Positions 1 through 64,000 of a DNA stretch of 64,000 nucleotides are shown here, piece after piece (within the stretch, counting starts at the first letter, position 1; each line of letters opens with the position of its first letter). A program made the position numbers and the translations under genes. Location of the stretch: contig JAISFD010000022.1 in NCBI GenBank assembly GCA_031263815.1, forward strand, positions 5,320 through 69,319. The letters are read 5' to 3'. Origin of the DNA: Coxiellaceae bacterium (GTDB lineage: Bacteria; Pseudomonadota; Gammaproteobacteria; UBA9339). The notes beneath the pieces were generated by a model. That model saw only the letters and a program-made list of their open reading frames with translations. It was not told where the DNA came from and searched no databases.

Positions 1-720
1 AGTAAAGCAACAGCAATAACAGATCCGTGGTCTGGAGCAGCTAACATCACGAAAAATTTGTTAAAAAGCGCAGTAACTTATCCTGCCAAAGGAATCAGTT
101 TGTTAGCTGGAGCAATTAGAACCATACCAAAAGCGCTTTCCGTTGGATGTCGTTTTTTAGAAAGATATATTGATAGTGATAAATGGCTAAAAGATTCTCC
201 TATAGCATCTGGGTTTATACTTGGTGCTCTTGGAACACTATTGGTGGCTGGTATTGCATTAGCTAGTATATTTACTTTAGGTCTTCCAATTGCAGCAGTA
301 GCAGTAGGAGCCGCTTGCGCTGCTACTGGTGCCTTTTTGTGGGGGTATTTCAAAGCTAAGGCACGAGCCAAAGAATTAACGACACTACAATTGGCTCCAG
401 GAGATCAATTACAATTAGAAAAATATGAATATGAAACTCAACCTGAAACAACTGTGGAGGTAGCACCACAAACATCACAACCTCATACTGCGACTCCTGT
501 TGTTCCTAATCCTAATGTTGAAGGAACTTCAACTTCTGTCTTATTAGAGCATCTACAACAGGTACCATTAGAGCATCTACAACAGGTACCACAGCCACAA
601 TCGGTATCACGGTCACCAGGGCAACAAGTATCGCAACCCAGCAGTAGTGTTCCTAAACAGGAACAACGCAGCAGTGATGAACCTGTACAACCGGTAACTC
701 CTTCATCAAATTTTCCATAA
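1..720 (+). CDS. 3-prime part of a larger gene (open to the window edge). Membrane protein with a bilobed hydrophobic hairpin and a P/Q/S/T-rich tail; candidate secreted or host-membrane effector
   Basis: Frame 1 has no stop from nt 1 to TAA 718-720, so the TTG at 58 in the ORF track is probably internal. A ~50-aa hydrophobic hairpin (SPIASGFILGALGTLLVAGIALASIFTLGLPIAAVAVGAACAATGAFLWGYF, nt ~196-351) is followed by a low-complexity PQST tail. No family recognised. Confidence 0.6.
   Translation, partial: SKATAITDPWSGAANITKNLLKSAVTYPAKGISLLAGAIRTIPKALSVGCRFLERYIDSDKWLKDSPIASGFILGALGTLLVAGIALASIFTLGLPIAAVAVGAACAATGAFLWGYFKAKARAKELTTLQLAPGDQLQLEKYEYETQPETTVEVAPQTSQPHTATPVVPNPNVEGTSTSVLLEHLQQVPLEHLQQVPQPQSVSRSPGQQVSQPSSSVPKQEQRSSDEPVQPVTPSSNFP
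544..591 (+). repeat. Perfect 24-bp tandem duplication inside the CDS (encodes LEHLQQVP twice)
   Basis: ttagagcatctacaacaggtacca occurs at 544-567 and again at 568-591, in frame. Confidence 0.95.
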
Positions 721-739
721 AATCCTTAAACCAGCATAA

Positions 740-788
740 TAGCGTCCCCAACGGGATTCGCCCCCGTATTACTGACATGAAAGGTCAG
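740..788 (-). pseudogene. Degenerate 3-prime fragment of a tRNA-Glu(UUC) (anticodon arm to acceptor end); att-like duplicate of the intact tRNA-Glu at 1848..1923
   Basis: Hand alignment of 741-788 to 1849-1896 gives 38 of 48 identical positions. The RNA sense reads CTGAC-CTTTCAT-GTCAG (anticodon UUC) and ACGGG-GGCGAAT-CCCGT. The T-loop TTCGAAT is changed to GGCGAAT, CCA is changed to CTA, and there is no 5-prime half. Confidence 0.75.
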
Positions 789-830
789 AGTGAGAGCAAT
801 TTTGAATCATTTCAATGGATAATTCTTAAT

Positions 831-893
831 AAACGTGAAAAACCATGTTTTTTTATATTATTTTCACGCTTATGTTGACAAAAACGTGAAAAA
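831..893. repeat. Three copies of a CGTGAAAA(A)TAAT-like motif (direct, inverted, direct) upstream of the Fic pseudogene
   Basis: aaacgtgaaaaa occurs at 831-842 and identically at 882-893. The inverted copy ttttcacg is at 861-868 (reverse complement gcgtgaaaataat). Confidence 0.6.
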
Positions 894-915
894 TAATGTA
901 ATAACTCTGTATTGC

Positions 916-1799
916 ATGGTAAAAACACTCAACATTTTTAATAAGATAAATTTACTTCGAGAAAGATACTATAATGCATCTATGGGTAAGGAAGAGCTCG
1001 TTAGGCTTCTTGCTGAAGCTGAGGTAGCAGAACAAGTATATAATTCAAATGCCATAGAAAATAGTACGCTTACTCTCTAAGAAACTGAAAAATACTTCTG
1101 CAAATAGATTTGGATAGATTTATTACTGAACGGGAAAATTTCGAAGCAAAGAACCTTGCACAGGTTGTTTCATATATTGATAAAAAAGCCAAGGAGCAAG
1201 AACTTAATTTTTCCGTGATTTTATTGCTTCATAAAATGCTTATCTCAAATATTCGTGATGATATTGCCGGAAGATTTCGTAGCAATAATGAATATGTTCG
1301 TGTTGGGAATCACATTGCGCCATCTCCGCAGGAAGTCGTAAGTAGACTTGAAAAAATGCTGATATAGTATAATGCTGCAAGCCATGAAAATGTTATCAAG
1401 CGCATCGGAAAACTGCATCTTACTTTTGGATATATTCATCCATTTGTTGATGGGAATGGTCGTATCGGGCGTGTTATTAATAATTATTTGCTAATACGCG
1501 AAGGATTTGTACCAATAAATATAAAATTTATTGATAGGAAAAAATATTATGAAGCATTTAGAGAATTTGATGAAACGAACAAGACTATTATTATGAAAGA
1601 GATCATTGGAAGAGCTCTTACCAACAGTTATCATAAAAGATTGGCATATTTAGAAGATAAAGAAATCATTACTCTTGCTGAATATGCAAAAAATAATAAA
1701 CTTTCACATTCAAATCTTATAAATAAAGCAGGGCGACAAGCTATTGAGGCTTTTTTAGAAAGAAATGTTTGGAAAATTGGTATTAATTGCAACAATTGA
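916..1799 (+). pseudogene. Fic/DOC-family (AMPylase-type) gene, disrupted
   Basis: The canonical Fic motif HPFVDGNGRIGR is at 1437-1472 and an N-terminal inhibitory-helix-like SNAIEN is at 1045-1062. The reading frame is broken by TAA 1078-1080, a frame change between 1080 and 1110, and an in-frame TAG 1365-1367. The pieces correspond to ORFs 835..1080, 1110..1367 and 1488..1799. Confidence 0.85.
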
Positions 1800-1847
1800 A
1801 AAATAGAATTATATAATAACGAACAATAGATAACTATTTGGATTTTA

Positions 1848-1923
1848 TGGCGTCCCCAACCGGATTCGAACCGGTGTTACTGCCGTGAAAGGGCAATGTC
1901 CTGAGCCTCTAGACGATGGGGAC
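1848..1923 (-). tRNA. tRNA-Glu (anticodon UUC), CCA encoded
   Basis: The reverse complement GTCCCCATCGTCTAGAGGCTCAGGACATTGCCCTTTCACGGCAGTAACACCGGTTCGAATCCGGTTGGGGACGCCA folds as a cloverleaf. The anticodon loop is CTTTCAC. Confidence 0.95.
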
Positions 1924-1935
1924 CCAAAATAACAT

Positions 1936-2011
1936 TGGTGGAGCTAAGCGGGATCGAACCGCTGACCCCTTGCATGCCATGCAAGTGCTCTCCCAGCTGA
2001 GCTATAGCCCC
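1936..2011 (-). tRNA. tRNA-Ala (anticodon GGC), CCA encoded
   Basis: The reverse complement is GGGGCTATAGCTCAGCTGGGAGAGCACTTGCATGGCATGCAAGGGGTCAGCGGTTCGATCCCGCTTAGCTCCACCA. It has the G3:U70 identity pair and the anticodon loop ATGGCAT. Confidence 0.95.
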
Positions 2012-2079
2012 ATACTACAAATATTATTATAAATATTGAAAATAACAAATTCTAATGAATTTGATATGTTACGTCAATC

Positions 2080-3423
2080 TTAACCAGATTGACTAGCAAG
2101 TTGTTTATAGCCAGAGGCTTGCCATAGAGGAATTAGGAGTAATATGGATAGTACTGCACAGATACCTACACTAATAAAGAAACCGTACCAACCGAAATGA
2201 TCTATTACTAATCCAACAGGATAACCAGATATAGCTGCTCCAATGTAGCCGAATAAACCAACAAATCCTGTAGCGGTACCAGCAGCTTCTCTGTGAGACA
2301 ATTCAGCAGCAGCTATCCCAATTAACATTTGGGGACCGAAGATAAAAAACCCTATACCAAACATTACTAGACTATGTAAGAGGAAATGTTTACCTGGGAT
2401 AAACCAGAAACATAGTAAAAGAAGTACTACCCCTAAACTAAATAAAACATTGGTTTGTCCTCTTAGACTACTAAAAAATTTATCTGAACACCAACCCGCC
2501 ACTAAACTTCCTATGAACCCACCTATTTCAAAGAATGACATGCAGCTATTAGCGCGCATTAAAGTGTATCCTTGTTCAGTTAAAAATGGGGAACCCCAAT
2601 CATTTACGGCCATACGCACTGCATAAACAAATACATATGAGAATGCTAATAACCAAATATAATAATTTCTAAATACATAATTAAAAAATATTTTAACAAT
2701 AGGTTGGGTAGTTGTTTTTTTTGATTGTTTTTCTACATGATTATTTCTATATACTTCGATGGGTGGTAGTCCTTGTGATTCTGGAACGTCTCGTAAACGG
2801 TTAAAGATGAAAAATGAGATGATAATAGCAATTACTCCTGGAACAAGCATGGCTGCTCTCCAGTTGGCAAAAAACAAAACGCTTGCTGCTGCGATAATTG
2901 GAATTAGAGCTCCACCTAGATTATGAGCAGTATTCCATGCCCCCCACCATCTGCCACGTTCAGATTGAGAGTACCAATGAGTTAAGAGACGAGCACAAGG
3001 GGGCCAACCCCATCCTTGAAAAAAGCCGTTTATGAGCCAGAATAATATTAAGCATAATAAAGAAGAAGAAAAGCCAAAGAAGATATTTGCTATACCAGTA
3101 GCCATTAAACCAAACGCCATGAAATAACGTGGATTGGATTTGTCTGATAGCATACCGCTAATAAATTTACTTATACCGTAAGTGATATAAAAAACACTTC
3201 CTAAAATACCAATTTGCTCTTTAGTGAAGTGAAGATCTTGAATCATTTGAGGAATAACAAAGGTGAAACTTTTACGTGTTAGATAAAAAATGGCGTATCC
3301 AACATACATGGCGTACATAGTTCGGATACGCCAATAACGATAGGTTTGATCAATTACGATAGGGTCAGTTATTTTCTGAACCGAAGTTTTATTGAATAAA
3401 TTGCTGTAACTAAAACTTATCAT
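2080..3423 (-). CDS. MFS organophosphate:phosphate antiporter (GlpT/UhpT/UhpC family)
   Basis: 447-aa polytopic protein. The N-terminal region YWRIRTMYAMYVGYAIFYLTRKSF and SDKSNPRYFMAFGL are typical of the OPA family. Confidence 0.8.
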   Translation of the reverse strand: MISFSYSNLFNKTSVQKITDPIVIDQTYRYWRIRTMYAMYVGYAIFYLTRKSFTFVIPQMIQDLHFTKEQIGILGSVFYITYGISKFISGMLSDKSNPRYFMAFGLMATGIANIFFGFSSSLLCLILFWLINGFFQGWGWPPCARLLTHWYSQSERGRWWGAWNTAHNLGGALIPIIAAASVLFFANWRAAMLVPGVIAIIISFFIFNRLRDVPESQGLPPIEVYRNNHVEKQSKKTTTQPIVKIFFNYVFRNYYIWLLAFSYVFVYAVRMAVNDWGSPFLTEQGYTLMRANSCMSFFEIGGFIGSLVAGWCSDKFFSSLRGQTNVLFSLGVVLLLLCFWFIPGKHFLLHSLVMFGIGFFIFGPQMLIGIAAAELSHREAAGTATGFVGLFGYIGAAISGYPVGLVIDHFGWYGFFISVGICAVLSILLLIPLWQASGYKQLASQSG

Positions 3424-3611
3424 TTAATTTTTGCTTCGTTAATCAGCGAAAATCAATCCCGCAAACTCTCACAATATAACAGCTAAAGCTTAAGGAAATA
3501 TTATGTAAATTTTAGTTTCATTAGTACAAAATAAACTATAAAATTTTGCGCATTATAACTAAAATGTATATGCTTATCTAGTTTTTAGATATAATTTTTT
3601 GTAGAATGTTT

Positions 3612-4043
3612 ATGGCGATTGAAAAAACCTTATCTATCATCAAGCCTGACGCGGTAGCAAAAAATATTATTGGTGAAATCTTAAGTCGTTTTGAAAAAAA
3701 TGGCTTAAAAATAGTAGCTGCAAAAATGTTACATTTAACAAAGTCACAAGCTGAAAAGTTTTATGCAGTGCATAAAGAAAAACCATTCTATCAGACTCTT
3801 GTAAATTTTATGAGCTCCAGTCCAGTATTAGTACAAGTATTAGAAGGAGATGATGCAATTGCCAAAAATCGTCGTATTATAGGTGCAACTGATCCTAAAA
3901 AAGCTGATCCAGGTACTATTCGATCTGATTTTGCAGCTTCAATCGATTTTAATGCTGTTCATGGTTCTGATGCTCCTGAAACTGCTGTTTTTGAGATAGG
4001 ATTTTTTTTTAAACCAGACGAAATTCATTCGCATTTAACTTAA
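3612..4043 (+). CDS. ndk: Nucleoside diphosphate kinase
   Basis: [15 protein letters not shown]...NAVHGSD is a near-canonical Ndk. The second ATG (3612) matches the usual N-terminus. Confidence 0.95.
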
Positions 4044-4049
4044 AATTCT

Positions 4050-5102
4050 GTGTCTAAAGTTAATCTCTTAAATTTTACTTATGGTGATTTTGAAAAATTC
4101 GTTCTTGATTTAGGAGAAAAAAATTTCCGTGCTACACAAATTATCAAATGGATTCATCAAATTGGGATGATCAATTTCTCTTTGATGACGAATTTAAGTT
4201 TGTCTCTAAGAGAGTTTTTATTCTTACGCTGTGAAGTTAAATCTCCAGAAATAGTTAAAGAACAAATTGCTCAGGATGGTACACACAAGTGGTTATTACG
4301 TCTTGATGATAACTATTTTATTGAGACAGTTTTTATTCCTAAGAGTAGGCGTGGTACCTTATGTATTTCATCCCAAGTTGGATGTCCCATAGGTTGTAGT
4401 TTTTGTGCTACAGGAGCAATGGGGTTCAAACGTAATTTAACTCTAGCAGAAATTATTGGGCAGTTATGGCTTGTCGTACGGCAATTATCCCCTGATAAAA
4501 CAACTCGTAATCATACTATTACCAATATAGTTTTTATGGGTATGGGGGAACCGCTTTTAAATTATACCAATGTGATTGAGGCAATAGGATTGATGCTTGA
4601 TGATAGGGCTTATGGTCTATCCAAATATAAAGTAACTATTAGTACCTCTGGATTAATTCCAGAAATACTGTGTTTACAAAAACAAAGTGAAGTATCGCTT
4701 GCAATTTCTCTTCATGCACCAACTGATGAATTAAGAAATCAGTTAGTACCCATTAATAAAAAATATCCATTAAAAAAGTTAATCTCAGTATGTAATCATT
4801 ATTTTAAAGATCCTCGACGTAAAGTTACAATTGAATATATTATGTTAGATGGCATTAATGATAGAATTGAACATGCCAAACTTTTAGTGAAGCTATTATC
4901 TCATGGGCACTATAAAGTAAATTTAATTCCAGGCAATCTGGTTGCTCATTCTACTATCCGTCCATCTTTACAAGAGAATATCGATAAATTTCGCCGAATT
5001 TTATTAGATGCTGGAATTGATACTATAACACGTGAATCACGCGGCTATGAAATTACTGCTGCCTGTGGACAGTTAATTGGCGCCGCTTTGACCTCTATTT
5101 AA
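4050..5102 (+). CDS. rlmN: 23S rRNA/tRNA A2503 C2-methyltransferase, radical SAM
   Basis: Radical-SAM cluster motif GCPIGCSFCATG, GTG start, and conserved position after ndk. Confidence 0.9.
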   Translation: MSKVNLLNFTYGDFEKFVLDLGEKNFRATQIIKWIHQIGMINFSLMTNLSLSLREFLFLRCEVKSPEIVKEQIAQDGTHKWLLRLDDNYFIETVFIPKSRRGTLCISSQVGCPIGCSFCATGAMGFKRNLTLAEIIGQLWLVVRQLSPDKTTRNHTITNIVFMGMGEPLLNYTNVIEAIGLMLDDRAYGLSKYKVTISTSGLIPEILCLQKQSEVSLAISLHAPTDELRNQLVPINKKYPLKKLISVCNHYFKDPRRKVTIEYIMLDGINDRIEHAKLLVKLLSHGHYKVNLIPGNLVAHSTIRPSLQENIDKFRRILLDAGIDTITRESRGYEITAACGQLIGAALTSI

Positions 5103-5157
5103 TTTTTACTAAAACTCGCATACAATATGGCCAATTATAGAAGAAGGTATTAATTAT

Positions 5158-5748
5158 ATGAATGATACACTGCTCCAAACCCCGGGACAAATAATTAAAG
5201 CTGCTAGAGAGGCTCGGCAGATTAGCTTGAATGATGTAACTCAAGGATTACTTCTTAGTAAAAAAATTATTACGGCGATTGAAGAGGATGACTATAGCAA
5301 AATTGCAGCATCAGTATACGCAGAAGGATATCTTAAAGCTTATGCTAAATTTTTACAGATTCCTTCTGAAAATATCCTTACAAGCTTTCGTCGTTTAAAT
5401 ATTTATTCTAATGGTAATATTATTAAAGTACGGACGGAGACTCAGAGTAAGGTCAATATATCTTGGCTATTAAAGTTACTGCGTTATTTTAAAGAGCATC
5501 TAAAAATAGTTTCAGGAATAGGGGTATTAATTGTGATTTTGGGTATTACGGGATTTGTTTATAAAATGGTGAAGTCAAAAAATATTACTGACGAGTCTAA
5601 TCCTATTATTAGCCAGGAATATAATGCACAATCATTAGAACAGGTTGTTGAGCATGATGCTGCTTCTTCCCTCGACTTGAGTGTTCCACTAGAGGTTGTT
5701 AAATCTAAAAGTAAAGAAAAAAAAGATAACCAAATGGTGGTAGAGTGA
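5158..5748 (+). CDS. rodZ: RodZ-like cytoskeleton protein (HTH plus one TM), short form
   Basis: N-terminal XRE-type HTH (GQIIKAAREARQISLNDVTQGL), a central TM segment, and conserved position after rlmN. At 196 aa it appears to lack the usual C-terminal periplasmic domain. Confidence 0.6.
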   Translation: MNDTLLQTPGQIIKAAREARQISLNDVTQGLLLSKKIITAIEEDDYSKIAASVYAEGYLKAYAKFLQIPSENILTSFRRLNIYSNGNIIKVRTETQSKVNISWLLKLLRYFKEHLKIVSGIGVLIVILGITGFVYKMVKSKNITDESNPIISQEYNAQSLEQVVEHDAASSLDLSVPLEVVKSKSKEKKDNQMVVE

Positions 5749-6998
5749 AAAATATTCAAGCCATTCGTGGAATGAATGATATATTACCTGATACGAGTTC
5801 GTATTGGGCGAGTTTGGAGGTTTTGTTACGGCGAGTTGTAATTCAATATGGTTATCGTGAAATCCGTTTCCCAATAGTTGAATTTACCGAACTTTTTTCA
5901 CGCACTATTGGTGAAGCTACCGATATTGTAGAAAAGGAGATGTATACTTTTGCAGATCGTAATGGTGATAGCTTAACTTTGCGTCCTGAAGGAACTGCTG
6001 GTTGTATCCGTGCAGGAATTGAACATGGTTTATTTTATAATAAAGTCCAGCGTTTATTTTACTATGGTCCTATGTTCAGACATGAACGCCCACAAAAAGG
6101 GCGTTACCGCCAGTTTCACCAATTTGGGGTTGAAGCTTATGGCTTAGCAGGTCCTGATATTGATGTTGAAATAATGTTATTAGCTATGAGGTTTTGGCAA
6201 GAATTAAACATTGATCGTAATGTTGTTCTACAGATTAATACCTTGGGTAATTCCGAAGTACGAGCTAAGTATCGGCAACATTTAGTTGAGTATTTTAATC
6301 AGCATTTAGATATTTTAGATGAAGATAATCGGAGAAGGTTATTAGCTAATCCTTTCCGTATTTTAGACAGTAAAAATCCGATGATGCAAGATTTGATTCA
6401 GAAAGCCCCTAAAATTTTAGATGATCTTGATCAATCATCTAGAGATCACTTTGAAAAATTATGTAAGATGTTAGATCAATTAAAATTGGCATATGTAATT
6501 AACCCTTGTTTGGTTCGTGGCTTGGATTACTATTGTTTGACTGTGTTTGAATGGGTGGCAACAGATGATAAATGGGCACAGAATGCTATATGTGCTGGTG
6601 GTCATTATGATGGCTTGGTGGCAGCAATGGGTGGTAAATCTACGCCAGCCATTGGGTTTGCTTTGGGATTAGAGCGCCTGCTTGCATTAGTGGCTAATAA
6701 CTTACTACTTCCTGTTATGGATATAATTTATCTTGTGATACTGAGTGAGCAAGCGATGATAACTGGAATGTCATTAGCAGAGAATATTCGGAAAAGTACT
6801 AAAGCTAAAATTATAGTTAATTGCGGCGGTGGGGACTTGAGCGTGCAATTAAAACGTGCTGATAAAAGTGGCGCCAAAATTGCATTGATTTTAGGAGTAA
6901 CAGAGCTAGCTAATGATGAGGTGCTAATAAAATATTTACGTGAAGACAAACCTCAACAAAAAGTGAAGATAGATAAGATAAAAGATTTTTTGTTTTAA
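5745..6998 (+). CDS. hisS: Histidine--tRNA ligase
   Basis: 417 aa with class II aaRS HisRS motifs (GMNDILP, LRPEGTA, MFRHERPQKGRYRQFHQ). The GTG start overlaps the rodZ stop (GTGA). Confidence 0.95.
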   Translation: MKNIQAIRGMNDILPDTSSYWASLEVLLRRVVIQYGYREIRFPIVEFTELFSRTIGEATDIVEKEMYTFADRNGDSLTLRPEGTAGCIRAGIEHGLFYNKVQRLFYYGPMFRHERPQKGRYRQFHQFGVEAYGLAGPDIDVEIMLLAMRFWQELNIDRNVVLQINTLGNSEVRAKYRQHLVEYFNQHLDILDEDNRRRLLANPFRILDSKNPMMQDLIQKAPKILDDLDQSSRDHFEKLCKMLDQLKLAYVINPCLVRGLDYYCLTVFEWVATDDKWAQNAICAGGHYDGLVAAMGGKSTPAIGFALGLERLLALVANNLLLPVMDIIYLVILSEQAMITGMSLAENIRKSTKAKIIVNCGGGDLSVQLKRADKSGAKIALILGVTELANDEVLIKYLREDKPQQKVKIDKIKDFLF

Positions 6999-7018
6999 AA
7001 TTGTAACGTAGGTTTTTT

Positions 7019-7642
7019 ATGCCAATATCAAATAAAGAAGAAATACAGATAGTAAAGGGTTGGTGGCAGAAGTATGGTTATTACTTTTTATTTATTGTCA
7101 TAGGATTTTTAGTTGTTAATTTTGGTTGGCGTTATTGGCACCGTTGTAACAATGCTAATTTAGAATCTTCGTCAATAATATATACACAGATGTTGACTTA
7201 TTTAGAGCAACAAAAGAATGCTGAGTTTGAATTATTTGGCAAACGTTTGATTAAGGATTATCCGGCATCTTCCTATGCTAGTTTTGCTGCCTTATTATTA
7301 GCTAAAGAAGCAGTGCAGCAGGGAAATTTGAGATCGGCTTTAGAAATGCTCCAATTTGTTGTAAAAAAAGCTCCTATTAAGAAAATACGTGAGCTAGCGC
7401 GGATTCGAGCTGCACGAGTGTTAATAGCCATGAAAAATCCCAGTGAAGCTCTGGTATTATTATCAAATGCTGATAATAAGGATTATGGGGCTCATGTGAG
7501 TGAAATTTTTGGTGATGCTTACTTAGCTCTTGGTAAGGTTAAAAATGCTGAAGAGGCTTATCGCCGAGCAGAATCTCTTAGTAAAGATAAGACACTACCA
7601 CTACCATTGCCATTACTTAAGATAAAGTTACAACAATTTTAG
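7019..7642 (+). CDS. yfgM: YfgM-like TPR membrane protein
   Basis: N-terminal TM anchor plus TPR-like helical region. Conserved position after hisS. Confidence 0.65.
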   Translation: MPISNKEEIQIVKGWWQKYGYYFLFIVIGFLVVNFGWRYWHRCNNANLESSSIIYTQMLTYLEQQKNAEFELFGKRLIKDYPASSYASFAALLLAKEAVQQGNLRSALEMLQFVVKKAPIKKIRELARIRAARVLIAMKNPSEALVLLSNADNKDYGAHVSEIFGDAYLALGKVKNAEEAYRRAESLSKDKTLPLPLPLLKIKLQQF

Positions 7643-7659
7643 TTTTGTAAACGAAAATT

Positions 7660-8273
7660 ATGGATTTGATCAAACATATTCAAGCTAATTTTTATGACAG
7701 TATTAATTTAAAATATGAGATAGCTAAAACCTTGAGTCCAGTTATCATAGATGCTGGTCATATGTTGACCAATGTATTCGTAGTGGGGGTAAAGTTTTAA
7801 GTTGTGGTAATGGTGGATCAGCATGCGATGCCTTGCACTTTAATGCTGAGATAGCTAATAGATTTATGATCGAGCGTGATGGATTACCTGCTTTAGCATT
7901 AATCTCTGATACAGCTCTTTTGACAGCTATTGCTAATGATCATGCTTATCGAGATATATTTGCTAGACAAATCCAGGCATTAGGCAAAGAAAATGATGTA
8001 TTACTTGCGATTTCTACAAGTGGTAATTCAGAGAATGTTACTCGTGCTATTCTTAAAGCCCATGAATGCAAAATAGGGGTTATAGCATTGATTGGTAAAA
8101 ATGGTGGGGAAATAGCAAAAATTTTAGGTGCTAACGATATTGAGATCAGAGTGCCATCGCAAATTACCCCTCGTATTCAAGAGGTACATATTTTGATTAT
8201 TCATTCTTTATGTGAATTAGTAGATATTTTATTAAAAATTAAAAATAAGGTGATAATATGCGAAGAATTTTAG
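7660..8273 (+). pseudogene. diaA: DiaA/GmhA-family SIS-domain gene with a 1-nt frameshift
   Basis: MDLIKHIQANFYDSINLKYEIAKTLSPVIIDAGHMLT (frame 1) continues as QCIRSGGKVLSCGNGGSACDALHFNAEIANRF... in frame 0 from ~7770. The frame-1 reading stops at TAA 7798-7800. The joined product aligns end to end with E. coli DiaA as remembered. Confidence 0.8.
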
Positions 8274-8818
8274 AAGTATTTTTAATTGCTCTAACATTAC
8301 AAGCTTGTGTCCCAGCTGTTTTTGTGGCTGGTACTGCTGCTGGTACAGTATTGAGTGATCATCGCAATACTAAAACTATGTTTGAAGATAGGGAAATTAC
8401 TTTTAGATTGCAACATCAACTTGACAATGCCCAAGACCTGCGTAACCAATCCCATGTGTCAGTTACAACTTTTAATCATATCGTTTTATTACTAGGTCAA
8501 ACTCCAACTGCTGAGTTGCGTAGTCAAGCTGAGGCTATTGTTAAGTCGAATTCAACAGTAAGGATGCTTTATAACGAAGTTACAATTGAGAAGCCAATAT
8601 CTGATGTAGCCAAGGCTAATGATATGTGGATAACTACAAAAGTAAAAACAGTTTTAGCCGCTACTGCGGGGCTAAATTCTGCTAGTTTAAAAGTTGTTAC
8701 TGAAAATGGTGTAGTTTATCTGATGGGGTTAACGACTCGTGATCAAGCTAAGCTTGCTACTGACAAAACGCGTACTGTAGCAGGGGTAAAAAAAGTAGTT
8801 AAATTATTTGAATATTAA
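8258..8818 (+). CDS. dolP: BON-domain outer-membrane lipoprotein DolP (YraP)
   Basis: Lipobox LTLQAC, two BON-like repeats, and conserved position after diaA. Confidence 0.75.
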   Translation: MRRILEVFLIALTLQACVPAVFVAGTAAGTVLSDHRNTKTMFEDREITFRLQHQLDNAQDLRNQSHVSVTTFNHIVLLLGQTPTAELRSQAEAIVKSNSTVRMLYNEVTIEKPISDVAKANDMWITTKVKTVLAATAGLNSASLKVVTENGVVYLMGLTTRDQAKLATDKTRTVAGVKKVVKLFEY

Positions 8819-8824
8819 TAATCT

Positions 8825-9487
8825 ATGCAATTTACTGTAGTACAAATGATTTCGGTGTGGGTATTACCCATGATTTTTGCTATTACAGTCCATGAGGTAT
8901 CACATGGGTATGTTGCTTACTTACTTGGAGACAAAACCGCGCGGATTTTAGGCAGATTAACCCTAAATCCAATTAAACATATTGATGTTATTGGTACTAC
9001 TATTGTACCCCTTATATTACTATTGTTGGGTGGAGTTATTTTAGGGTGGGCTAAGCCAGTACCGATTAATTCGCATAACTTACGTAAGCCAAGGAGAGAT
9101 TTAGCATTAATTGCTGCTGCGGGCCCATTATCTAATTTTATGATGATGATTATTTGGGCTGGGTTTGCTAAGGTAGCAACGATTCTTCTAGCAAAAGATT
9201 TTCCAGGGGCACTAGCTATGTGTATGATGGGTGTTGCAGGGATTAGTATTAATCTGATGCTTATGGTTTTAAACTTATTACCTATTCCTCAACTTGATGG
9301 GGGACATGTTTTGTCGAGTTTATTGCCTAGATCTATCGCTAACCAATATGATCGCCTAGCTCCTTATGGTTTTTATATTTTGTTAATTTTGTTAGCATTG
9401 GGAGTTATAAATTTTGTCACGCAACCTATCATAAAATTTTTATATAGTTTGGTTATTCTAATATTTAATCTTTCCCTCCCGGTATAA
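8825..9487 (+). CDS. Site-2 (M50) family zinc metalloprotease, membrane
   Basis: HEVSH (HExxH) lies in the first TM region. The protein is polytopic and has LDGG near the C-terminal half. Confidence 0.75.
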   Translation: MQFTVVQMISVWVLPMIFAITVHEVSHGYVAYLLGDKTARILGRLTLNPIKHIDVIGTTIVPLILLLLGGVILGWAKPVPINSHNLRKPRRDLALIAAAGPLSNFMMMIIWAGFAKVATILLAKDFPGALAMCMMGVAGISINLMLMVLNLLPIPQLDGGHVLSSLLPRSIANQYDRLAPYGFYILLILLALGVINFVTQPIIKFLYSLVILIFNLSLPV

Positions 9488-9845
9488 CTTTGAATTGAAT
9501 TTTGTTCGCCTTGACCTCAGTTTCTTCTTTAGAAAAAGTCATGCCTCGACTATTTTCTGCAGCATAAATTGCCGTTACTGCTAATATGGGAATATATATG
9601 TTATGAGTGATCCCAGAAAAACGGGCTTTACAGGTTATAGTTTCATTATTTATAAGGAGTTCTTGAGTAGCTGTTGTTGAAATATTTAAAGTGATACTAT
9701 TGTTTTTGATATATTGTTTGGGCACAGTAACTGTGGGTATAGCAGTATCTACAGTAATGTAAGGGGTATTCCTATTGTCAGTGATCCACTCATAAATAGC
9801 TCTAATCAAATATGGTTTAATAAGTATTAACAATTGTTGTTTCAT
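9465..9845 (-). CDS. sspB: Stringent starvation protein B (ClpXP adaptor)
   Basis: The N-terminus PYLIRAIYEWITDNRNTPYITVD is typical of SspB. It lies directly downstream of sspA. Confidence 0.8.
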   Translation of the reverse strand: MKQQLLILIKPYLIRAIYEWITDNRNTPYITVDTAIPTVTVPKQYIKNNSITLNISTTATQELLINNETITCKARFSGITHNIYIPILAVTAIYAAENSRGMTFSKEETEVKANKIQFKVIPGGKD

Positions 9846-10463
9846 CTAATTTTTTAAATCTTTTTCCAAATCAGATAAACTTTCTTTAAACGAATCCCGA
9901 GCAAAAACGCGTTTCATATATTCTTGAAGTGGTTTAGTTTGTTGAGGTAATTCTATGTTTAAACTTTTTAAACGCCATAACATTGGTGCTAAGCAGCAAT
10001 CAGCTAAAGAGAAATCATCGCTTAGAAAATATGGAGCCTCATGGAATACTGGCGCAATAGTTATTAGTTGATCTCGCAGGTTTTTGCGGGCTTCGTCAGT
10101 TTCAGCTTTTTTAGCTTCTTGAATTGTAGTTACTAAAGTTAGACAGTCATGTTCTATACGATAAATCATTAAGCGGCATTTAGCGCGTGCTACTGGATAT
10201 ACTGGCAATAGAGGAGGGTGAGGGAAGCGTTCATCTAAATATTCAGTAATAATATTGGCCTCATAAAGCACCAAATCGCGGTCTACTAAAGTGGGTAGAG
10301 AGTGATATGGGTTTAAGGTGAGCAAATCTTCAGGAAGATTGTGGTTATCAACATAGATTATATTTACTGCAATCCCTTTTTCTGCCAATACTATTCGAGT
10401 GCGATGACTGGCAATGTTTAGAGGATCCGAATATAAGGTCATAGTTGAATGTTTGAGTATCAT
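9846..10463 (-). CDS. sspA: Stringent starvation protein A (GST-like)
   Basis: MTLYSDP...LNPYHSLPTLVDRDLVLYEANIITEYLDERFPHPPLLPVYPVARA closely parallels E. coli SspA. The true start may be the internal ATG at 10442. Confidence 0.9.
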   Translation of the reverse strand: MILKHSTMTLYSDPLNIASHRTRIVLAEKGIAVNIIYVDNHNLPEDLLTLNPYHSLPTLVDRDLVLYEANIITEYLDERFPHPPLLPVYPVARAKCRLMIYRIEHDCLTLVTTIQEAKKAETDEARKNLRDQLITIAPVFHEAPYFLSDDFSLADCCLAPMLWRLKSLNIELPQQTKPLQEYMKRVFARDSFKESLSDLEKDLKN

Positions 10464-10479
10464 TGTTTTTGCTCCAGTT

Positions 10480-10553
10480 TGGCTGGGGGACTAGGATTTG
10501 AACCTAGATTGACGGAGTCAGAGTCCGCGATCTTGCCATTAGATGATCCCCCA
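10480..10553 (-). tRNA. tRNA-Gln (anticodon CUG), CCA encoded
   Basis: The reverse complement is TGGGGGATCATCTAATGGCAAGATCGCGGACTCTGACTCCGTCAATCTAGGTTCAAATCCTAGTCCCCCAGCCA. The anticodon loop is CTCTGAC. Confidence 0.9.
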
Positions 10554-10593
10554 ACTATAGGGTTTAAGGAGGAATATCATATATAAATAAATC

Positions 10594-11010
10594 TTACCGT
10601 TTCGAATACTGAGTCCCTCGGCGTGCTTTATGACGACCAACTTTTTTACGCTCAACAATCCGTGCATCTCTAGTTAATAAACCTGCCTGACGTAGTGTTT
10701 TGTGTATGACTAAATCCTCATTTTTGTCAGTCTCTTCATAAGCTACAAGTGCACGTGCAATACCTAAGCGAATTGCTCCGGCTTGACTACTATCTCCACC
10801 ACCTTTAACTGATATTTTTATATCAAATTTATCTAATAAGTTGGTAATTACTAATGGATGTCGTACCACCATGCGTGAAGTTTCACGTCCGAAGTATTTT
10901 TCAAGAGTTTTACCATTAACCATAATTTTTCCCTGTCCTGCATCTAAAAAAACCTTTGCGGTAGAAGTCTTACGTCGACCAGTACCGTAGTGAAAATGTT
11001 TTGTTGTCAT
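10594..11010 (-). CDS. rpsI: 30S ribosomal protein S9
   Basis: [14 protein letters not shown]...[10 protein letters not shown] is canonical S9. Confidence 0.97.
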
Positions 11011-11030
11011 TAGTATTGTGCCTTAAGTTA

Positions 11031-11456
11031 TTAGGTTGATATAGTTTTTAAGCATTGAGCTTGGTGTGGATGCTCAATTCCTGCATAAATCTTAAGTTTA
11101 GTTAGCATTTTACGTCCCAAAGGACCTTTTGGTAACATGCCGCTAACAGCATGTTTTATTACTAGTTCTGGGGATTGTAATAGTTGTTTTTCTAAAGAAA
11201 TTTCTTTAATACCCCCTTGGTAGCCAGTGTGATGATAATATTTTTTATCCTTAAGCTTATTGCCGGTAACATGAATTTTTTCAGCATTAATAACAACTAC
11301 GTAATCACCGGTATCAATAGAAGGTGTATATTCTGGTTTATTTTTCCCTGTTAAGTGTTTAGCAATAGCTGTCGCAAGACGCCCCAGAGTTTTATTTTCG
11401 GCATTTAATAAATACCATGCTTTTTTATGATTGATACTTTGGTTAAAGGTTTTCAT
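11031..11456 (-). CDS. rplM: 50S ribosomal protein L13
   Basis: [19 protein letters not shown]...[10 protein letters not shown] is canonical L13, upstream of rpsI. Confidence 0.97.
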
Positions 11457-11646
11457 AAATTTTCACGACACATTGTAAATAACGGTTGATTCTACAATAT
11501 GAAATATATAAAAGCAATTGGGGGTAAGTATTTAAAAGCTACCGGCATAGCTGATCCTATAGTGCTAGATAGGTTAATGTTATTGAATAATATTTATTTT
11601 AGTGTTATTAGTTACTTTGTTTTTTAGATTAGCCAAACCAATAAGA

Positions 11647-13635
11647 ATGTCACCCCAATTTAACTTACATGCAAATTTTAAACTTAGTATTACCCAACTT
11701 GAAGCGGTTAAAAAGTTAACTCATGGGTTAGAGCAGGGTTTTAATAAACAAACCCTTCTGGGAGTAACTGGATGTGGTAAGACATTTACCTTGGCTAATG
11801 TAATTGCTAGATTAAAGTGGCCAACCCTTATTATTGCTCATAATAAAACTCTAGCTGCGCAGCTTTATGGGGAGATGCAAGATTTTTTTCCAGAGAATGC
11901 GGTAGAGTATTTTGTTTCGTATTACGACTACTATCAACCTGAAGCATATCTTCCAGCTACTGATACTTATATCGAAAAAGATGCAGCTATTAATGAACGT
12001 ATTGAACAGATGCGTTTAGCTGCTACGAAAGCATTGTTTGAACGTTCTGATACTATTATTGTAGCATCAGTTTCAGCGATTTATGGCTTAGGTGATCCAG
12101 AAGTATACCATGAGATGGTCCTTAAATTGCAGAAGGGTAGTAAGATTGAGCAGACTAGCTTTTTGCGCATGCTTGCAGAATTACAATATACGCGTAATGA
12201 TCTTGAACTTCGTCGAGGCACCTACAGATCTCATGGAGAAACATTAGATATTTTCCCTGCTGAATCGGAAGATATAGCAATCCGTATTGAGTTATTTGAC
12301 GATGTAATTTCAGAGCTCTCTTATTTTGATCCTTTAACTGGGAAAACTATTAGAAAAGTATCAGCTATTAAGATTTTTCCTCAAACTCATTACGTCACTA
12401 AAAGACAAATACTATCGGACGCTGTGGATAAAATTAAAATTGAATTACGTGAACATTTGGCAGTGCTTTATAGTAATAATAAATTAGTTGAAGCCGAGCG
12501 GTTAAAACAACGTACAGAATATGATCTTGAGATGTTACTTGAGCTTGGTTATTGTACTGGAATTGAAAATTATTCTCGCTATTTATCAAGAAGGGAGGCA
12601 GGTGAACCACCGCCGACTTTAATTGATTATTTACCTAAAAACTCTTTGCTTATTATTGATGAGTCACATGCAACTTTGCCCCAGTTGCGTGGGATGTATA
12701 ATGGAGATCAGGCACGTAAAACTACTTTAGTCGGCTATGGTTTTAGATTACCTTCAGCCTTAGATAATCGCCCTTTGAAATTTGAGGAGTTCGAAGTAAT
12801 AGCACCGCCTACTATTTATGTTTCAGCAACACCTGGAGATTATGAAAAAAAACAATCCCAGCAAATAGTTGAATTATTAATTCGTCCTACAGGTTTGCTT
12901 GATCCGAAGGTCGAAATAAAACCAGCAAAAAATCAGGTTGATGAATTATTTTCAGAAATTACTAGACGGATTAAAACTAGGGAAAGAGTGTTAGTAACTA
13001 CCTTGACCAAGAAAATGTCGGAGGACTTAACTGAATATTTGGATGATCATGGCATCAAAGTTAGGTATCTGCATTCGGAAGTTAATACTGTTGAAAGAGT
13101 GGAAATTTTACGTGATCTTAGATTGGGGGTTTTTGATGTTTTAGTAGGGATCAATTTATTGCGGGAAGGTCTAGATTTACCAGAGGTATCTCTCGTTGCT
13201 ATTTTAGATGCGGACAAAGAGGGGTTTTTACGTTCTACTCAATCTTTGATTCAAACGAGTGGTAGAGCAGCGCGTAATGTTAATGGGAAGGTTATTATGT
13301 ATGCTGATGAGATTACCCAATCTATAAAACAAGCATTAGATGAAATGGATCGACGACGTACTATCCAAGAGGAATATAATGTTAAACATAATATAATTCC
13401 TACCAGTATTGTTAAAGCTATTCGTGATATTATGGCAAACGCTCATATTGAGCAGCAAAAGGATAAACAGGTTTCTCAAGCGGTAGCACGTTATTTAACT
13501 GATAAACCAGATAAATTAGCCCATCGCATTAAAGAACTCGAAAAAAAGATGTATCAATATGCACGGGATTTAGAGTTTGAAAAAGCCGCCAAAATTAGAG
13601 ATGAGATACATTATATTTATAGTTTATTTGATTAA
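11647..13635 (+). CDS. uvrB: Excinuclease ABC subunit B
   Basis: Walker [14 protein letters not shown] box ([11 protein letters not shown]), and a C-terminal UVR motif ([11 protein letters not shown]). I prefer the ATG at 11647 over the upstream alternative start in the ORF track. Confidence 0.95.
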
Positions 13636-13667
13636 TTTCATAATTAAAAATAGGGCGGAAGGATTTT

Positions 13668-15053
13668 ATGCTTAATTTTTTTGTTGCTAAGACTTCTGGT
13701 AAGACAATTCCTATTGTTCCAATTTGTGAAGATAATTTTGAGCGGTGGTATGAAACACAATCAGATAGGGTTAAAAATATAATTTTAGCTAATAGATTTT
13801 TAGCTAAAGCTGGTTCTTTTTGTTTCATTCTGGATCTAAATGGTTATTTAGAGAAAGTATTACTTGGTTTAAATAACCATGATGATTTTTATTCATTTGG
13901 GGTATTACCTAAAATACTGCCTAAAGAGGTATATGAGATTGTTGCATCAGATTTTTCTTTGGAGCAGTTAGAACATGCGGCTATTGGTTGGGGAATGGGT
14001 AATTATCAATTCAAACACTATAAAAAAGCGCCGGATTATGTGGCTAAATTATTCTACCCTAAAAATATTAATATCTCTCAAGTGACTGATATTTTAACTT
14101 CTATTTTTTTAATTCGAGACTTGATTAATACTCCGGCAGGTGACTTGGATCCTGAAAAATTAGCTGAAGCAGCGATTAATATAGCTTATGAATTTGATGC
14201 AAAGATAAAATTAATTAAAGGAAAAGAATTAGCGGCTAATTTTCCAGCTATTTATGCAGTGGGGCGTGCTAGCAAAAAAGAACCGATTTTGATCGATTTA
14301 CATTATGGTGCAGCAGATGCACCTAAAATTATTTTAGTGGGGAAAGGAGTATGTTTTGATGGCGGTGGATTACAGATGAAGACATCTGCGGGAATGAATT
14401 TAATGAAAAAAGATATGGCTGGGGCAGCTCATGCTTTAGGTTTGGCACGTTTAGTTATGGCTGCACAATTGCCAATTAATTTGCGGGTAATCATTCCAGC
14501 AGTAGAGAATCTAATTTCGGGAGATGTATTAAAACCTGGAGATATTATTAAAACGCGAAAAGGTCTAAGTCTTGAAGTTGCTAATACCGATGCAGAGGGG
14601 AGATTAATTTTAGCTGATGCCTTAGCCTATGCTTCAGAGTGGCAACCAAAATTGATTTTAGATTTTGCCACCTTAACTATGGCAGCTAGAGTAGCTTTGG
14701 GATCAGATATTACTGCTTTATTTGCTAATGATGATAAACTGGCAGAAGATATAATTGATAATATGTCTGGTGAGCAGGAGCCGGTTTGGCGTATGCCTAT
14801 TTATACACCATATCTAGAATTTCTTAAGAGCGAGATGGCGGATTTTAAAAATGTGGTGACGGTAGATTATATTAATGGTGGAGCTATTATTGCCGCTCTT
14901 GTTTTACAACAATTTATTGATCCCAATATTCAGTGGGCACATTTTGATATGAATGCTTATAATACTGTTAGTAGGGCTGCAAGACCAGAAGGTGGTGAGG
15001 CTGTGTGTTTACGAGGGTTGTTTAAATATCTTGATTGCTTCAGGCAGATTTGA
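13668..15053 (+). CDS. M17 leucyl aminopeptidase family protein
   Basis: NTDAEGRL signature (VANTDAEGRLILADAL) and the GKGVCFDGGG metal-site region. Confidence 0.85.
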   Translation: MLNFFVAKTSGKTIPIVPICEDNFERWYETQSDRVKNIILANRFLAKAGSFCFILDLNGYLEKVLLGLNNHDDFYSFGVLPKILPKEVYEIVASDFSLEQLEHAAIGWGMGNYQFKHYKKAPDYVAKLFYPKNINISQVTDILTSIFLIRDLINTPAGDLDPEKLAEAAINIAYEFDAKIKLIKGKELAANFPAIYAVGRASKKEPILIDLHYGAADAPKIILVGKGVCFDGGGLQMKTSAGMNLMKKDMAGAAHALGLARLVMAAQLPINLRVIIPAVENLISGDVLKPGDIIKTRKGLSLEVANTDAEGRLILADALAYASEWQPKLILDFATLTMAARVALGSDITALFANDDKLAEDIIDNMSGEQEPVWRMPIYTPYLEFLKSEMADFKNVVTVDYINGGAIIAALVLQQFIDPNIQWAHFDMNAYNTVSRAARPEGGEAVCLRGLFKYLDCFRQI

Positions 15054-15089
15054 ATAGCGAATATATTAGGAATATATGAAAGGGGTAAA

Positions 15090-16412
15090 ATGATGAAAGT
15101 TAGTGTTTTTGGTACAGGTTATGTTGGTTTAGTGACTGGGATAGGTTTGGCTGAAGTTGGGCATAATGTAGTATGTGTTGATACTAATGCTGATAAGATT
15201 AATCAGCTGAAACGAGGTGAATCCCCAATTTATGAGCCTGGTTTAGATGATTTGTTAGCGAAAAATATTGCTGCTAAAAAAATAACATTTATCACAGATG
15301 CTATTATTGGTATTGAGCATGGAGATTATCTATTTATTGCAGTTGGTACTCCTTCCGCGCATGATGGTTCGGCTGATTTGCAATATGTATTTGCTGTAGC
15401 GAGGTCCATTGGGCGAAATTTAAGCCATGATGCTATTGTGATTAATAAATCTACAGTTCCTGTAGGTACTGGCGATAAAGTAAGAGCTCTCATCCAGAGA
15501 GAATTATTGAAGCGCAAGATTCATGTTAAATTTGACATAGTTTCTAATCCGGAATTTTTAAAGCAAGGAGATGCCATCAATGATTTTATGCGGTCTGATC
15601 GGATTATTATTGGTTCAGAAAATGACGAGGTGCTTAAACAGATGTGTACTTTATATGAACCATTGTCAACAAAGATAGTCTCTATGGATGTACATTCGGC
15701 GGAATTAGCTAAGTATGCTGCTAATGCTTTTTTAGCTACTAAAATTAGTTTTATTAATGAGATCGCACAATTTGCCGAAAAATTTGGAGCTGACGTTGAA
15801 AAAGTCAGATTAGGGATTGGTAGTGATTCTCGAATTGGCTATAATTTTTTGTATGCTGGTTGTGGTTATGGTGGTTCTTGTTTTCCCAAAGATGTTAGTG
15901 CTTTGGTATGGATGGCGCGGGAATATGGAATTGAATCTCCTCTTTTTAATGCAGTGGAAAACATAAATTTACGGCAAAAGCACTTGATATTTAATCGTCT
16001 TAAAAAGTATTTTGGCAGCTTAGATGGCAAAGTGATTGCTTTATGGGGTCTAGCATTTAAACCTAATACTGATGATATGCGGGAAGCGCCGAGTAGAGTT
16101 TTACTCGAATCTCTATGGAGAGTGGGAGCTAAAGTACAAGCATATGATCCTGTAGCCCAAGCTACTGCAGAAAAAATTTATGGAAAACGTCCTGATCTAA
16201 AATTGTGTAACACCCGAGATGAGACACTGGATAATGCTGATGTATTAGTAATTATCACAGAATGGAACGAATTTCGTGAACCTGATTTTAAGGCTATTAA
16301 GGATAAATTACGTCGCCATGTTATTTTTGATGGGCGTAATCTATTTGATCCTCAAGATATTCATAAGCTGAGTATAGAATATTACTGCATTGGTCGGAAG
16401 AAATCTAGGTAG
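15090..16412 (+). CDS. ugd: UDP-glucose 6-dehydrogenase
   Basis: N-terminal Rossmann motif VFGTGYVGLVTG and the catalytic region GGSCFPKD. Confidence 0.9.
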   Translation: MMKVSVFGTGYVGLVTGIGLAEVGHNVVCVDTNADKINQLKRGESPIYEPGLDDLLAKNIAAKKITFITDAIIGIEHGDYLFIAVGTPSAHDGSADLQYVFAVARSIGRNLSHDAIVINKSTVPVGTGDKVRALIQRELLKRKIHVKFDIVSNPEFLKQGDAINDFMRSDRIIIGSENDEVLKQMCTLYEPLSTKIVSMDVHSAELAKYAANAFLATKISFINEIAQFAEKFGADVEKVRLGIGSDSRIGYNFLYAGCGYGGSCFPKDVSALVWMAREYGIESPLFNAVENINLRQKHLIFNRLKKYFGSLDGKVIALWGLAFKPNTDDMREAPSRVLLESLWRVGAKVQAYDPVAQATAEKIYGKRPDLKLCNTRDETLDNADVLVIITEWNEFREPDFKAIKDKLRRHVIFDGRNLFDPQDIHKLSIEYYCIGRKKSR

Positions 16413-16418
16413 ATATAT

Positions 16419-17144
16419 ATGCGGGTAAATTTTTTTCAAAAGTTAATGCTTATTATTAAAATATCATTGATTACTTTCGAATATTCAGTACGTGTAGTAT
16501 CAGCTGCCTTTTTTTTAAAAGGTGATCGTATTCATGCTTATAGGATAGTGCTTGAGTGGGCGAGGAAAATTTTACAATTGTTGAAAGTAAAATATAAAGT
16601 CTTTGGCCTCCAAGGATTTGAATTTTATCCCACGAGGACTTATATTGTTATGAGCAACCATGCTAGCCATTTTGATATTCCATTGATATATGCTACTTTT
16701 CCTAACGAGAGTATTGGCATGATTGCGAAGAAAGAGTTATTTAGATATCCCGTATTTGGTCGGGGCATGAGAATTGCTGGATGTATTTCTATTGATCGAG
16801 AGAATAAGCATCAAGCGATGAAGGATTTAACTGCAGCGAAGCAAAGTATGTTAAATGGAGTACGCTTCTGGATTGCGCCAGAGGGCACTCGTTCCCGTAC
16901 TGGTAAAATGGGACCCTTTAAAAAGGGGGGATTTAAAATAGCTATGGATACTAAGGCTATTATTTTGCCAGTTACGATAGTTGGTGGTAATAAAATTTTA
17001 CCAGCAAAAACTTACGACTTTAGTATAAACGAAGAGGTCCAAATACATATTGGTAAACCGATTGATACTGTGAATTATCAATTTCAGGATTTACCAAAAT
17101 TGATGATAGATACTGAAAAAGAGATAAAAGCGAATTTGCATTAG
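16419..17144 (+). CDS. plsC: 1-acyl-sn-glycerol-3-phosphate acyltransferase
   Basis: HxxxxD acyltransferase motif NHASHFD and the PEGTRS motif. Confidence 0.8.
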   Translation: MRVNFFQKLMLIIKISLITFEYSVRVVSAAFFLKGDRIHAYRIVLEWARKILQLLKVKYKVFGLQGFEFYPTRTYIVMSNHASHFDIPLIYATFPNESIGMIAKKELFRYPVFGRGMRIAGCISIDRENKHQAMKDLTAAKQSMLNGVRFWIAPEGTRSRTGKMGPFKKGGFKIAMDTKAIILPVTIVGGNKILPAKTYDFSINEEVQIHIGKPIDTVNYQFQDLPKLMIDTEKEIKANLH

Positions 17145-17215
17145 TTGTGGTCGTGAAAAGCCATAGAGTTACATAATATAATTAATTTTTAATTCTAAGA
17201 ATTAGGAGTTGAAAC

Positions 17216-19099
17216 ATGACTGAAAATAATAAAACTGAAACTTTAGGGTTTCAAACTGAAGTTAAACAATTATTACAATTAGTTACGCATTCATTGTATA
17301 GTAATCGAGAAGTATTTTTACGTGAATTAATCTCGAATGCTTCTGATGCTGCAGATAAACTCCGTTTTGAGGCTTTGACTAACCCTAGTTTTTATGAAAA
17401 CGATCCAGATTTAAAAATTTATATTGACTTTGATCCTAAAGAAAAAACTATTACGGTACGTGATAATGGCATAGGTATGAATCGTAATGAAGTAATAGCT
17501 AATTTAGGAACAATTGCTAAATCTGGCACTAAAGAATTTTTAGCTGCTCTTACTGAAACACAAACTAAAGATAGTCATTTAATTGGTCAGTTTGGCGTTG
17601 GATTTTACTCTAGTTTTGTTGTAGCAGATAAAGTTATAGTTAAAACGCGTCGGACGGGACTTACCAAAGAAGCAGGGGTATTGTGGGAATCAAAAGGGGA
17701 AGGGGAGTTTATAGTTACGGATATTGTAAAAGAAGCACGGGGTACGGAAATTATTTTATATCTAAAACCAGATGATGTAGATCTTTTAGATTACTGGCGC
17801 CTACGTCAGATAATTGTGAAGTATTCTGATCATATTGTTTTACCTATATTGATGAAAAAGCCTTTGGCGGAAAAAGAAAAGGTGGCCCAAGAGGAAGTTG
17901 TGAATAAGGCTACTGCACTTTGGGTATTACCCAAGAAAGATATTAAGGATGATGATTATAAGGCGTTGTACAAGCATATTAGCCATGATTTTGAGGATCC
18001 TTTAATTTGGGGTCACAATAGGGTTGAAGGAAAATTGGAATATATAACTCTTCTTTATATTCCTGCTCATACACCTTTTGATTTTTGGACCCGAGAGAAA
18101 AAACGTGGTTTAAAGCTTTATGTTCAGAGAGTATTTATTATGGATGATGCTGAACAATTACTACCTAATTATTTACGTTTTGTTCAAGGGATAGTAGATG
18201 CTAGAGATCTTCCTTTGAATGTCTCGAGAGAGATTTTACAAAATAACCGTATGATAGAACAAATTCGCTCAGGGATTATTAAGCGAATATTAGATATGTT
18301 AGAAAAATTAGCTACTAGCGAGCCGGAAAAATATGCCAAGTTTTGGCAAGCTTTTGGTAGTGCATTAAAAGAAGGAATGGTAGAGGATTTTACCCATAAA
18401 GGACAGATTGCCAAACTTTTGAGATTTGCATCTACCAAAAATGATGATGGAGAACAAAATGTCACTCTAGATGAGTATGTTGCACGCATGCTTAAAGATC
18501 AAGACAAGATTTATTATATTACTGCTGAAAAGTCTAGTGTTGCTAAAAGTAGCCCTTATTTAGAGGTTTTTCGTAAAAATGATATTGAAGTATTACTCCT
18601 TGATGATCGGATCGATGAGTGGTGGTTAACACATTACCAAGAACACAATGGTAAAAAATTCCAGGCAATTATTAAAGGGGATGTTGATATCAGTAAGCTG
18701 ACTAAAAATCGGGTTGAAGTGGACACTAAACAGCTGAAAACTGAGTATGAAGAGGTTCTAAAGAAAATGCAAACAGTGTTAAACGATCGAGTTACGGCAG
18801 TGCGCTTGAGTGAACGACTTACTGATTCTCCGGTATGTATTGTAACTACTGCTGATGATCTTAGCTTTAATATGCAAAGGATTATGTCTGCGTTTGGGCA
18901 GAACGTGCCAAAAACTAAGCCGATTTTAGAGTTGAATCCTAAGCATAAATTAATTCAGAATTTACGCGAAATATCTGATGAAAAATTGTTTGCTGAATGG
19001 ACTAATTTATTTTATGAACAGGCACTACTAATTGCCGGGGGTAAATTGGATGATGTAGCAGCGTTTACTAATCGTATGAATCATCTATTTTTGAACTAA
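17216..19099 (+). CDS. htpG: Molecular chaperone HtpG (Hsp90)
   Basis: FQTEVKQLLQLVTHSLYSNREVFLRELISNASDA and GQFGVGFYS are Hsp90 signatures. Confidence 0.97.
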   Translation: MTENNKTETLGFQTEVKQLLQLVTHSLYSNREVFLRELISNASDAADKLRFEALTNPSFYENDPDLKIYIDFDPKEKTITVRDNGIGMNRNEVIANLGTIAKSGTKEFLAALTETQTKDSHLIGQFGVGFYSSFVVADKVIVKTRRTGLTKEAGVLWESKGEGEFIVTDIVKEARGTEIILYLKPDDVDLLDYWRLRQIIVKYSDHIVLPILMKKPLAEKEKVAQEEVVNKATALWVLPKKDIKDDDYKALYKHISHDFEDPLIWGHNRVEGKLEYITLLYIPAHTPFDFWTREKKRGLKLYVQRVFIMDDAEQLLPNYLRFVQGIVDARDLPLNVSREILQNNRMIEQIRSGIIKRILDMLEKLATSEPEKYAKFWQAFGSALKEGMVEDFTHKGQIAKLLRFASTKNDDGEQNVTLDEYVARMLKDQDKIYYITAEKSSVAKSSPYLEVFRKNDIEVLLLDDRIDEWWLTHYQEHNGKKFQAIIKGDVDISKLTKNRVEVDTKQLKTEYEEVLKKMQTVLNDRVTAVRLSERLTDSPVCIVTTADDLSFNMQRIMSAFGQNVPKTKPILELNPKHKLIQNLREISDEKLFAEWTNLFYEQALLIAGGKLDDVAAFTNRMNHLFLN

Positions 19100-19223
19100 A
19101 TTTTAGAGAGCAAATAATCGAAAACTTTAAATATTTTCTTGTGAAAAAAACTAGAATATTCTATAAATTGTGGTATTGTTAGCAAGTAATATTTTTTATT
19201 ATTCATTAACGAAGGGGAGAGTT

Positions 19224-19613
19224 ATGTCAAAAAAGATTAAAAAAGGTAAACAAGCGGTAAAGAAAGTTGTAAAAAATAAAAAATGTGTATGTCCAGTCAA
19301 AGTTAGTAAGCCATTTAATAAATCAAAAATTACTGGTGCTATTGCGGATATGACTTGTTTAAGCAAAAAAGATGCTAACTTAATGCTAGATACCTTATTT
19401 GAGATTATAGCCTCACATCTTAAAAGACGTAGCGGCGTTGGGGAATTTACTCTACCTGGTATTGCTAAATTTAAAGTAGTTAATAAACCAGCAACTAAAG
19501 CTTGCCAAGGCATTAATCCTTTTACTGGTGAGTCCATGATGTTTGCTGCAAAGCCTGCTCGTAATATAATTAAAGTACGGGCGCTAAAAAAGATAAAAGA
19601 TATAGCTAAGTAA
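19224..19613 (+). CDS. HU/IHF-fold DNA-binding protein with a lysine-rich N-terminal tail
   Basis: HU-fold core (LSKKDANLMLDTLFEIIASHL...GINPFTGESMMFAAKPARNIIKVRALK) preceded by ~30 aa of MSKKIKKGKQAVKKVVKNKK. The SD-like GGGGAG sits 5 nt upstream of ATG 19224. Confidence 0.75.
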   Translation: MSKKIKKGKQAVKKVVKNKKCVCPVKVSKPFNKSKITGAIADMTCLSKKDANLMLDTLFEIIASHLKRRSGVGEFTLPGIAKFKVVNKPATKACQGINPFTGESMMFAAKPARNIIKVRALKKIKDIAK

Positions 19614-19646
19614 AGTAATTGACTTCATTTTTTAGTTAGATTTAAC

Positions 19647-19678
19647 AAAAGCCTATAGTTGATAGGCTTTTGTTTTTT
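19647..19678 (+). terminator. Rho-independent terminator
   Basis: Perfect 10-bp stem aaaagcctat / ataggctttt with a 5-nt loop, followed by gtttttt. Confidence 0.8.
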
Positions 19679-19741
19679 ATAGGTGAATTGTAGAACATTT
19701 TATATCAACTTATCGAGCTATATGTTATACTGAAAATATAG

Positions 19742-20097
19742 GGGGGCGACCGGTTTCGACGTAGATTGCGAAGCTCTAGGTGCATGCCGAGGATGTAGCC
19801 TTACTCGTAAAATATGACTATAAACGAAATAAACGCCAATGATGAAGAAGCGTTAGCAGTTGCCTAAAACCAACTGATCCGTGTTCAAGATGTACTTATG
19901 CGTCTTGTTTTACGGTCATTTACATAAGTCTATATTTATGGTGTGTTTGATACCATAACTATTAGTAATAAATCAAACTAGTTTGTTGTTATTCTTGTTC
20001 GTCAGTGAACAACTTACGAAATTGAAGATGAACTATGCATGTAGTACCAAAAGTAGAGAATTTGCGGACGCGGGTTCAATTCCCGCCGCCTCCACCA
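19742..20097 (+). ncRNA. ssrA: tmRNA (SsrA)
   Basis: The 5-prime GGGGGCG pairs with the 3-prime CGCCTCC-A-CCA (G3:U70), and the T-arm is GGGTTCAATTCCC. The tag reading frame at 19835-19867 (GCC AAT GAT GAA GAA GCG TTA GCA GTT GCC TAA) encodes ANDEEALAVA. Confidence 0.9.
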
Positions 20098-20104
20098 AAA
20101 TAAT

Positions 20105-21217
20105 ATGACTTTTAGGATTGAAAGACCATCACCTGATACGCTAGAGATTATTTTTTCCGACAAATTAGATGTCAATAAAGTAGTAGAAATTTGGCAAAAC
20201 TGTCTATTGGTCGTAGCTCACAATCAACCACAAACGTTACTCTTGGATTTTAACGCAGTAGATTATTGTGATGGTGCAGGAATTGCTTTAATTAACGTAT
20301 TACAAAAGGGGCAACTAGAACATAAGCGCAACTGTATCATCCGTAATTTAAAATCTGACTTTCATAAGTTATTAGAATATACCAAAAAGCGACCGAATAA
20401 GATGGAAGAGAAAGTTTGGATCCGTGACAATCTCCTTGTGCACCTTGGTCATATAACATTAAACATCATCAATATCTTTCGGGATAATATAACTTTTCTT
20501 GGTATCTTATTTTATCAACTATTTTTTTCTTTATTTAAAATCCAAAAAATTCGTTGGCGTGATTTTTTAAGGATTGCTGAAGATACCGGGCCACAAGCGG
20601 TGCCCATCATTGCTCTTATCGGTTTTTTGATTGGTTTGATCTCTACTTTTCAATCAGCGCCATCATTTGAAAAGTTTGGAGTGCAAATTTATATGGTAGA
20701 TTTGGTAGGTTTAGGCTTAGTAAGAGAGATGGGACCGCTGTTAACTGCGGTGCTACTTGCCGGTAGAACCGCTTCAGCTTTTGCTGCCGAAATTGGAACT
20801 ATGAAAATTAACCAAGAGATTGATGCTTTAAAGACTATGGGGTTAAATCCGGTGCGTTTTTTGGTTATTCCACGAATTTTAGCGACTATAACTATTACTC
20901 CAATCCTAGAAGTTTTTTTTATTGCTTTTGGTTTATTAGGATGTTTAGTAGTAATGCTTTCATTGGGTTATACCGCTGATACTTTTATTAGTCGACTATG
21001 TGCTGCCATCGAACCTGTTGACTATATAGGTGGTTTAATTAAGGTTTTTATATTTGGTATAGTGATTGCTGGAGTTGGATGTTTACATGGCATTAAAACT
21101 CGTTTTGGTGCTCAAGCGATTGGTTACTCTACCACACAAGCAGTGGTTAGTAGTTTAATTATGTTAGTTGTGGTCGATGGTATTTTCGCATTAATCTATT
21201 ATGTTTTAGGAATTTAG
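20105..21217 (+). CDS. MlaE-family ABC permease fused to an N-terminal STAS domain
   Basis: The N-terminal ~100 aa are STAS-like (LLLDFNAVDYCDGAGIALI). The rest is MlaE-like (VREMGPLLTAVLLAGRTASAFAAEIGTMKINQEIDAL). Confidence 0.8.
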   Translation: MTFRIERPSPDTLEIIFSDKLDVNKVVEIWQNCLLVVAHNQPQTLLLDFNAVDYCDGAGIALINVLQKGQLEHKRNCIIRNLKSDFHKLLEYTKKRPNKMEEKVWIRDNLLVHLGHITLNIINIFRDNITFLGILFYQLFFSLFKIQKIRWRDFLRIAEDTGPQAVPIIALIGFLIGLISTFQSAPSFEKFGVQIYMVDLVGLGLVREMGPLLTAVLLAGRTASAFAAEIGTMKINQEIDALKTMGLNPVRFLVIPRILATITITPILEVFFIAFGLLGCLVVMLSLGYTADTFISRLCAAIEPVDYIGGLIKVFIFGIVIAGVGCLHGIKTRFGAQAIGYSTTQAVVSSLIMLVVVDGIFALIYYVLGI

Positions 21218-21220
21218 ATA

Positions 21221-21967
21221 ATGAAGCAAACACCGCTAATCAAAGTCCAAAATTTAGTAGCTTGCTACGGTAGAGATGTTGTATTGGATAATATTAGTTT
21301 TGCTGTTTACCCTGGTGAGATTTTTATGATTATTGGTGGTTCAGGGTGTGGCAAAACTACTTTGTTAAATCACCTTATTGGTTTGTTGACCCCATATTCT
21401 GGTGATATCTTGTTAGATGGACAGATTATTAGTCGTACCTCTGATAGAGAGCGTTTGCCTATTTTAAAGAAGATTGGTGTGATGTATCAAAACGGAGCTT
21501 TATTTGGTTCGATGAACTTATTGCAAAATATTGCATTACCACTAGAAGAACTAACGGAACTGCCAAAAGATGCTATTATAGAGATAGCTCATAATAAGTT
21601 GACAATGGTGAGGTTAGAGAATTTTTATAATTATATGCCTGCTCAGCTTAGTGGTGGCATGCAAAAAAGAGCAGCAATTGCAAGAGCTATGGTACTAGAT
21701 CCGAAAATACTTTTTTTGGACGAGCCCACAGCTGGTTTAGATCCAATTAACTCTTCAGAAATTGATCAACTTATTGTAGACTTAGCAAAAATTTTAGGAA
21801 TAACATTTGTTATTGTGTCGCATGACCTTGTTAGCATTTATAAAATAGCTAGGAGGGTGATTTTGCTATATAAGGGGAAGGTAATTGCTGAAGGTTATCC
21901 TCAAGAATTACAATATAGTTCAGACCCCTTGGTAAAAAAATTTTTTACAAGTAGAAAGGTGGCATAG
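21221..21967 (+). CDS. ABC transporter ATP-binding protein (MlaF-like)
   Basis: Walker A GGSGCGKTT, signature LSGGMQKR, Walker B LFLDEP. Confidence 0.9.
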   Translation: MKQTPLIKVQNLVACYGRDVVLDNISFAVYPGEIFMIIGGSGCGKTTLLNHLIGLLTPYSGDILLDGQIISRTSDRERLPILKKIGVMYQNGALFGSMNLLQNIALPLEELTELPKDAIIEIAHNKLTMVRLENFYNYMPAQLSGGMQKRAAIARAMVLDPKILFLDEPTAGLDPINSSEIDQLIVDLAKILGITFVIVSHDLVSIYKIARRVILLYKGKVIAEGYPQELQYSSDPLVKKFFTSRKVA

Positions 21968-22771
21968 ATGATTGCTGACACTAATGAAACTAATTATTTT
22001 AGAATAGGAATTTTCGTTTTAGTAGGGATTACTTTGATTGTCTTTGCTTTGTTAGTTTTTGGTTCAAGAAAACTCCTAGAGCCCATCGTATATGTTGAAA
22101 CTTATTTTGAAGAGTCAGTCCAAGGTATTTCCGAAGGTACTCCAGTAAAATATAGAGGTTTACAAATTGGTTATATTACAGATATTGCTTTTTCTAGTGA
22201 GATATATCGAGAGATCGTAGCACAACCTAGTAGTGAACAGATGCATGCACGTTCAATTTATGTGAGGATTGCTATTACCTCTAAGTTATTCACTCAACTT
22301 AAGTCTGAGGCGTTAAAAGCATTTTTAACAAGTGAGATAGTCAATGGTTTACGGATTAGAATCATAACCCAGGGTTTAACTGGAACTAGTTATTTAGAAC
22401 TTGATTATGTTGACCCTAAAACTAATCCGATGATACCAGTCGCTTGGCAACCCCAAGTATTTTATATTCCATCTGTTACTAGTAATTTAACTAAACTTAG
22501 TGAAAATGCCCGCTATATTATGAATGAATTAAAAGATATTAATTTTAAACGTTTATTTTTGCATATAGATACTCTCGTTGTATCCCTTAATCGCTTGACT
22601 AATAGAACTGAAAATTTATTAGATTATATTGATAATCCATTAATTGAGTTGATTAAGGAATTAAAAATTGTTACTAGTAATATAGGAGAAGTATCTAGGC
22701 GGATAAAACTTCGACCATCGGAAATAATATTTGGTTCTTCTCCACCACCATTGGACCCTAATAAATTATGA
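21968..22771 (+). CDS. MCE/MlaD-family substrate-binding protein
   Basis: N-terminal TM anchor followed by an MCE-like beta region (GISEGTPVKYRGLQIGYITDI). Confidence 0.75.
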   Translation: MIADTNETNYFRIGIFVLVGITLIVFALLVFGSRKLLEPIVYVETYFEESVQGISEGTPVKYRGLQIGYITDIAFSSEIYREIVAQPSSEQMHARSIYVRIAITSKLFTQLKSEALKAFLTSEIVNGLRIRIITQGLTGTSYLELDYVDPKTNPMIPVAWQPQVFYIPSVTSNLTKLSENARYIMNELKDINFKRLFLHIDTLVVSLNRLTNRTENLLDYIDNPLIELIKELKIVTSNIGEVSRRIKLRPSEIIFGSSPPPLDPNKL

Positions 22772-23355
22772 ACTATAAAATGTTGTGGTTACGATTTATA
22801 TTAGCATATTTAATATGCTCATTGTTGGCAGGATGTGTTTCTACTAAATATGTTGAACATAAGCAGTATTTGTTAGATGTTCCAGCAGTTCAAACAGGAA
22901 AGAAAGCTCAACGCTCTTATACAATTTTTGTCAATCGGGTAGAAGCAATAGCTCCTTTCGATCAACTGGATTTTTTGTATCGTGTTAAATCCGGATATTA
23001 TTTAAGTGATTATTATCATGGTTTCCTTGTTCCACCATCTGAACAACTGGATGAAATTGTGAGTGCTTATTTTAGAACGCATGGTATCGAGCTTACTGCA
23101 TCTCAAAATAGATTAAATATCAAACTAACAGAATTCTATGCAGATTATCGAGATCGTAATAACCCTAAAGCCGTGATTACTATGCGGTTTATTCTAAGCA
23201 AATTAATTGATAATAAAGTAGTAATTTTAGTTGATAAGACGCTTCGATCTGCTATTACTCTCAAAGCAAAAAATACTGAAAATCTACTTTATGGATGGAA
23301 TAAAGGGATTAAAGATATTATGGAACGTTTAGTTCAAGTATTAAATCGTACTTGA
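22768..23355 (+). CDS. ABC-type transport auxiliary lipoprotein
   Basis: Lipobox LLAGC. It is translationally coupled to the MCE gene (ATGA overlap) and has the size and position typical of the auxiliary lipoprotein in mce-type loci. Confidence 0.6.
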   Translation: MNYKMLWLRFILAYLICSLLAGCVSTKYVEHKQYLLDVPAVQTGKKAQRSYTIFVNRVEAIAPFDQLDFLYRVKSGYYLSDYYHGFLVPPSEQLDEIVSAYFRTHGIELTASQNRLNIKLTEFYADYRDRNNPKAVITMRFILSKLIDNKVVILVDKTLRSAITLKAKNTENLLYGWNKGIKDIMERLVQVLNRT

Positions 23356-23379
23356 TTACGGCTAATAATATATACCTAC

Positions 23380-23955
23380 GTGAAAAACTTGCGACATAAA
23401 TATAACTCACAATTAAGAGATTTCCATAACATCGTTCTGATCGGTCCTATGGGAGCTGGAAAAACTAGTATTGGTCGGGCATTAGCTCGAGAACTTGGCT
23501 GGAAATTTTATGATTCTGATCACATGATTGAAGAGTGTGCAGGAGTGGATCTTTTGTGGATCTATGATCTAGAAGGGGAAGATAGCTTCCATAAGTGGGA
23601 GCAAAAGGTAATTGCCGAACTCACACAAAAACCTAACATCATTCTTGCAACTGGTGGTAGTACCGTAATAGTTCCTGAAAATAGGGAGGCAATATTAAGA
23701 AACGGCTTAATTGTGTATTTATCTATTTCTCTTGATGATCAATTAATCCGTACGGGATACGGCAAAAAACGGCCGTTGTCTCAAGATTTAGAAGAACGTC
23801 GTAAAATTTTAAAACGGCTTTACAGTGAATATGTTCCGCTTTATGAAAAACTAGCTGATATTGTTTTTAATACAGATAGCAAAACAAGCCATACTACAAT
23901 TGCAGCTTTAGTCAAATTAATTCATGACAAAGCACCGCACTTTAAATTCGATTAG
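23380..23955 (+). CDS. aroK: Shikimate kinase
   Basis: LIGPMGAGKTSIGRALA P-loop, GGSTV motif, small size, GTG start. Confidence 0.85.
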   Translation: MKNLRHKYNSQLRDFHNIVLIGPMGAGKTSIGRALARELGWKFYDSDHMIEECAGVDLLWIYDLEGEDSFHKWEQKVIAELTQKPNIILATGGSTVIVPENREAILRNGLIVYLSISLDDQLIRTGYGKKRPLSQDLEERRKILKRLYSEYVPLYEKLADIVFNTDSKTSHTTIAALVKLIHDKAPHFKFD

Positions 23956-23966
23956 TTATAATTGCA

Positions 23967-25424
23967 TTACATGTCAGATTGTTTCTGATGTAACTCTTTA
24001 TTTAGAGCAAGTGTGGAATAGAGCCACCATAACATTACAATTACGAATATACCAGCAATTGCGGGAGCTAAATCTAGTAGAGTTAGACCACTAAATATTG
24101 TAAGCAATACTTGCTGAATAAATGCTCCACTCCCTTTACCAAAGCGCATCCCGATCATTTCAGCAGCAGCTTTACCTTTAGTTTTTAGATCATCATCTAA
24201 TGGTATATATGCCATCTCTTTAGTAGCATCGAATAGTGTATGTTTAGTTGACCTTGCTGCAATATTATGAACAGCGCCAAAATACACAGCCATAGCTAAT
24301 GCTGGCATACTAACACTAAACACCAAAGCAATGTCTTTGAAGACCATAAACAAGAAAAACATTACACCTACAATCGCAAATATAATAGGAGTAATTAATG
24401 CCGTAGTTTTCCACTTACATGCACGCACAATATAAACTCCGAGTAAAGCAAAAGCGATACTGAGAATCGAAATATAGAGGTTAATGTTACTCATAAAATA
24501 ATGGATAAGATTGGCGTCACCACCAAAATGAATTTCGATAGATTTTTTCCATACGCCTTCTGCTAAATTAATTGAAATGTTATAGCATAGAAGTAACGAG
24601 GTAATTAGCAGTATAGGTTTAGATGATGCAATAACTTTCAAGCTTTCGGTAAAACTAATCTTAGGTTTTTTGGTTTTGACAATGCCACCAATATTACTAC
24701 GACTGTTAAATTTTTCTATACCAATAACTTTACCTAGTAGTACGATGCAAATCGACAATAAAACTCCACCGACTATCAGAGAAATAGTCACATTATTTAG
24801 AGTTGGTTGCCAGTCAGTGCCATGGGTTACAAAGGATTTAGATAAAGTCCCGGCAAACATCATACCAAATTGAGCAGTTAGGCCGAAAAGAGGATAAAAT
24901 CGTTTTGATTCTTCAATGCTTGTAATATGGTTGACGGCTTGCCACAAAGAAATGGAGAGCATGATAGTCACCCACATCTCAGAGAAGACATAAAATAGAC
25001 AAAAGTCCCAACTACTTATTATAGTGAAAATATATTTCATAGCGGGTAATTGTTCTTGAGTTTCAGGGCTAATATAGATAGATAGTGCTTCATGATTTGG
25101 ATAGAACACAAGAGCGAATAGAGCAAAATAGGAGACAAAAAACCATGTCATAACATGAAAGAGTTTGCTCCGACTAAAAATATCTGCCAGTTTAATATAG
25201 GCAAACATAAATAAGATAGAAAGAGGTGTCACTAACCATAGTTTAATAGCGCTAATAGCTTCTGTATGCAAATGATGAATAACTAGTGCATCTTTTGATA
25301 TTTTTAACATAGTGTGAATATAGGTGATGATAATCATCATCGCAGCGAGACACATAAATTTTGATAACTCATGTTTATGAATAGGAACGACCTTTTCTTG
25401 TAACCATATAGTTAGTTTTTTCAT
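23967..25424 (-). CDS. tlc: ATP/ADP translocase-type nucleotide transporter (NTT/Tlc family), paralog 1
   Basis: Polytopic ~485-aa protein with family-typical blocks HITSIEESKRFYPLFG and EMAYIPLDDDLKTKGKAAAEMIGMRFGKGSGAF. I prefer the internal ATG (MKKLTIW) at 25424 over 25490. Confidence 0.9.
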   Translation of the reverse strand: MKKLTIWLQEKVVPIHKHELSKFMCLAAMMIIITYIHTMLKISKDALVIHHLHTEAISAIKLWLVTPLSILFMFAYIKLADIFSRSKLFHVMTWFFVSYFALFALVFYPNHEALSIYISPETQEQLPAMKYIFTIISSWDFCLFYVFSEMWVTIMLSISLWQAVNHITSIEESKRFYPLFGLTAQFGMMFAGTLSKSFVTHGTDWQPTLNNVTISLIVGGVLLSICIVLLGKVIGIEKFNSRSNIGGIVKTKKPKISFTESLKVIASSKPILLITSLLLCYNISINLAEGVWKKSIEIHFGGDANLIHYFMSNINLYISILSIAFALLGVYIVRACKWKTTALITPIIFAIVGVMFFLFMVFKDIALVFSVSMPALAMAVYFGAVHNIAARSTKHTLFDATKEMAYIPLDDDLKTKGKAAAEMIGMRFGKGSGAFIQQVLLTIFSGLTLLDLAPAIAGIFVIVMLWWLYSTLALNKELHQKQSDM

Positions 25425-25738
25425 ACTACTTTCTCTTCTATTTTTTGATCTATTTTTATTATTTTTAGTATAGCACATGTAAAAATTCAAGTGGTGTTAT
25501 AGTATTAATTATTTTTTAAATTGTAAAGATTTGATTGCAACATTATATTTTCGGCTACAATTACTGATTTAGTATAGTAATTAACATTAGAAATATCCTT
25601 AACATTTCCTTAATAATTTTCTCTAAGAAATCATAACTATCTGAAATTTTCCGAATAAAGAACTTAGAAGTCAATGTTCGAGGGATAACCAGATAAGACT
25701 TGATTATTTAAAAATGATAAGATTTGTAACTAAGGACC

Positions 25739-27067
25739 ATGAATATTAAAGAAAATGTAGAAATATCTTATCAGCCACTTGCGGCACGAATGCGACCGCG
25801 CAGTATCGATGAATTTATTGGTCAAGAGCATTTGTTAGGTTTTGGTAAACCACTTAGGCGTGCTATTGAGAATAAAATCTTGCATTCGATGATTTTATGG
25901 GGACCACCAGGTAGTGGTAAGACAACTTTAGCTAGATTATTAGCTACAAGTGTTCACGCCCATATCGAAACGATCTCAGCAGTGCTTGCAGGGGTAAAAG
26001 ATATTCGAGAAATAGTAACAAGAGCTAAAGAGATCCGAAAGACTAAAAATCAGCCAACGATCTTGTTTGTTGATGAAGTGCATCGTTTTAATAGATCTCA
26101 GCAAGATGCATTTCTCCCTTTTGTTGAGGAAGGAATTTTAACTTTGATAGGTGCTACTACTGAGAATCCGTCATTTGAACTCAATAGCGCTTTACTTTCA
26201 CGGAGCCGTGTTTATGTACTTAAACGAATGCAGGAAAATGAGATATTACAGGTAATTAACCGGGCATTAGCAAATAAGGCATGGGGATTAGGTGAGCGTA
26301 ATATAATTCTTGCTGAGAATTTGCGCAAAAGAATTGCACATATGGCTGATGGAGATGCAAGGCAAGCACTGAATTTTTTAGAGATTTGTGTGGATTTTGT
26401 CGAAGCGAAAGATGGGAGAGAAGAAATTACTGAAACATTGTTACAAGAGATGTTTACTGCGGGAGTACGTCGTTTTGATAAAAGAGGAGAAATATTTTAT
26501 GATCAGATTTCTGCACTTCATAAAGCAGTACGAGGTTCTGATCCAGATGCAGCATTGTATTGGTTTTGTCGAATGATTGATGGCGGTTGTGATCCGCTTT
26601 ACATTGCACGTAGAGTAGTAAGGATGGCAAGTGAAGATATTGGTAATGCTGATCCGAGAGCTCTTACTTTAGCGCTTAGTGCTGCTGAAACTTACGAGCG
26701 TTTAGGTACTCCTGAAGGTGAATTAGCGCTTGCTCAAGCCATAATTTATATGGCTTGTGCTGCCAAAAGTAATGCTATTTACCTTGCTTTTGATGAAGCG
26801 ATGAATGATGTTAAAGAATATGGTTCGCTAGATGTGCCATTACACATTCGTAATGCTCCCACTAAATTAATGAAACAACTTGGTTATGTAAAGAACTATC
26901 GTTATGCTCACGATGAAGATTATGGATACGCTGCCAATGAAAATTATTTACCTGAGATGTTACCGAAGAGGCAATATTATCGGCCAATGCCAAGAGGCTT
27001 AGAGATTAAAATTCGTGAAAAGTTAGAATATTTGCGGAAATTAGATAAGGAAAATAGTAAAATGTAA
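25739..27067 (+). CDS. rarA: Replication-associated recombination protein A (AAA ATPase)
   Basis: GPPGSGKTTLA, FVDEVHRFN, and a conserved C-terminal MgsA domain. Upstream of serS, as in E. coli. Confidence 0.95.
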   Translation: MNIKENVEISYQPLAARMRPRSIDEFIGQEHLLGFGKPLRRAIENKILHSMILWGPPGSGKTTLARLLATSVHAHIETISAVLAGVKDIREIVTRAKEIRKTKNQPTILFVDEVHRFNRSQQDAFLPFVEEGILTLIGATTENPSFELNSALLSRSRVYVLKRMQENEILQVINRALANKAWGLGERNIILAENLRKRIAHMADGDARQALNFLEICVDFVEAKDGREEITETLLQEMFTAGVRRFDKRGEIFYDQISALHKAVRGSDPDAALYWFCRMIDGGCDPLYIARRVVRMASEDIGNADPRALTLALSAAETYERLGTPEGELALAQAIIYMACAAKSNAIYLAFDEAMNDVKEYGSLDVPLHIRNAPTKLMKQLGYVKNYRYAHDEDYGYAANENYLPEMLPKRQYYRPMPRGLEIKIREKLEYLRKLDKENSKM

Positions 27068-27099
27068 ATAGTTGTTACACTCGGAGAATAATCTAAAAT

Positions 27100-28374
27100 A
27101 TGCTCGATCCAAAATGTTTTCGTCAAGAACTTACTGAAACTATTAAAAGATTAAAGAAAAGAGGATTTACACTAGATATATCCTTCATACAAAATCTCGA
27201 AGAGAAACGTCATCTTACTCAAATTGAGGTACAAGCCCTACAAAATGAACGTAATCAGCGTTCAAAGGAGGTAGGAAATGCTAAAAACCGGGGAGAAGAT
27301 GTATCGTCTCTTATTGTTAATATGCATGGAGTTAGTGCAAAACTTGAAGCTAAACAAAAGGAACTTGATACTATTCTAGTAGAATTACATAATGCTTATA
27401 GTGGTGTTCCAAATTTACCTCATGATTCAGTCCTTGAAGGAAAAACTAGCGAAGATAAAGTAGAAATTAGACGTTATAGTGAACCACGAATATTTAATTT
27501 TATCCCGAAAGATCATGTTACCTTAGGAGTTGCTCTAGGTATGATGGATTTTGAAAAAGCTGCTAAGATTGCTGGAGCTAGATTTGTTGTGTTATTTAGT
27601 AAGTTAGCGAAATTACAACGTGCTCTAATTCAATTTATGTTAGATATTCATACTAAAGAGCATGGATATAAAGAAGTATATGTGCCTCATTTAGTCAATC
27701 GAGCAAGTTTATTTGGTACCGGCCAATTGCCGAAATTTGAGGATGATTTATTTAACATAGACAACGATTTTAGGTATAGTTTAATTCCTACCTCTGAAGT
27801 TCCAGTGACTAATTTAGTAAGAGATGAAATTGTTGCAGAAGATAAGCTACCACTAAAATATGTCGCTTATACTCCCTGTTATCGTAGTGAAGCTGGCAGC
27901 TACGGTAAGGATCTCCATGGTATGATTCGACAACATCAGTTTGAAAAGGTTGAATTGGTGCGTTTAGAAAAACCGGAAAACTCATATGAAGCGCTTGAAG
28001 AGCTTACCAAACATGCAGAGAAAATTTTACAAAAATTAGATTTGCCTTATCGCGTAGTTGCTTTATGTAGTAACGATCTAGGTTTTGCTTCAGCAAAAAC
28101 TTATGATCTAGAAGTATGGGTTCCTTCACAAAATAAATATCGTGAGATTTCTTCTTGTAGTAATTTTGAGTCATTTCAAGCTCGGCGTATGAAAGCAAGA
28201 TTTCGTTCACTGAAATCTAATAAAATTGCATTATTACACACTTTAAATGGTTCTGGTTTGGCAGTAGGACGTACATTAATAGCCATTCTTGAAAACTATC
28301 AAGATCGTGATGGACACATCCATTTACCGGAGATTTTGTGGAGTTATATGGATGGGGAAAAAGTTATACAATAA
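27100..28374 (+). CDS. serS: Serine--tRNA ligase
   Basis: N-terminal coiled-coil arm plus class II core (TPCYRSEAGSYGKD, GSGLAVGRT). Confidence 0.97.
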   Translation: MLDPKCFRQELTETIKRLKKRGFTLDISFIQNLEEKRHLTQIEVQALQNERNQRSKEVGNAKNRGEDVSSLIVNMHGVSAKLEAKQKELDTILVELHNAYSGVPNLPHDSVLEGKTSEDKVEIRRYSEPRIFNFIPKDHVTLGVALGMMDFEKAAKIAGARFVVLFSKLAKLQRALIQFMLDIHTKEHGYKEVYVPHLVNRASLFGTGQLPKFEDDLFNIDNDFRYSLIPTSEVPVTNLVRDEIVAEDKLPLKYVAYTPCYRSEAGSYGKDLHGMIRQHQFEKVELVRLEKPENSYEALEELTKHAEKILQKLDLPYRVVALCSNDLGFASAKTYDLEVWVPSQNKYREISSCSNFESFQARRMKARFRSLKSNKIALLHTLNGSGLAVGRTLIAILENYQDRDGHIHLPEILWSYMDGEKVIQ

Positions 28375-28428
28375 TATATTGTAGAATTTAGAGTTGCATC
28401 TTATTACCAATAAAGATGTATCTGAGTT

Positions 28429-29547
28429 ATGAAAATAGTAACACGTTATCTAATCCGCGAGGTTTATATCGCTATGTTAGCAGCGGTAGTAGTGTTACTG
28501 TTTATTTTCTTAAGTAATGTTTTAGTACGTTATATGCATTTTGCGGCTAGTGGAGCATTATCTAGCCAAGCAGTAAAAATAATAATGTTACTACAAATCC
28601 CTATTTTATCTGCCATACTTTTACCTGCTAGCCTGTTTTTGGGTATACTACTTGCATATGGTCGTTTATATGCAGATAGTGAAATGATTATATTCACTGT
28701 ATGTGGTATGGATCCTAAACGCTTATTAACTACTAACCTGATTTTGGCTTTGATCATAATACTTTTAGTTGCTACGTTGTCTTTATGGATTAATCCTAAA
28801 GTTTATAAATATTATGATCACATAAACAGTGGAGCTACTTCATTAGTACTAGACATGGTTAAACCTGGTAGCTTTAACAATGAGATTGCTCAAGGTAAGT
28901 GGGTATTTTATGTTGAAACGATATCTCATGATAAGAAATATTTTTATAACGTCTTTGCAGTGGAGCAAACAAATAATTCTAGTCAGATTGGAGAACAGAA
29001 TTTATGTGTATTGACCGCCAAAAGTGCTTATCAGCAACAAGGTGATTCTAATGGTAATGAACCTTACATAATTCTTAAAGATGGATATCGTTATGTGGGC
29101 ACTCCTGGACAAAAAGACTATGAAATAACTAAGTATGATGAATATGGAATTAAAATATCGCCAGAAACTCAGGAATGGCATGGAGACGAAAGTAGTATTC
29201 CAACTATGAAATTATTACAGGCTAAACACAATAATTTAGCTGCAGCAGAACTACAGTGGCGAATTTCCTTACCGCTATCTACTTTTATATTAACCTTGAT
29301 TGGTATTCCGTTGAGTAAAGTTAAATCCAAACGAGGTCGTTATGCTCAATTGATTCCAGCAATACTTTTATATGTTGTATATGCTAACTTTTTATTTCTA
29401 GCAAGAGCTTGGATCAAAAGAGGAGTTTTATCACCAATGTTAGGTGTTTGGTGGGTACATGGTTTAATGCTGGCTTTAGCAATCTTTTTAATTGGTAGGC
29501 AACTCGGATGGTGGCGAATTTTTGGGGCAAAAATTCAAGATGTATAA
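28429..29547 (+). CDS. lptF: LPS export ABC permease LptF
   Basis: YjgP/YjgQ-type permease architecture; paired with lptG. Confidence 0.85.
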   Translation: MKIVTRYLIREVYIAMLAAVVVLLFIFLSNVLVRYMHFAASGALSSQAVKIIMLLQIPILSAILLPASLFLGILLAYGRLYADSEMIIFTVCGMDPKRLLTTNLILALIIILLVATLSLWINPKVYKYYDHINSGATSLVLDMVKPGSFNNEIAQGKWVFYVETISHDKKYFYNVFAVEQTNNSSQIGEQNLCVLTAKSAYQQQGDSNGNEPYIILKDGYRYVGTPGQKDYEITKYDEYGIKISPETQEWHGDESSIPTMKLLQAKHNNLAAAELQWRISLPLSTFILTLIGIPLSKVKSKRGRYAQLIPAILLYVVYANFLFLARAWIKRGVLSPMLGVWWVHGLMLALAIFLIGRQLGWWRIFGAKIQDV

Positions 29548-29583
29548 ATATCATCTTCAATATCAACAAACACGCATTACCGT

Positions 29584-30645
29584 ATGAAAATATTAGAAAA
29601 ATATATTTTTAAATTCATTGTTAGCCATGTATTACTAGTAATTTTATTTTTAATTGGTTTGCATATGTTTGTCGAGTTTTTACACGAATTTCCTAATATT
29701 GGGGTTAAAGATTATGGTTTGTATAAGATTTTAATTTGTGTAATTCTAATGTTACCTAATGATCTTTATCAATTTTTTCCTATAGCCTGTTTATTAGGTT
29801 CAGTAATTGCCCTCGGTTTGTTAGCATCACATAGTGAGTTGATTATCATGCGAGTTTCTGGGATGTCATTAATTAATATCACCTCTGCTGTTCTTAAAGC
29901 GGCCATATTTCTATTATTGATAATGATATTAATTGGCGAGATAATATCTCCAATAGCTCAGCGTAGATCGGTTCAGATAAAAACCGCTGCTTTAACTGGT
30001 GGACAGACTTCACTGACCATGCAAGGTATATGGTTGCGTGATAATCAAGATATTATAAATATTAATTCAGCATCTAGTGGTGGATTACATGGTGTTACTC
30101 GTTACCGATTTACTGATGATAAAAAACTACAGTTTGTGAGTTGTGCAGAAACTGGGGTTTATAAAAATAAAAGCTGGATTCTGAATAACGTAAAATATAC
30201 TGAATTTCAAGATGACAAAATAAATAATTTCAATATTCCAGAAGAGCAGGTAGCATTGAAAATTAATCCGAATTTAATTGGCATCGAATATATATACACT
30301 AATCAAGAAAATCTTCTTGATTTATACAATTATATAGAATATCGTTCTCAAAGCGGCTTAGATGTTGCCGGCCATAAAGTAGCTTTTTGGCAAAGAATTT
30401 TCGCGCCTTTTGCCACATTGATTATGATTCTACTTGCTATTCCATTTATATTTGGTTTATTACGTGGATCAACAATGGGTCTAAGGATGTTAGTAGGCAT
30501 GGTATTCGGTTTTGGGTTTTATATTTTTCATCAATTTGTAGGACCAATGAGCGTTGTTTATCATGTTCCTCCAGTATTAGCCGCTTTTTTGCCTGCCTTG
30601 GTTTTTGCTACTATTGGGACAATTCTTTTATTTAAAGTGCGCTAG
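29584..30645 (+). CDS. lptG: LPS export ABC permease LptG
   Basis: YjgP/YjgQ-type permease directly after lptF. Confidence 0.85.
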   Translation: MKILEKYIFKFIVSHVLLVILFLIGLHMFVEFLHEFPNIGVKDYGLYKILICVILMLPNDLYQFFPIACLLGSVIALGLLASHSELIIMRVSGMSLINITSAVLKAAIFLLLIMILIGEIISPIAQRRSVQIKTAALTGGQTSLTMQGIWLRDNQDIININSASSGGLHGVTRYRFTDDKKLQFVSCAETGVYKNKSWILNNVKYTEFQDDKINNFNIPEEQVALKINPNLIGIEYIYTNQENLLDLYNYIEYRSQSGLDVAGHKVAFWQRIFAPFATLIMILLAIPFIFGLLRGSTMGLRMLVGMVFGFGFYIFHQFVGPMSVVYHVPPVLAAFLPALVFATIGTILLFKVR

Positions 30646-30676
30646 CTAGCGTTTTCATATAATATATGAATGTACA

Positions 30677-31690
30677 ATGCACAAAGTCCTATCATTAATT
30701 TCTGGTGGTTTAGATTCTTTTCTTGCGACAAAACTAATTCTTATGCAAGGAGTATATGTTGAAGGAATCAACTTTTTTACTGGATTCAGTGGAGATCATG
30801 AGTATTGTTTTGACCATTCTACCAAAGGGAGCCATGGCGCGCGCTGGGTATGTGATCAATTAGGAATAAAATTGCATGTTGTAAATGTTGTAGATCTTTT
30901 TAAGCCTATATTACTGCAGCCAAAATATGGTTATGGTGCGAATCTTAATCCTTGTCTTGACTGTAAATTGTTTATGATTGGAGAAGCGAAAACCTGGATG
31001 GAAAAATGTGGATTTGATTTTTTGATTTCTGGTGAGGTTTTAGGTCAGCGGCCAAAATCTCAACGGAAAGATACTTTGCCTTTCGCATCTAAAATTACTT
31101 CGGATTTAATCGTGCGTCCTCTTTCAGCTAAACTTTTACCACCAACATTACCTGAAAGGGCAGGATGGATTAATAGAGAATTGCTTTATAGCATTAGTGG
31201 ACGAGGACGCAAATTTCAACTTAACCTTGCTCAAAAATTTGGGTTTAAAAAAATTCCTCAACCGAGTGGTGGCTGTCTCTTAACCGATTCAGGTTTTTGT
31301 CGGAGATTACAAGATCTGTGGGATCACCACTTAGATCACGATTATGACTTGAATGATATTTTACTACTGCGCTTGGGAAGACATTTGAGAGTTAACTCTA
31401 AGTTAAAAGTTGTTGTTGGTAGAGATGAAGGGGAAAATAACTTCCTTGAAAATTTTTCAAGTAAATATACTTTATTACAACCTATTAATTTTCCTGGCGC
31501 AACAGTTTTAGTTGATGGTAAAGTTGACCAGAGTAACTCGAATCTTTTGGCATGTCTTAGTGCCTATTTTAGTAAAGGACGAAATGCCAGTGAGGTTAAG
31601 GTATTGGTGCGCTATCCTCAAGACCTTGCTCAGAATGTTTTAGTTGTATCAGCAACACCGAATGAAGTTTTAAGCAAGTGGTATATATAG
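30677..31690 (+). CDS. PP-loop ATP pyrophosphatase superfamily protein (ThiI/MnmA-like, possible RNA thiolation enzyme)
   Basis: PP-loop SGGLDS at the N-terminus, NPCLDCK cysteine pair, and a ThiI-like SGEVLGQRPKSQ block. There is no THUMP or rhodanese domain. The exact function is not recognised. Confidence 0.55.
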   Translation: MHKVLSLISGGLDSFLATKLILMQGVYVEGINFFTGFSGDHEYCFDHSTKGSHGARWVCDQLGIKLHVVNVVDLFKPILLQPKYGYGANLNPCLDCKLFMIGEAKTWMEKCGFDFLISGEVLGQRPKSQRKDTLPFASKITSDLIVRPLSAKLLPPTLPERAGWINRELLYSISGRGRKFQLNLAQKFGFKKIPQPSGGCLLTDSGFCRRLQDLWDHHLDHDYDLNDILLLRLGRHLRVNSKLKVVVGRDEGENNFLENFSSKYTLLQPINFPGATVLVDGKVDQSNSNLLACLSAYFSKGRNASEVKVLVRYPQDLAQNVLVVSATPNEVLSKWYI

Positions 31691-31751
31691 ATTATTCTCA
31701 GAAAATATACTACATTATGATAAAATTTTTAATATATTTCGAAATTAATGA

Positions 31752-33392
<1,641 letters not shown>

Positions 33393-33408
33393 TGTAAAAG
33401 AAGCATAT

Positions 33409-34221
33409 ATGAAGCTATGTGGTTTCGAAATTGGTAATGACAAACCGCTTTTTTTAATTGCTGGACCATGTGTTATTGAAAGCGAGAAGATTGCACTTGA
33501 GTCGGCGTTTTTTTTGAAAGAAGTTACTGTCCGTTTAAAAGTAAATTTCATCTATAAAACTTCTTTTGAAAAAGCTAATCGTACATCGATGAATAGTTAC
33601 TCTGGACCAGGATTTACTGATGGCTTAAGAATTTTAAGAAAAATTAAGGAAGAGGTTAAAGTACCTATTTTAACCGATGTCCATGAATATACACCGTATG
33701 ATGAAGTAGTTGCAGTCGTTGATGTGTTACAAACTCCAGCATTTTTATGTCGTCAAACTAGTTTTATTAAAAAAGTTATGGGGCAAAATAAACCAGTTAA
33801 TATCAAAAAAGGACAATTTTTATCGCCATGGGAGATGAAAAACGTAGTAGAGAAAGCTAGTTCTACTGGTAATAAACAAATCATGGTTTGTGAACGTGGG
33901 GTAACATTTGGTTATAATAATTTAGTAGTCGATATGCGTTCGCTTGAAATCATGAAAGAAACTCACTGCCCTGTTATTTTCGATGCTGGACATTCGGTGC
34001 AGTTTCCAGGAAGTACTGGTTCCAGTAGCGGTGGAAAACGAGAATTTATTCCTGTTCTTGCGAGAGCAGCGACTGCCGTTGGAATTGCTGGACTATTTCT
34101 TGAAACTCATCCTAACCCTGAGCGGGCATTATGTGACGGTCCCAATATGTTACCAATTGCTAAGATAGAGTCTTTATTAATTACCCTCCAAAAAATTGAT
34201 CGTGCGGTTAAAACGCTTTAG
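33409..34221 (+). CDS. kdsA: 3-deoxy-8-phosphooctulonate (KDO8P) synthase
   Basis: [22 protein letters not shown], and DAGHSVQ motifs. Confidence 0.95.
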
Positions 34222-34299
34222 CTGAAAAAATACTTGCTATACGGTAGATTCTATTCTATTTTAACTATGATTAATAAGGGTTTTTTAACCGAAAATTAA

Positions 34300-35604
<1,305 letters not shown>

Positions 35605-35635
35605 GGAATTGAAAAATCTGTCCCAGATTAACTTT

Positions 35636-35905
35636 ATGAAAGTATTATTAGGTATACTAATAGTAGTGGTTATAGCATTACAGTATCGCCTTTGGTTTGC
35701 TGATGATGGCATCATTCATGCTTGGCGATTAAACAAGGCAATTTATGCTCAACAAGCAAAAAATGAAGATATAGTTAAACGTAATACTGTTTTAATTGAG
35801 GAAATTAAGTCACTAAAAGAAGGAGGAGATGCTATTGAAAACTGTGCTCGTAATGATCTTGGTATGGTAAAAAAAGGAGAGATTTTTTACCAAGTGGTAA
35901 AATGA
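35636..35905 (+). CDS. ftsB: Cell division protein FtsB
   Basis: MKVLLGILIVVVIALQYRLWF...ARNDLGMVKKGEIFYQVV parallels E. coli FtsB. Conserved position after eno. Confidence 0.85.
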   Translation: MKVLLGILIVVVIALQYRLWFADDGIIHAWRLNKAIYAQQAKNEDIVKRNTVLIEEIKSLKEGGDAIENCARNDLGMVKKGEIFYQVVK

Positions 35906-35911
35906 GTTTTT

Positions 35912-36943
35912 ATGCAAACACTACTTCCTACTAGAATAGTTGGTCCAATTAAAATTATCAGTAATGATTTTTCTGCTGATTCTAGAGTTCCACTTGCTAC
36001 TTTTGAGAAGCCTCTATGGTTTTCAGTAGAGCGTGGAGCTCGAGTAACAAGAAAATCTGGGGGTATAAGGACAGTGTTAGTGCAAGATTGTATGACACGA
36101 TCAATATTAGTCGAGGCTGAAAATGCTATTTATGCATTTGAAGTAGTCAATAGCTTAAAAGGGTTTCGATCTGAATTAGAAAAAATCGCTGTTAAAAGTA
36201 GTAGATTTACACAACTTAAAGATTGGCAAACTCAAATTGTAGCTAACCTGATTTATATTCGTTTTACTTTTACTACTGGTGGAGCTGCAGGTCATAATAT
36301 GTCAACAAAAGCAGCTGAGATGTTGCAACAGTGGCTATTAGATAAATTTCCTAAGTTGAAATATATCTCAATTTCTGGAAATTATTGTGTCGATAAAAAA
36401 AATTCAGCAGTAAATGGTATTTTGGGTAGAGGTAAATTTGTAATTGCTGAAGCTTTGATTCCTCGTGAACTTTGTCAGAAAGAATTGAAAGCTAGTCCAG
36501 AGAAAATCGTTGATTTAAATATTAAAAAGAATCTTCTTGGCTCAATTATTTCTGGTGGAGTAAGAACTGCTAATGCCCATTTTGCTAACATGCTTTTAGC
36601 ATTTTATTTAGCTATGGGCCAAGATGCAGCGAATATTGTTGAAGGATCCCAAGGATTTACTTATGCAGAAGTACGCAAAGATGATTTATATTTTTCAGTA
36701 ACTTTGCCCAATATCATTATTGGTGCAATAGGTAGCAATAAAGATCTAGATTGGGTAAAGGAAAATTTAAGAATATTGGGAGTTTTAAAGCCGAATGACT
36801 ATAATTTTAATGCGCGTGCCCTTGCGTTGATAGCGGCAGCAGTAGTTTTATGTGGAGAGATTTCTTTAATGGCTGCACAAACAAATCCTGGGGAACTTAT
36901 GCGAAGTCATTTAGCAATTGAAAGAAAAAACGTAATTAAGTAA
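35912..36943 (+). CDS. HMG-CoA reductase, class-I-like, short soluble form
   Basis: Blocks matching the class I catalytic core: PLATFEKPLWFS (Glu), SGNYCVDKKNSAVNGILGRGK (DKK Lys), GQDAANIVEGS (Asp), GELMRSHL (His), ANAHFAN. It lacks the N-domain and the membrane anchor. TTGGAAGHNM replaces the usual TGDAMGMNM. Confidence 0.75.
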   Translation: MQTLLPTRIVGPIKIISNDFSADSRVPLATFEKPLWFSVERGARVTRKSGGIRTVLVQDCMTRSILVEAENAIYAFEVVNSLKGFRSELEKIAVKSSRFTQLKDWQTQIVANLIYIRFTFTTGGAAGHNMSTKAAEMLQQWLLDKFPKLKYISISGNYCVDKKNSAVNGILGRGKFVIAEALIPRELCQKELKASPEKIVDLNIKKNLLGSIISGGVRTANAHFANMLLAFYLAMGQDAANIVEGSQGFTYAEVRKDDLYFSVTLPNIIIGAIGSNKDLDWVKENLRILGVLKPNDYNFNARALALIAAAVVLCGEISLMAAQTNPGELMRSHLAIERKNVIK

Positions 36944-36955
36944 TGGGGGATGAAT

Positions 36956-37519
36956 ATGACAAAAATTTTACTTGTGGCCGCATCTACACGGCAAGATTCA
37001 TCTAACAAAAAACTTATTAATCTTATCGCAAAATTAAGTACCCAACAAAAAATTGATGTTGAAGTTCTGGATTTTGCTAACTATAGGGCTCCACTTTATG
37101 ATGGAGATCTTGAAGATAAATTTGGTATACCTGAAGTGGTTCGAGCTTTTGTTGCAAAACTTCAAGATGCTTACGGTTTAATTTTATCTTCACCAGAATA
37201 TAATTTCTCTACTCCAGGAACTTTAAAAAGTCTTATCGATTGGATTTCACGTGTAAGACCTATGCCATGGGTAAGATATCCTATTATGCTATGTTCTGCC
37301 TCACCATCTTTGGTTGGTGGTAATAGAGGACTATTGCATACAGCAGTAATCTTGCAATGTTGCTGTAATGCCGATATTTTTCCTCCAATGTTTTCTTTGG
37401 CAAATAGCTATGAGGCGTTTACTAATGATGGTTCGTTAAAAGATAAGAATCTTGAACAAAAGTTAAGCAAAAACATTGTTGGGTTCGTAAATTTCGTAAA
37501 AAAACTAGCTCGCACATAA
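36956..37519 (+). CDS. NAD(P)H-dependent FMN reductase family protein
   Basis: Flavodoxin-like fold start MTKILLVAASTRQDSSNKKL and the SPEYNFSTPGTLKSLIDW block. Confidence 0.7.
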   Translation: MTKILLVAASTRQDSSNKKLINLIAKLSTQQKIDVEVLDFANYRAPLYDGDLEDKFGIPEVVRAFVAKLQDAYGLILSSPEYNFSTPGTLKSLIDWISRVRPMPWVRYPIMLCSASPSLVGGNRGLLHTAVILQCCCNADIFPPMFSLANSYEAFTNDGSLKDKNLEQKLSKNIVGFVNFVKKLART

Positions 37520-37529
37520 GTATTTCGTG

Positions 37530-37865
37530 CTATAGTGCAGATAAAGGATGTCCACCGAGTAAATGTAGATGTAAATGATACACTACTTGTCCACCATCAC
37601 GATTACAATTAATCAAAACTCGATAACCATTGGCATCAATTTTGAATTCTCTTGCTAATTTTTGCGTCACTAAAATCATATTACCAATTAGATCTCTATC
37701 TTCTGGTATTAAATCATTCATGGTAGCTATATGTTTATGTGGAATAATTAATTTATGTTGTGGTGCTCTGGGGTTAATATCATCAAAAGCGATTATTTTA
37801 TCATCTTGATAAATAATATTCGCTGGTATTATACCACTAGCAATTTTGCAGAAAATACAATCCAT
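37530..37865 (-). CDS. hinT: HIT-family nucleotide-binding protein (HinT-like)
   Basis: CIFCKI N-terminus and histidine triad HLHLHLLGG. Confidence 0.9.
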   Translation of the reverse strand: MDCIFCKIASGIIPANIIYQDDKIIAFDDINPRAPQHKLIIPHKHIATMNDLIPEDRDLIGNMILVTQKLAREFKIDANGYRVLINCNRDGGQVVYHLHLHLLGGHPLSAL

Positions 37866-37961
37866 ACTATCTAAATTGATTATTTAATATTAATACCTAC
37901 AATATGTTATATTGTAATTATATTATTCAATTATGTATACTAAAAAGTTGAAGATCATTCT

Positions 37962-37980
37962 TCATGGTTAATAACCATGA
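37962..37980. promoter_or_regulatory. Perfect 9-1-9 palindrome in the intergenic region upstream of the GltD-like/PFOR operon (candidate operator)
   Basis: TCATGGTTA-A-TAACCATGA at 37962-37980, ~160 nt upstream of ATG 38140. There is no other support. Confidence 0.3.
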
Positions 37981-38139
37981 CCATTAAAAGAGGAATTCTG
38001 GAAAAACTTTATTTCTGTAAACAGAGTGTTAAAAAATTGTATCCAAACGCGGTCAAGTTAGTAGCAATTAGTAGACTTCCTATTCAGATGCTTTTATAAT
38101 TTAATTTGTAGACGGATTATTCGATAGTTTATTGCAAAA

Positions 38140-39735
38140 ATGGAGTTTTTAGGCATGATTAATAAATCGCGAAAAGTTGCTGTTTGTGTCAAAAAAACAC
38201 CCCCCTGTAATAATATTTGCCCTGCAGGAGAAGATATTCAACATTGGCTAAATTTAGCTAAAGAACAAAAATATCATGAAGCATGGCAAGTTATTTTGCA
38301 AAGTAATCCTTTCCCAGCTATTCATGGTAGGGTTTGTTATCATTATTGTGAAACTAGGTGTAATCGAATACAACACGATTCAACTGTAGGAATTCATTGT
38401 ATTGAACGGTTTCTGGGAGATATGGCTCTAAGAGAGAAATGGGCCGCCCCAGCATTAAATACTAATACTAAAAAAGAGATTCTAATTGTAGGAGCTGGTC
38501 CAGCTGGTTTAACTGCAGCTTATTATTTACGTTTGTTTGGATACAATGTTACGATTTACGAGTCTCTACCTCAAGCCGGTGGTATGATGTTAATAGGTAT
38601 CCCAGCTTACCGTCTTCCACGTGAGATTCTATTTGGAGAGATTAATCGTGTTTTGAATACTGGAATAAAAATTGAATATAACCACAAAGTTCAGGATGTA
38701 ATTAAAGAAAAAGACGATCATGGTTTTGATGCGGTATTTTTAGCTATTGGTGCCCATTTGGGAAAAGATATCGCTATTCAAATAGAGGATCCATGCATAG
38801 TTATGGATGCTATTGACTATCTACGCGGAATTGCTCTAGGAAGATCAACTGCTCTTGGATCACGTTTAGTAGTCTATGGTGGTGGTAATACCGCAATAGA
38901 TGTGGCTCGAAGTGCTAAACGTTTGGGTGTATCTGACGTTAATATTGTTTACCATCGTACCCGTGAGAGAATGTCGGCTTTCAATCGTGAAATAGAAGCT
39001 GCTCTGGCTGAAGGCATTAAATTTACTTTTTTACGCAGTATTATAGCTCTCAACCACAATACTTTAACTTTAAGTATTAACGAGATTGATAACAAAGGGC
39101 GGCCCAAAAATACTGGGAAGATTGAAACACTAGAAATTGATGCTTTGATTTTTGCTTTAGGTCAAATTCCAGATTCTGAATTTTTGCGTAAAATTCCTGA
39201 AGTTGGATTACAGCCGGCTGGAGTAATAACTATAGATGATTTATTTATAACTGGATATCGTGGTATTTTTGCTGGTGGTGATATGATTCCATTTGATCGA
39301 AGTATTACTGCAGCTGTAGGTCACGGTAGACGTGCGGCTTATTGTATTGATTCATATTTGGGTCATACTCATACTTCTTTTGGTGAATTGCCTTTTAGTA
39401 AAGAGTTGGCGTCTTTCGACAAATTACATATTAGTGATGAAAAGTCGCAAAAAACTATGGAAAAAATGCTGCAAGCGGGGACACGAGTCAAATCTTTTTC
39501 CGAAGTTATTCCGAGTTGTACTCAAAATGAAGTTTTATATGAATCAAAGCGTTGTTTTTCATGTGGCAATTGTTTTGGTTGTGGTAAGTGTTATGCAGTT
39601 TGTCCTGTAACAGCGATAACACATTCAAAGCTAGATGGTAAAGTTACTGAAATTAATCCGGCAAAATGTATTGATTGTAGTCAATGTTTTAAAATTTGTC
39701 CATGTGGTGCTATCAATATGATAGATAGAAAATAA
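38140..39735 (+). CDS. GltD-like NAD(P)H-dependent Fe-S flavoprotein oxidoreductase with a C-terminal 2x[4Fe-4S] ferredoxin domain
   Basis: N-terminal Cys cluster (CNNICPAG...CYHYCETRCNR). Two dinucleotide folds (IVGAGPAGLTAAYYL; VVYGGGNTAIDVARSA). C-terminal CFSCGNCFGCGKCYAVCP and CIDCSQCFKICPCGA. Confidence 0.8.
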   Translation: MEFLGMINKSRKVAVCVKKTPPCNNICPAGEDIQHWLNLAKEQKYHEAWQVILQSNPFPAIHGRVCYHYCETRCNRIQHDSTVGIHCIERFLGDMALREKWAAPALNTNTKKEILIVGAGPAGLTAAYYLRLFGYNVTIYESLPQAGGMMLIGIPAYRLPREILFGEINRVLNTGIKIEYNHKVQDVIKEKDDHGFDAVFLAIGAHLGKDIAIQIEDPCIVMDAIDYLRGIALGRSTALGSRLVVYGGGNTAIDVARSAKRLGVSDVNIVYHRTRERMSAFNREIEAALAEGIKFTFLRSIIALNHNTLTLSINEIDNKGRPKNTGKIETLEIDALIFALGQIPDSEFLRKIPEVGLQPAGVITIDDLFITGYRGIFAGGDMIPFDRSITAAVGHGRRAAYCIDSYLGHTHTSFGELPFSKELASFDKLHISDEKSQKTMEKMLQAGTRVKSFSEVIPSCTQNEVLYESKRCFSCGNCFGCGKCYAVCPVTAITHSKLDGKVTEINPAKCIDCSQCFKICPCGAINMIDRK

Positions 39736-39754
39736 AAGTTATTATGAGGTAGTT

Positions 39755-42700
39755 ATGAATGCAGAAATGAAGATAATGGATGGTAATGAAGCGGTAGCAT
39801 ATATTGCTTACCGTGTTACAGAAATTAATGCAATTTATCCGATCACTCCTTCTACTCCTATGGGGGAATTTGCTGATCAATGGGCATCTGATGGGGTAAA
39901 GAATATTTGGAATACTGTCCCACAAGTAGTTGAAATGCAGAGTGAGGGTGGTGCCGCTGGTGTATTACATGGAGCTTTACAAGGTGGTGCTTTAGCAACG
40001 ACTTATACAGCTTCTCAGGGACTTCTTTTGATGATTCCTAATATGTATAAAATTGCTGGTGAACTAACCTCAACTGTGATTCATGTGGCATCTCGTTCTT
40101 TAGCATGTCAAGGGTTATCTATTTTTGGTGATCATAGTGATGTGATGGGAATTCGTGATACTGGTTTTGTAATGTTAGCTTCAGGTAGCGTCCAGGAGGC
40201 TCATGATTTAGCACTAATTGCTCATGCATCGACATTAGAAGCAAGGATACCATTTATTCATTTTTTTGAAGGGTTTCGAGTTAGCCATGAGATTAATAAA
40301 ATAGATCTTATAACTGATGAACAAATCCGCACTATGATCGATGAAGATCTGGTATTAGCCCATCGACGTCGTGCTTTAAGCCCTGAATGTCCATGTATCC
40401 GTGGCACATCGCAAAATCCAGATGTATATTTTCAAGGGCGAGAAACTGTTAACCCCTTTTATTTGAAGGTACCAAGTATTGTTGAAAAATATATGGATAG
40501 ATTAGCTAATCTCACTGGACGAAAATATTCCTTAATGAACTATTATGGAGATAAAGCAGCAGAAAAAGTTATTATTATTATGGGATCTGCTTCCAAGGTG
40601 GTTATCGAAACAGTTGCCGAACTTAATGCGCAAGGAGAAAAAGTTGGAGTAATACAGGTTTATTTATATCGTCCATTCCCTGTAGATCGGTTTATGCAAG
40701 TCTTACCTACGAGTGTTAAGGTGATAGCAGTGTTAGATCGTACTAAAGAACCTGGATCTCTTGGTGAGCCTTTATATCAAGATGTATTAACAGCATTGGC
40801 TGAAATAATAAATCAAGGTAAAGTAATTTTTAATAGCGGCTATCCCAAAGTTGTTGGCGGACGCTATGGTTTATCATCTAAAGAGTTCACCCCAGCGATG
40901 GCTAAAGGAGTATTTGATAACCTCAAACAAGATTTTCCCAAAAATCATTTCACTATTGGGATCAAAGATGATGTAACTAATAGCAATTTAGACTATGACG
41001 TAAATTTCTCTATTAAAGATTCTCAACATAAGTGTTTTATTTTTTATGGTTTAGGTTCAGATGGCACTATAGGGGCTAATAAAAACACCATAAAAATTAT
41101 TGGCCAAGAAACTCCATTATATGTGCAAGGTTATTTTGTTTATGATTCAAAAAAATCTGGATCCAAAACAGTATCACATCTACGGTTTTCATCCAAACCA
41201 ATCCAAGCTCCGTACCTAATTACAACTGCTGATTTTATTGCATGTCATCAGTTTAACTTTATCGAATCTGAGACTATCTTAGACAATGCAATTACTGGCG
41301 CTACATTTTTATTAAATTCTCCATTTGGCCCCAATGAAATTTGGGATAATTTACCCAGAGTTGTAGTGGAGAAAATTCTTGCTAAAAAGATGAAATTTTA
41401 TGTTATTGATGCCTATAAAGTTGCAGCGCAGACCGGGATGGGCGTAAGAATTAATACCATTATGCAAACCTGTTTCTTTGCCATTTCGGGTATTTTACCT
41501 CGTGAAGAAGCTATTACTAAGATTAAGGATGCTATTGTTAAAACCTATAAGAAGAAAGGGGAAGAAGTAATTAAGAAAAATTTTGCAGCGGTTGATCAAA
41601 CTTTAGATAATCTTTTTGCAGTAAAACTAATAGATGAAGTATCAATTAAAGCTCATGATTTAGCTCCAACAGTGAGTAGTAAGGCTCCAGAATTTGTTCA
41701 AAAAGTTACCGTGGTAATGATGAAAGATCAGGGAGATAATTTGCCGGTTAGTGCTTTACCGATCGATGGTACTTATCCAAGTGGTACCACTCAGTGGGAA
41801 AAACGTAATGTCTCAGCCGAAGTTGCGGAGTGGAATCCTGATTTATGTATTCAATGTGGACAATGCAGTTTGATATGCCCTCATGGAGTAATCCGTGCTA
41901 AACATTTTACTCAGGATAGTCTGCAAAATGCTCCAGCCGATTTTAAGACTGCCAAATGCCGAGCTAAAGAATTTGCTAATGATCAATTCAGATTACAAGT
42001 TTATCTTGAAGATTGTACTGGATGTGGTTTGTGTAATGAAGTATGTCCAGCCGTTAGTAAAGAGAATCATGAAATTAAAGCTATTATGATTACACCTAAA
42101 GCTTCTAGATTGACTATAGAACGTAGAAATATCGAATTTTTTGCAAGTTTAATTGATGAAGATAAACGAGAAATTGATAACTCTAATGTAAGGGGAGTGC
42201 AATATTTACCTCCTTACTTTGAATTCTCTGGTGCCTGCTCTGGGTGCGGTGAAACGCCTTATATTAAATTAGTTAGTCAATTATTTGGTGACAGAATGTT
42301 AGTGGCTAATGCAACTGGTTGTTCTTCGATTTATGGTGGTAATTTACCTACAACGCCGTGGACTTTTGATAATTCTGGACGTGGTCCTGCTTGGTCAAAT
42401 TCATTATTTGAAGATAATGCTGAATTTGGTCTTGGTTTTAGATTAGCCACGGATAAACAACAAGTACTTGCTTTAGAATTACTCCAAGAATTTTCTGAAC
42501 AAATAGATAACGATCTAGTAGCCGCAGTCATTCAGGGAACGAAAGAAGACGATGAAAAAAATATTTTTATTCAACGTCAACGTCTTATAGAACTAAAAGA
42601 GAAACTAACTAAAATGCGGGATCCACGGATTAAACATTTATTAATGTTATTAGAATATCTAGTTAAGCGTAGTATCTGGATAATAGGTGGTGATGGTTGG

Positions 42701-43318
42701 GCCTATGATATCGGTTATGGTGGTGTAGATCATGTATTAGCTAGTAATTATGATGTGAATATTTTGGTATTAGATACAGAAGTATATTCTAATACAGGTG
42801 GTCAAGCTTCCAAAGCTACTCCCCGGGGGGCAGCTGCTAAATTTGTCAATTCTGGTAAATCCTTAGCTCGTAAAGATTTAGGGATGATAGCTATGACATA
42901 CAATAATGTTTATGTAGCTCAAGTAGCACTAGGAGCAAATCCTGCTCAAACTATACGAGCAATTATTGAGGCCGAGAGTTATCATGGACCTTCATTAATT
43001 ATCGCTTATAGCCATTGTATAGCTCATGGATATGATTTACGCCATGGAATTATGCAACAAAAACTAGCTATTAATAGTGGTTTTTGGCCTCTTTATCGCT
43101 ATCATCCTGATCGCCTTAAACAAGGTCTAAATCCTTTGCAATTAGACTCTAAAGAACCGAGTATTCCGGTACGAGATTTTGCATACAATGAATCCCGTTT
43201 TAAGGTTCTAGCATCTCAACATCCAGAGCATGCTGAAGAATTACTAAAGCAATTGCAAGAGGATGTAACTAAGCGCTGGCAAATGTACGTTAATATGTCT
43301 CTAGCCAAGTACAATTAA
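39755..43318 (+). CDS. nifJ: Pyruvate:ferredoxin (flavodoxin) oxidoreductase, single-chain NifJ/YdbK type
   Basis: 1187 aa. Two ferredoxin motifs (CIQCGQCSLICPHG, CTGCGLCNEVCPA) and a TPP-binding block IIGGDGWAYDIGYGG...DTEVYSNTGGQ. It starts 19 nt after the GltD-like stop. Confidence 0.95.
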   Translation: MNAEMKIMDGNEAVAYIAYRVTEINAIYPITPSTPMGEFADQWASDGVKNIWNTVPQVVEMQSEGGAAGVLHGALQGGALATTYTASQGLLLMIPNMYKIAGELTSTVIHVASRSLACQGLSIFGDHSDVMGIRDTGFVMLASGSVQEAHDLALIAHASTLEARIPFIHFFEGFRVSHEINKIDLITDEQIRTMIDEDLVLAHRRRALSPECPCIRGTSQNPDVYFQGRETVNPFYLKVPSIVEKYMDRLANLTGRKYSLMNYYGDKAAEKVIIIMGSASKVVIETVAELNAQGEKVGVIQVYLYRPFPVDRFMQVLPTSVKVIAVLDRTKEPGSLGEPLYQDVLTALAEIINQGKVIFNSGYPKVVGGRYGLSSKEFTPAMAKGVFDNLKQDFPKNHFTIGIKDDVTNSNLDYDVNFSIKDSQHKCFIFYGLGSDGTIGANKNTIKIIGQETPLYVQGYFVYDSKKSGSKTVSHLRFSSKPIQAPYLITTADFIACHQFNFIESETILDNAITGATFLLNSPFGPNEIWDNLPRVVVEKILAKKMKFYVIDAYKVAAQTGMGVRINTIMQTCFFAISGILPREEAITKIKDAIVKTYKKKGEEVIKKNFAAVDQTLDNLFAVKLIDEVSIKAHDLAPTVSSKAPEFVQKVTVVMMKDQGDNLPVSALPIDGTYPSGTTQWEKRNVSAEVAEWNPDLCIQCGQCSLICPHGVIRAKHFTQDSLQNAPADFKTAKCRAKEFANDQFRLQVYLEDCTGCGLCNEVCPAVSKENHEIKAIMITPKASRLTIERRNIEFFASLIDEDKREIDNSNVRGVQYLPPYFEFSGACSGCGETPYIKLVSQLFGDRMLVANATGCSSIYGGNLPTTPWTFDNSGRGPAWSNSLFEDNAEFGLGFRLATDKQQVLALELLQEFSEQIDNDLVAAVIQGTKEDDEKNIFIQRQRLIELKEKLTKMRDPRIKHLLMLLEYLVKRSIWIIGGDGWAYDIGYGGVDHVLASNYDVNILVLDTEVYSNTGGQASKATPRGAAAKFVNSGKSLARKDLGMIAMTYNNVYVAQVALGANPAQTIRAIIEAESYHGPSLIIAYSHCIAHGYDLRHGIMQQKLAINSGFWPLYRYHPDRLKQGLNPLQLDSKEPSIPVRDFAYNESRFKVLASQHPEHAEELLKQLQEDVTKRWQMYVNMSLAKYN

Positions 43319-43352
43319 TGTAGTTAGTTTGCTAAATTACAAAGATGCTAAA

Positions 43353-44783
43353 TTATTTGAGTTTGGTAGCTAGACGATTTAGGGCAAAAATGGAATAAAA
43401 CCACCCGAGAGAGATAATTATAAAGATCGTAAAAATTATAGGCGATAGATCGAGGAGAGTTAGTGCTGGAAATAATGCAAATAACCCTTGTTGCAGGAAA
43501 GCTCCACTACCTTTGCCAAATCTCATACCTACAATTTCAGCAGCTGCTTTACCTTTAGTTTTCAGATCATCATCTAAAGGTATATAAATCATTTCTTTAG
43601 TGGGATCAAATATCGCGTGTTTTAAAGAACGGGAACAAACATTGTAAACGGCTCCTAAATACACTGCTACTATTATTATTGATGATTGCAAAGTAAGTAG
43701 CCATGTGATCTCTCTAAATAGTATTGATAAGAAGAATATTCCACCTGTAAGCAAAATAATTATTGGAGTAATTAAAGCAGCGATTTTCCACTTAAGAAGA
43801 CGTAAGACATGAGCCCCAATAAATGTACTCGTGATACTAACTATTGAGATACATATATCTATTTTACTAATAAAGTGTTGAATATAATTCGCATTACTTG
43901 TAAAAAATATCTCAATAGATTTTTTCCAAACTCCTTCGACTATATTGAGTGAGATATTGTAACAAAGTAGTAATGATGTAATTAAAAGCATGACTTTAGA
44001 AGAACTAATATATTTTAAGCTTTCTTTAAAACTAATCTTGTTCTTTGATTTAAAATGACCTCTTTTTAAGTTAAAAGTATTAACACCAATTATCTTTTCT
44101 AAAAAAAATAGACAAATAGTTATTATTATTCCAGCTATGACGATTGAAATCGTAATATTATTCAATGTTGATTGCCAATCAGCGGCATATTTTGCTGCAT
44201 AATTAGTAGATAAAATTCCAGCGATCATTTTACCTAATCCTGCAAAGGTACCAAAAAGAGGATAGAACCTTTTGGATTCCTCAATAGAGGTTATATGATT
44301 TGCAGTTTGCCAAAAAGAGATTGAAAACATAATGACAACCCAGCCTTCAGAAAATACGTAAAACAAAGTGTAATGCCAATTACTTACTATTCTGAACAGA
44401 TATTTAAATGATGAAAGTCGTGAGACTATAGGATTGCTTATATCGATAATTAATGTCTCTCTATGCGGGTAAAGTACTAAAGCAAATAATATAAAATAAG
44501 AAATAAAAAACCAGGTAGTAATATAAAATAACTGTGCCCTTGATAATTTATCTGATAGTTTAATATACAAAAACATGAAAATTAGAGAAATCGGTAATAC
44601 CGCCCATATTTTAATTGCGCTTATAGATTCAGTACCCAAGTGAGAAATAACTAGAACATCTTTTGATATGTGCAGTATGCTATGAATATAAGCTATGGCA
44701 AAAATAAGCACTGCGGTACACAAAAACTTTGTCAATTCAACCCGTTGAATTGGGATCAACTTCTTTATTGTATGCTTATTCAT
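43353..44783 (-). CDS. tlc: ATP/ADP translocase-type nucleotide transporter (NTT/Tlc family), paralog 2
   Basis: 476 aa and colinear with the 23967..25424 product. By eye, half or more of the positions are shared, including HITSIEESKRFYPLFG and EMIYIPLDDDLKTKGKAAAEIVGMRFGKGSGAF. Confidence 0.9.
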   Translation of the reverse strand: MNKHTIKKLIPIQRVELTKFLCTAVLIFAIAYIHSILHISKDVLVISHLGTESISAIKIWAVLPISLIFMFLYIKLSDKLSRAQLFYITTWFFISYFILFALVLYPHRETLIIDISNPIVSRLSSFKYLFRIVSNWHYTLFYVFSEGWVVIMFSISFWQTANHITSIEESKRFYPLFGTFAGLGKMIAGILSTNYAAKYAADWQSTLNNITISIVIAGIIITICLFFLEKIIGVNTFNLKRGHFKSKNKISFKESLKYISSSKVMLLITSLLLCYNISLNIVEGVWKKSIEIFFTSNANYIQHFISKIDICISIVSITSTFIGAHVLRLLKWKIAALITPIIILLTGGIFFLSILFREITWLLTLQSSIIIVAVYLGAVYNVCSRSLKHAIFDPTKEMIYIPLDDDLKTKGKAAAEIVGMRFGKGSGAFLQQGLFALFPALTLLDLSPIIFTIFIIISLGWFYSIFALNRLATKLK

Positions 44784-44856
44784 AAGCTTGATCTTTTTTA
44801 GATCCTAAGAAAAATATACTGAAGTGTAACAAAATGCAATATAATGATATAAGAGA

Positions 44857-45498
44857 TTAAGCATTTATGTGAACAATCACTAATAATTTCCCCGATCTAA
44901 ATTGAATATTAACTATTTTATTCTTAAATTCGTTTGACAGAGTTAAAGTGTCGCCCATCTTAAGGAGGTAATTGTTAAGAAGATATTTGCTACCTTTTAA
45001 ACTCAGGTCTTTGACGTTTCCACCATAAGCTTGGAGGGAAAACATTTGTCCAGGGTGACCATAAATTGTAGCCGCTTTTTTTAGCAACACTATAGTCTGA
45101 TAATCATCTTTTAAGTGGGCATTGATATTTAGGCTTAAACACTTGTCTAAAAGACCCATAGAACCTAGAAGGTGATCTATGCGATTTCCACCAAGACATC
45201 CCAGAAAAGCAATTTTTTCTGGGTTTAAGTCGATAGCTTTATTCAAAGCAAGTTCAGTGTCAGTTAAATCCTTTTCAGGCGGGTGACATTCAATAGTAAC
45301 ATTATTATTGCTCCAAAATTTTAGAATTTTTTTATCGATAGAGTCACAATCTCCAATAATAAAGTTGGGAGTAATTTTATATTGCCATAAACAATTAGCT
45401 CCACTATCAGCGGCAATAATGATGCTCTTAGACATAATTTCTTGCATTACTAATCTTTTTGAAGGGGGAATACCACCAGCAACAATCACAGCTTTCAT
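44857..45498 (-). CDS. thiN: Thiamine pyrophosphokinase
   Basis: MKAVIVAGG...IIAADSGAN...IIGDCDSI...PEKDLTDTELAL...LGGNRIDHLLG matches the TPK catalytic domain. The C-terminal half is beta-rich and thiamine-binding-like. Confidence 0.75.
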   Translation of the reverse strand: MKAVIVAGGIPPSKRLVMQEIMSKSIIIAADSGANCLWQYKITPNFIIGDCDSIDKKILKFWSNNNVTIECHPPEKDLTDTELALNKAIDLNPEKIAFLGCLGGNRIDHLLGSMGLLDKCLSLNINAHLKDDYQTIVLLKKAATIYGHPGQMFSLQAYGGNVKDLSLKGSKYLLNNYLLKMGDTLTLSNEFKNKIVNIQFRSGKLLVIVHINA

Positions 45499-45566
45499 AA
45501 GAGTAATTTTACACATAACATTAAAAACGGTATAGTTAGCAACAAGAATATATTTTAAGGTTAAAT

Positions 45567-46331
45567 ATGAGAATTTTAATTAGTAATGATGATGGAGTTT
45601 ATGGTATAGGACTTAATGTTTTAGCAAATGAACTATCAAAAATCGCTGAAATAGTTGTTGTAGCGCCTGATCGAGATCGCAGTGGAGCAAGTAACTCTCT
45701 TAGTATCCAGGTTCCTGTTAGAATGCAGCAATTGCCTAATGGTTACTATAGTGTAACTGGTACACCAACAGATTGTGTACATCTAGCAATTACTGGTTTG
45801 TTTAAAACTAAATTCGATATGATTATCTCGGGAATTAATTCGGGTGCTAATCTTGGTGATGATATTCTGTATTCCGGAACAGTAGCAGCAGCGACTGAAG
45901 GGGGGATTCTAGGAATCCAATCGGTTGCTTTCTCACTTGTCAAAAGAGATTCACAAGAAAATTTTGCTACTGCTGCCGCAGTTGCTGGGCAAATTATTAC
46001 ACGTTTACAAAGGGAACCATTGCCTCGTGCAACCATTCTTAATGTTAATGTCCCTGATGTTAATCTTGAAGAACTACAAGGATTCGAACTAACCCGTTTA
46101 GGAAAACGCCATCCTGCTCAGCCGGCAATTAAAGCGCTTGATCCTCGAGGGAGCTCGATATACTGGATTGGAGCATCAGGTCTAGAAGAAGATGCTGGTC
46201 CTGGTACAGATTTCTATGCCATTAAAGAAAATAAAGTTTCTATAACACCAATTCAAATTGATATGACTAATTATAATGCTTTTGATAACATTAAAACTTG
46301 GGTATCTGGATTAGTACATTGTAGAAAATAA
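45567..46331 (+). CDS. surE: 5-prime/3-prime-nucleotidase SurE
   Basis: MRILISNDDGV...GINSGANLGDDILYSGTVAAA is canonical SurE. Confidence 0.95.
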   Translation: MRILISNDDGVYGIGLNVLANELSKIAEIVVVAPDRDRSGASNSLSIQVPVRMQQLPNGYYSVTGTPTDCVHLAITGLFKTKFDMIISGINSGANLGDDILYSGTVAAATEGGILGIQSVAFSLVKRDSQENFATAAAVAGQIITRLQREPLPRATILNVNVPDVNLEELQGFELTRLGKRHPAQPAIKALDPRGSSIYWIGASGLEEDAGPGTDFYAIKENKVSITPIQIDMTNYNAFDNIKTWVSGLVHCRK

Positions 46332-47020
46332 TGAAGCAGTTTACTAAATGTTTCTTAGGATTATTACTGATTATCTTCACTTCAAACTGTGCTAAACCAC
46401 GATTAGTTAAATTACCTCCAGTTATAGAAGGATGGCATAAATCTTCTGCACTGAAAAATGCTTATATCGTGCAAAAAATGAATACTTTATATTCTATTGC
46501 CTGGTCTTTTGGAGTAGATTATCGCCATTTAGCTACAATCAATAAGCTTAAAGCACCATATCAACTACATCCTGGTCAACACTTATATATCGCATCATCA
46601 TCTGAAAGTATAAAATATAGGCCAAAATCTGTTAATAATAAATCTTTAGCAAAATGGTTCTGGCCTGCTACTGGAAGGATCATAGCAACATTTAGTGATA
46701 AAATGGGTGGTAATAAAGGTATAGATATAAATGGAATTTATGGCCAACCAATATTTGCAAGTAATTCTGGAAGAGTTGTATATAGCGGTACAGGGATTCG
46801 TAGTTACGGTAAATTGATTATTATCAAACATAATGATGATTATTTAAGTGCCTATGCCTATAACAAGAAAATGCTAGTAGAAGAAGGGCAAGAGATTAAA
46901 GCCCACCAAAAAATAGCAGAAATGGGCTATGATAATGAAAGACATGCCTGCCTTCATTTTGAGATTAGATTATTTGGTAAACCAGTAAATCCTTTATTTT
47001 ATTTACCTAAACAACAATGA
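46331..47020 (+). CDS. nlpD: NlpD-like lipoprotein (LysM plus M23 peptidase domain)
   Basis: Lipobox FTSNC, LysM (YIVQKMNTLYSIAWSFGVDYRHLATINKL), and M23 region (GIDINGIYGQPIFAS...HFEIR). Conserved position after surE. Confidence 0.8.
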   Translation: MKQFTKCFLGLLLIIFTSNCAKPRLVKLPPVIEGWHKSSALKNAYIVQKMNTLYSIAWSFGVDYRHLATINKLKAPYQLHPGQHLYIASSSESIKYRPKSVNNKSLAKWFWPATGRIIATFSDKMGGNKGIDINGIYGQPIFASNSGRVVYSGTGIRSYGKLIIIKHNDDYLSAYAYNKKMLVEEGQEIKAHQKIAEMGYDNERHACLHFEIRLFGKPVNPLFYLPKQQ

Positions 47021-47715
47021 CGATTAATAAAATCATTTTACAACCAGCTTTTGTTTTACATGCGAGATCATATCGTGATACTAGCCTTTTAGTTGAATTG
47101 TTAACTAAACATTATGGGAGACTTACAGTAGTTGCTAGAGGCGCTCGTAGTATGAAATCACGATTGAGAGGTACTTTGGTACCATTTCTACCTTTATTAG
47201 TTACTTTTAGCGGCAAAACTGACCTTAAAACTCTACAACAAAGTGAAACCTGTGGAACTAGTTATGCTTTAAAAAACGAAACTCTGTTAAGCGGCTTTTA
47301 TTTAAATGAATTATTGATTAAATTACTACCTTATCACGAAGCTTATCCTAGCATTTATGATGCTTATCAAGATACGCTCGATATTATTGTTAAATCTCAG
47401 GAATTAGAAATCGCCCTAAGATTATTTGAAAAATGCTTACTAGCCAATTTGGGATATGGTTTACGACTAGATCGGACTAATTCTAATGAATTGATATTAG
47501 CTGGAGAACAATATAGCTTTGAGTTCGGTTATGGTTTTTATAAAGCAAAGACTGAGCATACTTATAATTTTCCTGGCAAGAGTTTATTAGCTCTTCACTG
47601 TGGAAATTTTACTGATAAGAAAGAAATACAGGATGCCAAACGGCTACTAAGAAGTATAATAGCGATACTCCTAGGCAATAAAAATTTAAAAAGTAGGGAA
47701 CTATTTAAAATTTAG
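47017..47715 (+). CDS. recO: DNA repair protein RecO
   Basis: N-terminal OB-fold block AFVLHARSYRDTSLLVELLTKHYGRLTVVARGARS. ATGA overlap with nlpD. Confidence 0.85.
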   Translation: MTINKIILQPAFVLHARSYRDTSLLVELLTKHYGRLTVVARGARSMKSRLRGTLVPFLPLLVTFSGKTDLKTLQQSETCGTSYALKNETLLSGFYLNELLIKLLPYHEAYPSIYDAYQDTLDIIVKSQELEIALRLFEKCLLANLGYGLRLDRTNSNELILAGEQYSFEFGYGFYKAKTEHTYNFPGKSLLALHCGNFTDKKEIQDAKRLLRSIIAILLGNKNLKSRELFKI

Positions 47716-47718
47716 GCC

Positions 47719-48465
47719 CTATTTTTCCAAATTGGCAGTAGTTAATATTTTAAATGCGAAATTATTGTTACTGTAATAAAGTAAAATACTTCCTTGAGTA
47801 TCCCATCCTCCTAAAGAAAAACGGTGTACTTGTTTTGTTCCTATCTCAAATTCTCCAGTTTCTGCAACATGAACATGTCCGTGAATTAACTGGTCAGAAT
47901 TATATTTACATAAGAGATTTTTCGAAACTTCTTCTAATTGTGCCACCAAAACCTGGTGATTTTTTCCAGCTTTAATTTTAGTACTGATTTTTTGAGTATT
48001 AATAGCGAACCATGAACGGATCTTTAATGGTAATCTTAAAAATATTTTTATCCCCCAATGGATCCGTATAATTTTTCTAAAAATATGGTATTTACTATCC
48101 TTACTACATAACAGATCACCATGGGTTAATAAAATTCTCTTACCGTAGAGATTAAACTCATAAGGGTCAGGAATTAAAATGCACCCACTTTCTCTGGCGA
48201 AAGCTGATCCTAAAAGGAAATCACGATTTCCTGGCATTAGATAGATCAGTGTCTTACTGCTAGCAAGTCTTAAAGAGTTTTTAATTTGTTCATTGAAGAT
48301 TGAGTGATCATCGTCTCCAATCCAGAGTTGAAAAAGATCACCAAGAATGTAGATAGCATCAGTAGTAGACTCAATCTCTTCGAGAAACTTGCAAAACAAC
48401 TTTGCAATATCAGGTTTGTTGCTACTTAAATGTAAGTCAGAAATAAAAATTGTATAGCGATACAT
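47719..48465 (-). CDS. lpxH: UDP-2,3-diacylglucosamine diphosphatase LpxH
   Basis: Calcineurin-like metallophosphoesterase motifs FISDLHLS, GDLFQLWIGDD, GNRD and THGD. Confidence 0.85.
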   Translation of the reverse strand: MYRYTIFISDLHLSSNKPDIAKLFCKFLEEIESTTDAIYILGDLFQLWIGDDDHSIFNEQIKNSLRLASSKTLIYLMPGNRDFLLGSAFARESGCILIPDPYEFNLYGKRILLTHGDLLCSKDSKYHIFRKIIRIHWGIKIFLRLPLKIRSWFAINTQKISTKIKAGKNHQVLVAQLEEVSKNLLCKYNSDQLIHGHVHVAETGEFEIGTKQVHRFSLGGWDTQGSILLYYSNNNFAFKILTTANLEK

Positions 48466-48573
48466 AATGGTTACTGATCATAAGTTGTTTAGGTATTTTA
48501 TTCAAATTTTGTATATGATATAAGCTCGAACTTGCTTGAAAGGTTGTATCATGATATTTTGTCGTTATTAAAC

Positions 48574-48648
48574 AGGCACGTAGCTCAGGGGTAGAGCATC
48601 ACCTTGACATGGTGGGGGTCGGTGGTTCGAAACCACTCGTGCCTACCA
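48574..48648 (+). tRNA. tRNA-Val (anticodon GAC), CCA encoded
   Basis: AGGCACGTAGCTCAGGGGTAGAGCATCACCTTGACATGGTGGGGGTCGGTGGTTCGAAACCACTCGTGCCTACCA. The anticodon loop is TTGACAT. Confidence 0.95.
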
Positions 48649-48672
48649 CTTGTAAAATATTTTTGAGTTTTT

Positions 48673-50604
48673 ATGCTAAACGTTACCTTTCCTAATGGTA
48701 AGAAAATAGAGTTCAAAGCTCCCGTAACTATACTAAAAGTTGCGGAAACTATTAGCCCCAAATCCGCTAAAGATGCAATTGCTGGTAAGGTTAATGGTAA
48801 ACAAGTGGATCTTTCTTACCTTATTGACAAGGACGCTGTAGTTACTATTTTAACTCCTCAAGATTCTGAGGGGCTCGAAATCTTACGGCATTCTGCTGCT
48901 CATTTATTAGCGCAAGCTGTTACTGAACTGTTTCCTAGTGTCCAAGTTACCGTTGGTCCTGCTATTGAAGATGGATTTTATCATGATTTTTACTATCCCG
49001 AAGGGTTTACTGAAGAAGATTTAGAAAAAATAGAAGCTAAAATGCACGAATTGGCTAAAGCCAATTATCCTGTTATTCGGAGTGTTAAAAAACATGATGA
49101 TGCTGTAAAGTTTTTTGCCGATCGAGGTGAAAACTATAAGGTAATGATGATTGAAGATATTCCTGATGATACAATTTCATTCTATGCTCAAGGCAATTTT
49201 ATTAACGCTTGTCTTGGTCCTCATGTTCCTAGTACTGGATATTTAAAAGCTTTTAAATTAACCAAACTTTCAGGAGCATACTGGAAGGGAGATTCTCATA
49301 ATGAAATGCTCCAACGTATATATGGTATTATTTGGGCAACAGAAAAAGAGCTGCGTGAATATCTAGATAAGTTAGAACAAGCAAAACTAAGAGATCACCG
49401 GATTATAGGGAAAAAAATGCATCTTTTCCATTTGCAGGAAGAAGCAGCAGGACTCATTTTTTGGCATCCTAAAGGATGGATAATTTATTCGGAAATCAAA
49501 CGCTATGTGGTTGCTAAAGTGGCTAAAGCTGGTTATCAAGAGGTTAATACTCCCTCTATTCTTGATCGAAGTCTTTGGGAAAAATCAGGACATTGGGATA
49601 AGTACCGAGAGGTGATGTTTACTACCGAATCAGAGAAACGCATTTATGCTCTTAAACCTATGAATTGTCCTGGACATGTTCAGATTTTTAAGCAAGGTAT
49701 TAAGAGTTATCGTGACTTACCTATCAGATTTGCTGAATTTGGTTGTTGTCATCGAAATGAAGCTTCAGGATCTTTGCACGGAATTATGAGAATTCGTGGT
49801 TTTACTCAGGATGATGGGCATATTTTTTGCACTGAAGAGCAAATTGCTAATGAAGCTTATACATATATTGGTCAGGTCATAAACGTATATGCAGACTTTG
49901 GGTTTAAAAATATTATAGTTAAACTAGCTACCCGACCTAAGGAACGTATTGGCAGTGACGCTGTTTGGGATAAGGCAGAGAAAGCTTTGATTGAGGTTTT
50001 AGATCAAACTAATATTAGCTGGGAAGTTGCTCCAGGTGATGGTGCTTTTTATGGTCCAAAAATTGAATTTTCTTTACGAGATTGTTTAGGCAGAATTTGG
50101 CAATGTGGAACTTTACAAGTAGATTTTTCCATGCCTGAGCGCCTGGGAGCATATTATATTACTGAAAGCGGTGAAAAAAAGAGCCCGGTTATGTTACATC
50201 GCGCAATGCTAGGTTCTATTGAAAGATTTATTAGTATCCTACTTGAAGAAACTAATGGTGATTTACCTCTTTGGCTTACTCCAATCCAAGCAGTAATGGT
50301 TAATATTACTGATGCGCAAGCAGAATACGTCAAAAATATTACCCAAAAACTTCAACAACAAGGTTATCGTGTAGTTTATGACCTGAGAAACGAGAAAGTT
50401 GGTTTTAAAATCCGTGAGCATTCTATCGCCAAAATACCATTTATATTAATAATAGGTAATAAAGAAATGACAGATGGGACTATAAGTGTACGCACTAGTA
50501 ATGGTAAGGATTTAGGTCAAATGTCAGTTGAAAAAGTAATGACTAATGTTATGATAATAAATCCAATTGAGAGAACTAAAGGAGGAATATATCAATTTAC
50601 ATAA
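48673..50604 (+). CDS. thrS: Threonine--tRNA ligase
   Basis: 643 aa with a TGS domain start, an editing-domain HSAAH motif, and the class II core (MNCPGH, FRHE-like CCHRNEASG). Confidence 0.97.
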
Positions 50605-51142
50605 AAATATTCGGGGTTCACGAGGGGGAGCAAAAAAAAGAGCTCGAGTGAACAATCAGATAGTTGCACGCGAGGTGCGTTTAATTAATGCTGAAAGGAA
50701 ACAGATTGGTATTGTTGGGATTCAAGAAGCTTTACAAAAAGCTCTTGAGGCAAATTTAGATTTGGTAGAAATAGCTCCACAATTGACACCACCAGTTTGT
50801 CGGATTATGGATTTTGGTAAGTACTTATTTGAACAGCACAAACGTCTTAAGAAAAAATCCAAAAGAGTACAAGTCAAAGAATTGAAAATGCGTCCAGTAA
50901 CTGATGTTGGAGATTATTTAGTAAAAATTAAGCAAGCAACGGCATTTTTGCATAACGGGAATAAAGTTAAATTTGTTATCCGTTTTCGTGGACGAGAAAT
51001 GTCATATCAACAGCAGGGAATAGATATTTTACAGCGAGCTGAAAATGATCTAAAAGATCATGGGACCATAGAACAAGCACCTAAAATGGAAGGTAAGCAG
51101 CTCATTATGTTAATAGTACCTGGAAAAAGTAAGAATAATTAA
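50591..51142 (+). CDS. infC: Translation initiation factor IF-3 (probable non-AUG start)
   Basis: VNNQIVAREVRLINAERKQIGIVGIQEALQKALEANLDLVEIAP is canonical IF3. The SD GGAGG at 50581-50585 is followed 5 nt later by an in-frame ATC at 50591. The exact start is uncertain (TTG 50567 and ATT 50609 are also in frame). Confidence 0.85.
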   Translation: MNLHKNIRGSRGGAKKRARVNNQIVAREVRLINAERKQIGIVGIQEALQKALEANLDLVEIAPQLTPPVCRIMDFGKYLFEQHKRLKKKSKRVQVKELKMRPVTDVGDYLVKIKQATAFLHNGNKVKFVIRFRGREMSYQQQGIDILQRAENDLKDHGTIEQAPKMEGKQLIMLIVPGKSKNN

Positions 51143-51156
51143 TTTGAGGTTTTGTT

Positions 51157-51351
51157 ATGCCAAAATTAAAAAGTAATAGAAGTGCCAGCAAACGCTTTAA
51201 AAAAACTGCGAGTAATGGCTATAAACATCGCTCTTCTTTTCGCAATCATATTTTAACGAAAAAACGTAGTAAAAGAAAAGCACGTTTAGCGGCTAAAAAA
51301 GTAGTTTGCAAACAAGACCTTAAAGCAGTCAAATATATGCTTCCTAATTAA
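51157..51351 (+). CDS. rpmI: 50S ribosomal protein L35
   Basis: [17 protein letters not shown] is canonical L35. Confidence 0.95.
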
Positions 51352-51372
51352 TTTAAAAAATCTGGAGTCAAT

Positions 51373-51720
51373 ATGCCAAGAGTAAAGCGGGGAGTTACAG
51401 CAAAAGCTCGTCATAAAAAAGTTTTAAAAAAAGCTAAAGGTTATTACGGCGCACGCAGTCGAGTCTTTCGGGTTGCAAAACAAGCAGTGATTAAAGCTGG
51501 ACAATATGCTTATCAGGGGCGCAAACAAAAAAAGCGTCAATTTCGCTCACTATGGATAGTTAGAATTAATGCTGCAGCTCGGTCTTACGGTTTATCATAT
51601 AGCAAATTCATGGCTAGTTTAAAACGGGCAAAGATTGAGATCGACCGTAAGATTCTGGCTGATATTGCAGTCCATGATAAAAAAATTTTTGCTGCAATTG
51701 TAGAAAAAATTAATCATTAA
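51373..51720 (+). CDS. rplT: 50S ribosomal protein L20
   Basis: [19 protein letters not shown] is canonical L20. Confidence 0.97.
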
Positions 51721-51771
51721 ATAAGCAAATAAGTAGGGTATTTTTTACTTAGAGAAATTGTAAAAAATAGT

Positions 51772-52773
51772 ATGAAATTATCTTTAGCTAATACCGAACA
51801 ACTTCTTAGTGAGGCGGCCGACGCCATTAAGAGCGCTTCTGACCTCCGTGCACTTGAGCTAATTAAAAGTACTTACCTAGGTAAAAAAGGCAAATTAACT
51901 AATCTCTTGCGGCAATTAGTAACTTTAGATAAATCCATACGTCCTAAAATTGGGCAAGAAATAAACTCAGTTAAAGAAAAAATAATTGATCTAATTGAAA
52001 AACAAACCCAAAGTTTAAAAGTAGCCAATATAGAAAAAAATCTCCACCAAGAAGCCATCGATGTGACTTTGCCACCACGTGGACAAGAATTAGGATCAAT
52101 CCATCCAGTTACAAGAGTACAACACATTCTTGAGGATATTTTTACTAATATGGGTTTTATAATTCTTGAGGGACCAGAAATTGAAAGTGAATTTTATAAT
52201 TTCACAGCACTAAATATCCCTTTATATCATCCAGCACGTACTGCTCATGATACTTTTTACTTTGAGAGTGGTATGATGTTACGTTCTCAAACCTCTCCGG
52301 TACAAATTCGTGCTATGCAAATGATATCTCCACCATTACGCATTATTTGTCCAGGTAAGGTATATCGCCGTGACAATGATGCTACCCACTCACCTATGTT
52401 TCATCAGTTAGAAGTATTGATAGTTGATGAAAATCTAAGTCTGGCCAACTTAAAGTGGCTAATAAGTAAATTTATTAAATGTTTTTTTAGACGGGATGTT
52501 GAATACCGTTTTCGGCCTTCTTATTTTCCCTTTACTGAACCTAGCGCTGAAGTTGATATCAAATGGAAGATTAATAATTCATGGCGTTGGTTAGAGCTTG
52601 GTGGATGTGGAGTAGTACATCCCAATGTTTTACAAACGATTGATATTGATCCTAAACAATTTAAGGGGCTTGCTTTTGGCTTTGGTATTGACCGCTTGGC
52701 AATGAGTTACTATGGCATCGAAGATATTAGAATGTTATTTGAAAGTGATTTGCAATTTTTAGAACAATTCTAA
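51772..52773 (+). CDS. pheS: Phenylalanine--tRNA ligase alpha subunit
   Basis: Class II motifs (HPVT, FRPSYFPFTEPSAEVD, GFGIDRLAM). Confidence 0.97.
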   Translation: MKLSLANTEQLLSEAADAIKSASDLRALELIKSTYLGKKGKLTNLLRQLVTLDKSIRPKIGQEINSVKEKIIDLIEKQTQSLKVANIEKNLHQEAIDVTLPPRGQELGSIHPVTRVQHILEDIFTNMGFIILEGPEIESEFYNFTALNIPLYHPARTAHDTFYFESGMMLRSQTSPVQIRAMQMISPPLRIICPGKVYRRDNDATHSPMFHQLEVLIVDENLSLANLKWLISKFIKCFFRRDVEYRFRPSYFPFTEPSAEVDIKWKINNSWRWLELGGCGVVHPNVLQTIDIDPKQFKGLAFGFGIDRLAMSYYGIEDIRMLFESDLQFLEQF

Positions 52774-52787
52774 CAAACTATCAAATT

Positions 52788-55166
52788 ATGAAATATAGTA
52801 AGCTTTGGTTACAAGAACTAACAAATCTTAGCATTAGTACTGAAAAACTAACTGAACAATTGACTATGGCCGGTTTAGAGGTTAGTACTATTGAACCTGT
52901 AGCTCCTAAATTTCATGGGGTCGTTATAGGAGAAATATTAGAAGTTACACAACATCTTAATGCTGATAAACTTACGATCTGTAGAGTTAATGTTGGTGCC
53001 AAAGAAACTCTTAATATAGTTTGTGGTGCTCCAAATGTTAAGCCCAATTTAAAAGTGCCAGTAGCTTTGATTGGAGCAGAATTACCAAATAATTTCAAAA
53101 TAAAGACAGCTAAACTGCGTGGAATAGACTCATCAGGTATGTTGTGTTCAGCAGTTGAGTTAGGCTTATCTACGAATGCTTTTGGAATACTTGAATTGCC
53201 AAATACTGCACCTATTGGTACCGATATCCGCGAATATTTGTTACTTGATGATGAGATACTTGAAATTGATCTTACTGCCAACCGCGGTGACTGTTTAAGT
53301 ATGCTGGGTATAGCTCGAGAGATAGCGACGATAAATCGCACTAAATTACCACAGTTAACAGTTAAGCAACAGGAACAAAGTAAAGATACTTTTCCTGTTA
53401 AGATATTGGCTGAAGATAGTTGTCCACACTATGTTAGTCGGATTATTCGAGGAATAAATAATAAAGTTAGTACACCAAACTGGATGCAAGAACGTCTACG
53501 ACGTCTTGGGTTAAACCTCATCAACTTCATAGTTGATGTAACTAATTATACCATGCTTGAACTCGGCCAACCTTTACATGCTTTTGATTTGGCAACTATA
53601 GATAAGCATGTTGAAGTTAGATATGCCAACGCTGGTGAAAATATAGATCTCTTGAATGGACGTAAAATAGAACTAAATAATAACATTCTAGTTATTGCTG
53701 ACAATCATAAACCTCTTGCTATAGGTGGAGTCATGGGCGGAGATAATACCAAAGTATCCATAGCTACCACTGATATTTTCTTAGAAAGTGCTTTTTTTAT
53801 TCCAGAAAAAATCGCACTTACCTCCCGTTTCTATAATCTATCAACAGATGCTTCCTATAGGTATGAGAGAGGGGTGGATTATACTTTACAAATGCAAGCC
53901 TTGGAACGTGCAACATCGTTAATTATTGCAATTGCTGGAGGAAAACCTGGAACAGTCTCAGAAATAACTTCACAGAAATATTTACCAAAGTTTTCTAATA
54001 TTATTTTACGCTGGCACAGCGTAAAAAATATTATTGGTATCACTATCCCAGATAAAGATATAGAGGATATTTTAATACATTTAGGGATAACTATCGGATC
54101 AATTACGGATGGTTGGCAAGTTACAATTCCGAGTTTTAGATTTGATTTGAAAATTGAAGAGGATTTAATTGAGGAGATAGCAAGAGTTTACGGCTATCAT
54201 CTTATTCCGGAACAAAAGATAGTAACTTCTTTACATAATCCTAGAGTAGAAAATATAGATTTGAGTTATAAAAAACGTTTATTTACTCTAATGGGGGATC
54301 TTGGGTATCATGAAGTAATCACTTACAGTTTTGTTGATGAAAAGTTTCAAAAAATATTAAATAGAGATGTTGCATCTTTACCTTTAGCTAATCCACTCTC
54401 AAACGAACAATCGGTAATGCGTACTACATTATGGCCAGGTTTACTTAATGCAGTTAAACATAATATTGAGCGTCAGAAGCAAAGAGTAAGACTCTTCGAA
54501 ATTGGTTTAAAATTTTTGCAACACAATGATAAATTAGAACAAATACCTGCTATCGCTGGAGTAACCTACGGTAATTTATATCCTGAGCAATGGGGAATAA
54601 AACAAAATGAACAAGCAGATTTTTTTGATATGAAAAATGATGTTATGAGAATCTTAGACATTTTTGTACATAAAAATATCGAATATCTACCTAAAAAGCA
54701 TATTACGCTTCATCCTAAACGTTCAGCCGAGATTTGTGTTGATGGGGAAACTATAGGTCTTATTGGCGAATTACATCCAACAATTAAACAATACTTGAAA
54801 ATAGATAAAAACATCTGCCTATTTGAGATAAATTTATACAATATAATTAAAAAGTTAAAATATACTTTTAAAGTGTTTTCTAAGTTCCCATGCATACAGC
54901 GAGATATCGCTATTATAGTTGATAAAAAAATCCAATGGATTGAGATTAAAAAGAAAATAGTAGACATTTCAGCTGAATTACTCCAAGATGTTATTTTATT
55001 TGATATCTATTGTAGTAAAAACATTGGGTTAGATAAACGCAGCATGGCAATTCGTATGGTTTTTCAAAGTGTTAATCGTACTTTAATTGATTCAGAAGTT
55101 GATTTATTGATAAACCAAATAGTTTTGGTTTTAAAGCAAACTTTTGGGGCAAGTTTAAGAGGATAA
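52788..55166 (+). CDS. pheT: Phenylalanine--tRNA ligase beta subunit
   Basis: 792 aa with an N-terminal tRNA-binding OB domain, B3/4 and B5 regions, and a C-terminal FDX-ACB domain. Follows pheS. Confidence 0.97.
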
Positions 55167-55170
55167 TTTT

Positions 55171-55512
55171 ATGGCTTTAACAAAAGCTGAGTTAGCGGAA
55201 AATCTTTTCCAAGTATTAGGTATTAACAAACGGGAAGCTAAGGATTTAGTGGAAATATTTTTCGAAGAGATTCGTTCTTTACTTGAACAGGGTCATCAAA
55301 TTCGTTTATCCGGTTTTGGTAATTTTAATTTGCGTGACAAAAAAGAGCGTCCAGGTAGAAATCCTAAAACAGGGAAAGATGTTGCTATCACCGCGAGAAG
55401 AGTTGTTACTTTCCGAGCTGGTCAGAAATTAAAAGCTAGAGTTGAAAAGTATGCAGAAACAAAACCCGATATTGGATCAGCTCCAGCCCAAGTGGCAGAA
55501 GTTGGACCGTAA
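55171..55512 (+). CDS. ihfA: Integration host factor alpha subunit
   Basis: [13 protein letters not shown]...[24 protein letters not shown] is canonical IHF-alpha. Follows pheT. Confidence 0.95.
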
Positions 55513-55858
55513 CAGCAATAAGAAAAATCTACAACATTTGCCTCAAATCCCAAATAAATTATATTTCTCCATTGGAGAAGTAAGTGATCTGTGTTTAGTT
55601 AAACCTTATGTTTTACGTTACTGGGAACAAGAATTCCCACAACTTAATCCCACCAAAAGACGTGGCAAAAGACGTTATTATCAACGTAATGAAATAATTT
55701 TAATTAGACACATTAAGAGTTTATTATATGAACAAGGGTTTACTATTGCAGGAGCAAGAAATAAATTAAATGATGAAAAACCTTCCTCTAAACAGCTGAC
55801 CCCATTTATAAAAAACACCATATCTCAATTGAAAAAAATATTAACCGAATTGGAATAA
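55451..55858 (+). CDS. MerR-family transcriptional regulator (start uncertain)
   Basis: MerR-type w[43 protein letters not shown]. It overlaps the 3-prime end of ihfA in another frame. Confidence 0.75.
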
Positions 55859-55869
55859 ATTTAGAATTA

Positions 55870-55946
55870 CGGGGCGTAGCGCAGCCTGGTAGCGTACTTG
55901 CATGGGGTGCAAGTGGTCGTCGGTTCAAATCCGACCGTCCCGACCA
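55870..55946 (+). tRNA. tRNA-Pro (anticodon GGG), CCA encoded
   Basis: CGGGGCGTAGCGCAGCCTGGTAGCGTACTTGCATGGGGTGCAAGTGGTCGTCGGTTCAAATCCGACCGTCCCGACCA. The anticodon loop is ATGGGGT. Confidence 0.95.
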
Positions 55947-56019
55947 TCTTACTTAAGTTGCAATAATGCGGAAAGTGTTTAAGATATAACTCAATCATTC
56001 CAAGATCCAATGGATAAAT

Positions 56020-56520
56020 ATGCAAATATTCTTTTTAATTTTGGGATTGTTGGTGGTATCAACTACTTTTGCTGTTTGTCCTATTTGTACCATTGCAGTG
56101 GGTGCAGGAGTTGGATTAGCTCAGTATCTAAGTATTGATGATGTCATCAGCGGACTTTGGATCGGCGGTATTATTGTTTCTCTAATCATGCTAACTAAAA
56201 CTATATGTGACAAAAAAAACTTCCAATTCCATGGGTATACAATTGTTATTACTATACTCTATTACATAATTATAATTGTTCCTCTATATTTTAGCGGCAT
56301 CATTGGTCATGATTTAAATAAGTGGTGTGGGATAGATAAGATTGTTTTAGGAATTGTCATAGGGAGTGGAACTTTCTTGCTTGGGACAGTAAGTTATAAA
56401 CAGTTAAAAAAAAGAAATAACAATAAAGTATATTTCCCATTTCAAAAAGTGGTAATGCCAATAGCACCATTAATCATTTTAAGTATTCTATTTTATGTAA
56501 TAACCAAATTATGTCCGTAA
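56020..56520 (+). CDS. Hypothetical polytopic membrane protein with an intramembrane CPIC motif
   Basis: 166 aa with ~5 hydrophobic segments. CPICTIAVGAG lies in the first segment. No family recognised. Coding status rests on ORF length and tight spacing to the next ORF. Confidence 0.5.
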   Translation: MQIFFLILGLLVVSTTFAVCPICTIAVGAGVGLAQYLSIDDVISGLWIGGIIVSLIMLTKTICDKKNFQFHGYTIVITILYYIIIIVPLYFSGIIGHDLNKWCGIDKIVLGIVIGSGTFLLGTVSYKQLKKRNNNKVYFPFQKVVMPIAPLIILSILFYVITKLCP

Positions 56521-56526
56521 CTACCC

Positions 56527-57063
56527 ATGGATAACGCAAAAACTATTAAAGAGATTGATGCTTTAATTAGCAAATATGATGCTATGAAAAAACGGGAAAA
56601 GATGGATTTATCATCCGACCAAGATTTAACCATAGCAATAATGAATTTAGTAAGTATTGAAGAACATTTTTTCTTTACTGGTGCTAAAACCGGAAAAAAT
56701 GAATATTTTGACCTAATTAAAGAGGTACGTAATATTCGCAAAGAATTGTTAAAAAAAATTATCACTGAATATGAAGGCGAAGTTTGGTGTATTTCTAAAC
56801 ATTTGTTAGCTGCTAGCTATCGTTTGATGGAAGTGGGTATAAAACAACTAGAGCTAGAAAAGAAACAAGAAGCATACGATTTTTTTACTAAAGCTTACAA
56901 TTTATATTCGCTATTCTGGGGATTAATTATGAAAATAATTCCAGTTAATGATCTTAAAAAAATTGATGAGAAAGATTTAAATAGACAAGATCAACTTAAT
57001 ACCGGCATTATGGCCAAATTCAGTGAAATGGTACAAAAAATAATTGACTGCTGTATTGAATAA
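56527..57063 (+). CDS. Hypothetical soluble helical protein
   Basis: 178 aa, starting 6 nt after the preceding ORF. Charged and helical, ending in DCCIE. No family recognised. Confidence 0.5.
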   Translation: MDNAKTIKEIDALISKYDAMKKREKMDLSSDQDLTIAIMNLVSIEEHFFFTGAKTGKNEYFDLIKEVRNIRKELLKKIITEYEGEVWCISKHLLAASYRLMEVGIKQLELEKKQEAYDFFTKAYNLYSLFWGLIMKIIPVNDLKKIDEKDLNRQDQLNTGIMAKFSEMVQKIIDCCIE

Positions 57064-57066
57064 TAC

Positions 57067-57246
57067 ATGGTTATAAATCCCAAAATACTAGATGTTATAG
57101 CGTGTCCTATCTGTAAAGGTAAATTGCATTATGATAAAAATGCCTGACTTTTGATTTGCAAATTTCATCATTTAGCATTTCCTATTAAAAATGGAGTGCC
57201 TATAATGTTAGTAGATAAAACTAAACCTATGAAAACCGAACATTAG
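57067..57246 (+). pseudogene. ycaR: Trm112/YcaR-family (UPF0434) small zinc-ribbon gene with an in-frame TGA
   Basis: MVINPKILDVIACPICKGKLHYDKNA-TGA-LLICKFHHLAFPIKNGVPIMLVDK parallels E. coli YcaR (LLEIIACPVCNGKL...ELICK...LAFPLRDGIPVLL). The TGA is at 57145-57147 (codon 27). Confidence 0.75.
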
Positions 57247-57323
57247 GATGTTTTGGCCGGATACAGATCACCATGGACGGTTGACTAGAGCTTACAATAT
57301 TGAGAAGTAAACTTTAGGAACAA

Positions 57324-57414
57324 GGAGAAGTACCGAAGTGGTCACAACGGGGCCGACTCGAAATCGGCTGAGAGCCTTTAAAGTTCTCCGTGGGTTCGAA
57401 TCCCACCTTCTCCG
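57324..57414 (+). tRNA. tRNA-Ser (anticodon CGA), long variable arm, CCA not encoded
   Basis: GGAGAAGTACCGAAGTGGTCACAACGGGGCCGACTCGAAATCGGCTGAGAGCCTTTAAAGTTCTCCGTGGGTTCGAATCCCACCTTCTCCG. The anticodon loop is CTCGAAA. It is followed by TCA rather than CCA. Confidence 0.92.
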
Positions 57415-57450
57415 TCAAATTTTTATTACGTAGTATGAATTAAGACAAAA

Positions 57451-57993
57451 TTATGGCAATGGTTGCTGATTTTTTAAATACTTTGCCATATATAGTGACT
57501 GCAAAATTCCAAATATTACTGTACCACCAAGAGCACCAAACAATTTAAAATTTACCCAAATATCGGTATTAAAATAATAGGCCACGTAAAGATTGATGCC
57601 ACCCATTAAAACAAAAAATATTACCCAACTTAAATTTAACTGTTTCCAAACGTTTTTAGGTAGAGTGATTTTACTACCCATGAGACGTTCCACCAATAAT
57701 TTATTTCCTATCATTTGTGATCCTAAGAAAAGTAGTGCAAAAACCCAATAGATTGCTGTTGGTTTCCATTTGATAAACATTTCATTATGGGACAGTAATG
57801 TTGCAGCACCAAGAATTAATACTAAAACTAAGGTGATCATATGAATGAATTCAATTCTTCTATGTTTTAGCCAGAAAATCCCTGTTTGAAGTAAGGAAGC
57901 AATAACTATTACTATGGTAGCAATATAAATGCCATATAATTTATAACTTATAAAAAACAATACCATAGGGAGAAAGTCAAATAATAATTTCAT
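57451..57993 (-). CDS. yciB: Intracellular septation protein YciB (IspZ)
   Basis: MKLLFDFLPMVLFFISYK N-terminus and five TM segments, typical of YciB. Confidence 0.85.
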   Translation of the reverse strand: MKLLFDFLPMVLFFISYKLYGIYIATIVIVIASLLQTGIFWLKHRRIEFIHMITLVLVLILGAATLLSHNEMFIKWKPTAIYWVFALLFLGSQMIGNKLLVERLMGSKITLPKNVWKQLNLSWVIFFVLMGGINLYVAYYFNTDIWVNFKLFGALGGTVIFGILQSLYMAKYLKNQQPLP

Positions 57994-58145
57994 AATTTTT
58001 GAATTATAGATATTAGTCTTATATTAAGCAAGTATGTATCTTCTAATAATATTTTTTAACCTTGTAATAGTTAATTTTATCTATAGAATGTCAAAAATAA
58101 ACGAAATTTGATATATGGCTAGTACCTGGCGTATATACAATTCAA

Positions 58146-58958
58146 ATGAATATAAAAGCAACAGAAACCACTAAACAACCACAAGTATACGTTTTAGGTC
58201 AACCACTTCATGACTTACCTAAAGATCTTTATATTCCACCTAACGCTCTAGAGATCATTTTAGAAGCTTTTACAGGGCCATTAGATCTCTTACTCTATCT
58301 AATTAAAAAAGAAAATATCGATATTTTAGATATCCCAATTGCTCAAGTAACCGCCCAGTATATGGAATATGTCGAACTAATGAAGAATATACATTTGGAG
58401 CTTGCCGCAGAGTATTTAGTAATGGCAGCGATGTTAGCTGAAATTAAATCCAAGATGTTATTACCAAAACCAATTAATCCTGCGATTGATGAAGAAGATC
58501 CTCGTGCAGAGTTAGTAAGAAAATTACGTGAGTATGAACAATTCAAAAAAGCTGCTGAAGATATCGAATTTTTACCCAGGATGCGTCGTGAAATATTTCC
58601 AGTTGCTATTGTTTTCCCTGAGGTAAAATCAGTTATTCGTCCGTTACCAAAATTTGATATACAAGATCTATTGATAGCTTTCAAAGATGTTTACATGCGT
58701 GCTAATATGTATATGCATCATCACATAAATAGAGAATGGTTGTCGATTAGAGAGCGCATGACCCAAATTTTATCTGACTTAAATAGTCTACAGTTTGTAA
58801 GTTTTGAAAATATGTTTAAAGTAGAAGAGGGGCGTTTAGGTATAATTATTACTTTCATTGCGATTTTAGAATTATTGCATCAAAATCTAATTGAGATAGT
58901 TCAGACCGAAATTTATGGTTCTATTTATTTAAAAGTAATTACAGAGAATAAAAGTTAA
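58146..58958 (+). CDS. scpA: Segregation and condensation protein A (kleisin)
   Basis: FTGPLDLLLYLIKKENIDILDIPIAQVTAQY is the ScpA signature region. Confidence 0.85.
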   Translation: MNIKATETTKQPQVYVLGQPLHDLPKDLYIPPNALEIILEAFTGPLDLLLYLIKKENIDILDIPIAQVTAQYMEYVELMKNIHLELAAEYLVMAAMLAEIKSKMLLPKPINPAIDEEDPRAELVRKLREYEQFKKAAEDIEFLPRMRREIFPVAIVFPEVKSVIRPLPKFDIQDLLIAFKDVYMRANMYMHHHINREWLSIRERMTQILSDLNSLQFVSFENMFKVEEGRLGIIITFIAILELLHQNLIEIVQTEIYGSIYLKVITENKS

Positions 58959-58959
58959 T

Positions 58960-59478
58960 ATGCAAGGTGTCAGTACTAAACAAATAGTTGAAGCATTGAT
59001 TATGGCTTCAGAAGAACCGCTAAGCATAGAAAAATTACATAGGATCTTTATTTCTAATAACAGTCCAATAGAAATCAGTGTATTACGTAATATTATTAAT
59101 GAATTATCTAATGATTATGCGAATGGTGGGATTGAACTAAAAAAGGTAGCTAGTGGTTGGCGTTTTCAAATTAGGCTTGATTTAAGTCCATGGGTTAGTA
59201 AATTATATGAAGAGCGTCCACCTCGATATTCCAAAGCTTTAATGGAAATTTTAGCATTAATTGCATATCGACAACCTATAACAAGGGTTGAAATTGAAAA
59301 TATACGTGGAATCGCAGTTAGTTCAAACATAATTAAAACATTACTTGAACATGAATGGGTAAAAATCGTTGGCCATAAAGAGGTTCCAGGACATCCTGCA
59401 TTGTTTGCTACAACAAAAAAATTTTTAGACTATTTTAACCTAAAGCATTTAGATGAATTACCTCCACTTAGATTCTGA
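58960..59478 (+). CDS. scpB: Segregation and condensation protein B
   Basis: IVEALIMASEEPLSIEKL and LEILALIAYRQPITRVEIENIRG winged-helix repeats. Follows scpA. Confidence 0.85.
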   Translation: MQGVSTKQIVEALIMASEEPLSIEKLHRIFISNNSPIEISVLRNIINELSNDYANGGIELKKVASGWRFQIRLDLSPWVSKLYEERPPRYSKALMEILALIAYRQPITRVEIENIRGIAVSSNIIKTLLEHEWVKIVGHKEVPGHPALFATTKKFLDYFNLKHLDELPPLRF

Positions 59479-59493
59479 TAATCAGAACTGTGC

Positions 59494-60243
59494 ATGATAA
59501 AAATAAAACACATTTTTGGATATCATACTGTAGTCTCTGCACTTTCCATTATGCCTAATGAGATACGTGGTATCTATTTACAAAGTAAACAATATAATAG
59601 AAAGGATCGAGAAATTATTGAACTTGCCGAAAAACACCACATATCTATCAGGTATTTATCTCGAAAAGAGATTGATACAATCGTACCACTGACCAGTCAT
59701 CAAGGGGTAGTAGCAGAAGTAGTTTATCCTGGTGATTATAACGAGGATCATCTCAAAACTATTTTAGAACAACATAAACTTGATGCATTTCTTTTGATTT
59801 TAGATGGTCTCCAAGATCCACATAACTTAGGAGCATGTTTACGTACAGCTAATGCTGCCGGCGTCCATGCCGTAATTGCTCCTAAAGATAAAGCTTGCGG
59901 TTTAACCCCAACAGTTTATAAAGTCGCATCGGGTGCAGTTGGTATAACTCCAATAATCCAGGTAACTAATTTAGTACGTACTATTCAATTTTTAAAAAAG
60001 CATAATATTTGGGTTTATGGTGCTACTGAAAATGCTGAACAATCTATTTATAAAATCGAGCTTAAACCTCCCTTAGCTTTAGTATTTGGAGCAGAAGGGC
60101 AAGGATTAAGACGATTAACAAGAGAAAATTGTGATGTCTTATTCAAAATTCCCATGCAAGGAACGGTTGCTAATTTAAATGTTTCGGTCGCTGTTGGGGT
60201 GGGACTTTTTGAGGTGGTACATAATAATTTAGATACTCTCTAA
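59494..60243 (+). CDS. rlmB: 23S rRNA (Gm2251) 2-prime-O-methyltransferase, SpoU/TrmH family
   Basis: SpoU motifs LDGLQDPHNLGACLRTA, ALVFGAEGQGL, and IPMQGTVANLNVSVA. Confidence 0.85.
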   Translation: MIKIKHIFGYHTVVSALSIMPNEIRGIYLQSKQYNRKDREIIELAEKHHISIRYLSRKEIDTIVPLTSHQGVVAEVVYPGDYNEDHLKTILEQHKLDAFLLILDGLQDPHNLGACLRTANAAGVHAVIAPKDKACGLTPTVYKVASGAVGITPIIQVTNLVRTIQFLKKHNIWVYGATENAEQSIYKIELKPPLALVFGAEGQGLRRLTRENCDVLFKIPMQGTVANLNVSVAVGVGLFEVVHNNLDTL

Positions 60244-60999
60244 ACTATTTTCTTCTTCCCTCTTAGTTAAAACTTCATATCCAGTTTCAGTAACAAGTAT
60301 TGTATGTTCCCATTGAGCAGACAATTTATTATCTTCGGTAACTACTGTCCAATTATCATCAAGTAATTTAGTACGATAAGTACCAACATTAATCATCGGT
60401 TCGATTGTAAAAATCATCCCAGGTTGTAATATTGTTCCCGTATTTTTTTCCCCATAATGTAGAACTTGAGGAGGTTCATGAAAAGCGCTCCCAATTCCAT
60501 GACCACAATATTCTCGTACCACAGAAAATTTATTTGCTTCTGCATGTTTTTGAATAATCGCTCCAATATTGCCTAAATGAGCACCAGGCTTTACCTCTCT
60601 AATCCCCAAATATAAACATTCCTGCGTAACTTTAACTAAACGTCTTGTTAAACTTGATGCTTTACCAACAATAAACATTTTACTTGTATCACCAAAGTAA
60701 CCGTTTTTTATAACAGTAATGTCTATATTTACAATATCACCACTTTTTAGTTTCTCTTTGCTTGGTATACCATGACAAACGATTTGGTTAACAGAAGTGC
60801 AAATAGATTTTGGAAATCCACGATAATTAAGTGTAGCAGGAATAGCATGTTGAACATTGGTTATATAATCATGGCAAATACGATTTAATTCTATAGTTGC
60901 AATCCCAGCTTTCATATGTGATTCAATCATTTCTAGTACTTCTGCTGCTAAACGAGAAGCTATTCTTATTTTTTGTATTTGCTCAGAAGACTTTATCAT
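60229..60999 (-). CDS. map: Type I methionine aminopeptidase
   Basis: VCHGIP, GDIVNIDIT, YCGHGIG and FTIEPM metal-site blocks. Upstream of and divergent from rpsB, as in E. coli. Confidence 0.95.
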   Translation of the reverse strand: MIKSSEQIQKIRIASRLAAEVLEMIESHMKAGIATIELNRICHDYITNVQHAIPATLNYRGFPKSICTSVNQIVCHGIPSKEKLKSGDIVNIDITVIKNGYFGDTSKMFIVGKASSLTRRLVKVTQECLYLGIREVKPGAHLGNIGAIIQKHAEANKFSVVREYCGHGIGSAFHEPPQVLHYGEKNTGTILQPGMIFTIEPMINVGTYRTKLLDDNWTVVTEDNKLSAQWEHTILVTETGYEVLTKREEENSLESI

Positions 61000-61234
61000 T
61001 ATAATATTTATAGTAACAGTTAGTTAGTCTTAAAATCTCAATTTATTCAAATAAATACAATATATTCTAGTTATAATTAACAGACAATTAGTAATTGTTC
61101 TTAAACTATGGTATAAAGCTTTACGCAATTTAGCAATAAAAATACTCACATATATCGTCACATAACTTTGGGTGCCGAAACAGTATATTTGGTTAGGTTA
61201 TGGGATATATGGAGGCTTAACCCGAGGAGAGAAA

Positions 61235-62155
61235 ATGATTGATATTACTATTCGCCAGATGTTAGAGGCTGGCGTCCATTTTGGCCATCAGGTTTCATTT
61301 TGGAACCCAAGGATGGCTCCCTATATTTTCGGTAGCAAAAATAAAATCCACATCATAGATCTTGAGAAAACTCTTCCCATGTATAAACATGCTATTAACT
61401 TTTTAAGCAATGTAGCTGCAAAAAAGGGTAATATATTGTTCGTCGGTACTAAACAACAAGCAAGAGCCTTAATTCGTGATGAAGCTAAACGTTGCCACAT
61501 GCCATATATAGATTATCGTTGGTTGGGAGGAATGTTAACTAACTATAAAACAATTAGACAATCACTAAAACGTTTAACTGAATTAGAAGCATTACGAGAT
61601 AGTCTAACTTTTGGACGTCTTCCTAAAAAAGAAGCATTATCCATTATGCGTGAAATTACTAAACTTGAAAAAAGTTTGGGTGGAATTCGCGAAATGGGTG
61701 GTTTACCAGATGCTCTCTTTATCATTGACGTTGGGCATGAAAAAATTGCAGTTAGTGAAGCTTCAAAGCTAAAAATTCCAATCATTGGGATAGTTGATAC
61801 TAACAATAGCCCAGACAATATTGACTATGTTATACCCGGCAATGACGATTCGATCAAAGCAATTAAACTGTATTTAGAGGGTATAGCTGACGCTATTATT
61901 AATGCTCGTAGCCACATAGTTGAAGAAGAAATGGTTGTTGATGAAGATAAGAATGATAAAGAGAAAGAAAAACGTAGTAGTAAGAAATCGGTCTTGCCTA
62001 AAAAAAGGGTTTTAAAAAAGAAAGAGCATGTAATAAGTAGCGCAAAGGAAGAAGTAAAGACCAAGACACATAAAGCAAAATCTAATCATAAAATTCCAGT
62101 GACTAAGATTAAAAAAGAAAGTACTAAACATAAAGATGTAACTGTAACTAAATAA
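61235..62155 (+). CDS. rpsB: 30S ribosomal protein S2 with a lysine-rich C-terminal extension
   Basis: [19 protein letters not shown] is the canonical S2 start, with SD GAGGAG upstream of ATG 61235. About 70 extra K/E-rich residues follow the S2 core. Confidence 0.95.
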
Positions 62156-62166
62156 GTCACCAAGAT

Positions 62167-63045
62167 ATGACAATTAATACCTCATTAATTAAAGAGTTAC
62201 GTGAAGCCACAGGTGCGGGAATGATGGAGTGCAAAAAAGCTCTAGAAGAAGCGGAAGGCAATCTGGAAACAGCACTTACTATCATACGCAAAGCAGGCCA
62301 TGCTAAAGCGGCTAGAAAGGTAAATCGTATTGCTTGCGAAGGGATCATCACTATTAAAACAAGTCCTGATCATAAAAAAGCGATTATGATTGAGATCAAT
62401 TGTGAAACAGATTTTGCTGCTAAGGATCATTCATTCTTAGAATTTGTAGATACTATAGCCAATCAAAGTCTTAACGAACAAATCATGGACCTTAAATCAT
62501 TCATAGCTTTGCCTTCTGTTGCTGAAATGCAAGAAAATTTAATTGCTAAAATTGGAGAAAATGTAACTATTCGTCGCCTAAAAATGATGGTTATTGATGG
62601 AGAAGGTATGATCAGTAACTATCTTCACGGTAATAGAATAGGAGTTCTAGTTAAATTATCTCTGGCTAATGCTGAACTGGGTAAGGATTTAGCAATGCAT
62701 ATTGCAGCTTGTAGTCCAATAGCTATTGGGCCAGAAAGTTTACCACAAACTTTGATTGATAAAGAAAAAGAGATTTATTTTGCCCAATTACAAAATTCTA
62801 ACAAATCTCAAGAAGTTTTAGCAAAGATTGTTGCAGGACGTATCCAAAAGTTTATCAATGAATCAGTCTTAGTTAAACAGCCATTTGTTAAAAACCCAGA
62901 ACTGTTGGTTGAAGATTTGTTACAGAAATTTCATCTACATATTATAGATTTTACTCGCTTTGAAGTTGGTGAAGGGATAGAGAAAAAAATGACTGATTTT
63001 GTTTCTGAAGTAGAGGCGCAGATAAAAACTAAAAAAGATCTATGA
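62167..63045 (+). CDS. tsf: Elongation factor Ts
   Basis: LIKELREATGAGMMECKKALEEAEGNLE UBA-like start plus the dimerisation core. Confidence 0.95.
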   Translation: MTINTSLIKELREATGAGMMECKKALEEAEGNLETALTIIRKAGHAKAARKVNRIACEGIITIKTSPDHKKAIMIEINCETDFAAKDHSFLEFVDTIANQSLNEQIMDLKSFIALPSVAEMQENLIAKIGENVTIRRLKMMVIDGEGMISNYLHGNRIGVLVKLSLANAELGKDLAMHIAACSPIAIGPESLPQTLIDKEKEIYFAQLQNSNKSQEVLAKIVAGRIQKFINESVLVKQPFVKNPELLVEDLLQKFHLHIIDFTRFEVGEGIEKKMTDFVSEVEAQIKTKKDL

Positions 63046-63549
63046 CAACTCCCAAAAAATATCGTTATAAACGTATTATACTTAAATTCAGTGGTGAAGC
63101 CCTAATAGGCCAGGAAGTTTATGGTATCGGTTGCCAAATTATTGAAGAGATTGCTTATGATATTAAAGCTTTACTTAAAGCCAAAATTCAAATTGGCATA
63201 GTTGTTGGAGGTGGTAATTTTTTCCGTGGTGCAAAGCTTAAGAGATGTAAATTATCACATATTACTGGCGATCATTTAGGAATGATCTCCACCACCCTAA
63301 ATGCCCTAGCAATGCGTGATATTTTCACTCAACTTAAAATCCCAACTAAAGTTATGTATGCATGCTAAGTTCTACTCTCATTTAACTTATGCAAAAGCTT
63401 TAGCAAAAGAATCGGGGTGATGGATCGATCTATTCGCATTTAGTTTAGGAGCTGATCATCGAATGAAGCTATGTATTTTTGATCTACGTAAAAAAGGAGC
63501 ATTGTTACGTATAGTTCAAGGGGCAGATGAAGGAACTTTGGTAGAATAA
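63042..63549 (+). pseudogene. pyrH: UMP kinase remnant (internal deletion, frame change, two premature stops)
   Basis: The N-terminal 108 codons are PyrH-like (YKRIILKFSGEAL...VVGGGNFFRGA...GDHLGMISTTLNALAMRD) and end at TAA 63366-63368. The C-terminal homology resumes in another frame at 63373 (YSHLTYAKALAKE...[41 protein letters not shown]) with an in-frame TGA at 63418-63420. The central ~85-90 residues, including the GTGNPFFTTD region, are absent. Confidence 0.85.
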
Positions 63550-63562
63550 ACCGGAGATAGTT

Positions 63563-64000
63563 ATGTTAAACGATATCTTAAAAAATACCGAAATCAATAT
63601 GCAAAAAGCATTGGAAAATTTCAAAAATGAATTAGGTAAGCTACGTACAGGACGGGCACACACTAGTCTAGTCGAAGGAATTAAAGTAGATTATTATAGC
63701 AATGAAACGGCATTAAAACATGTGGCTAATATTACCATTAATGATGCCCGTACCATTACAATAACTCCATGGGAAAAGACCATGGTTAAACCCATAGAAA
63801 AAGCTATCGCTAGCGCCGGTCTTGGTTTAAATCCGATTAGTGATGCTAATCTAGTCAGAGTACCTATTCCATCTTTAACTGAAGAACGGCGTAAAGAAAT
63901 GATCAAGATAGTAAAAAATATTGCCGAAACATCGCGAGTAGCGATACGCAACATTCGTCGTGAAGCTATGGATAAACTCAAAGAGTTACTAAAGAAAAAA
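63563..64000 (+). CDS. frr: Ribosome recycling factor (3-prime end beyond the window)
   Basis: ATG 63563 opens [45 protein letters not shown]...[24 protein letters not shown], a canonical RRF open to nt 64000. It is not listed in the ORF track. The minus-strand ORF 63694..63981 is its shadow. Confidence 0.9.

Follow-up and report, generated by a model that had tools for sequence, protein, structure and literature searches.

The ftsB-surE interval of the window, a stretch of 64,000 nucleotides from an uncultured gammaproteobacterium of the Coxiellaceae, raises the question of what became of the genes ispD, ispF and truD, which occupy this site in Escherichia coli K-12 (ftsB-ispD-ispF-truD-surE(umpG)-pcm-nlpD-rpoS), and how seven other genes came to lie there. 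The left flank consists, according to Pfam, of pyrG (31764-33392), kdsA (33409-34221), eno (34309-35604) and ftsB (35609-35905), and the right flank of surE (45567-46331), nlpD (46331-47020) and recO (47017-47715), all on the plus strand. The original gene calls and coordinates for the flanks and the seven interval genes all hold. The order pyrG-kdsA-eno-ftsB is common to the compared loci L001, L015, L004, L062 and L066, while surE-nlpD-recO is also present in L167, L168 and L172. IspD, YgbB and TruD are encoded between ftsB and surE/pcm in the outgroup metagenome-assembled genomes (MAGs) L004 and L015, the latter being gammaproteobacterial and showing the order pyrG-kdsA-eno-ftsB-ispD-ispF-truD-pcm-x-nlpD. 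Comparison with E. coli, L004 and L015 confirms the original prediction that the flanks are the two halves of one ancestral block, from which the MEP pathway genes and truD are gone. In Pseudomonas this block, from ftsB to rpoS, is split into two nearby pieces. The window and the E. coli block agree in the strand and order of their flanks, and in both an isoprenoid-pathway gene directly follows ftsB. In the window, however, this gene belongs to the mevalonate pathway instead of being ispD, six unrelated genes are interposed, and ispD, ispF, truD, pcm and rpoS are missing from the site. A tblastn search of the window revealed no remnant of ispD, ispF, truD or pcm (best E = 0.4).

The loss extends to two other canonical MEP sites. 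On the plus strand of the window rodZ (5158-5748) overlaps hisS (5745-6998), with no ispG in between, whereas E. coli has ndk-rlmN-rodZ-ispG-hisS-yfgM; a second assembly record gave the same rodZ and hisS calls. The third site starts with rpsB, tsf, a decayed pyrH and frr (61172-64000, plus strand), and runs on in the continuation of the window (L171) as frr-uppS-cdsA-bamA-skp-lpxD, without the dxr and rseP of the E. coli order pyrH-frr-dxr-uppS-cdsA-rseP-bamA. Over 73 kb, tblastn detected no trace of ispD, ispF, ispG, dxr or dxs. Since the ispG and dxr slots are empty as well, the absence of ispD and ispF is due to pathway loss rather than to rearrangement at this one site.

The gene that now follows ftsB encodes a short HMG-CoA reductase (HMGR) of 343 residues (35912-36943, plus strand), which starts 6 nt past the ftsB stop codon and matches PF00368 with 267 bits over profile positions 43-367 of 368. 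The enzyme is closest to class I and over the aligned region is ∼45% identical to plant HMGR1 (PDB entry 8ecg), with the human (1dq8) and archaeal (6hr7) enzymes scoring almost equally. Alignment A1 shows no variation in the catalytic Glu, Asp and His (E32, D238 and H333), and the catalytic Lys, taken from the PDB alignment, is K133. Bacterial class I HMG-CoA reductases of the type encoded in the mevalonate cluster of Streptomyces sp. CL190 are about 350 residues long. The window's HMGR family resembles these enzymes in size (335-360 residues), in its class-I-like character, in the conservation of all four catalytic residues and, across the family, in being encoded together with HMGS, GHMP kinases, MDD and IDI. 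Unlike the class I references, the window's HMGR scores 277 bits against TIGR00533, below the NCBIfam equivalog cutoff of 441.8, and lacks the N-terminal ∼95-115 residues of the crystallised archaeal and human catalytic portions. No member of the subfamily was identified as biochemically characterised. At 56 of the 81 clustered HMGR loci the gene is followed by HMGS, kinases, MDD or IDI; HMGS was identified by TIGR01835 (476 bits) and MDD by TIGR01240, and MVK and IDI are also among the partners. Judged by its conserved catalytic residues and these operon partners, the family is a genuine pathway enzyme.

Related metagenomic lineages carry the genes HMGR-HMGS-kinase-MVK-MDD-IDI between eno/ftsB and surE. 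At L145 the arrangement is eno..HMGR-HMGS::kinase-MVK-MDD-IDI-ftsB-surE-nlpD-..-rpoS, and at L158 the operon runs straight into surE, with rpoS downstream. Four operon genes are kept in L096 ('Coxiella sp. DG_40'; eno-ftsB-HMGR-HMGS-kinase-MVK), and L098/L099 have eno-ftsB-HMGR-HMGS-kinase, whereas in the window's clade HMGR alone follows eno-ftsB. By gene order, these loci form a graded series of operon erosion, and the window's HMGR seems to be all that is left here of a mevalonate operon that had taken the place of ispD and ispF. In an unbootstrapped, midpoint-rooted neighbour-joining tree of HMGR that includes metagenomic loci, the window's clade is recovered as monophyletic, with L098/L099 as its sister group; on parsimony, linkage of HMGR to ftsB would be the ancestral state. 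The displacement of the MEP genes is as originally predicted, but the displacing agent was probably a mevalonate operon rather than the seven genes. That prediction overlooked two points: genes of this HMGR family usually open a complete mevalonate operon, and sister lineages carry such an operon in the same ftsB-surE slot.

Alternatively, the ftsB-surE junction might be a recombination-prone breakpoint, where HMGR came to lie beside ftsB by chance and to which the loss of the MEP genes is unrelated. Slot content and both borders indeed vary widely among relatives: in L161 the linkage to ftsB is broken and HMGR is positioned after rplQ/rpiA, in L002 ftsB is followed by unrelated genes, in L168 and L172 surE comes after tig-clpP, and transposases occur near the locus in L164 and L168. 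Such neutral rearrangement is nevertheless unlikely, because the eno-ftsB-HMGR adjacency is kept in 16 related loci and in L164, down to an HMGR identity of 63%, and because lineages from distinct branches of the HMGR tree have all or part of a mevalonate operon in this interval. Furthermore, at 11 loci of other lineages a mevalonate operon lies inside the pyrH-frr-uppS-cdsA-..-rseP-bamA block, which holds dxr in E. coli, and at 5 further loci it lies 3-4 kb from an ispA that is not accompanied by dxs. This recurrence at vacated MEP sites can hardly be explained by chance.

Non-orthologous gene displacement in situ is a familiar concept in comparative genomics. The window conforms to it in that functionally equivalent but unrelated genes take the position of the replaced ones within a neighbourhood that is otherwise conserved. 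It differs from plain displacement in that an entire pathway is exchanged, with the genes of the old one dispersed among several loci, and in that the replacing operon occupies different MEP loci in different lineages. What appears to be new is the repeated location of mevalonate operons at or next to MEP-gene sites that have been vacated (ispD/ispF, dxr and near dxs); where the mevalonate genes of Legionellales lie on the chromosome is described in no publication that we found.

In our judgement one isoprenoid pathway was probably exchanged for another in place at this locus, after which genes were shuffled. We infer the following order of events. An ancestor with the usual pyrG-kdsA-eno-ftsB-ispD-ispF-truD-surE-(pcm)-nlpD-rpoS block would have gained a mevalonate operon (HMGR-HMGS-GHMP kinase-MVK-MDD-IDI) at the ftsB-surE site, with loss of ispD, ispF and truD, and of ispG and dxr from their own sites. 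In the window's clade the operon would then have been dispersed, leaving HMGR as its sole remainder after ftsB, with which it is probably co-transcribed across the 6-nt gap, like ispD in E. coli. The remaining mevalonate genes would lie elsewhere in the genome.

In the window, its 9-kb continuation and ∼190 kb of loci, mostly of close relatives, we found no HMGS, mevalonate kinases, MDD or IDI. This absence from all clade sequences searched would also be expected if the rest of the pathway had been lost and HMGR retained for another purpose, for example to interconvert mevalonate from the host and HMG-CoA, perhaps in connection with the adjacent NAD(P)H-producing system of pyruvate:ferredoxin/flavodoxin oxidoreductase (PFOR). 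HMGR lies near the PFOR gene and its GltD-like partner in several clade members, the HMGR gene of L001 contains an in-frame stop at codon 82, and a 2026 review reports that, by standard criteria, PmvK is not recognisable in Legionella genomes and HmgS is mostly missing (PMC13001223). Retention of an isolated HMGR nevertheless seems quite improbable. The partner search covered at most ∼10% of any one genome, and in 'Coxiella sp. DG_40' and GWE2_37_16 the operon has been split up, not lost. In addition, uppS is present while the MEP pathway is gone, so that undecaprenyl phosphate synthesis must draw on IPP obtained in some other way. Finally, 'Ca. Centrionella anaeramoebae', an anaerobic symbiont belonging to the Legionellales, is reported to have PFOR, HMGS and HMGR, in agreement with the PFOR and HMGR of the window, and the pathway is described as intact by the authors of that report (bioRxiv 10.64898/2026.04.11.717937). 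The genera Coxiella and Legionella have been stated to possess mevalonate genes and not MEP genes (PMC9803151); the use of mevalonate in Legionellales and the presence of PFOR in an anaerobic relative are thus already published. The window, with HMGR and without MEP genes at three canonical sites, fits the mevalonate pathway of Coxiella burnetii and Legionella pneumophila, and the site once held by ispD/ispF contains HMGR in the window and the entire operon in sister lineages. Legionella micdadei differs from the window in its order malic enzyme(-)-orf-surE-nlpD-rpoS.

Following an in-place swap, the rest of the interval would have been filled piecemeal with an FMN reductase, a HIT protein, a redox unit, a paralogous nucleotide transporter (NTT) and a thiamine pyrophosphokinase (TPK) long linked to surE. 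The original prediction instead regarded all seven genes as one horizontally acquired host-dependence/redox cassette, inserted between ftsB and surE and displacing ispD-ispF-truD. The seven genes do share one interval bounded by ancestral flanks, HMGR, HIT, GltD-like and PFOR genes recur together in L082, L084, L087, L088 and L164, and a metabolic connection is possible, as PFOR needs TPP and HMGR needs NADPH. However, the synteny comparison that joined the two ancestral halves did not recover a seven-gene unit: the full set occurs in no relative, and subsets occur independently. The slot contains TPK alone in L167, HMGR-x-HIT-GltD-PFOR followed by secFD in L164, HMGR-x-HIT followed by a giant open reading frame in L162, and an ankyrin protein, HMGR, FMN reductase, HIT and an NfnAB-like pair in L001. 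The seven genes are distributed over both strands and make up four or more transcription units. In GC content, GC3 and codon use they do not stand out from the rest of the window, and the interval shows no tRNA, integrase, mobility genes or meaningful flanking repeats. Nor is each gene unusual for gammaproteobacteria: PFOR is 60% identical to that of the methanotroph Methylolobus and 52% to E. coli YdbK, the GltD-like protein has ∼49%-identical homologues in Thiohalomonas and Methylolobus, and HIT and FMN reductase are commonplace. A single cassette is therefore highly improbable, and as far as gene order can tell this model is largely refuted.

The NAD(P)H-dependent FMN reductase, with a flavodoxin-like fold (36950-37519, plus strand), starts 6 nt past HMGR and is a variable occupant, found at the ftsB-HMGR locus only in the window and L001. 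The HIT/HinT-like nucleotide phosphoramidase (37530-37865, minus strand) is a conserved neighbour of HMGR within the clade, following it on the minus strand in L082, L084, L087, L088, L089/L162, L164 and L001. The promoters of these two divergent units presumably lie in the 274-nt region between HIT and the GltD-like gene (37866-38139), in which no Rfam elements were found.

The GltD/NfnB-like NAD(P)H-binding Fe-S flavoprotein (38140-39735, plus strand; NF009410, 608 bits) has an N-terminal Fer4_20 domain and a C-terminal 2x[4Fe-4S] ferredoxin domain, with visible cysteine motifs. Its best sequence matches in the PDB are NfnA (9n5u) and chain C of 8oh5, the latter match spanning the C-terminal Fe-S part. 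The single-chain PFOR (39755-43318, plus strand; TIGR02176, 1752 bits) begins 19 nt further downstream and is 76% identical to its counterparts in L084, L163 and L164. The GltD-like gene lies directly upstream of PFOR in L082, L084, L088, L163, L164 and L165, and the pairing occurs in three different genomic contexts, including Methylolobus; in L163 it lies beside secFD. The proposal that the two proteins work together thus gains a conserved gene pair, but not as part of a seven-gene module. From its domain content and conserved adjacency, we propose that the GltD-like protein is the redox partner of PFOR. It would most likely shuttle electrons between PFOR and NAD(P)+/NAD(P)H via its own ferredoxin domain, making the pair in effect a two-component pyruvate:NAD(P)+ oxidoreductase. 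As in the PNO fusions of Euglena and Cryptosporidium and the PFOR-flavodoxin-FqrB system of Helicobacter, PFOR is paired with a dedicated NAD(P)H-binding flavoprotein, and the GltD/NfnB fold and Fe-S clusters are shared with NADP(H):ferredoxin flavoproteins of the NfnAB/StnC type. In contrast to a P450-reductase fusion or a flavodoxin relay, the partner here is encoded separately, as a GltD-like protein that carries a 2x[4Fe-4S] domain at its own C-terminus, and no NfnA-type small subunit is adjacent in the window. The adjacency of the two genes is kept across distant gammaproteobacteria.

The TLC/NTT nucleotide transporter (43353-44783, minus strand) has a 57%-identical paralogue 20 kb away in the window (23967-25490, minus strand), a further point against joint acquisition of the seven genes. 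Among the loci reaching this position only the window has NTT in the slot; it is absent there from L164, L167 and a 423-kb contig. TPK (44857-45516, minus strand; TIGR01378, 176 bits) is divergent from surE. In L167 the order is ftsB-TPK(-)-surE, with a TPK 69% identical to that of the window, and the 423-kb contig has TPK(-)-fba(-)-surE. The linkage of TPK to surE is kept in relatives with or without PFOR nearby and, on this comparison of gene orders, is an older one.

ORF listing and Pfam/NCBIfam scans of the window bear out the gene content originally described for the interval between ftsB and surE (the slot) and its flanks. The left flank consists of pyrG, kdsA, eno and ftsB (31764-35905), and the right flank of surE, nlpD and recO (45567-47715), of which nlpD and recO overlap by 4 nt. 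Pfam/NCBIfam matches identify a 343-residue HMG-CoA reductase (HMGR; 35912-36943, plus strand), an NADPH-dependent FMN reductase (36950-37519, plus strand) and a HIT/HinT-like protein (37530-37865, minus strand). These are followed by a 531-residue GltD/NfnB-type (GltD-like) Fe-S flavoprotein with a C-terminal 2x[4Fe-4S] domain (38140-39735, plus strand), a single-chain PFOR (39755-43318, plus strand; TIGR02176), and, again from Pfam/NCBIfam, a TLC/NTT transporter (43353-44783, minus strand) and a thiamine pyrophosphokinase (TPK; 44857-45516, minus strand). The TLC domain of the transporter is full-length (PF03219, 408 bits, positions 13-489 of 491), its score against TIGR00769 is slightly below the cutoff (353 versus 387 bits), and its substrate class is a prediction. 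A second TLC/NTT paralogue, 57% identical, is located at 23967-25490 (minus strand). TPK lies well above its equivalog cutoff (TIGR01378, 176 bits versus 76) and contains both the catalytic and the B1-binding domain (PF04263, PF04265). Two genes of the E. coli order, pcm (after surE) and rpoS (after nlpD), are missing from 45567-47715, while rpoS is retained downstream of surE in two of the loci fetched for comparison (L145 and L158). Just 5′ of pyrG, an ORF at 30677-31690 combines a PP-loop tRNA-methyltransferase/ThiI-like N-terminus with a C-terminal NFACT-R_2 RNA-binding domain, and further upstream a tmRNA gene (19742-20097) specifies the tag peptide ANDEEALAVA.

The flanks of the slot each represent one half of a single ancestral block, as originally proposed, since E. 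coli and two outgroup gammaproteobacterial MAGs carry MEP isoprenoid genes between them. The order in E. coli K-12 is ftsB-ispD-ispF-truD-surE-pcm-nlpD-rpoS; the MAG loci read pyrG-kdsA-eno-ftsB-IspD-YgbB-..-surE-nlpD (L004) and pyrG-kdsA-eno-ftsB-IspD-YgbB-TruD-PCMT-x-nlpD, with x another ORF (L015). Both were retrieved with enolase as query, which returned 80 loci, mostly from Paenibacillus or unrelated taxa, the useful ones being L001-L004, L015, L062 and L066. A second MEP site is emptied just as cleanly: the window has the order ndk-rlmN-rodZ-hisS-yfgM, with rodZ (5158-5748) overlapping hisS (5745-6998) by 4 nt, and E. coli carries ispG between these two genes. The third site lies beyond the end of the window, which closes with map (minus strand)-rpsB-tsf-pyrH-frr and is continued by contig L171, which matches it without a difference over the 900 bp compared (adding 60022 to an L171 coordinate gives the window coordinate). 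L171 runs on as frr-uppS-cdsA-bamA-skp-lpxD-fabZ-lpxA, where E. coli has frr-dxr-uppS-cdsA-rseP-bamA, so that both dxr and rseP are gone from the conserved block (L171 3541-7974). At the other end of the window, a search with the MFS protein led to an 8.6-kb contig lying wholly inside the window. A tblastn search of the combined 73 kb for ispD, ispF, truD, pcm, ispG, dxr, dxs and ispA gave no match better than E = 0.29. Three canonical MEP sites in otherwise collinear neighbourhoods are therefore empty, as the slot is without ispD and ispF, rodZ-hisS without ispG and frr-uppS without dxr. Across these three sites and the 73 kb searched, the loss of the MEP genes appears to be pathway-wide. An ORF of 220 residues with a Peptidase_M50 domain (8825-9487) may encode a reduced RseP-like protease. 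In the same terminal region the UMP kinase gene pyrH (63042-63546; L171 3020-3524) resembles a pseudogene: a first in-frame stretch (residues 5-103) is separated by a deletion of about 76 residues from a second (residues 180-236), which is read in a different frame and interrupted by a stop. The remnant is present as an identical 108-residue ORF in two assembly records. This apparent decay of pyrH coexists with an intact pyrG and with two NTT transporters nearby.

The first gene of the slot encodes an HMGR with a clear HMG-CoA_red domain (PF00368, 267 bits). Among 56 aligned homologs residues E32, D238 and H333 never vary, and together with K133 (in the motif GHNMSTK) they align with matching motifs of plant HMGR1 (PDB entry 8ecg). 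The best sequence matches in the PDB are class I enzymes, with about 45% identity to 8ecg over the aligned region and nearly equal scores for the human (1dq8, same query range as 8ecg) and archaeal (6hr7) proteins. The score against the NCBIfam equivalog model is below the cutoff (TIGR00533, 277 versus 441.8 bits), the match starting at profile position 72, and the protein has no counterpart of the ∼95-115 N-terminal residues of crystallized class I catalytic portions. The family as a whole consists of proteins of 335-360 residues (5,763 matches), the short form being typical throughout; judged from these comparisons, the low score points to an under-described short subfamily rather than to a truncated gene. 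Literature searches on short HMGRs, or on a ‘class III’ of the enzyme, returned nothing relevant. The HMGR gene starts 6 nt past the ftsB stop codon (ispD of E. coli, 18 nt past ftsB), and is probably co-transcribed with ftsB. In the closest marine relative (L001) the HMGR gene (6900-7925) is interrupted in frame by a single stop, at codon 82, which may stem from recent decay of the gene or from an error in sequencing.

To place this HMGR in its pathway context, 80 metagenomic loci were fetched with the family alignment and the neighboring ORFs were clustered. In 56 loci, NCBIfam and Pfam identities show the HMGR gene followed by mevalonate-pathway genes, i.e. HMG-CoA synthase (HMGS; TIGR01835, 476 bits), a GHMP kinase, mevalonate kinase (MVK), diphosphomevalonate decarboxylase (MDD; TIGR01240) and isopentenyl diphosphate isomerase (IDI) type 1 or 2, so that members of the HMGR family head a canonical mevalonate operon. 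Fusions of HMGS to a GHMP (mevalonate-kinase-like) kinase occur as single ORFs of 740-785 residues in L145 (11260-13530), L158, L116, L095, L111 and L151.

The slot itself provides a graded series, from a full operon over a partial operon to HMGR alone. L145 reads eno-..-HMGR-HMGS::kinase-MVK-MDD-IDI-ftsB-surE-nlpD-..-rpoS, and in L158 the same operon runs directly into surE. Partial operons are found in L096 (eno-ftsB-HMGR-HMGS-kinase-MVK), whose HMGR cluster includes KPJ68203.1 from ‘Coxiella sp. DG_40’, and in L098/L099 from ‘Gammaproteobacteria bacterium GWE2_37_16’ (eno-ftsB-HMGR-HMGS-kinase). In the window's clade, comprising close relatives with HMGRs at least 65% identical, the order is eno-ftsB-HMGR and a pathway partner is never adjacent; the eno-ftsB-HMGR adjacency as such is present in 16 related loci and in L164. 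An unbootstrapped, midpoint-rooted NJ tree of the HMGRs places the window's clade as monophyletic and sister to L098/L099. The most economical reading is that the ispD/ispF interval passed to a mevalonate operon, of which HMGR stayed in place when the other genes were later scattered. The slot thus combines the features of an in situ non-orthologous displacement: conserved flanks, absence of the MEP genes (from 73 kb and at three sites), and an equivalent replacement, which is HMGR in the window, the full operon in L145 and L158 and part of it in L096. The MEP genes were indeed displaced, as originally proposed, and the displacing agent is the mevalonate pathway; it is the seven genes as a unit that do not withstand comparison. 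As regards the other pathway enzymes, none of the remaining mevalonate genes (HMGS, MVK, PMK, MDD, IDI) is detected by tblastn in the window, its continuation L171 or ∼190 kb of loci (those numbered after L160 and L001-L003, mostly from close relatives), and completeness of the pathway in the window's clade is for this reason an assumption. It is possible that HMGR is an orphan there.

The coincidence of mevalonate genes with former MEP sites recurs elsewhere in the metagenomic set. Besides the 16 related loci with the operon in the ispD/ispF (ftsB/surE) interval, 11 loci carry it inside a pyrH-frr-uppS-cdsA-..-rseP-bamA block from which dxr is missing. All of these have a complete HMGR-HMGS-kinase-MVK-MDD-IDI1 operon (L093, L097, L100, L108, L121, L130, L132, L140, L160, and also L136 and L155), with HMGR directly after cdsA in L140. 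The E. coli dxr gene is two genes from the cdsA-rseP position, and in Pseudomonas dxr lies exactly between cdsA and rseP. In a further 5 loci, L102 (6917-12428), L103, L115, L125 and L151, the operon converges on xseB-ispA-ribH?-nusB-thiL-pgpA-EamA, in which ribH is guessed from size alone. Here ispA is without dxs, which follows it in E. coli, and the operon is 3-4 kb from ispA. In total, in 32 of the 62 informative loci (16 + 11 + 5) the operon occupies a former MEP site or lies close to one. The pattern extends to a second locus (dxr) and possibly to a third (near dxs). This recurrence is a lead rather than a result, because the loci are phylogenetically non-independent and their taxonomy is mostly unknown. 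We tentatively suggest, while considering it somewhat doubtful, that acquired mevalonate operons of gammaproteobacteria tend to stay where they landed in or beside an MEP gene. The mechanism would be a ratchet, in which an insertion that inactivates the MEP pathway would make the incoming operon indispensable at once, whereas a copy inserted at another place, being redundant, would disappear; the ftsB-HMGR junction of the window may then be one footprint of it. Alternatively, at two of the three sites the operon may be clustered functionally with the isoprenoid consumers uppS and ispA. If the pattern of operons at MEP sites holds genome-wide, it would offer a testable rule for the fixation of redundant acquired pathways, and it would bear on how Legionellales make isoprenoid precursors (PMC13001223).

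The original prediction further held that the seven genes form a single cassette. They are instead a composite of independent units, as relatives hold differing subsets in the slot contexts obtained by exact-protein look-ups. In L167, a Coxiellaceae MAG contig with a surE 81% identical to that of the window, TPK stands alone in the slot (7703-10765, eno-ftsB-TPK(-)-surE-recO-.., minus signs denoting reverse orientation), nlpD is missing between surE and recO, and the HMGR of this genome (78% identical) is on a different contig, after rplQ/rpiA. A 423-kb contig has TPK(-)-fba(-)-surE-recO. In L164 the order eno-ftsB-HMGR-x(-)-HIT(-)-GltD-PFOR is followed by secF-secD-yajC-tgt, with NTT, TPK and surE absent; in L163, on a 1.8-Mb contig, GltD-PFOR adjoins secFD, and ftsB and HMGR are absent within 10 kb; in L162, ftsB-HMGR-x(-)-HIT(-) is followed by an ORF of ∼3,000 residues. 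L001 shows ftsB-ankyrin protein-HMGR-x-x-FMN reductase-HIT(-), the ankyrin-repeat protein of 644 residues (4912-6846) lying between ftsB and HMGR, and then a pair of NfnA-like and NfnB-like genes where the window has GltD-PFOR. The right flank is reached through other genes in L168 and L172 (tig-clpP-surE-nlpD-recO) and in Legionella micdadei (malic enzyme(-)-orf-surE-nlpD-rpoS). Because the subsets vary in this way, the stable linkages are limited to ftsB-HMGR(-HIT), GltD-PFOR and TPK-surE, and GltD-PFOR is the sole demonstrable pair among the seven genes. A conserved ORF of ∼370-410 residues between HMGR and HIT, without a Pfam or NCBIfam match, is found in L089/L162 (11159-12391, minus strand), L087, L088 and L164; at or near the same position, the window and L001 have the FMN reductase instead. 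Among the loci compared, NTT is in the slot only in the window. A thiamine-related transport role for NTT, as partner of TPK, was considered and rejected, given that NTT is not beside TPK in L167 or the 423-kb contig and that the 57% identical paralogue is located elsewhere in the window.

The arrangement of the genes and their composition were examined as well. The strand pattern (+ + - + + - -), with divergent neighbors 274 and 50 nt apart and one convergent pair 34 nt apart, implies at least four transcription units in the slot. Co-transcription is conceivable only for ftsB-HMGR-FMN reductase (6-nt gaps), GltD-PFOR (19 nt) and TPK-NTT (73 nt). A foreign composition is not evident, the seven genes falling inside the spread of the window in GC (0.31-0.37), GC3 (0.16-0.28) and codon likelihood, with synonymous-codon z-scores of -2.0 to +2.4 and of mixed sign. 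The GC content is ∼35% throughout the window, with neither a dip nor a step across 35.9-45.6 kb. A Pfam scan finds no mobility genes among the seven, a tRNA scan finds no tRNA target in the interval (the nearest tRNA, at 48574, is 3 kb outside), and a search for flanking direct repeats gives only short, low-identity, chance-like two-copy pairs. Presence or absence as a unit is not seen in the relatives, where the subsets differ. Promoter- and terminator-like sites are at or below shuffle expectation, and an Rfam scan of 35-46.5 kb, including a possible TPP riboswitch upstream of TPK/NTT, yields only two sub-threshold chance matches.

Once a novel host-dependence cassette of seven genes is dismissed, the odd-looking cluster is explained mostly by known biology, namely the mevalonate route and the scavenging of nucleotides and thiamine in Legionellales-type bacteria. 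Coxiella burnetii and Legionella pneumophila are described as having mevalonate and not MEP genes, whereas Berkiella has the MEP genes (PMC9803151). For ‘Ca. Centrionella anaeramoebae’, HMGS and HMGR are present and the mevalonate pathway is called intact by the authors (bioRxiv 10.64898/2026.04.11.717937). A 2026 review notes that a recognizable PmvK, and mostly also HmgS, is missing in Legionella, and calls their isoprenoid supply an open question (PMC13001223). In view of these reports the gene content of the window fits known or recently reported biology. A literature search found no published description of the positional replacement. While the biology of each slot gene is already known, the in-place replacement of a pathway and its apparent recurrence are the part worth pursuing: the stepwise series would show how one essential pathway replaced another at the chromosomal address of the replaced genes themselves.

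The PFOR matches TIGR02176 over positions 1-1166 of 1167 with a score far above the cutoff (1752 versus 911 bits), and has the domain order POR_N, PFOR_II, POR, EKR, 2x4Fe-4S and TPP_enzyme_C. It was originally regarded as unusual for gammaproteobacteria; at 52% identity to E. coli YdbK it is not foreign to them. Its presence fits the use of PFOR by some low-oxygen lineages, and both PFOR and PFL are present in ‘Ca. Centrionella anaeramoebae’, a symbiont related to Legionellales that lives anaerobically (bioRxiv 10.64898/2026.04.11.717937). The GltD-like protein consists of an N-terminal Fer4_20 cluster domain, an FAD/NAD(P)-binding Pyr_redox_2 domain and a C-terminus with two CxxCxxCxxxCP-type motifs. 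Its best sequence matches in the PDB are NfnA (9n5u) and chain C of 8oh5, the latter also covering the C-terminal Fe-S part; we take 8oh5 to be the Sporomusa Stn transhydrogenase complex. Unlike in an NfnAB transhydrogenase, and unlike in L001, which has such a pair, no NfnA-type small subunit (FAD/NAD-binding, DHODB Fe-S) is encoded beside the GltD-like gene in the window. The GltD-like protein is predicted to couple PFOR to NAD(P)+/NAD(P)H. The two proteins would then be a two-component analogue of the PNO fusions of Euglena and Cryptosporidium and of the PFOR-flavodoxin-FqrB chain of Helicobacter. A literature search found no published account of a PFOR+GltD pair. The two genes lie side by side, 1-83 nt apart, in the window, L082, L084, L088, L163, L164 and the methanotroph Methylolobus aquaticus (GltD-like 48% and PFOR 60% identical). 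As a conserved unit they may represent a two-component pyruvate:NAD(P)+ oxidoreductase.

What the first reader, a model, noticed from the sequence alone, without database searches (positions are those of the whole stretch)
35912..36943. A short, anchor-less class-I-like HMG-CoA reductase sits exactly where ispD is expected
The 343-aa product carries the class I catalytic blocks: Glu in TFEKPLWFS, Lys in CVDKKNSA, Asp in GQDAANIVEGS and His in GELMRSHL. It starts directly at the L-domain, with no N-domain and no membrane anchor. It also has TTGGAAGHNM where class I enzymes usually have TGDAMGMNM. It begins 6 nt after ftsB, the position normally taken by ispD in gammaproteobacteria. This looks like an in-situ swap of a MEP gene for a mevalonate-pathway gene. 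The truncated architecture and the altered conserved block raise the question of whether it is a bona fide HMGR or a diverged paralog with another acyl-CoA substrate.
Basis: partly seen in the sequence, partly recalled or inferred. Interest (0 to 1): 0.6.

Follow-up and report, generated by a model that had tools for sequence, protein, structure and literature searches.

The report
Short bacterial HMG-CoA reductase after ftsB
This gene is a normal working copy of a short bacterial HMG-CoA reductase in a small host-dependent bacterium that makes isoprenoid precursors by the mevalonate route only; it sits where most relatives keep ispD, but enzyme type and pathway are already known.

Summary
A 343-aa ORF (35912-36943, +) starts 6 nt after ftsB. 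It carries the four class-I catalytic residues, lacks the N-domain and the ENVIG motif, and reads TTGGAAGHNM.

The worry that it is a diverged paralog is not supported. Shortness and "GHNM" are shared by a large bacterial class-I family (more than 5,700 homologs, at least 596 species). That family includes the 353-aa HMGR in a Streptomyces cluster with the gene order of the CL190 cluster, whose HMGR was purified and assayed (55% identical). In most relatives the gene heads an HMGR-mvaS-MK-PMK-MDD operon. The three residues that separate HMGR from the fatty-acyl-CoA reductase FcrA are HMGR-type.

The 0.97-Mb genome (96.7% complete) has mvaS, two kinases and an MDD-IDI fusion on another contig. 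No MEP enzyme was found.

The "in-place swap" idea is partly supported:
- eno-ftsB-ispD is the arrangement in 25 of 30 sampled gammaproteobacterial families.
- In this order, 20 of 22 genomes have this HMGR, at least 14 of them directly after ftsB, and several have the whole operon there.

The Asp-to-Gly change sits at a variable position.

This is a new member of a known kind, of low interest. Earlier notes of this scan describe the same arrangement in other genomes.

The parts
35912..36943 (+). hmgR: 343-aa short bacterial class-I HMG-CoA reductase
   Evidence: PF00368 267 bits. PDB class-I hits at E about 1e-59. AF2 model matches human and archaeal HMGR. 55% identical to the Streptomyces cluster HMGR.
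36005..36007 (+). Codon for catalytic Glu32 (human E559)
   Evidence: Invariant in 120 of 120 homologs; aligned.
36272..36301 (+). Cofactor-loop block TTGGAAGHNM (residues 121-130). G124 corresponds to human D653 and H128 to human M657.
   Evidence: A125, G127, H128 and N129 are invariant. Position 124 reads D77/G25/E10/N4/A3/K1 among 120 homologs. Gly is found in genera g1, g5 and one g2 genome.
36374..36400 (+). SGNYCVDKK block: S155 (human S684), D161, catalytic K162 (human K691), K163
   Evidence: S155 is HMGR-type, not the acidic FcrA-type residue.
36527..36529 (+). Codon for K206 (human K735), the salt-bridge partner of the HMG carboxylate
   Evidence: Invariant in 120 of 120. Replaced by T, S or C in the Vibrio, Alteromonas and Sinorhizobium paralogs.
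36623..36625 (+). Codon for catalytic Asp238 (human D767)
   Evidence: Invariant.
36896..36910 (+). C-terminal flap helix residues L329-H333 (human L862 to H866)
   Evidence: L329 and H333 are invariant. FcrA-like proteins have W or F at the L862 position (PMC11948995).
35609..35905 (+). ftsB, immediately upstream, in the same reading frame, 6-nt gap
   Evidence: PF04977 DivIC 70 bits; sequence.
34309..35604 (+). eno, part of the conserved pyrG-kdsA-eno-ftsB block that precedes the slot
   Evidence: ORF list. Eno-FtsB synteny in the order and in the class.
36950..37519 (+). NADPH-dependent FMN reductase-family gene, 6 nt downstream. It is a neighbour; a functional link is not shown.
   Evidence: PF03358 110 bits. 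Found downstream of HMGR in some same-genus loci only.

Best explanation
The ORF encodes the organism's only HMG-CoA reductase. It is a soluble, about 340-aa bacterial class-I enzyme that reduces (S)-HMG-CoA to mevalonate with two NADPH. It uses the Glu32/Lys162/Asp238/His333 tetrad and feeds the mvaS-MK-PMK-MDD/IDI genes on another contig.

The MEP pathway is absent, so this gene is needed for undecaprenyl phosphate and other isoprenoids. It is probably co-transcribed with eno-ftsB.

Its position is historical. In the ancestor of this order the mevalonate operon lay directly after ftsB, where gammaproteobacteria normally have ispD. In this lineage the rest of the operon moved away and hmgR stayed.

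Shown here: family membership, residues, fold, pathway content and synteny. Inferred: enzyme activity, cofactor, co-transcription and the order of events.
For: Family and residues:
- PF00368 scores 267 bits. Class-I structures are the best PDB matches at E about 1e-59. The AF2 model (pLDDT 77.7) matches human and archaeal HMGR at Foldseek E about 1e-31, TMq 0.65-0.69.
- All catalytic and HMG-binding residues are invariant across 120 homologs and identical to the A. thaliana and M. thermolithotrophicus enzymes.
- The protein is 55% identical to the 353-aa HMGR in a Streptomyces mvk-mvaD-pmk-fni-hmgr-hmgs-KASIII cluster. This is the gene order of the CL190 cluster, whose HMGR was purified and converts HMG-CoA to mevalonate with NADPH (PMC5509993).
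- In a tree, the short family including Streptomyces forms a clade with 100/99 support.

Context in relatives:
- In most of 80 related loci the gene heads an HMGR-MvaS-MK-PMK-MDD operon.

Own genome:
- Present: MvaS (439 bits, above cut-off), two mevalonate-kinase-like GHMP kinases, and an MDD-IDI1 fusion.
- Not found: DXS, DXR, IspD, IspE, IspF, IspG, IspH. The genome is 96.7% complete.

Order and class:
- The ortholog is present in 20 of 22 genomes of the order, and in 15 of 15 high-quality ones. A true IspD is present in none.
- eno-ftsB-HMGR occurs in at least 14 genomes. The full operon follows ftsB in G012, and mvaS follows HMGR there in G004, G008 and G011.
- eno-ftsB-ispD occurs in 25 of 30 class-level IspD loci.
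Against: - No assay exists for this protein or any close relative.
- It scores below the TIGR00533 equivalog cut-off (277 against 441.8). The Streptomyces homolog does as well (290).
- The ENVIG dimerisation motif and the N-domain are missing.
- The Asp of the DAMGxN cofactor motif is Gly.
- No acetoacetyl-CoA thiolase was found in this genome or in 20 of 22 genomes of the order, so the first pathway step is unaccounted for.
- The direction of the rearrangement (operon split rather than operon assembly at ftsB) rests on parsimony without a species tree.
Confidence: 0.88

Rival explanations
1. It is an HMGR-derived reductase for another acyl-CoA, such as an FcrA-type fatty-acyl-CoA reductase, and not an HMG-CoA reductase.
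For: - A clade derived from class-I HMGR reduces fatty acyl-CoA, not HMG-CoA, while keeping all four catalytic residues. That paper reports that a majority of the bacterial 'class-I HMGR' annotations in its datasets are FcrA (PMC11948995).
- The query fails the TIGR00533 cut-off.
Against: - The three discriminating pocket residues are HMGR-type: S155, K206 and L329, against Glu, a small residue and Trp in FcrA. They are invariant in the family.
- There is no N-terminal lipid-carrier domain.
- Relatives sit in mevalonate operons.
- The genome needs an HMGR and has no other PF00368 gene.
- In the tree the query is separate from the Vibrio, Alteromonas and Sinorhizobium clade, which carries the FcrA-like substitutions.
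Confidence: 0.03
2. It is a true HMGR, but the Gly124 lineage (with the family-wide Ala126 and His128) has changed cofactor preference or kinetics, for example to dual NADH/NADPH use.
For: - The substitution lies in the DAMGxN cofactor motif.
- Gly is fixed in all six genomes of the genus and in the two g5 genomes.
- The anaerobe-like redox genes nearby (PFOR, FMN reductase) hint at an unusual redox economy.
Against: - The position varies freely in the family: D, G, E, N, A and K.
- D805A at the same motif position in Candida glabrata HMGR keeps about 52% of activity (PMC8531335).
- The Ser97-Arg98 pair aligns with human S626-R627. From memory of the human structure paper, these contact the NADPH 2'-phosphate. 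The pair is retained.
Confidence: 0.07
3. It is a decaying or inactive remnant left behind when the operon moved.
For: It is separated from the other pathway genes.
Against: - The frame is intact.
- Orthologs across the order are 57-82% identical, with every functional residue invariant.
- It is the only HMGR in a genome without MEP.
Confidence: 0.02

Closest known systems
Streptomyces sp. CL190 HMG-CoA reductase (NphT5) and its homologs in Streptomyces mevalonate clusters
   Same: - Same short architecture: 353 against 343 aa, about 9 residues before the first conserved strand, no ENVIG motif and no N-domain.
- Same GDA[AS]GHNM variant of the cofactor block.
- 55% identity over 98% of the length.
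- Same clade (100/99 support).
- Same sub-threshold TIGR00533 score.
- The CL190 enzyme was purified and is NADPH-dependent and mevalonate-forming (PMC5509993).
   Different: - In Streptomyces the cluster serves secondary-metabolite terpenoids alongside a MEP pathway, and has IDI type 2 and NphT7. Here the pathway is the only isoprenoid route, has IDI type 1 fused to MDD, and has no recognisable acetoacetyl-CoA-forming enzyme.
- Streptomyces has Asp at the position that is Gly124 here.
- I compared a plasmid homolog, not the CL190 sequence itself.
Mevalonate pathway of Legionellales and Coxiellaceae (Coxiella burnetii, Legionella pneumophila, 'Ca. Centrionella')
   Same: Intracellular gammaproteobacteria that use MVA and not MEP (PMC9803151, PMC9997736, bioRxiv 10.64898/2026.04.11.717937). 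The nearest named records for this protein are Coxiellaceae and Legionellales MAGs.
   Different: The L. pneumophila HMGR studied in PMC13370337 was placed in that preprint's tree of bacterial HMGR homologs with the class-II enzymes, so it is a different enzyme type. The position after ftsB is not mentioned in the passages of these papers that I searched.
Archaeal and eukaryotic class-I HMGR (human 1DQA, A. thaliana 7ULI/8ECG, M. thermolithotrophicus 6HR7)
   Same: Fold, the Glu/Lys/Asp/His tetrad, the HMG-binding residues and the C-terminal flap helix.
   Different: 37-38% identity. The query lacks the N-domain and the ENVIG strand, and has GHNM instead of GMNM. A long stem branch separates the bacterial short clade. 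No solved structure of the short type appeared in the PDB searches.
FcrA fatty-acyl-CoA reductase (HMGR-derived; PMC11948995)
   Same: PF00368 core with the conserved catalytic tetrad; bacterial.
   Different: FcrA has Glu, a small residue and Trp at human positions S684, K735 and L862. It often has an N-terminal Lad domain and occurs in genomes without MVA genes. None of these applies here.

Membership tests
Class-I HMG-CoA reductase (EC 1.1.1.34; PF00368) | Pfam HMG-CoA_red domain above the gathering score | tested here: met
   267 bits against a cut-off of 27; profile positions 43-367 of 368.
Class-I HMG-CoA reductase (EC 1.1.1.34; PF00368) | Catalytic Glu, Lys, Asp and His (human E559, K691, D767, H866) | tested here: met
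   E32, K162, D238 and H333; invariant in 120 homologs.
Class-I HMG-CoA reductase (EC 1.1.1.34; PF00368) | HMG-binding pocket residues (human R590, S684, K692, K735, H752, N755, L862) | tested here: met
   R63, S155, K163, K206, H223, N226 and L329, all identical to the plant and archaeal enzymes.
Class-I HMG-CoA reductase (EC 1.1.1.34; PF00368) | DAMGxN cofactor motif | tested here: inconclusive
   The query reads GAAGHN. The Gly and Asn of the motif are kept, Asp is replaced by Gly, and the two Met by Ala and His. The family consensus is DA[AS]GHN. Streptomyces has DASGHN.
Class-I HMG-CoA reductase (EC 1.1.1.34; PF00368) | ENVIG dimerisation motif and N-domain | tested here: not met
   The protein starts 5 residues before the conserved Pro. 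The family median is 9 residues. The motif is likewise absent from the Streptomyces homolog.
Class-I HMG-CoA reductase (EC 1.1.1.34; PF00368) | NCBIfam TIGR00533 equivalog cut-off | tested here: not met
   277 bits against 441.8. The Streptomyces cluster HMGR scores 290 and the G012 operon ortholog 295, also below.
Class-I HMG-CoA reductase (EC 1.1.1.34; PF00368) | Class-I fold | tested here: met
   Foldseek top 50 hits are all class-I HMGR, E about 1e-29 to 1e-31, TMq 0.65-0.69. The model is of moderate confidence (pLDDT 77.7).
Class-I HMG-CoA reductase (EC 1.1.1.34; PF00368) | Association with the other mevalonate-pathway genes | tested here: met
   The operon is present in the same genome. 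The orthologs head MVA operons.
Class-I HMG-CoA reductase (EC 1.1.1.34; PF00368) | HMG-CoA to mevalonate activity with NADPH | not testable with these tools
   Needs an enzyme assay.
FcrA fatty-acyl-CoA reductase | Bulky residue at human L862, acidic residue at S684, small residue at K735 | tested here: not met
   The query has L329, S155 and K206. The criteria come from PMC11948995. That paper prints 'Lys795'; its own residue numbers point to Lys735.
FcrA fatty-acyl-CoA reductase | Occurs in genomes without a mevalonate pathway | tested here: not met
   The mevalonate genes are present.
Class-II HMG-CoA reductase (TIGR00532) | Match to the class-II model | tested here: not met
   No TIGR00532 hit at E <= 0.01.
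IspD (the gene expected at this position) | PF01128 / TIGR00453 domain | tested here: not met
   The only PF01128 hit in the genome is GlmU.

The most novel reading that the evidence does not exclude
In the ancestor of this small-genome order, the mevalonate operon was inserted exactly into the ispD(-ispF) slot behind eno-ftsB and displaced the MEP genes in place. hmgR later stayed under eno-ftsB transcription when the rest of the operon moved.

In addition, the short bacterial class-I HMGRs, which lack the ENVIG strand and the N-domain and have no solved structure, may assemble differently from the human and archaeal tetramers.
Probability: 0.45. Interest if true: 0.4.

Novelty: new member of a known kind. 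Interest (0 to 1): 0.2.

Why it matters
- For annotation: about-340-aa class-I HMGRs that fail the TIGR00533 cut-off and lack ENVIG should still be called HMGR when S684, K735 and L862 are conserved and mevalonate genes are present. This separates them from FcrA-like proteins.
- For evolution: the order shows both stages of a pathway replacement at one chromosomal slot. In some genomes the whole operon follows ftsB; in others only hmgR remains there.
- For biochemistry: no structure of the short type exists, and one recent paper states that no bacterial class-I HMGR has been characterised.
- None of this is surprising to a specialist in isoprenoid pathways.

Tried and rejected
- Promoter and terminator scan of 31600-38200: no more sites than in shuffled sequence, so it is uninformative about co-transcription.
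- ftsB and hmgR share a reading frame, separated by TGA GTT TTT. I considered a read-through fusion and rejected it, because the spacing differs in relatives, from about 10 to 190 nt.
- The weak IspD, DXS and thiolase hits in the genome turned out to be GlmU, transketolase and FabH.
- The single IspD hit in the order is an IspD-SDR fusion, which by my inference is of the ribitol-phosphate type and not a MEP enzyme.
- The primary Streptomyces papers (PMC93504, PMC101890) are not held. I used the author's review instead.
- One literature search on the N-domain returned nothing relevant.
- I did not obtain authentic FcrA sequences. Plasmid-borne Vibrio, Alteromonas and Sinorhizobium homologs served as FcrA-like comparators, chosen by their residues only.

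Full report
**1. Observation**

The ORF 35912-36943 (+) encodes 343 aa. ftsB (35609-35905; PF04977) ends in TGA at 35903-35905, and six bases later hmgR starts. The next gene, an FMN-reductase-family protein, also follows after 6 nt. Upstream lie pyrG, kdsA and eno.

Pfam gives HMG-CoA_red at 267 bits over profile positions 43-367 of 368. NCBIfam TIGR00533 gives 277 bits over positions 72-402 of 402, below its cut-off of 441.8. The best solved-structure relatives are class-I enzymes from A. thaliana, M. thermolithotrophicus and human, at E about 1e-59. Query residues 5-339 align to human chain positions 115-451.

So the N-domain, the ENVIG strand and any membrane anchor are absent.

**2. The short form is a family property**

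A search of the large protein collection returned 5,763 homologs, and the best 120 are 332-403 aa long. Among those 120 the median number of residues before the first conserved Pro is 9.

The following residues are invariant in all 120: E32, R63, D161, K162, K163, K205, K206, H223, N226, D238, L329 and H333, and also A125, G127, H128 and N129 of the cofactor block. "GHNM" in place of "GMNM" is therefore family-wide.

Only the residue at the human D653 position varies: D 77, G 25, E 10, N 4, A 3, K 1. Gly occurs in all six genomes of the window's genus, in genus g5 and in one g2 genome. In Candida glabrata HMGR, D805A at this motif position keeps about 52% of activity (PMC8531335).

**3. It is the mevalonate-pathway reductase**

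At least 596 species genomes encode relatives. They include Coxiellaceae, Legionellales and Francisellaceae MAGs, Oceanospirillales such as Marinobacterium and Motiliproteus, Verrucomicrobiota and Myxococcales. In most of the 80 fetched loci the gene heads an HMGR-MvaS-MK-PMK-MDD operon, often with a divergent idi gene.

Streptomyces plasmids carry 54-55% identical genes. One of them is a 353-aa CDS inside an mvk-mvaD-pmk-fni-hmgr-hmgs-KASIII cluster. This is the gene order of the CL190 NphT1-7 cluster. The CL190 HMGR was purified and forms mevalonate from HMG-CoA with NADPH (PMC5509993).

That Streptomyces protein also starts about 9 residues before the conserved strand, reads GDASGHNM, and scores 290 bits on TIGR00533, also below the cut-off.

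**4. The "other acyl-CoA" alternative**

A known HMGR-derived family, FcrA, reduces fatty acyl-CoA and not HMG-CoA, while keeping the catalytic tetrad. It differs at human S684, K735 and L862, where it has Glu, a small residue and Trp (PMC11948995). The paper prints "Lys795", but its own numbering implies Lys735.

The query has S155, K206 and L329, as do the plant and archaeal enzymes and the whole short family. In contrast, plasmid "HMGR" genes of Vibrio, Alteromonas and Sinorhizobium lie outside mevalonate contexts. They carry D/A/T, T/S/C and F/W/F at these three positions and keep an ENxxG N-terminus.

A maximum-likelihood tree puts the short family, including Streptomyces, in a clade with 100/99 support. 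That clade is separate from the plant and archaeal pair and from the Vibrio-type clade.

An AlphaFold2 model (pLDDT 77.7) matches only class-I HMGR structures at the top of the Foldseek list, with E about 1e-31 and TMq 0.65-0.69.

**5. Pathway content of the genome**

The assembly is 0.97 Mb in 66 contigs and 96.7% complete. It has one PF00368 gene.

Contig C11 carries the following genes:
- mvaS (TIGR01835, 439 bits, above cut-off);
- two adjacent mevalonate-kinase-like GHMP kinases;
- a small LigD-phosphoesterase-domain ORF;
- an MDD (TIGR01240, 259 bits, above cut-off) fused to a Nudix-type IDI.

No IspH, DXR, IspG or IspF was found. The only GHMP kinases are the three in the operon, so there is no IspE. 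The weak IspD and DXS hits are GlmU and transketolase.

One gap remains. No thiolase was found: the PF00108 hits are FabH, a FabF/B-like ORF and a giant ORF. TIGR01930 is missing in 20 of 22 genomes of the order.

**6. The position**

In a sample of 30 IspD loci from 30 gammaproteobacterial families, FtsB lies directly upstream of IspD in 25 and Eno precedes it in 23. SurE follows shortly after in five.

The window's GTDB order holds 22 small genomes (0.4-2.0 Mb). Within it:
- The HMGR ortholog is found in 20 of 22 genomes, and in 15 of 15 high-quality ones.
- IspD is found in 1 of 22, and that one is an IspD-SDR fusion, not a MEP enzyme.
- eno-ftsB-hmgR is seen in at least 14 of the 20 loci.
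- In G012 the full operon eno-ftsB-hmgR-mvaS-MK-PMK-MDD/IDI is contiguous. mvaS also follows hmgR after ftsB in G004, G008 and G011.

The members with the full operon at this site are the more distant ones (57-63% identity). The closer genera have hmgR alone. The simplest reading is an ancestral operon in the ispD slot that was later split. This ordering is an inference, because no rooted species tree was made.

**7. Comparison with what is known**

MVA-only isoprenoid synthesis is established for C. burnetii and L. pneumophila (PMC9803151, PMC9997736). It is also reported for a reduced anaerobic Legionellales-like symbiont order (bioRxiv 10.64898/2026.04.11.717937). Short class-I HMGR is known from Streptomyces.

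The present gene is therefore a new member of a known kind. Earlier notes of this scan describe the same arrangement in other genomes. I reached the same reading from my own tests.

**8. Verdict**

This is a bona fide HMGR (confidence about 0.88). Interest is low.

Noticed in passing
Whole genome G000; order-level search: No acetoacetyl-CoA thiolase was found in this genome. TIGR01930 is missing in 20 of 22 genomes of the order, although mvaS is present. The source of acetoacetyl-CoA for the mevalonate pathway is unexplained.
   Followed up: partly
L006:6060-7613 (-) = G000 contig C11; also L117:8505-10034: Diphosphomevalonate decarboxylase is fused to a Nudix-type (type 1) IPP isomerase in one 517-aa protein. 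The fusion also appears in the distant order member G012.
   Followed up: partly
L006:8047-9042 and 8987-10012 (-): There are two adjacent mevalonate-kinase-like GHMP kinases, and neither reaches an NCBIfam cut-off. One must serve as phosphomevalonate kinase. This may explain why a recent survey scored Legionella as lacking PmvK (PMC13001223).
   Followed up: no
L006:7589-8050 (-): A stand-alone LigD 3'-phosphoesterase-domain ORF of 153 aa (TIGR02777, 217 bits) is wedged between the kinase and MDD-IDI genes of the mevalonate operon.
   Followed up: no
window 35903-35914: ftsB and hmgR are in the same reading frame, separated only by TGA GTT TTT. The spacing is not conserved in relatives.
   Followed up: yes
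G000 contig C19:1-2405 (L090): An open frame of at least 3,119 aa with a weak thiolase/ketosynthase-like match sits in a 0.97-Mb genome. It could be a giant PKS-like or other multidomain protein.
   Followed up: no
L116:1246-2499 (+), genome G011: One order member has a second, 417-aa HMGR paralog of the Vibrio type. It has an ENYIG N-terminus, DASGQNM, Phe at the human L862 position and 32% identity to the query. It groups with the Vibrio protein at 100/99 support, and its function may differ.
   Followed up: partly
window 30677-31690 (+): A PP-loop ATPase (ThiI/MnmA-like N-terminus) carries a C-terminal NFACT-R_2 RNA-binding domain (PF18297, 82 bits).
   Followed up: no
PMC11948995, structural comparison section: The paper prints 'Lys795' of human HMGR. 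Its own N. pharaonis numbering (G411 against K367 = K691) shows that Lys735 is meant.
   Followed up: yes

Follow-up and report, generated by a model that had tools for sequence, protein, structure and literature searches.

Pyruvate:ferredoxin oxidoreductase (PFOR) is commonly depicted as a supplier of electrons to a pool of free ferredoxin. The window analysed here, a 64-kb stretch of DNA from a termite-gut metagenome that belongs to a host-dependent, Coxiellales-like bacterium, encodes a PFOR directly behind a GltD-like Fe-S flavoprotein, and the question is whether this flavoprotein is the dedicated NAD(P)-linked partner of the PFOR, as the original prediction had proposed. Judging from the sequences, we consider it probable that the two genes form one operon and that their products constitute a two-component pyruvate:NADP+ oxidoreductase. 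Both open reading frames (ORFs) are on the + strand, at 38140-39735 (531 aa) and 39755-43318 (1187 aa), with the 19-nt gap between them that had been described, and the following features were assigned:

38072..38100, + strand: predicted promoter-like site TAGACT-17 nt-TATAAT, some 55 nt before the probable start codon
38155..39735, + strand: Fe-S flavoprotein gene, NF009410/PRK12771, 526 aa, from profile matches and the starts of relatives
38191..38439, + strand: main part of the GltD/NfnB-type Fe-S domain, residues 18-100 (Pfam Fer4_20)
38476..39321, + strand: Rossmann core for FAD and NAD(P)H, residues 113-394 (Pyr_redox_2, 102 bits)
39475..39567, + strand: displaced first Fer4_20 segment, residues 446-476, 'RVKSFSEV...ESKRCFSCG' (HMMER alignment)
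39568..39732, + strand: C-terminal 2x[4Fe-4S] ferredoxin-type domain (Fer4_7 dicluster, residues 477-524)
39736-39754, + strand: 19-nt spacer, GAGG ribosome-binding site at 39746-39749, no terminator (sequence read)
39755..43318, + strand: intact single-chain pyruvate:ferredoxin/flavodoxin oxidoreductase of the nifJ/ydbK type, 1187 aa (TIGR02176)

The identity of the downstream gene is given by TIGR02176 (NCBIfam; 1751.8 bits against a cut-off of 911, residues 5-1182) and by full-length matches to the PFOR structures of Moorella (6cin_A) and Desulfovibrio (1b0p_A). The predicted domain order was confirmed with Pfam (POR_N, PFOR_II, POR, EKR, two Fer4 and TPP_enzyme_C), and the motifs reported earlier, CIQCGQCSLICP, CTGCGLCNEVCP and the TPP motif GGDGWAYDIGYGG, are all present in the 1187-aa ORF, together with two CxxCxxCxxxCP motifs. 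The protein ends at the usual PFOR C-terminus, and the flavodoxin/FNR-like (CPR) Pfam domain of a eukaryotic-type pyruvate:NADP+ oxidoreductase (PNO) fusion was not detected in it.

The flavoprotein probably starts at the second ATG, at 38155, and comprises 526 aa, because a GGAG sequence is located 9 nt upstream of this codon, the first ATG is not conserved (relatives read ACG, TCA or ATA at this position) and the public gene call also gives 526 aa. Residue numbers are counted here from 38140, on the 531-aa ORF. Its domains follow the predicted order (Fer4_20 at 18-100, Pyr_redox_2 at 113-394 and Fer4_7 at 477-524), and the Rossmann core carries the expected GAGPAGL and GGGNTAIDVA motifs, while the N-terminal cysteine cluster that had been noticed is present at 18-100 but lacks two of its ligands (C472 and C475), which the segment 446-476 supplies. 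Residues 18-100 match only positions 26-112 of the Fer4_20 profile; residues 435-491 were aligned by HMMER to residues 2-59 of NfnB (4ylf_B and 5jca_L), and joining residues 435-476 before residues 20-110 extended the Fer4_20 match from profile positions 24-112 to 1-112 and raised its score from 70.5 to 95.3 bits. Because the ligands C472 and C475 sit after the flavin core, the GltD-type Fe-S domain is, by the order of its segments, circularly permuted, with its first segment moved behind the core.

Fifteen cysteine residues and Glu71 are invariant in an alignment of 118 sequences (A2), among them C23, C27, C66, C70, E71 and C74 in the main part of the Fe-S domain and all eight dicluster ligands (C478, C481, C484, C488, C510, C513, C516 and C520). 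These ligands are sufficient for four [4Fe-4S] clusters and, with both dinucleotide motifs present, FAD, an NADP-type Rossmann site and all four clusters are predicted for the flavoprotein. The second Rossmann strand is followed by a basic stretch, VYHRTRE, which aligns with the 'YRRT...' of the NADPH-binding NfnB, StnC and NfnABC sequences; Y271 and R273 are invariant in the same alignment. The AlphaFold2 model (118 sequences) is compact (pLDDT 93.6, pTM 0.92), and its top fold matches, over the whole chain, are StnC (8oh5_C) and NfnABC (9bov_A and 9n5v_A), with TM scores of 0.80-0.82; this compactness and the resemblance to NADPH-binding StnC/NfnABC modules speak for the two-component reading. 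The C-terminal domain is PorD-like in most members of the family, and in loci L004, L044, L076 and L079 PorD is the model that it matches best beyond the family itself (38-56 bits). In the window flavoprotein the PorD signature is weak, since generic ferredoxin models score highest and no PorD model appeared in the family list at E <= 1e-6, and we count this weakness against the two-component reading.

Scoring 607.7 bits, above the cut-off of 516 (residues 9-529; 765-767 bits for the relatives in L079 and L022), the flavoprotein is, by profile score, a member of NF009410 (PRK12771, NCBIfam 'NAD(P)-binding protein'), a family of its own. Several other identities were considered and rejected. 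True GltD is excluded by scores of 149.8 bits (TIGR01317) and 202.4 bits (TIGR01318) against cut-offs of 447.7 and 482.95, and gltB was not found in the 64-kb window; dihydropyrimidine dehydrogenase (PreT/PreA or fused DPD) matches only distantly (E = 1e-27), and a DHOD-like partner, which for DPD would be an FMN subunit or domain with a catalytic Cys, was not found in the window. Kinship with either of these two would have spoken against the original prediction, and the separate family removes that objection. The name NADP formate dehydrogenase beta subunit (KEGG K15022, used by JGI) was set aside too, as no molybdopterin/tungsten alpha-subunit gene lies beside the flavoprotein gene, here or in 82 related loci. 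NfnB proteins are recognized by an nfnA gene upstream, an arginine at position 333 of Pfu NfnI-L and an extended, RCxxC-bearing N-terminus (PMC12221290), all three of which are missing here: the gene directly upstream is hinT, on the opposite strand, the Arg333 position is occupied by F281 (F, H or Q in the inspected sequences of alignment A1), and the RCxxC segment is found at 471-475, after the core, the extended N-terminus being absent.

The putative operon is supported by the 19-nt spacer with its Shine-Dalgarno sequence (GAGG, 5 nt before the PFOR ATG), by the lack of a terminator (a scan of 37400-44000 detected none) and by one upstream promoter-like site that is kept in relatives. This site was the top-scoring one of the scan, with 10/12 matches, and the block TTAGTAGAC...TA(T/C)AAT is retained 5' of the orthologous gene in two related loci (L082 and L001).

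A gene-neighbourhood survey, which had been suggested as a check, recovered the pairing broadly. A full-length PFOR lies directly downstream, on the same strand, in 74 of the 82 related loci, the projected gaps ranging from -26 to +203 nt, and the paired loci span about nine phyla (including Pseudomonadota, Bacteroidota, Gemmatimonadota, Acidobacteriota, Actinomycetota, Myxococcota and Vulcanimicrobiota/Eremiobacterota). This adjacency is far above chance, and the pairwise distances of the two proteins are correlated (r = 0.87), a value equalled by none of 999 Mantel permutations. In the candidate stretches from a species-representative genome scan, at least 582 relatives could be confirmed, annotated as 'formate dehydrogenase (NADP+) beta subunit', 'glutamate synthase beta subunit-like' or 'NAD(P)-binding protein', and the hosts of the operon include aerobes and microaerophiles (Methylococcaceae, Competibacteraceae, Chitinophagales and Gemmatimonadota). 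The pair is not particular to the window genome, being widespread across bacterial phyla, and has been noted once before (PMC7650540).

In five further loci the partner is a four-subunit-type pyruvate oxidoreductase (POR): the gene order is porC-porA-porB-flavoprotein, the stop and start codons of successive genes overlap, and a separate porD is lacking. The flavoprotein C-terminus is fused there at the position of PorD: it reaches 65 bits on TIGR02179 (PorD_KorD), above the cut-off of 60, and contains the only dicluster motifs of these operons (in L074 a further pair occurs some 1.6 kb downstream, in an ORF of its own). Since porD is missing and the only diclusters of the operon are in this domain, gene content indicates that the flavoprotein of these five loci is an OFOR subunit standing in for the missing PorD. 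Such operons, as in Magnetovibrio blakemorei (L048) and Thalassospiraceae (L079), share with the window the NF009410 family (767 bits), the permuted Fe-S domain and the C-terminal dicluster, but their C-terminal domain is the sole PorD of the enzyme, whereas in the window the PorD signal is weak and the partner is a single-chain PFOR with an equivalent domain of its own. That a second PorD-like module would have to dock onto such a PFOR counts against the two-component reading.

A third, DHOD-like gene follows the PFOR gene in about 35 of the 55 informative loci, so that the system of most organisms would be more complex than a two-part NADP reductase; the partner in L004, the one that was checked, contains no cysteine. 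No DHOD-like sequence was detected in the 64-kb window (tblastn, whole window), and the five-member Coxiellales-like clade to which the window belongs is likewise devoid of this gene. The proposal of a dedicated NAD(P)-linked partner is thus supported in part: family, synteny and PorD replacement all agree with it, and in its simple form it is complicated by the third gene.

We propose that PFOR would convert pyruvate and CoA to acetyl-CoA and CO2, passing the two electrons singly along its own three [4Fe-4S] clusters, from which they would enter the flavoprotein at its C-terminal PorD-derived, ferredoxin-type dicluster domain, continue to the two GltD-type clusters and reach the FAD. Hydride transfer from FAD would then reduce NADP+, or less likely NAD+, and a free ferredoxin would be dispensable. 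The preference for NADP over NAD is suggested by a single feature, the basic motif VYHRTRE, and we infer both a physical complex with the single-chain PFOR and an electron flow directed from PFOR through the flavoprotein to NADP+. A published assay of pyruvate:NADP+ activity for the PFOR-linked NF009410 family was not found in the literature.

Related solutions are known. The eukaryotic PNO (Euglena, Cryptosporidium and Blastocystis) has a PFOR core and converts pyruvate, CoA and NADP+ to acetyl-CoA, CO2 and NADPH, the same net reaction as proposed here, but it is one polypeptide whose NADPH module is an FMN/FAD domain of the cytochrome-P450-reductase type, whereas the window pair employs a separate GltD-type FAD protein with four predicted [4Fe-4S] clusters; the two solutions are unrelated. 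The 2-oxoglutarate:NADP+ oxidoreductase (KGOR) of Azoarcus evansii was reportedly purified by Ebenau-Jehle, Boll and Fuchs in 2003 and is said to reduce NADP+ directly via an extra FAD subunit. DsrL, the NAD(P)H:DsrAB oxidoreductase of sulfur metabolism, is another GltD-like flavoprotein; it has a ferredoxin domain at its C-terminus and serves one dedicated Fe-S enzyme partner, in this case a sulfite reductase. Both DsrL, as a clade, and the KGOR subunit are listed among the GltD homologues (PMC10134865), and both are likened to the window protein by description, not by sequence; KGOR, in spite of its different substrate and KorAB-type core, counts as a precedent for the pairing of an OFOR with a GltD-family protein. 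In Propionibacterium, the nifJ1 operon contains a glutamate-synthase-small-chain-like gene, PFOR and a DHOD-like gene, which are co-transcribed and co-regulated, and PFOR knockout cripples growth; a bifurcating complex was postulated there, without enzymology (McCubbin et al. 2020, PMC7650540). This operon resembles the window in that a flavoprotein of the GltD/NfnB kind, extended by a ferredoxin-type domain, is encoded beside a single-chain PFOR, and it has the three-gene layout of the roughly 35 surveyed loci, whereas the window and its clade have two genes only.

Among characterized flavoproteins, NfnB (NfnAB/NfnI) and the stand-alone Fer4_20 + Pyr_redox_2 proteins of the Cac_0764 type, which are proven ferredoxin:NADP+ oxidoreductases (PMC12221290) and set a biochemical precedent for such a module, share with the window protein the Fer4_20 and Pyr_redox_2 core, the FAD, a pair of [4Fe-4S] clusters, of which one has Glu at a ligand position, and the NADPH-type motif (PDB matches at E about 1e-60, TM 0.67), but the window protein differs from them in the absence of nfnA, the Phe in place of Arg333, the permuted first segment and the added dicluster. 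Over the whole chain, the window protein agrees best, in sequence and in fold, with StnC of StnABC (8oh5) and the NfnABC large subunit (9bov and 9n5u), in which the displaced 'R..F.EV...RC..CG' segment is also followed by further clusters; these proteins, however, have 950-1180 aa, with formate-dehydrogenase-like extensions and NuoE/F-like partners in bifurcating transhydrogenases, and partner subunits of this type are not present in the window. That the closest solved structures are electron-bifurcating enzymes counts against the two-component reading.

The same net chemistry would be achieved with no complex if PFOR reduced soluble ferredoxin or flavodoxin and the flavoprotein were a general Cac_0764-type ferredoxin:NADP+ oxidoreductase with an extra ferredoxin-like domain, merely co-expressed with it. 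A single-chain PFOR (6cin and 1b0p being matched here in full length) does have a complete cluster chain of its own and free carriers as its usual acceptors, the window C-terminal domain resembles a generic ferredoxin, and stand-alone GltD-like proteins act in vitro as soluble ferredoxin:NADP+ oxidoreductases with PFOR-reduced ferredoxin (PMC12221290). Nevertheless, we regard this explanation as rather improbable, since the strict adjacency over about nine phyla and the co-divergence exceed what is expected of a general housekeeping FNR, the sister clade builds the flavoprotein into the enzyme in the place of PorD, and no free ferredoxin-motif ORF was found in the 64-kb window or in the flanks examined, which in turn favours the two-component reading. 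Somewhat more doubtful is that the FAD bifurcates or confurcates, as in NfnB, StnC and NfnABC, so that the oxidation of pyruvate, together with NAD(P)H, would be coupled to a third partner (an acceptor or donor, for instance a quinone or the substrate of the DHOD-like protein) and energy would be conserved. It would accord with the permuted arrangement shared with the bifurcating StnC and NfnABC subunits, with the invariant E71 at the NfnB-type 'CE' ligand position, with the DHOD-like gene of about 35 loci and with the hypothesis published for Propionibacterium (PMC7650540). An equally doubtful extension is that the complex is a new energy-coupling 2-oxoacid oxidoreductase, working in most organisms with a Cys-free DHOD-like FMN protein, that would link the very low-potential electrons of pyruvate and NAD(P)(H) to a third redox partner and not simply dissipate about 180 mV, the two-gene form of the symbiont being stripped-down or using a partner encoded elsewhere. 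Bifurcation is opposed by the two-gene layout of the window and its five-member clade, by the missing NfnB hallmarks (F281, no nfnA and no extended N-terminus) and by the 526-aa protein itself, which shows no second electron path or nucleotide site.

PFOR is reversible in principle, and electrons could flow backwards, from NADPH via the flavoprotein, either keeping the PFOR clusters reduced (protection, or reactivation after oxidative damage) or being used to make pyruvate from acetyl-CoA and CO2. PFOR needs protection in aerobes and microaerophiles, to which many of the operon's hosts belong, but NADPH, at about -320 mV, cannot drive pyruvate synthesis, at about -500 mV, without energy coupling, the window organism inhabits an anoxic gut and a specific sign of a repair role was not found, all of which makes reverse flow very unlikely. 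It is hardly credible that the adjacency is meaningless and that the flavoprotein is the small subunit of a glutamate synthase, dihydropyrimidine dehydrogenase or NADP formate dehydrogenase encoded elsewhere: the annotations of relatives do name the first and the last of these, but the GltD and DPD matches are as poor as described above, and adjacency to PFOR in 74 loci and to POR in 5 more, out of 82, leaves no room for another regular partner.

The two-component reading suggests that many bacteria may wire PFOR or four-subunit POR straight to NADP+ via a dedicated Fe-S flavoprotein, including aerobes and facultative anaerobes with no obvious use for low-potential ferredoxin. If true, bacteria would have their own equivalent of the protist PNO, assembled from unrelated components. 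Confirmation would also call for the renaming of a large family and would alter metabolic models of organisms with the operon, such as wastewater Competibacter, methanotrophs, Zetaproteobacteria and propionibacteria. The window contributes one more, minimal member, and the whole family is a worthwhile biochemical target.

In the Coxiellales-like bacterium itself, the pair would account for the conversion of imported sugar phosphate, as glycolytic carbon, into acetyl-CoA and NADPH for the mevalonate pathway, these being the two inputs of the HMG-CoA reductase that is encoded 1.2 kb upstream of the pair. An oxygen-sensitive PFOR had been considered metabolically notable in such a bacterium; it is unsurprising, because the termite gut is an anoxic habitat. 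The mevalonate pathway appears to be present in this bacterium in place of the MEP pathway.

The two ORFs originally proposed, with all the motifs quoted for them, are present on direct reading of the sequence (residue numbers below count from 38140):

38140-39735, plus strand: flavoprotein ORF, 531 aa
39755-43318, plus strand: single-chain PFOR ORF, 1187 aa
38072-38100: promoter-like TAGACT-17-TATAAT, the top match of the scan, inside a block that is also conserved in L082 and L001, two loci of the same flavoprotein clade

The spacer of 19 nt between the genes (39736-39754) has a GAGG 5 nt before the PFOR ATG, and no terminator-like site was detected in a scan of 37400-44000. An ORF of 531 aa does exist for the flavoprotein, but its start is probably the second ATG (38155), which gives 526 aa, the length of the public gene call. 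A GGAG is located 9 nt upstream of this ATG and, in the upstream regions of L082, L001 and L081 (the last from a Coxiellaceae MAG), the GGAG/AGAG box is conserved together with the second ATG, unlike the first ATG.

Profile searches with Pfam and NCBIfam recovered Fer4_20 (18-100), Pyr_redox_2 (113-394) and, at 477-524, a ferredoxin dicluster in the flavoprotein, and a complete PFOR domain series in its partner (TIGR02176, 1752 bits vs a cut-off of 911), which can be aligned over its whole length with the enzymes of Moorella (6cin) and Desulfovibrio (1b0p). The flavoprotein is a member of NF009410 (PRK12771; 608 bits vs a cut-off of 516), a family named in NCBIfam merely 'NAD(P)-binding protein', and function-defined models all score far under their own cut-offs (e.g., GltD, 150-202 bits vs ~450-480). 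In the PDB, the NfnABC large subunits (9n5u, 9bov) and StnC (8oh5) are closest by sequence, with E ~1e-82 to 1e-87, followed at a greater distance by NfnB (E ~1e-60), GltD (E ~1e-43) and DPD (E ~1e-27). True GltD, DPD/PreT, NfnB and FDH-beta are ruled out as its identity by HMM scores and gene context; the grouping with true GltD or DPD that would have spoken against the original prediction was thus not found.

The Fe-S domain of the flavoprotein has an unusual layout. Residues 435-491 ('...RVKSFSEV...ESKRCFSCG') align, by HMMER, to the extreme N-terminus of NfnB (residues 2-59), and because this counterpart is displaced, the Pfam Fer4_20 match opens only at profile position 26. Placing residues 435-476 ahead of residues 20-110 improved the Fer4_20 match from 70.5 bits over profile positions 24-112 to 95.3 bits over positions 1-112, which shows that the GltD-type Fe-S domain is circularly permuted, with the putative ligands C472 and C475 contributed from behind the flavin core. 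The N-terminal cysteine cluster of the original prediction is present, but two of its ligands, these same cysteines, lie after the flavin core, in a segment contiguous with the CxxCxxCxxxCP motifs of the dicluster domain at the C-terminus. In an alignment of 118 sequences, C23, C27, C66, C70, E71, C74, C472 and C475, as well as C478, C481, C484, C488, C510, C513, C516 and C520, are invariant; E71 occupies the position of the NfnB-type glutamate ligand, and these 16 invariant ligands are enough for four [4Fe-4S] clusters. AlphaFold2, run with the same alignment, gave a compact model (pLDDT 93.6, pTM 0.92); an earlier run with 10 sequences, in which the Fe-S regions were poor (pLDDT 64, C-terminus <50), was set aside. 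StnC and NfnABC are the best whole-chain PDB matches of the model (TM 0.80-0.82), and NfnB, GltD and DPD match it in the core only (TM ~0.67). The nucleotide is more likely NADP(H), since VYHRTRE, after the second Rossmann strand, resembles the 'YRRT' of NADPH-binding relatives; Y271 and R273 are invariant.

That the two genes belong together is borne out by their neighbourhood in other genomes. Species-representative genomes were scanned by pattern, and at least 582 relatives were confirmed among the candidate stretches; the best 80 were fetched with flanks and, with two loci from exact look-ups, form a set of 82. A full-length single-chain PFOR is encoded directly downstream, on the same strand, in 74 of these 82 loci, with 55-78% identity to the window PFOR and projected gaps of -26 to +203 nt. 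Among the hosts are Gamma-, Alpha-, Beta- and Zetaproteobacteria, Bacteroidota, Gemmatimonadota, Acidobacteriota, Actinomycetota (Thermoleophilia), Myxococcota, Vulcanimicrobiota/Eremiobacterota and Planctomycetota. Orthologues of the two proteins are also encoded by bacteria in culture, Photobacterium alginatilyticum P03D4, Oricola indica JL-62 and Mangrovitalea sediminis M11-4. Pairwise distances of flavoprotein and PFOR are correlated (r = 0.87, reached by 0 of 999 Mantel permutations), which fits joint inheritance and transfer of the pair, with a contribution from shared species history. No partner was detected in three of the 82 loci: L003 and L069, because of contig ends or short contigs, and L022, a genuine orphan.

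Five further loci (L039, L048, L072, L074 and L079) constitute a clade of their own, in which the flavoprotein gene is the last of an operon with overlapping stop and start codons:

L079:4980-9539: porC-porA-porB-flavoprotein operon, also in L039, L048, L072 and L074

No separate porD is present in these five operons, whose dicluster motifs are found in the flavoprotein C-terminus only (in L074, a separate ORF ~1.6 kb downstream has a further pair of such motifs), and the C-terminus of the L079 flavoprotein matches TIGR02179 (PorD_KorD) with 65 bits vs a cut-off of 60. Since porD is missing and the C-terminus scores as PorD, the flavoprotein of this variant is, as read from its sequence, fused to the delta subunit and so belongs to the oxidoreductase itself, and the operons are predicted to encode an NADP-linked four-subunit POR. 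For the mainstream, PFOR-linked loci L004, L044 and L076, the top-scoring model from any other family is PorD (38-46 bits). The signal fades in the clade of the window (32 bits in L002), and for the window flavoprotein the list of families at E <= 1e-6 contains no PorD model, so that the PorD argument is carried by the relatives.

We consider that the pair is probably an operon for a two-component pyruvate:NADP+ oxidoreductase. Pyruvate and CoA would be oxidised at the TPP of PFOR, and electrons would exit one by one through its three clusters and pass directly, with no free ferredoxin, to the C-terminal dicluster of a flavoprotein in complex with it; after crossing the two GltD-type clusters they would gather on FAD, which would reduce NADP+. 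The 2-oxoglutarate:NADP+ oxidoreductase of Azoarcus evansii is reportedly a biochemical precedent for this principle. The extra flavoprotein subunit of that enzyme has been placed among GltD homologues (PMC10134865).

A relay through soluble ferredoxin, which would leave the net chemistry unchanged, seems unlikely. In its favour, stand-alone Fer4_20 + Pyr_redox_2 proteins do transfer electrons from ferredoxin, reduced by PFOR, to NADP+, as established by enzymology (PMC12221290); against it, no ORF with a free ferredoxin motif was found in the 64-kb window, which has no PDH genes either. The same study separates NfnB from monofunctional ferredoxin:NADP+ oxidoreductases by an upstream nfnA, a conserved arginine (Pfu 333) and an extended N-terminus (PMC12221290), and on all three counts the flavoprotein fails as a bifurcating NfnB: hinT, on the opposite strand, is the gene upstream, F281 stands in place of the arginine (F, H or Q among the inspected sequences of a first alignment), and the segment corresponding to the extension has moved elsewhere in the protein. 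An unrelated function of the flavoprotein, next to a PFOR gene in most of the surveyed loci, is hardly credible.

Bifurcation or confurcation by a larger complex has to be weighed in the light of the third gene of most relatives, which encodes a DHOD-like protein (PF01180, ~330 aa) and follows the PFOR gene in ~35 of the 55 loci with sufficient downstream sequence, as in these examples:

L004:13313-14317: DHOD-like third gene, PFOR-linked relative
L018:5666-6667: DHOD-like third gene, second example

The one such protein translated, from L004, has no cysteine; taken together, the DHOD-like protein and the domains of the flavoprotein amount to a complete DPD-like set of domains. This triad has the layout described for Propionibacterium, where nifJ1 lies between a 'glutamate synthase small chain-like' and a 'dihydroorotate dehydrogenase-like' gene, both co-transcribed and co-regulated with it, nifJ1 knockout cripples growth, and a bifurcating complex was postulated by the authors without testing (McCubbin et al., PMC7650540). 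The window pair differs from it in having no DHOD-like gene: no such sequence was detected anywhere in the 64 kb, which therefore hold a minimal two-gene form, or in the fetched DNA of its five-member clade (window, L082, L081, L001 and L002), set on a long branch. A bifurcating or confurcating complex appears distinctly unlikely to us, and a protective or reverse role, with flow other than towards NADP+, quite improbable. In the literature we found no enzymology of a PFOR + GltD-like pair, the sole relevant paper being the Propionibacterium hypothesis (PMC7650540). The operon type is widespread, recorded in sequence catalogues under a name that says little, and discussed once; the window contributes one more member, in minimal two-gene form, from a host-dependent, Coxiellales-like bacterium, and it is the NF009410 family, not this particular copy, that is of interest as a biochemical target.

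The probable two-component oxidoreductase can be placed in its metabolic setting. The stretch was found, to 99%, in one DNA run of a termite-gut metagenome; the matching runs, from a termite-gut study, are DNA, and no RNA run was found. The closest homologues belong to Coxiellaceae MAGs. An oxygen-sensitive PFOR had been regarded as metabolically notable, a view we do not retain, since the termite gut is anoxic and PFOR therefore an unremarkable choice. The pair is preceded by pyrG, kdsA, eno, ftsB, a short HMG-CoA reductase gene, an FMN-reductase-like gene and hinT, and followed by a nucleotide transporter (TLC/NTT), thiamine diphosphokinase, surE and nlpD; in the contig DNA followed past the window ends, only housekeeping genes were found. 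Three of the window's genes are relevant here:

2080-3423, minus strand: UhpC/PgtP-type sugar-phosphate or phosphoglycerate transporter (NF008661, 590 bits, above cut-off)
35912-36943: HMG-CoA reductase, near the PFOR operon
36950-37519, plus strand: NADPH-dependent FMN-reductase-like gene, 189 aa, weak SsuE/MsuE matches, between the HMG-CoA reductase gene and hinT

Import of host glycolytic intermediates by the UhpC-type transporter could feed enolase and PFOR, and acetyl-CoA and NADPH would suit the adjacent mevalonate-pathway enzyme. Coxiella has a mevalonate pathway in place of the MEP pathway. On the contig past the window's 3' end (L084:3541-5622), frr is directly followed by uppS and cdsA, and dxr is not in its usual place, which, together with the HMG-CoA reductase near PFOR, suggests that the MEP pathway was replaced by the mevalonate pathway. 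The FMN-reductase-like gene is probably outside the PFOR system, because it is absent at the same position in L082.

The HMGR-hinT-flavoprotein order recurs in L082 and the flavoprotein-PFOR-TLC order in L081, whose arrangement suggests that, in this lineage, the genes of the latter block move together; the L081 flavoprotein gene has a tRNA-like sequence immediately before it (L081:1-330), and TLC transporter and HIT genes follow PFOR. Upstream of the window operon we noticed a perfect palindrome, TCATGGTTAATAACCATGA (37962-37980), rejected as a conserved operator since it is not kept in L082, L001 or L081, whose repeats differ; L082 (9551-10001) has another inverted repeat of ~23 nt at the corresponding place (ACTCAAAAACCTCGG...CCGAGGTTTTTGAGT). 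What is shared upstream is limited to the promoter-like block closer to the gene. In L082, the closest relative (flavoprotein 77% identical), lptF/lptG are in three fragments and enolase in two (L082:484-2700, L082:6470-7762), which could be pseudogenes of a decaying genome or assembly errors; in the window, enolase is one intact ORF, and unannotated ORFs of normal lptF/lptG size are located at 28429-30645.

Follow-up and report, generated by a model that had tools for sequence, protein, structure and literature searches.

The gene for UMP kinase, pyrH, is among the most persistent genes of bacteria, and its product is an antibiotic target without a eukaryotic counterpart. In the 64-kb stretch of DNA analyzed here (hereafter the window), the interval between intact tsf and frr genes holds only a 508-nt pyrH remnant (63042-63549, plus strand). 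This raises the question of whether the gene has truly been lost and, if so, how the organism could manage without its product. The data below show that three independent mutations have turned 63042-63549 into a true pseudogene of pyrH that has no function. As to the reason, the combination of this pseudogene with an import of UTP or UDP that would make PyrH dispensable ranks first among the readings considered and is, judging from the genes encoded in the same window, rather likely.

Three independent mutations inactivate pyrH

By position, in the interval between tsf and frr, the remnant is the ortholog of pyrH. Functional members of the family match the profile TIGR02075 (pyrH_bact) above a curated cutoff of 243.9 bits and over a full length of about 233 positions, whereas the remnant yields two separate fragments of 105.8 and 49 bits. 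The first (codons 1-107, 63042-63362, plus strand) covers profile positions 1-99 of 233 with an E-value of 2.6e-30, and the second (ortholog residues 180-240, 63361-63549, plus strand, +1 frame) covers positions 176-233 with an E-value of 5.7e-13 and closes at the original stop codon, TAA 63547-63549. TBLASTN with the nearest intact orthologs (240 amino acids) as queries gave the same picture, with residues 1-107 aligned to 63042-63362 at 63-66% identity and residues 180/181-240 aligned to 63361/63364-63546. Taken over the nearest intact orthologs, the identity is 60-67% in the N-terminal part and 61-75% in the C-terminal part. The motifs LKFSGE, GGGNFFRG and TGDHLGM are kept in the 5' remnant, and the conserved C-terminal strand is kept as well.

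An uninterrupted frame of about 240 codons is not present. The 5' open reading frame (63042-63368) has 108 codons and ends at TAA 63366-63368, one codon beyond the deletion junction described below, and what follows lies in the +1 frame and is interrupted by TGA 63418-63420. A counterpart of TIGR02075 positions 100-175 was absent from every frame of 63042-63560. The missing segment corresponds to ortholog residues 108-180 and comprises the catalytic core with the glycine-rich loop GTGNPF(F/V)TTD, a nucleotide-binding region that is seen in the intact orthologs (P0002-P0032). The original prediction, made from the DNA alone, had assigned the first 108 codons to PyrH, placed the end of the frame at the same TAA, noted the loss of the central part with GTGNPFFTTD, and contrasted a remnant of about 508 nt with a normal gene of about 720 nt. 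All of this agrees with the profile and TBLASTN results. It had also let the homology resume in a different frame at 63373 for about 55 residues; the change of frame (+1) is correct, but the resumption lies at 63361-63364 and extends over 60-61 residues.

The first of the three lesions is an internal deletion of about 218 nt, which removed codons 108-180 and shifted the frame by +1. The N-terminal and C-terminal TBLASTN matches overlap by two nucleotides at 63361-63362 (plus strand). This dinucleotide, CA, is common to codon 107 (GCA) and the codon of ortholog residue 180 (CAT), so that the two segments meet at a clean deletion junction whose microhomology is 2 nt long. The second lesion is an inferred deletion of a single nucleotide in a G run (63414-63417, plus strand), which creates the in-frame TGA 63418-63420. 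Putting one base back into the run yields ...KESG-V-MD..., in agreement with K(E/K)L(A/G)VMD in the orthologs. The third is an inferred 4-nt tandem duplication of GATC within GATCGATC (63423-63430, plus strand), which brings the reading back to the +1 frame; with one GATC taken out, the sequence reads ATG GAT CTA TTC, or MDLF, collinear with the orthologs. The in-frame TGA, already spotted in the original prediction, can thus be traced to the lost nucleotide in the G run together with the GATC duplication.

Repair of both small lesions gives ...KESGVMDLFAFSL..., which aligns to the orthologs without gaps, and at the level of the edited sequence the addition of one G and the removal of one GATC give ...AKESGVMDLFAFSLGADH..., again collinear with the orthologs. 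The repaired 3' remnant is 73% identical to the PyrH of the closest relative found (L082, see below). Undoing all three lesions results in a length of 508 + 218 + 1 - 4 = 723 nt, equivalent to 240 codons and a stop codon, and the nearest intact PyrH proteins are 240 residues long as well. As the sum closes exactly, nothing beyond three independent mutations is needed to derive the remnant from a normal gene. Judged from the E-values and the length arithmetic, both the identity of the remnant as pyrH and the reconstruction at the exact length are far beyond chance.

Programmed frameshifting and a split but functional gene were also considered, and were rejected because the catalytic core is physically absent. 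With the sequence as it stands, a UMP kinase could not be produced from the pyrH locus.

Operon context and ancestral state

The remnant is embedded in an otherwise ordinary operon, all on the plus strand. At its head lies the rpsB leader (t44 RNA, 61127-61221, Rfam RF00127, 80.6 bits), followed by rpsB (from ATG 61235 to 62155) and tsf (EF-Ts, 62167-63045, TIGR00116, 298.7 bits versus a cutoff of 104). The start codon of pyrH overlaps the stop codon of tsf (ATGA). Only the 5' part of frr (ribosome recycling factor, 63563-64000) falls into the window. The complete gene (185 amino acids, above the NCBIfam cutoff) is found in L001, a 19.4-kb contig in the Logan assembly of SRR14710921, which extends the window by 9 kb on the right side with frr, uppS, cdsA, bamA, skp, lpxD, fabZ, lpxA and alr; the Logan contig on the left side ends within the window. 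With both neighbors passing their NCBIfam cutoffs, the description of tsf and frr as intact flanks in an rpsB-tsf-pyrH-frr operon holds. A scan of the operon for promoters and terminators gave nothing beyond what shuffled sequences led one to expect, and inside the remnant the plus strand had no site resembling a promoter.

Relatives were sought in genomes and in metagenomes. Among the GTDB representative genomes scanned with Tsf, the best matches (various Chromatiales, Legionella and Coxiellaceae MAGs) reached 50% identity. The closest relative came from the metagenome scan (L082, AMFJ01008006.1), with identities to the window proteins of 60% for Tsf, 72% for RpsB, 77% for Frr and 74% for Map. 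Its gene order is that of the window (map on the minus strand, then rpsB, tsf, pyrH, frr, uppS and cdsA), and its pyrH is intact and encodes 240 residues. In place of the sister genomes whose comparison was suggested in the original prediction, the nearest relative found, with a Tsf identity of about 60%, retains an intact pyrH.

Other fetched loci in which tsf and frr are both present support the same ancestral state. The order tsf, pyrH, frr was present in 128 of 129 such loci, and pyrH between the two genes was intact in 127 of them. In the two exceptions, pyrH carries a single frameshift (L041) or is a decayed remnant in its own right, on a contig of high GC content (L122). Since L082 and 127 of the 129 loci keep an intact pyrH, the loss is specific to the lineage of the window.

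Several lesions in a single gene are the mark of a sequence on which selection has not acted for a while. At columns that are near-invariant (with 95% or higher conservation across 102 intact orthologs), the remnant keeps the conserved residue in 28 of 37 cases, versus 32 of 37 for L082, and the changes specific to the window include R73H, A83S, S106Y and L197S. Relative to L082 and measured against 111 outgroups, the excess divergence amounts to 6.6 identity points for the PyrH remnant, compared to 8.7 for the intact Tsf, 1.8 for Frr and 1.5 for RpsB, so that the remnant does not stand out from intact Tsf in its rate. As the remnant is only mildly decayed, the loss is fairly recent. Instead of a settled adaptation, it could represent the fixation of a slightly deleterious mutation by drift.

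Uridine nucleotide supply and alternative explanations

Two genes in the window encode NTT-type nucleotide transporters, both on the minus strand. Paralog 1 (23967-25490) matches TIGR00769 with 365 bits and PDB entry 9j3n with an E-value of 1.6e-83, and its translation probably starts at Met23 of the open reading frame as listed. Paralog 2 (43353-44783) matches the same profile and is 57% identical to paralog 1. Both align to TIGR00769 over its full length (positions 1-471 of 472) with 365 and 353 bits, just below the curated cutoff of 387, and match PDB entries 9j3n and 9j3j with E-values of 1e-72 to 1e-84. The two are beyond doubt homologs of the NTT transporters (TIGR00769, TC 2.A.12), falling short of the curated threshold alone. 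Both could be ATP/ADP exchangers.

The enzymes that act on nucleotides downstream of UMP are intact. They include a CTP synthase, which consumes UTP (pyrG, 31764-33392, plus strand, NF003792, 818.8 bits), and a nucleoside diphosphate kinase (ndk, 3606-4043, plus strand, NF001908, 210 bits). Profile searches thus bear out the earlier statement that the window encodes two NTT transporters and an intact pyrG, and add ndk. Also intact are the UDP-2,3-diacylglucosamine diphosphatase of a UMP-releasing step in lipid A synthesis (lpxH, 47719-48465, minus strand, TIGR01854, 235 bits versus a cutoff of 190) and a 5'/3'-nucleotidase that could dispose of UMP (surE, 45567-46331, plus strand, NF001489, 365.6 bits, Pfam SurE). 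None of pyrBCDEF and carAB was found within the 64-kb window and the 9 kb added by L001.

The genome around the locus has a GC content of 34.8% and a coding density of about 92%, both measured in the window. Further signs of host dependence are a UhpC-type sugar-phosphate transporter and a thiamine pyrophosphokinase, the latter indicative of cofactor salvage. Two more genes of the window are disrupted, a Fic-domain gene (fic, 982-1799) by a frameshift and an in-frame stop codon, and a DiaA/GmhA-like SIS gene (diaA-like, 7660-8273) by a frameshift that is also present in Logan contig L162. Genes for the envelope are plentiful, with lpxH, kdsA, lptFG, mlaEFD and ugd in the window, and uppS, cdsA, bamA, skp, lpxD, fabZ and lpxA in L001. 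PFOR and HMG-CoA reductase are encoded in the window as well. Together, the NTTs, the pseudogenes and the envelope genes fit a host-dependent genome that is under erosion yet far from minimal.

With PyrG, RNA synthesis and a UDP-sugar-dependent envelope synthesis retained, UTP is still needed. As no PyrH is made from the locus, the pool would have to be fed with uridine nucleotides at a point beyond UMP. Import of UTP or UDP via one of the NTT paralogs would be the simplest way; it is a plausible cause of PyrH dispensability and fits the visible genes. In this scheme, the organism would be a host-dependent, probably intracellular gammaproteobacterium with an eroding genome, which would take up uridine nucleotides as di- or triphosphates via one of its two NTT transporters. 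Ndk would interconvert UDP and UTP, and PyrG would turn UTP into CTP. The net supply of pyrimidines would then bypass UMP, selection on pyrH would be relaxed, and the gene would decay. UMP would still arise from envelope synthesis (LpxH and presumably MraY) and from RNA turnover, and would either be slowly converted to UDP by the side activity of an enzyme such as Cmk, or be lost to the host after dephosphorylation by SurE or by export (for example via an NTT). From the pyrH locus itself, only a stub of 108 N-terminal residues can still be translated, probably by coupling to tsf via the ATGA overlap, and a stub of this kind cannot work as UMP kinase.

NTTs alone are not a sufficient explanation, since Chlamydia and Rickettsia carry NTTs and have nevertheless retained pyrH. 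In the most radical form of the import scheme, UMP kinase activity would be wholly absent, a Gram-negative envelope with lipid A and peptidoglycan and a full translation apparatus would run on imported UTP or UDP, and UMP would be a waste product for SurE or for NTT exchange to the host. We regard this form as possible but doubtful. Alternatively, an unconventional kinase may have taken over in the absence of PyrH, the leads being Cmk and a divergent AroK-like P-loop kinase (23380-23955). Cmk as a backup UMP kinase is biochemically plausible, and its over-expression suppresses the lethality of pyrH loss in Escherichia coli (PMC3603445). The AroK-like kinase has lost the conserved shikimate-binding residues (arginines), yet nothing ties the gene to UMP, and we do not propose it as the replacement.

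A related explanation reverses the order of events. A second pyrH (a paralog or a horizontally acquired gene) or a non-orthologous kinase would have taken over first, and NTT import would not be the cause of the loss. Candidates for the latter would be a Cmk whose specificity has broadened and a UMP/CMP kinase of the eukaryotic type. We consider this account unlikely, but it is the alternative that survives best. Essential genes are usually lost only once redundancy exists, and the inspected stretch is only about 73 kb of the genome. Moreover, envelope steps that release UMP, lpxH among them, are intact, so that some UMP recycling would be useful, and Cmk has a weak UMP kinase activity that, as mentioned, can rescue E. 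coli on over-expression. Against this stands that the window and its 9-kb extension (about 73 kb) contain no second pyrH, no cmk, no adk-like UMP/CMP kinase and no second AA_kinase gene. In addition, the protein database that was searched includes the proteins that Logan predicted from SRR14710921, and this search returned the 108-residue product itself, while every other PyrH was at most 67% identical to the remnant. The absence of any PyrH above 67% from this database argues against a recent paralog. Duplicates of housekeeping genes are, furthermore, rare in reduced genomes.

Far less probable is an artefact, that is, an assembly or sequencing error, or a minority or defective variant, in a population whose pyrH is actually intact. 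This concern had been raised with the original prediction and is now largely removed. The sequence does seem to come from a metagenome or a MAG-type assembly, a homopolymer (G4) is the site of one lesion, and the lone pyrH frameshift of the surveyed MAG L041 could well be an error. The gene in the window, however, has three distinct lesions, of which the loss of 218 nt of unique sequence (with 2 nt of microhomology) and the 4-nt duplication are atypical of assembly or base-calling errors. The lesions, defined against intact orthologs, are reproduced in an independent assembly: the Logan contig L001, which was built with a different assembler and has other contig boundaries than the window, matches it with 100% identity across their 3978-nt overlap, which takes in the whole remnant, and gene calling on L001 likewise yields a 108-residue AA_kinase product. 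A near-identical intact PyrH was found in no database sample. With a best non-self match of only 67%, an intact allele was never assembled. The disruption of two other genes in the window, one of them repeated in a Logan contig, also fits real gene erosion.

The idea that the 108-residue product, or both fragments together, keeps a role, such as that of a regulatory or structural subunit, is hardly credible: the 5' open reading frame is open, preserves its conserved motifs and is placed for translational coupling to tsf, but profile positions 100-175 are gone, and with them the GTGNPFFTTD loop and most of the contacts to UMP and ATP, the 3' fragment is out of frame, lacks a start codon and contains a TGA, and near-invariant residues are already altered (the four substitutions listed above).

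Known systems and biological meaning

Bacterial PyrH (TIGR02075/PF00696) has the amino-acid-kinase fold and is encoded in the rpsB-tsf-pyrH-frr arrangement. The remnant shares the position and has orthologous N- and C-terminal thirds, but it is without the central 73 codons and its frame is broken three times, and it is not a functional member of the family.

In its nucleotide economy, the organism resembles the parasites with NTT/Tlc nucleotide transporters (Chlamydiae, Rickettsiales and some symbionts similar to Legionellales and Coxiellales), as two NTT homologs, pyrG and ndk are kept here likewise, along with UhpC and thiamine pyrophosphokinase as markers of host dependence. It differs from the classical NTT parasites in that the step from UMP to UDP is gone, which would require either import at the level of UDP or UTP, or another kinase. 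Rickettsia imports UMP (PMC5615194). Berkiella, a symbiont of amoebae, still has pyrH (PMC9803151), as does the minimal cell JCVI-syn3A (PMC6609329). The literature searched, a limited library, held no account of a bacterium with NTTs that has lost pyrH, which is a weak negative.

The extremely reduced insect symbionts (Carsonella, Hodgkinia, Tremblaya) have likewise lost near-universal housekeeping genes under host dependence and drift. In these and similar organisms, envelope biosynthesis and most of metabolism are lost. In contrast, the genome studied here has kept lpxA, lpxD and lpxH, kdsA, lptFG, mla, bamA, uppS, cdsA and PFOR, has a coding density of 92%, and contains pyrH as a recognizable, recent pseudogene. 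To our knowledge, the absences of pyrH on record are limited to the tiniest insect symbionts, in which envelope synthesis has also been lost. A precedent for life without PyrH exists in E. coli, where the lethality of pyrH (smbA) loss is suppressed by over-expression of cmk (PMC3603445), although that case is a laboratory suppressor situation.

The event is an ordinary gene loss in a reduced genome, unusual only for the persistent gene that was hit. Gene loss under host dependence is a known process, as is nucleotide parasitism by means of NTTs. Here a persistent gene has become a pseudogene in a bacterium that evolves by reduction and presumably imports nucleotides, which does not represent a new type of system. 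If a second kinase exists, the pyrH locus is merely another pseudogene of an eroding genome. According to the import model, on the other hand, UTP or UDP should be a substrate of one or both NTT paralogs. If there is no UMP kinase activity at all, this bacterium would be the first moderately reduced, envelope-competent one in which a loss of pyrH is documented. A natural and recent inactivation of pyrH in an envelope-making genome would mark a nucleotide import complete enough to spare UMP phosphorylation and, if true, NTT-mediated import would be able to replace a step that is kept in Chlamydia, in Rickettsia and in the synthetic minimal cell.

Disrupted pyrH loci in other genomes

Two further tsf-frr loci, denoted L122 and L041, carry a disrupted pyrH. 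The first lies on an unrelated, high-GC gammaproteobacterial metagenome contig (JGI Ga0316596_1000934, 68% GC). Between intact tsf and frr, positions 3100-3641 of this contig hold only decayed pyrH fragments in multiple frames, of which tblastn detected residues 153-240 alone (33% identity), and pieces such as GGDAFFTT and ADVLTEATKV are still recognisable in separate frames. With L122, a pyrH remnant occurs independently for a second time at the canonical locus. In L041, from a metagenome-assembled genome (CALOFM010000053.1, positions 10962-11664), pyrH has a single frameshift near residue 181, which could be a sequencing error and not a real pseudogene.

Disrupted genes and other proteins in the window

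A Fic/DOC-family gene on the forward strand (982-1799; HPFxDGNGR motif, Pfam Fic E-value 1.2e-20) is a second pseudogene of the window. It is broken into three pieces: the reading frame switches within 1077-1089, and positions 1365-1367 form an in-frame stop. A DiaA/GmhA-like SIS-domain gene (7660-8273, forward strand) is frameshifted near 7765-7775, so that the N-terminal 46 residues are in one frame and the remainder in another; splicing both pieces restores a continuous SIS_2 domain. The identical split was found in an independently assembled Logan contig (L162, positions 2269-2882).

An AroK-like P-loop kinase (23380-23955, forward strand) scored 181.5 bits, slightly below the AroK cutoff of 195 bits. 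It has FHKWE in place of FRxRE and ATGGS in place of ATGGG, and the residues replaced in these motifs are near-invariant (at least 90%) among 29 close homologues and present in solved AroK structures. Tyrosine also replaces the less strictly conserved arginine preceding PLY. The kinase still has its P-loop, DSD motif and KKRPL lid. The gene adjoins an NTT-type nucleotide transporter gene and not aroB. The kinase may be decaying or repurposed.

Two more forward-strand genes encode an HU/IHF-like DNA-binding protein with a lysine-rich N-terminal extension (19170-19613) and a 220-residue membrane protein without a Pfam match (58-720). The membrane protein, possibly an effector or a surface protein, has a Pro/Ser/Gln-rich tail and a LEHLQQVP motif that is repeated.

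Nucleotide transporters and metabolic genes

The two NTT genes (23967-25490 and 43353-44783, both on the reverse strand) encode fairly close paralogues. Their 57% identity suggests a lineage-specific duplication, which could have allowed the substrates of the two transporters to diverge.

The metabolic genes at 2080-3423, 35912-36943, 38140-43318 and 44857-45516 form a set that is unusual for a gammaproteobacterium. The window encodes a short class I-type HMG-CoA reductase (343 aa, score under its cutoff), a pyruvate:ferredoxin oxidoreductase (1187 aa) adjoined by a GltD-like oxidoreductase, a eukaryote-like thiamine pyrophosphokinase and a UhpC-type hexose-phosphate transporter. In combination, these genes suggest a host-dependent, microaerophilic or anaerobic lifestyle.
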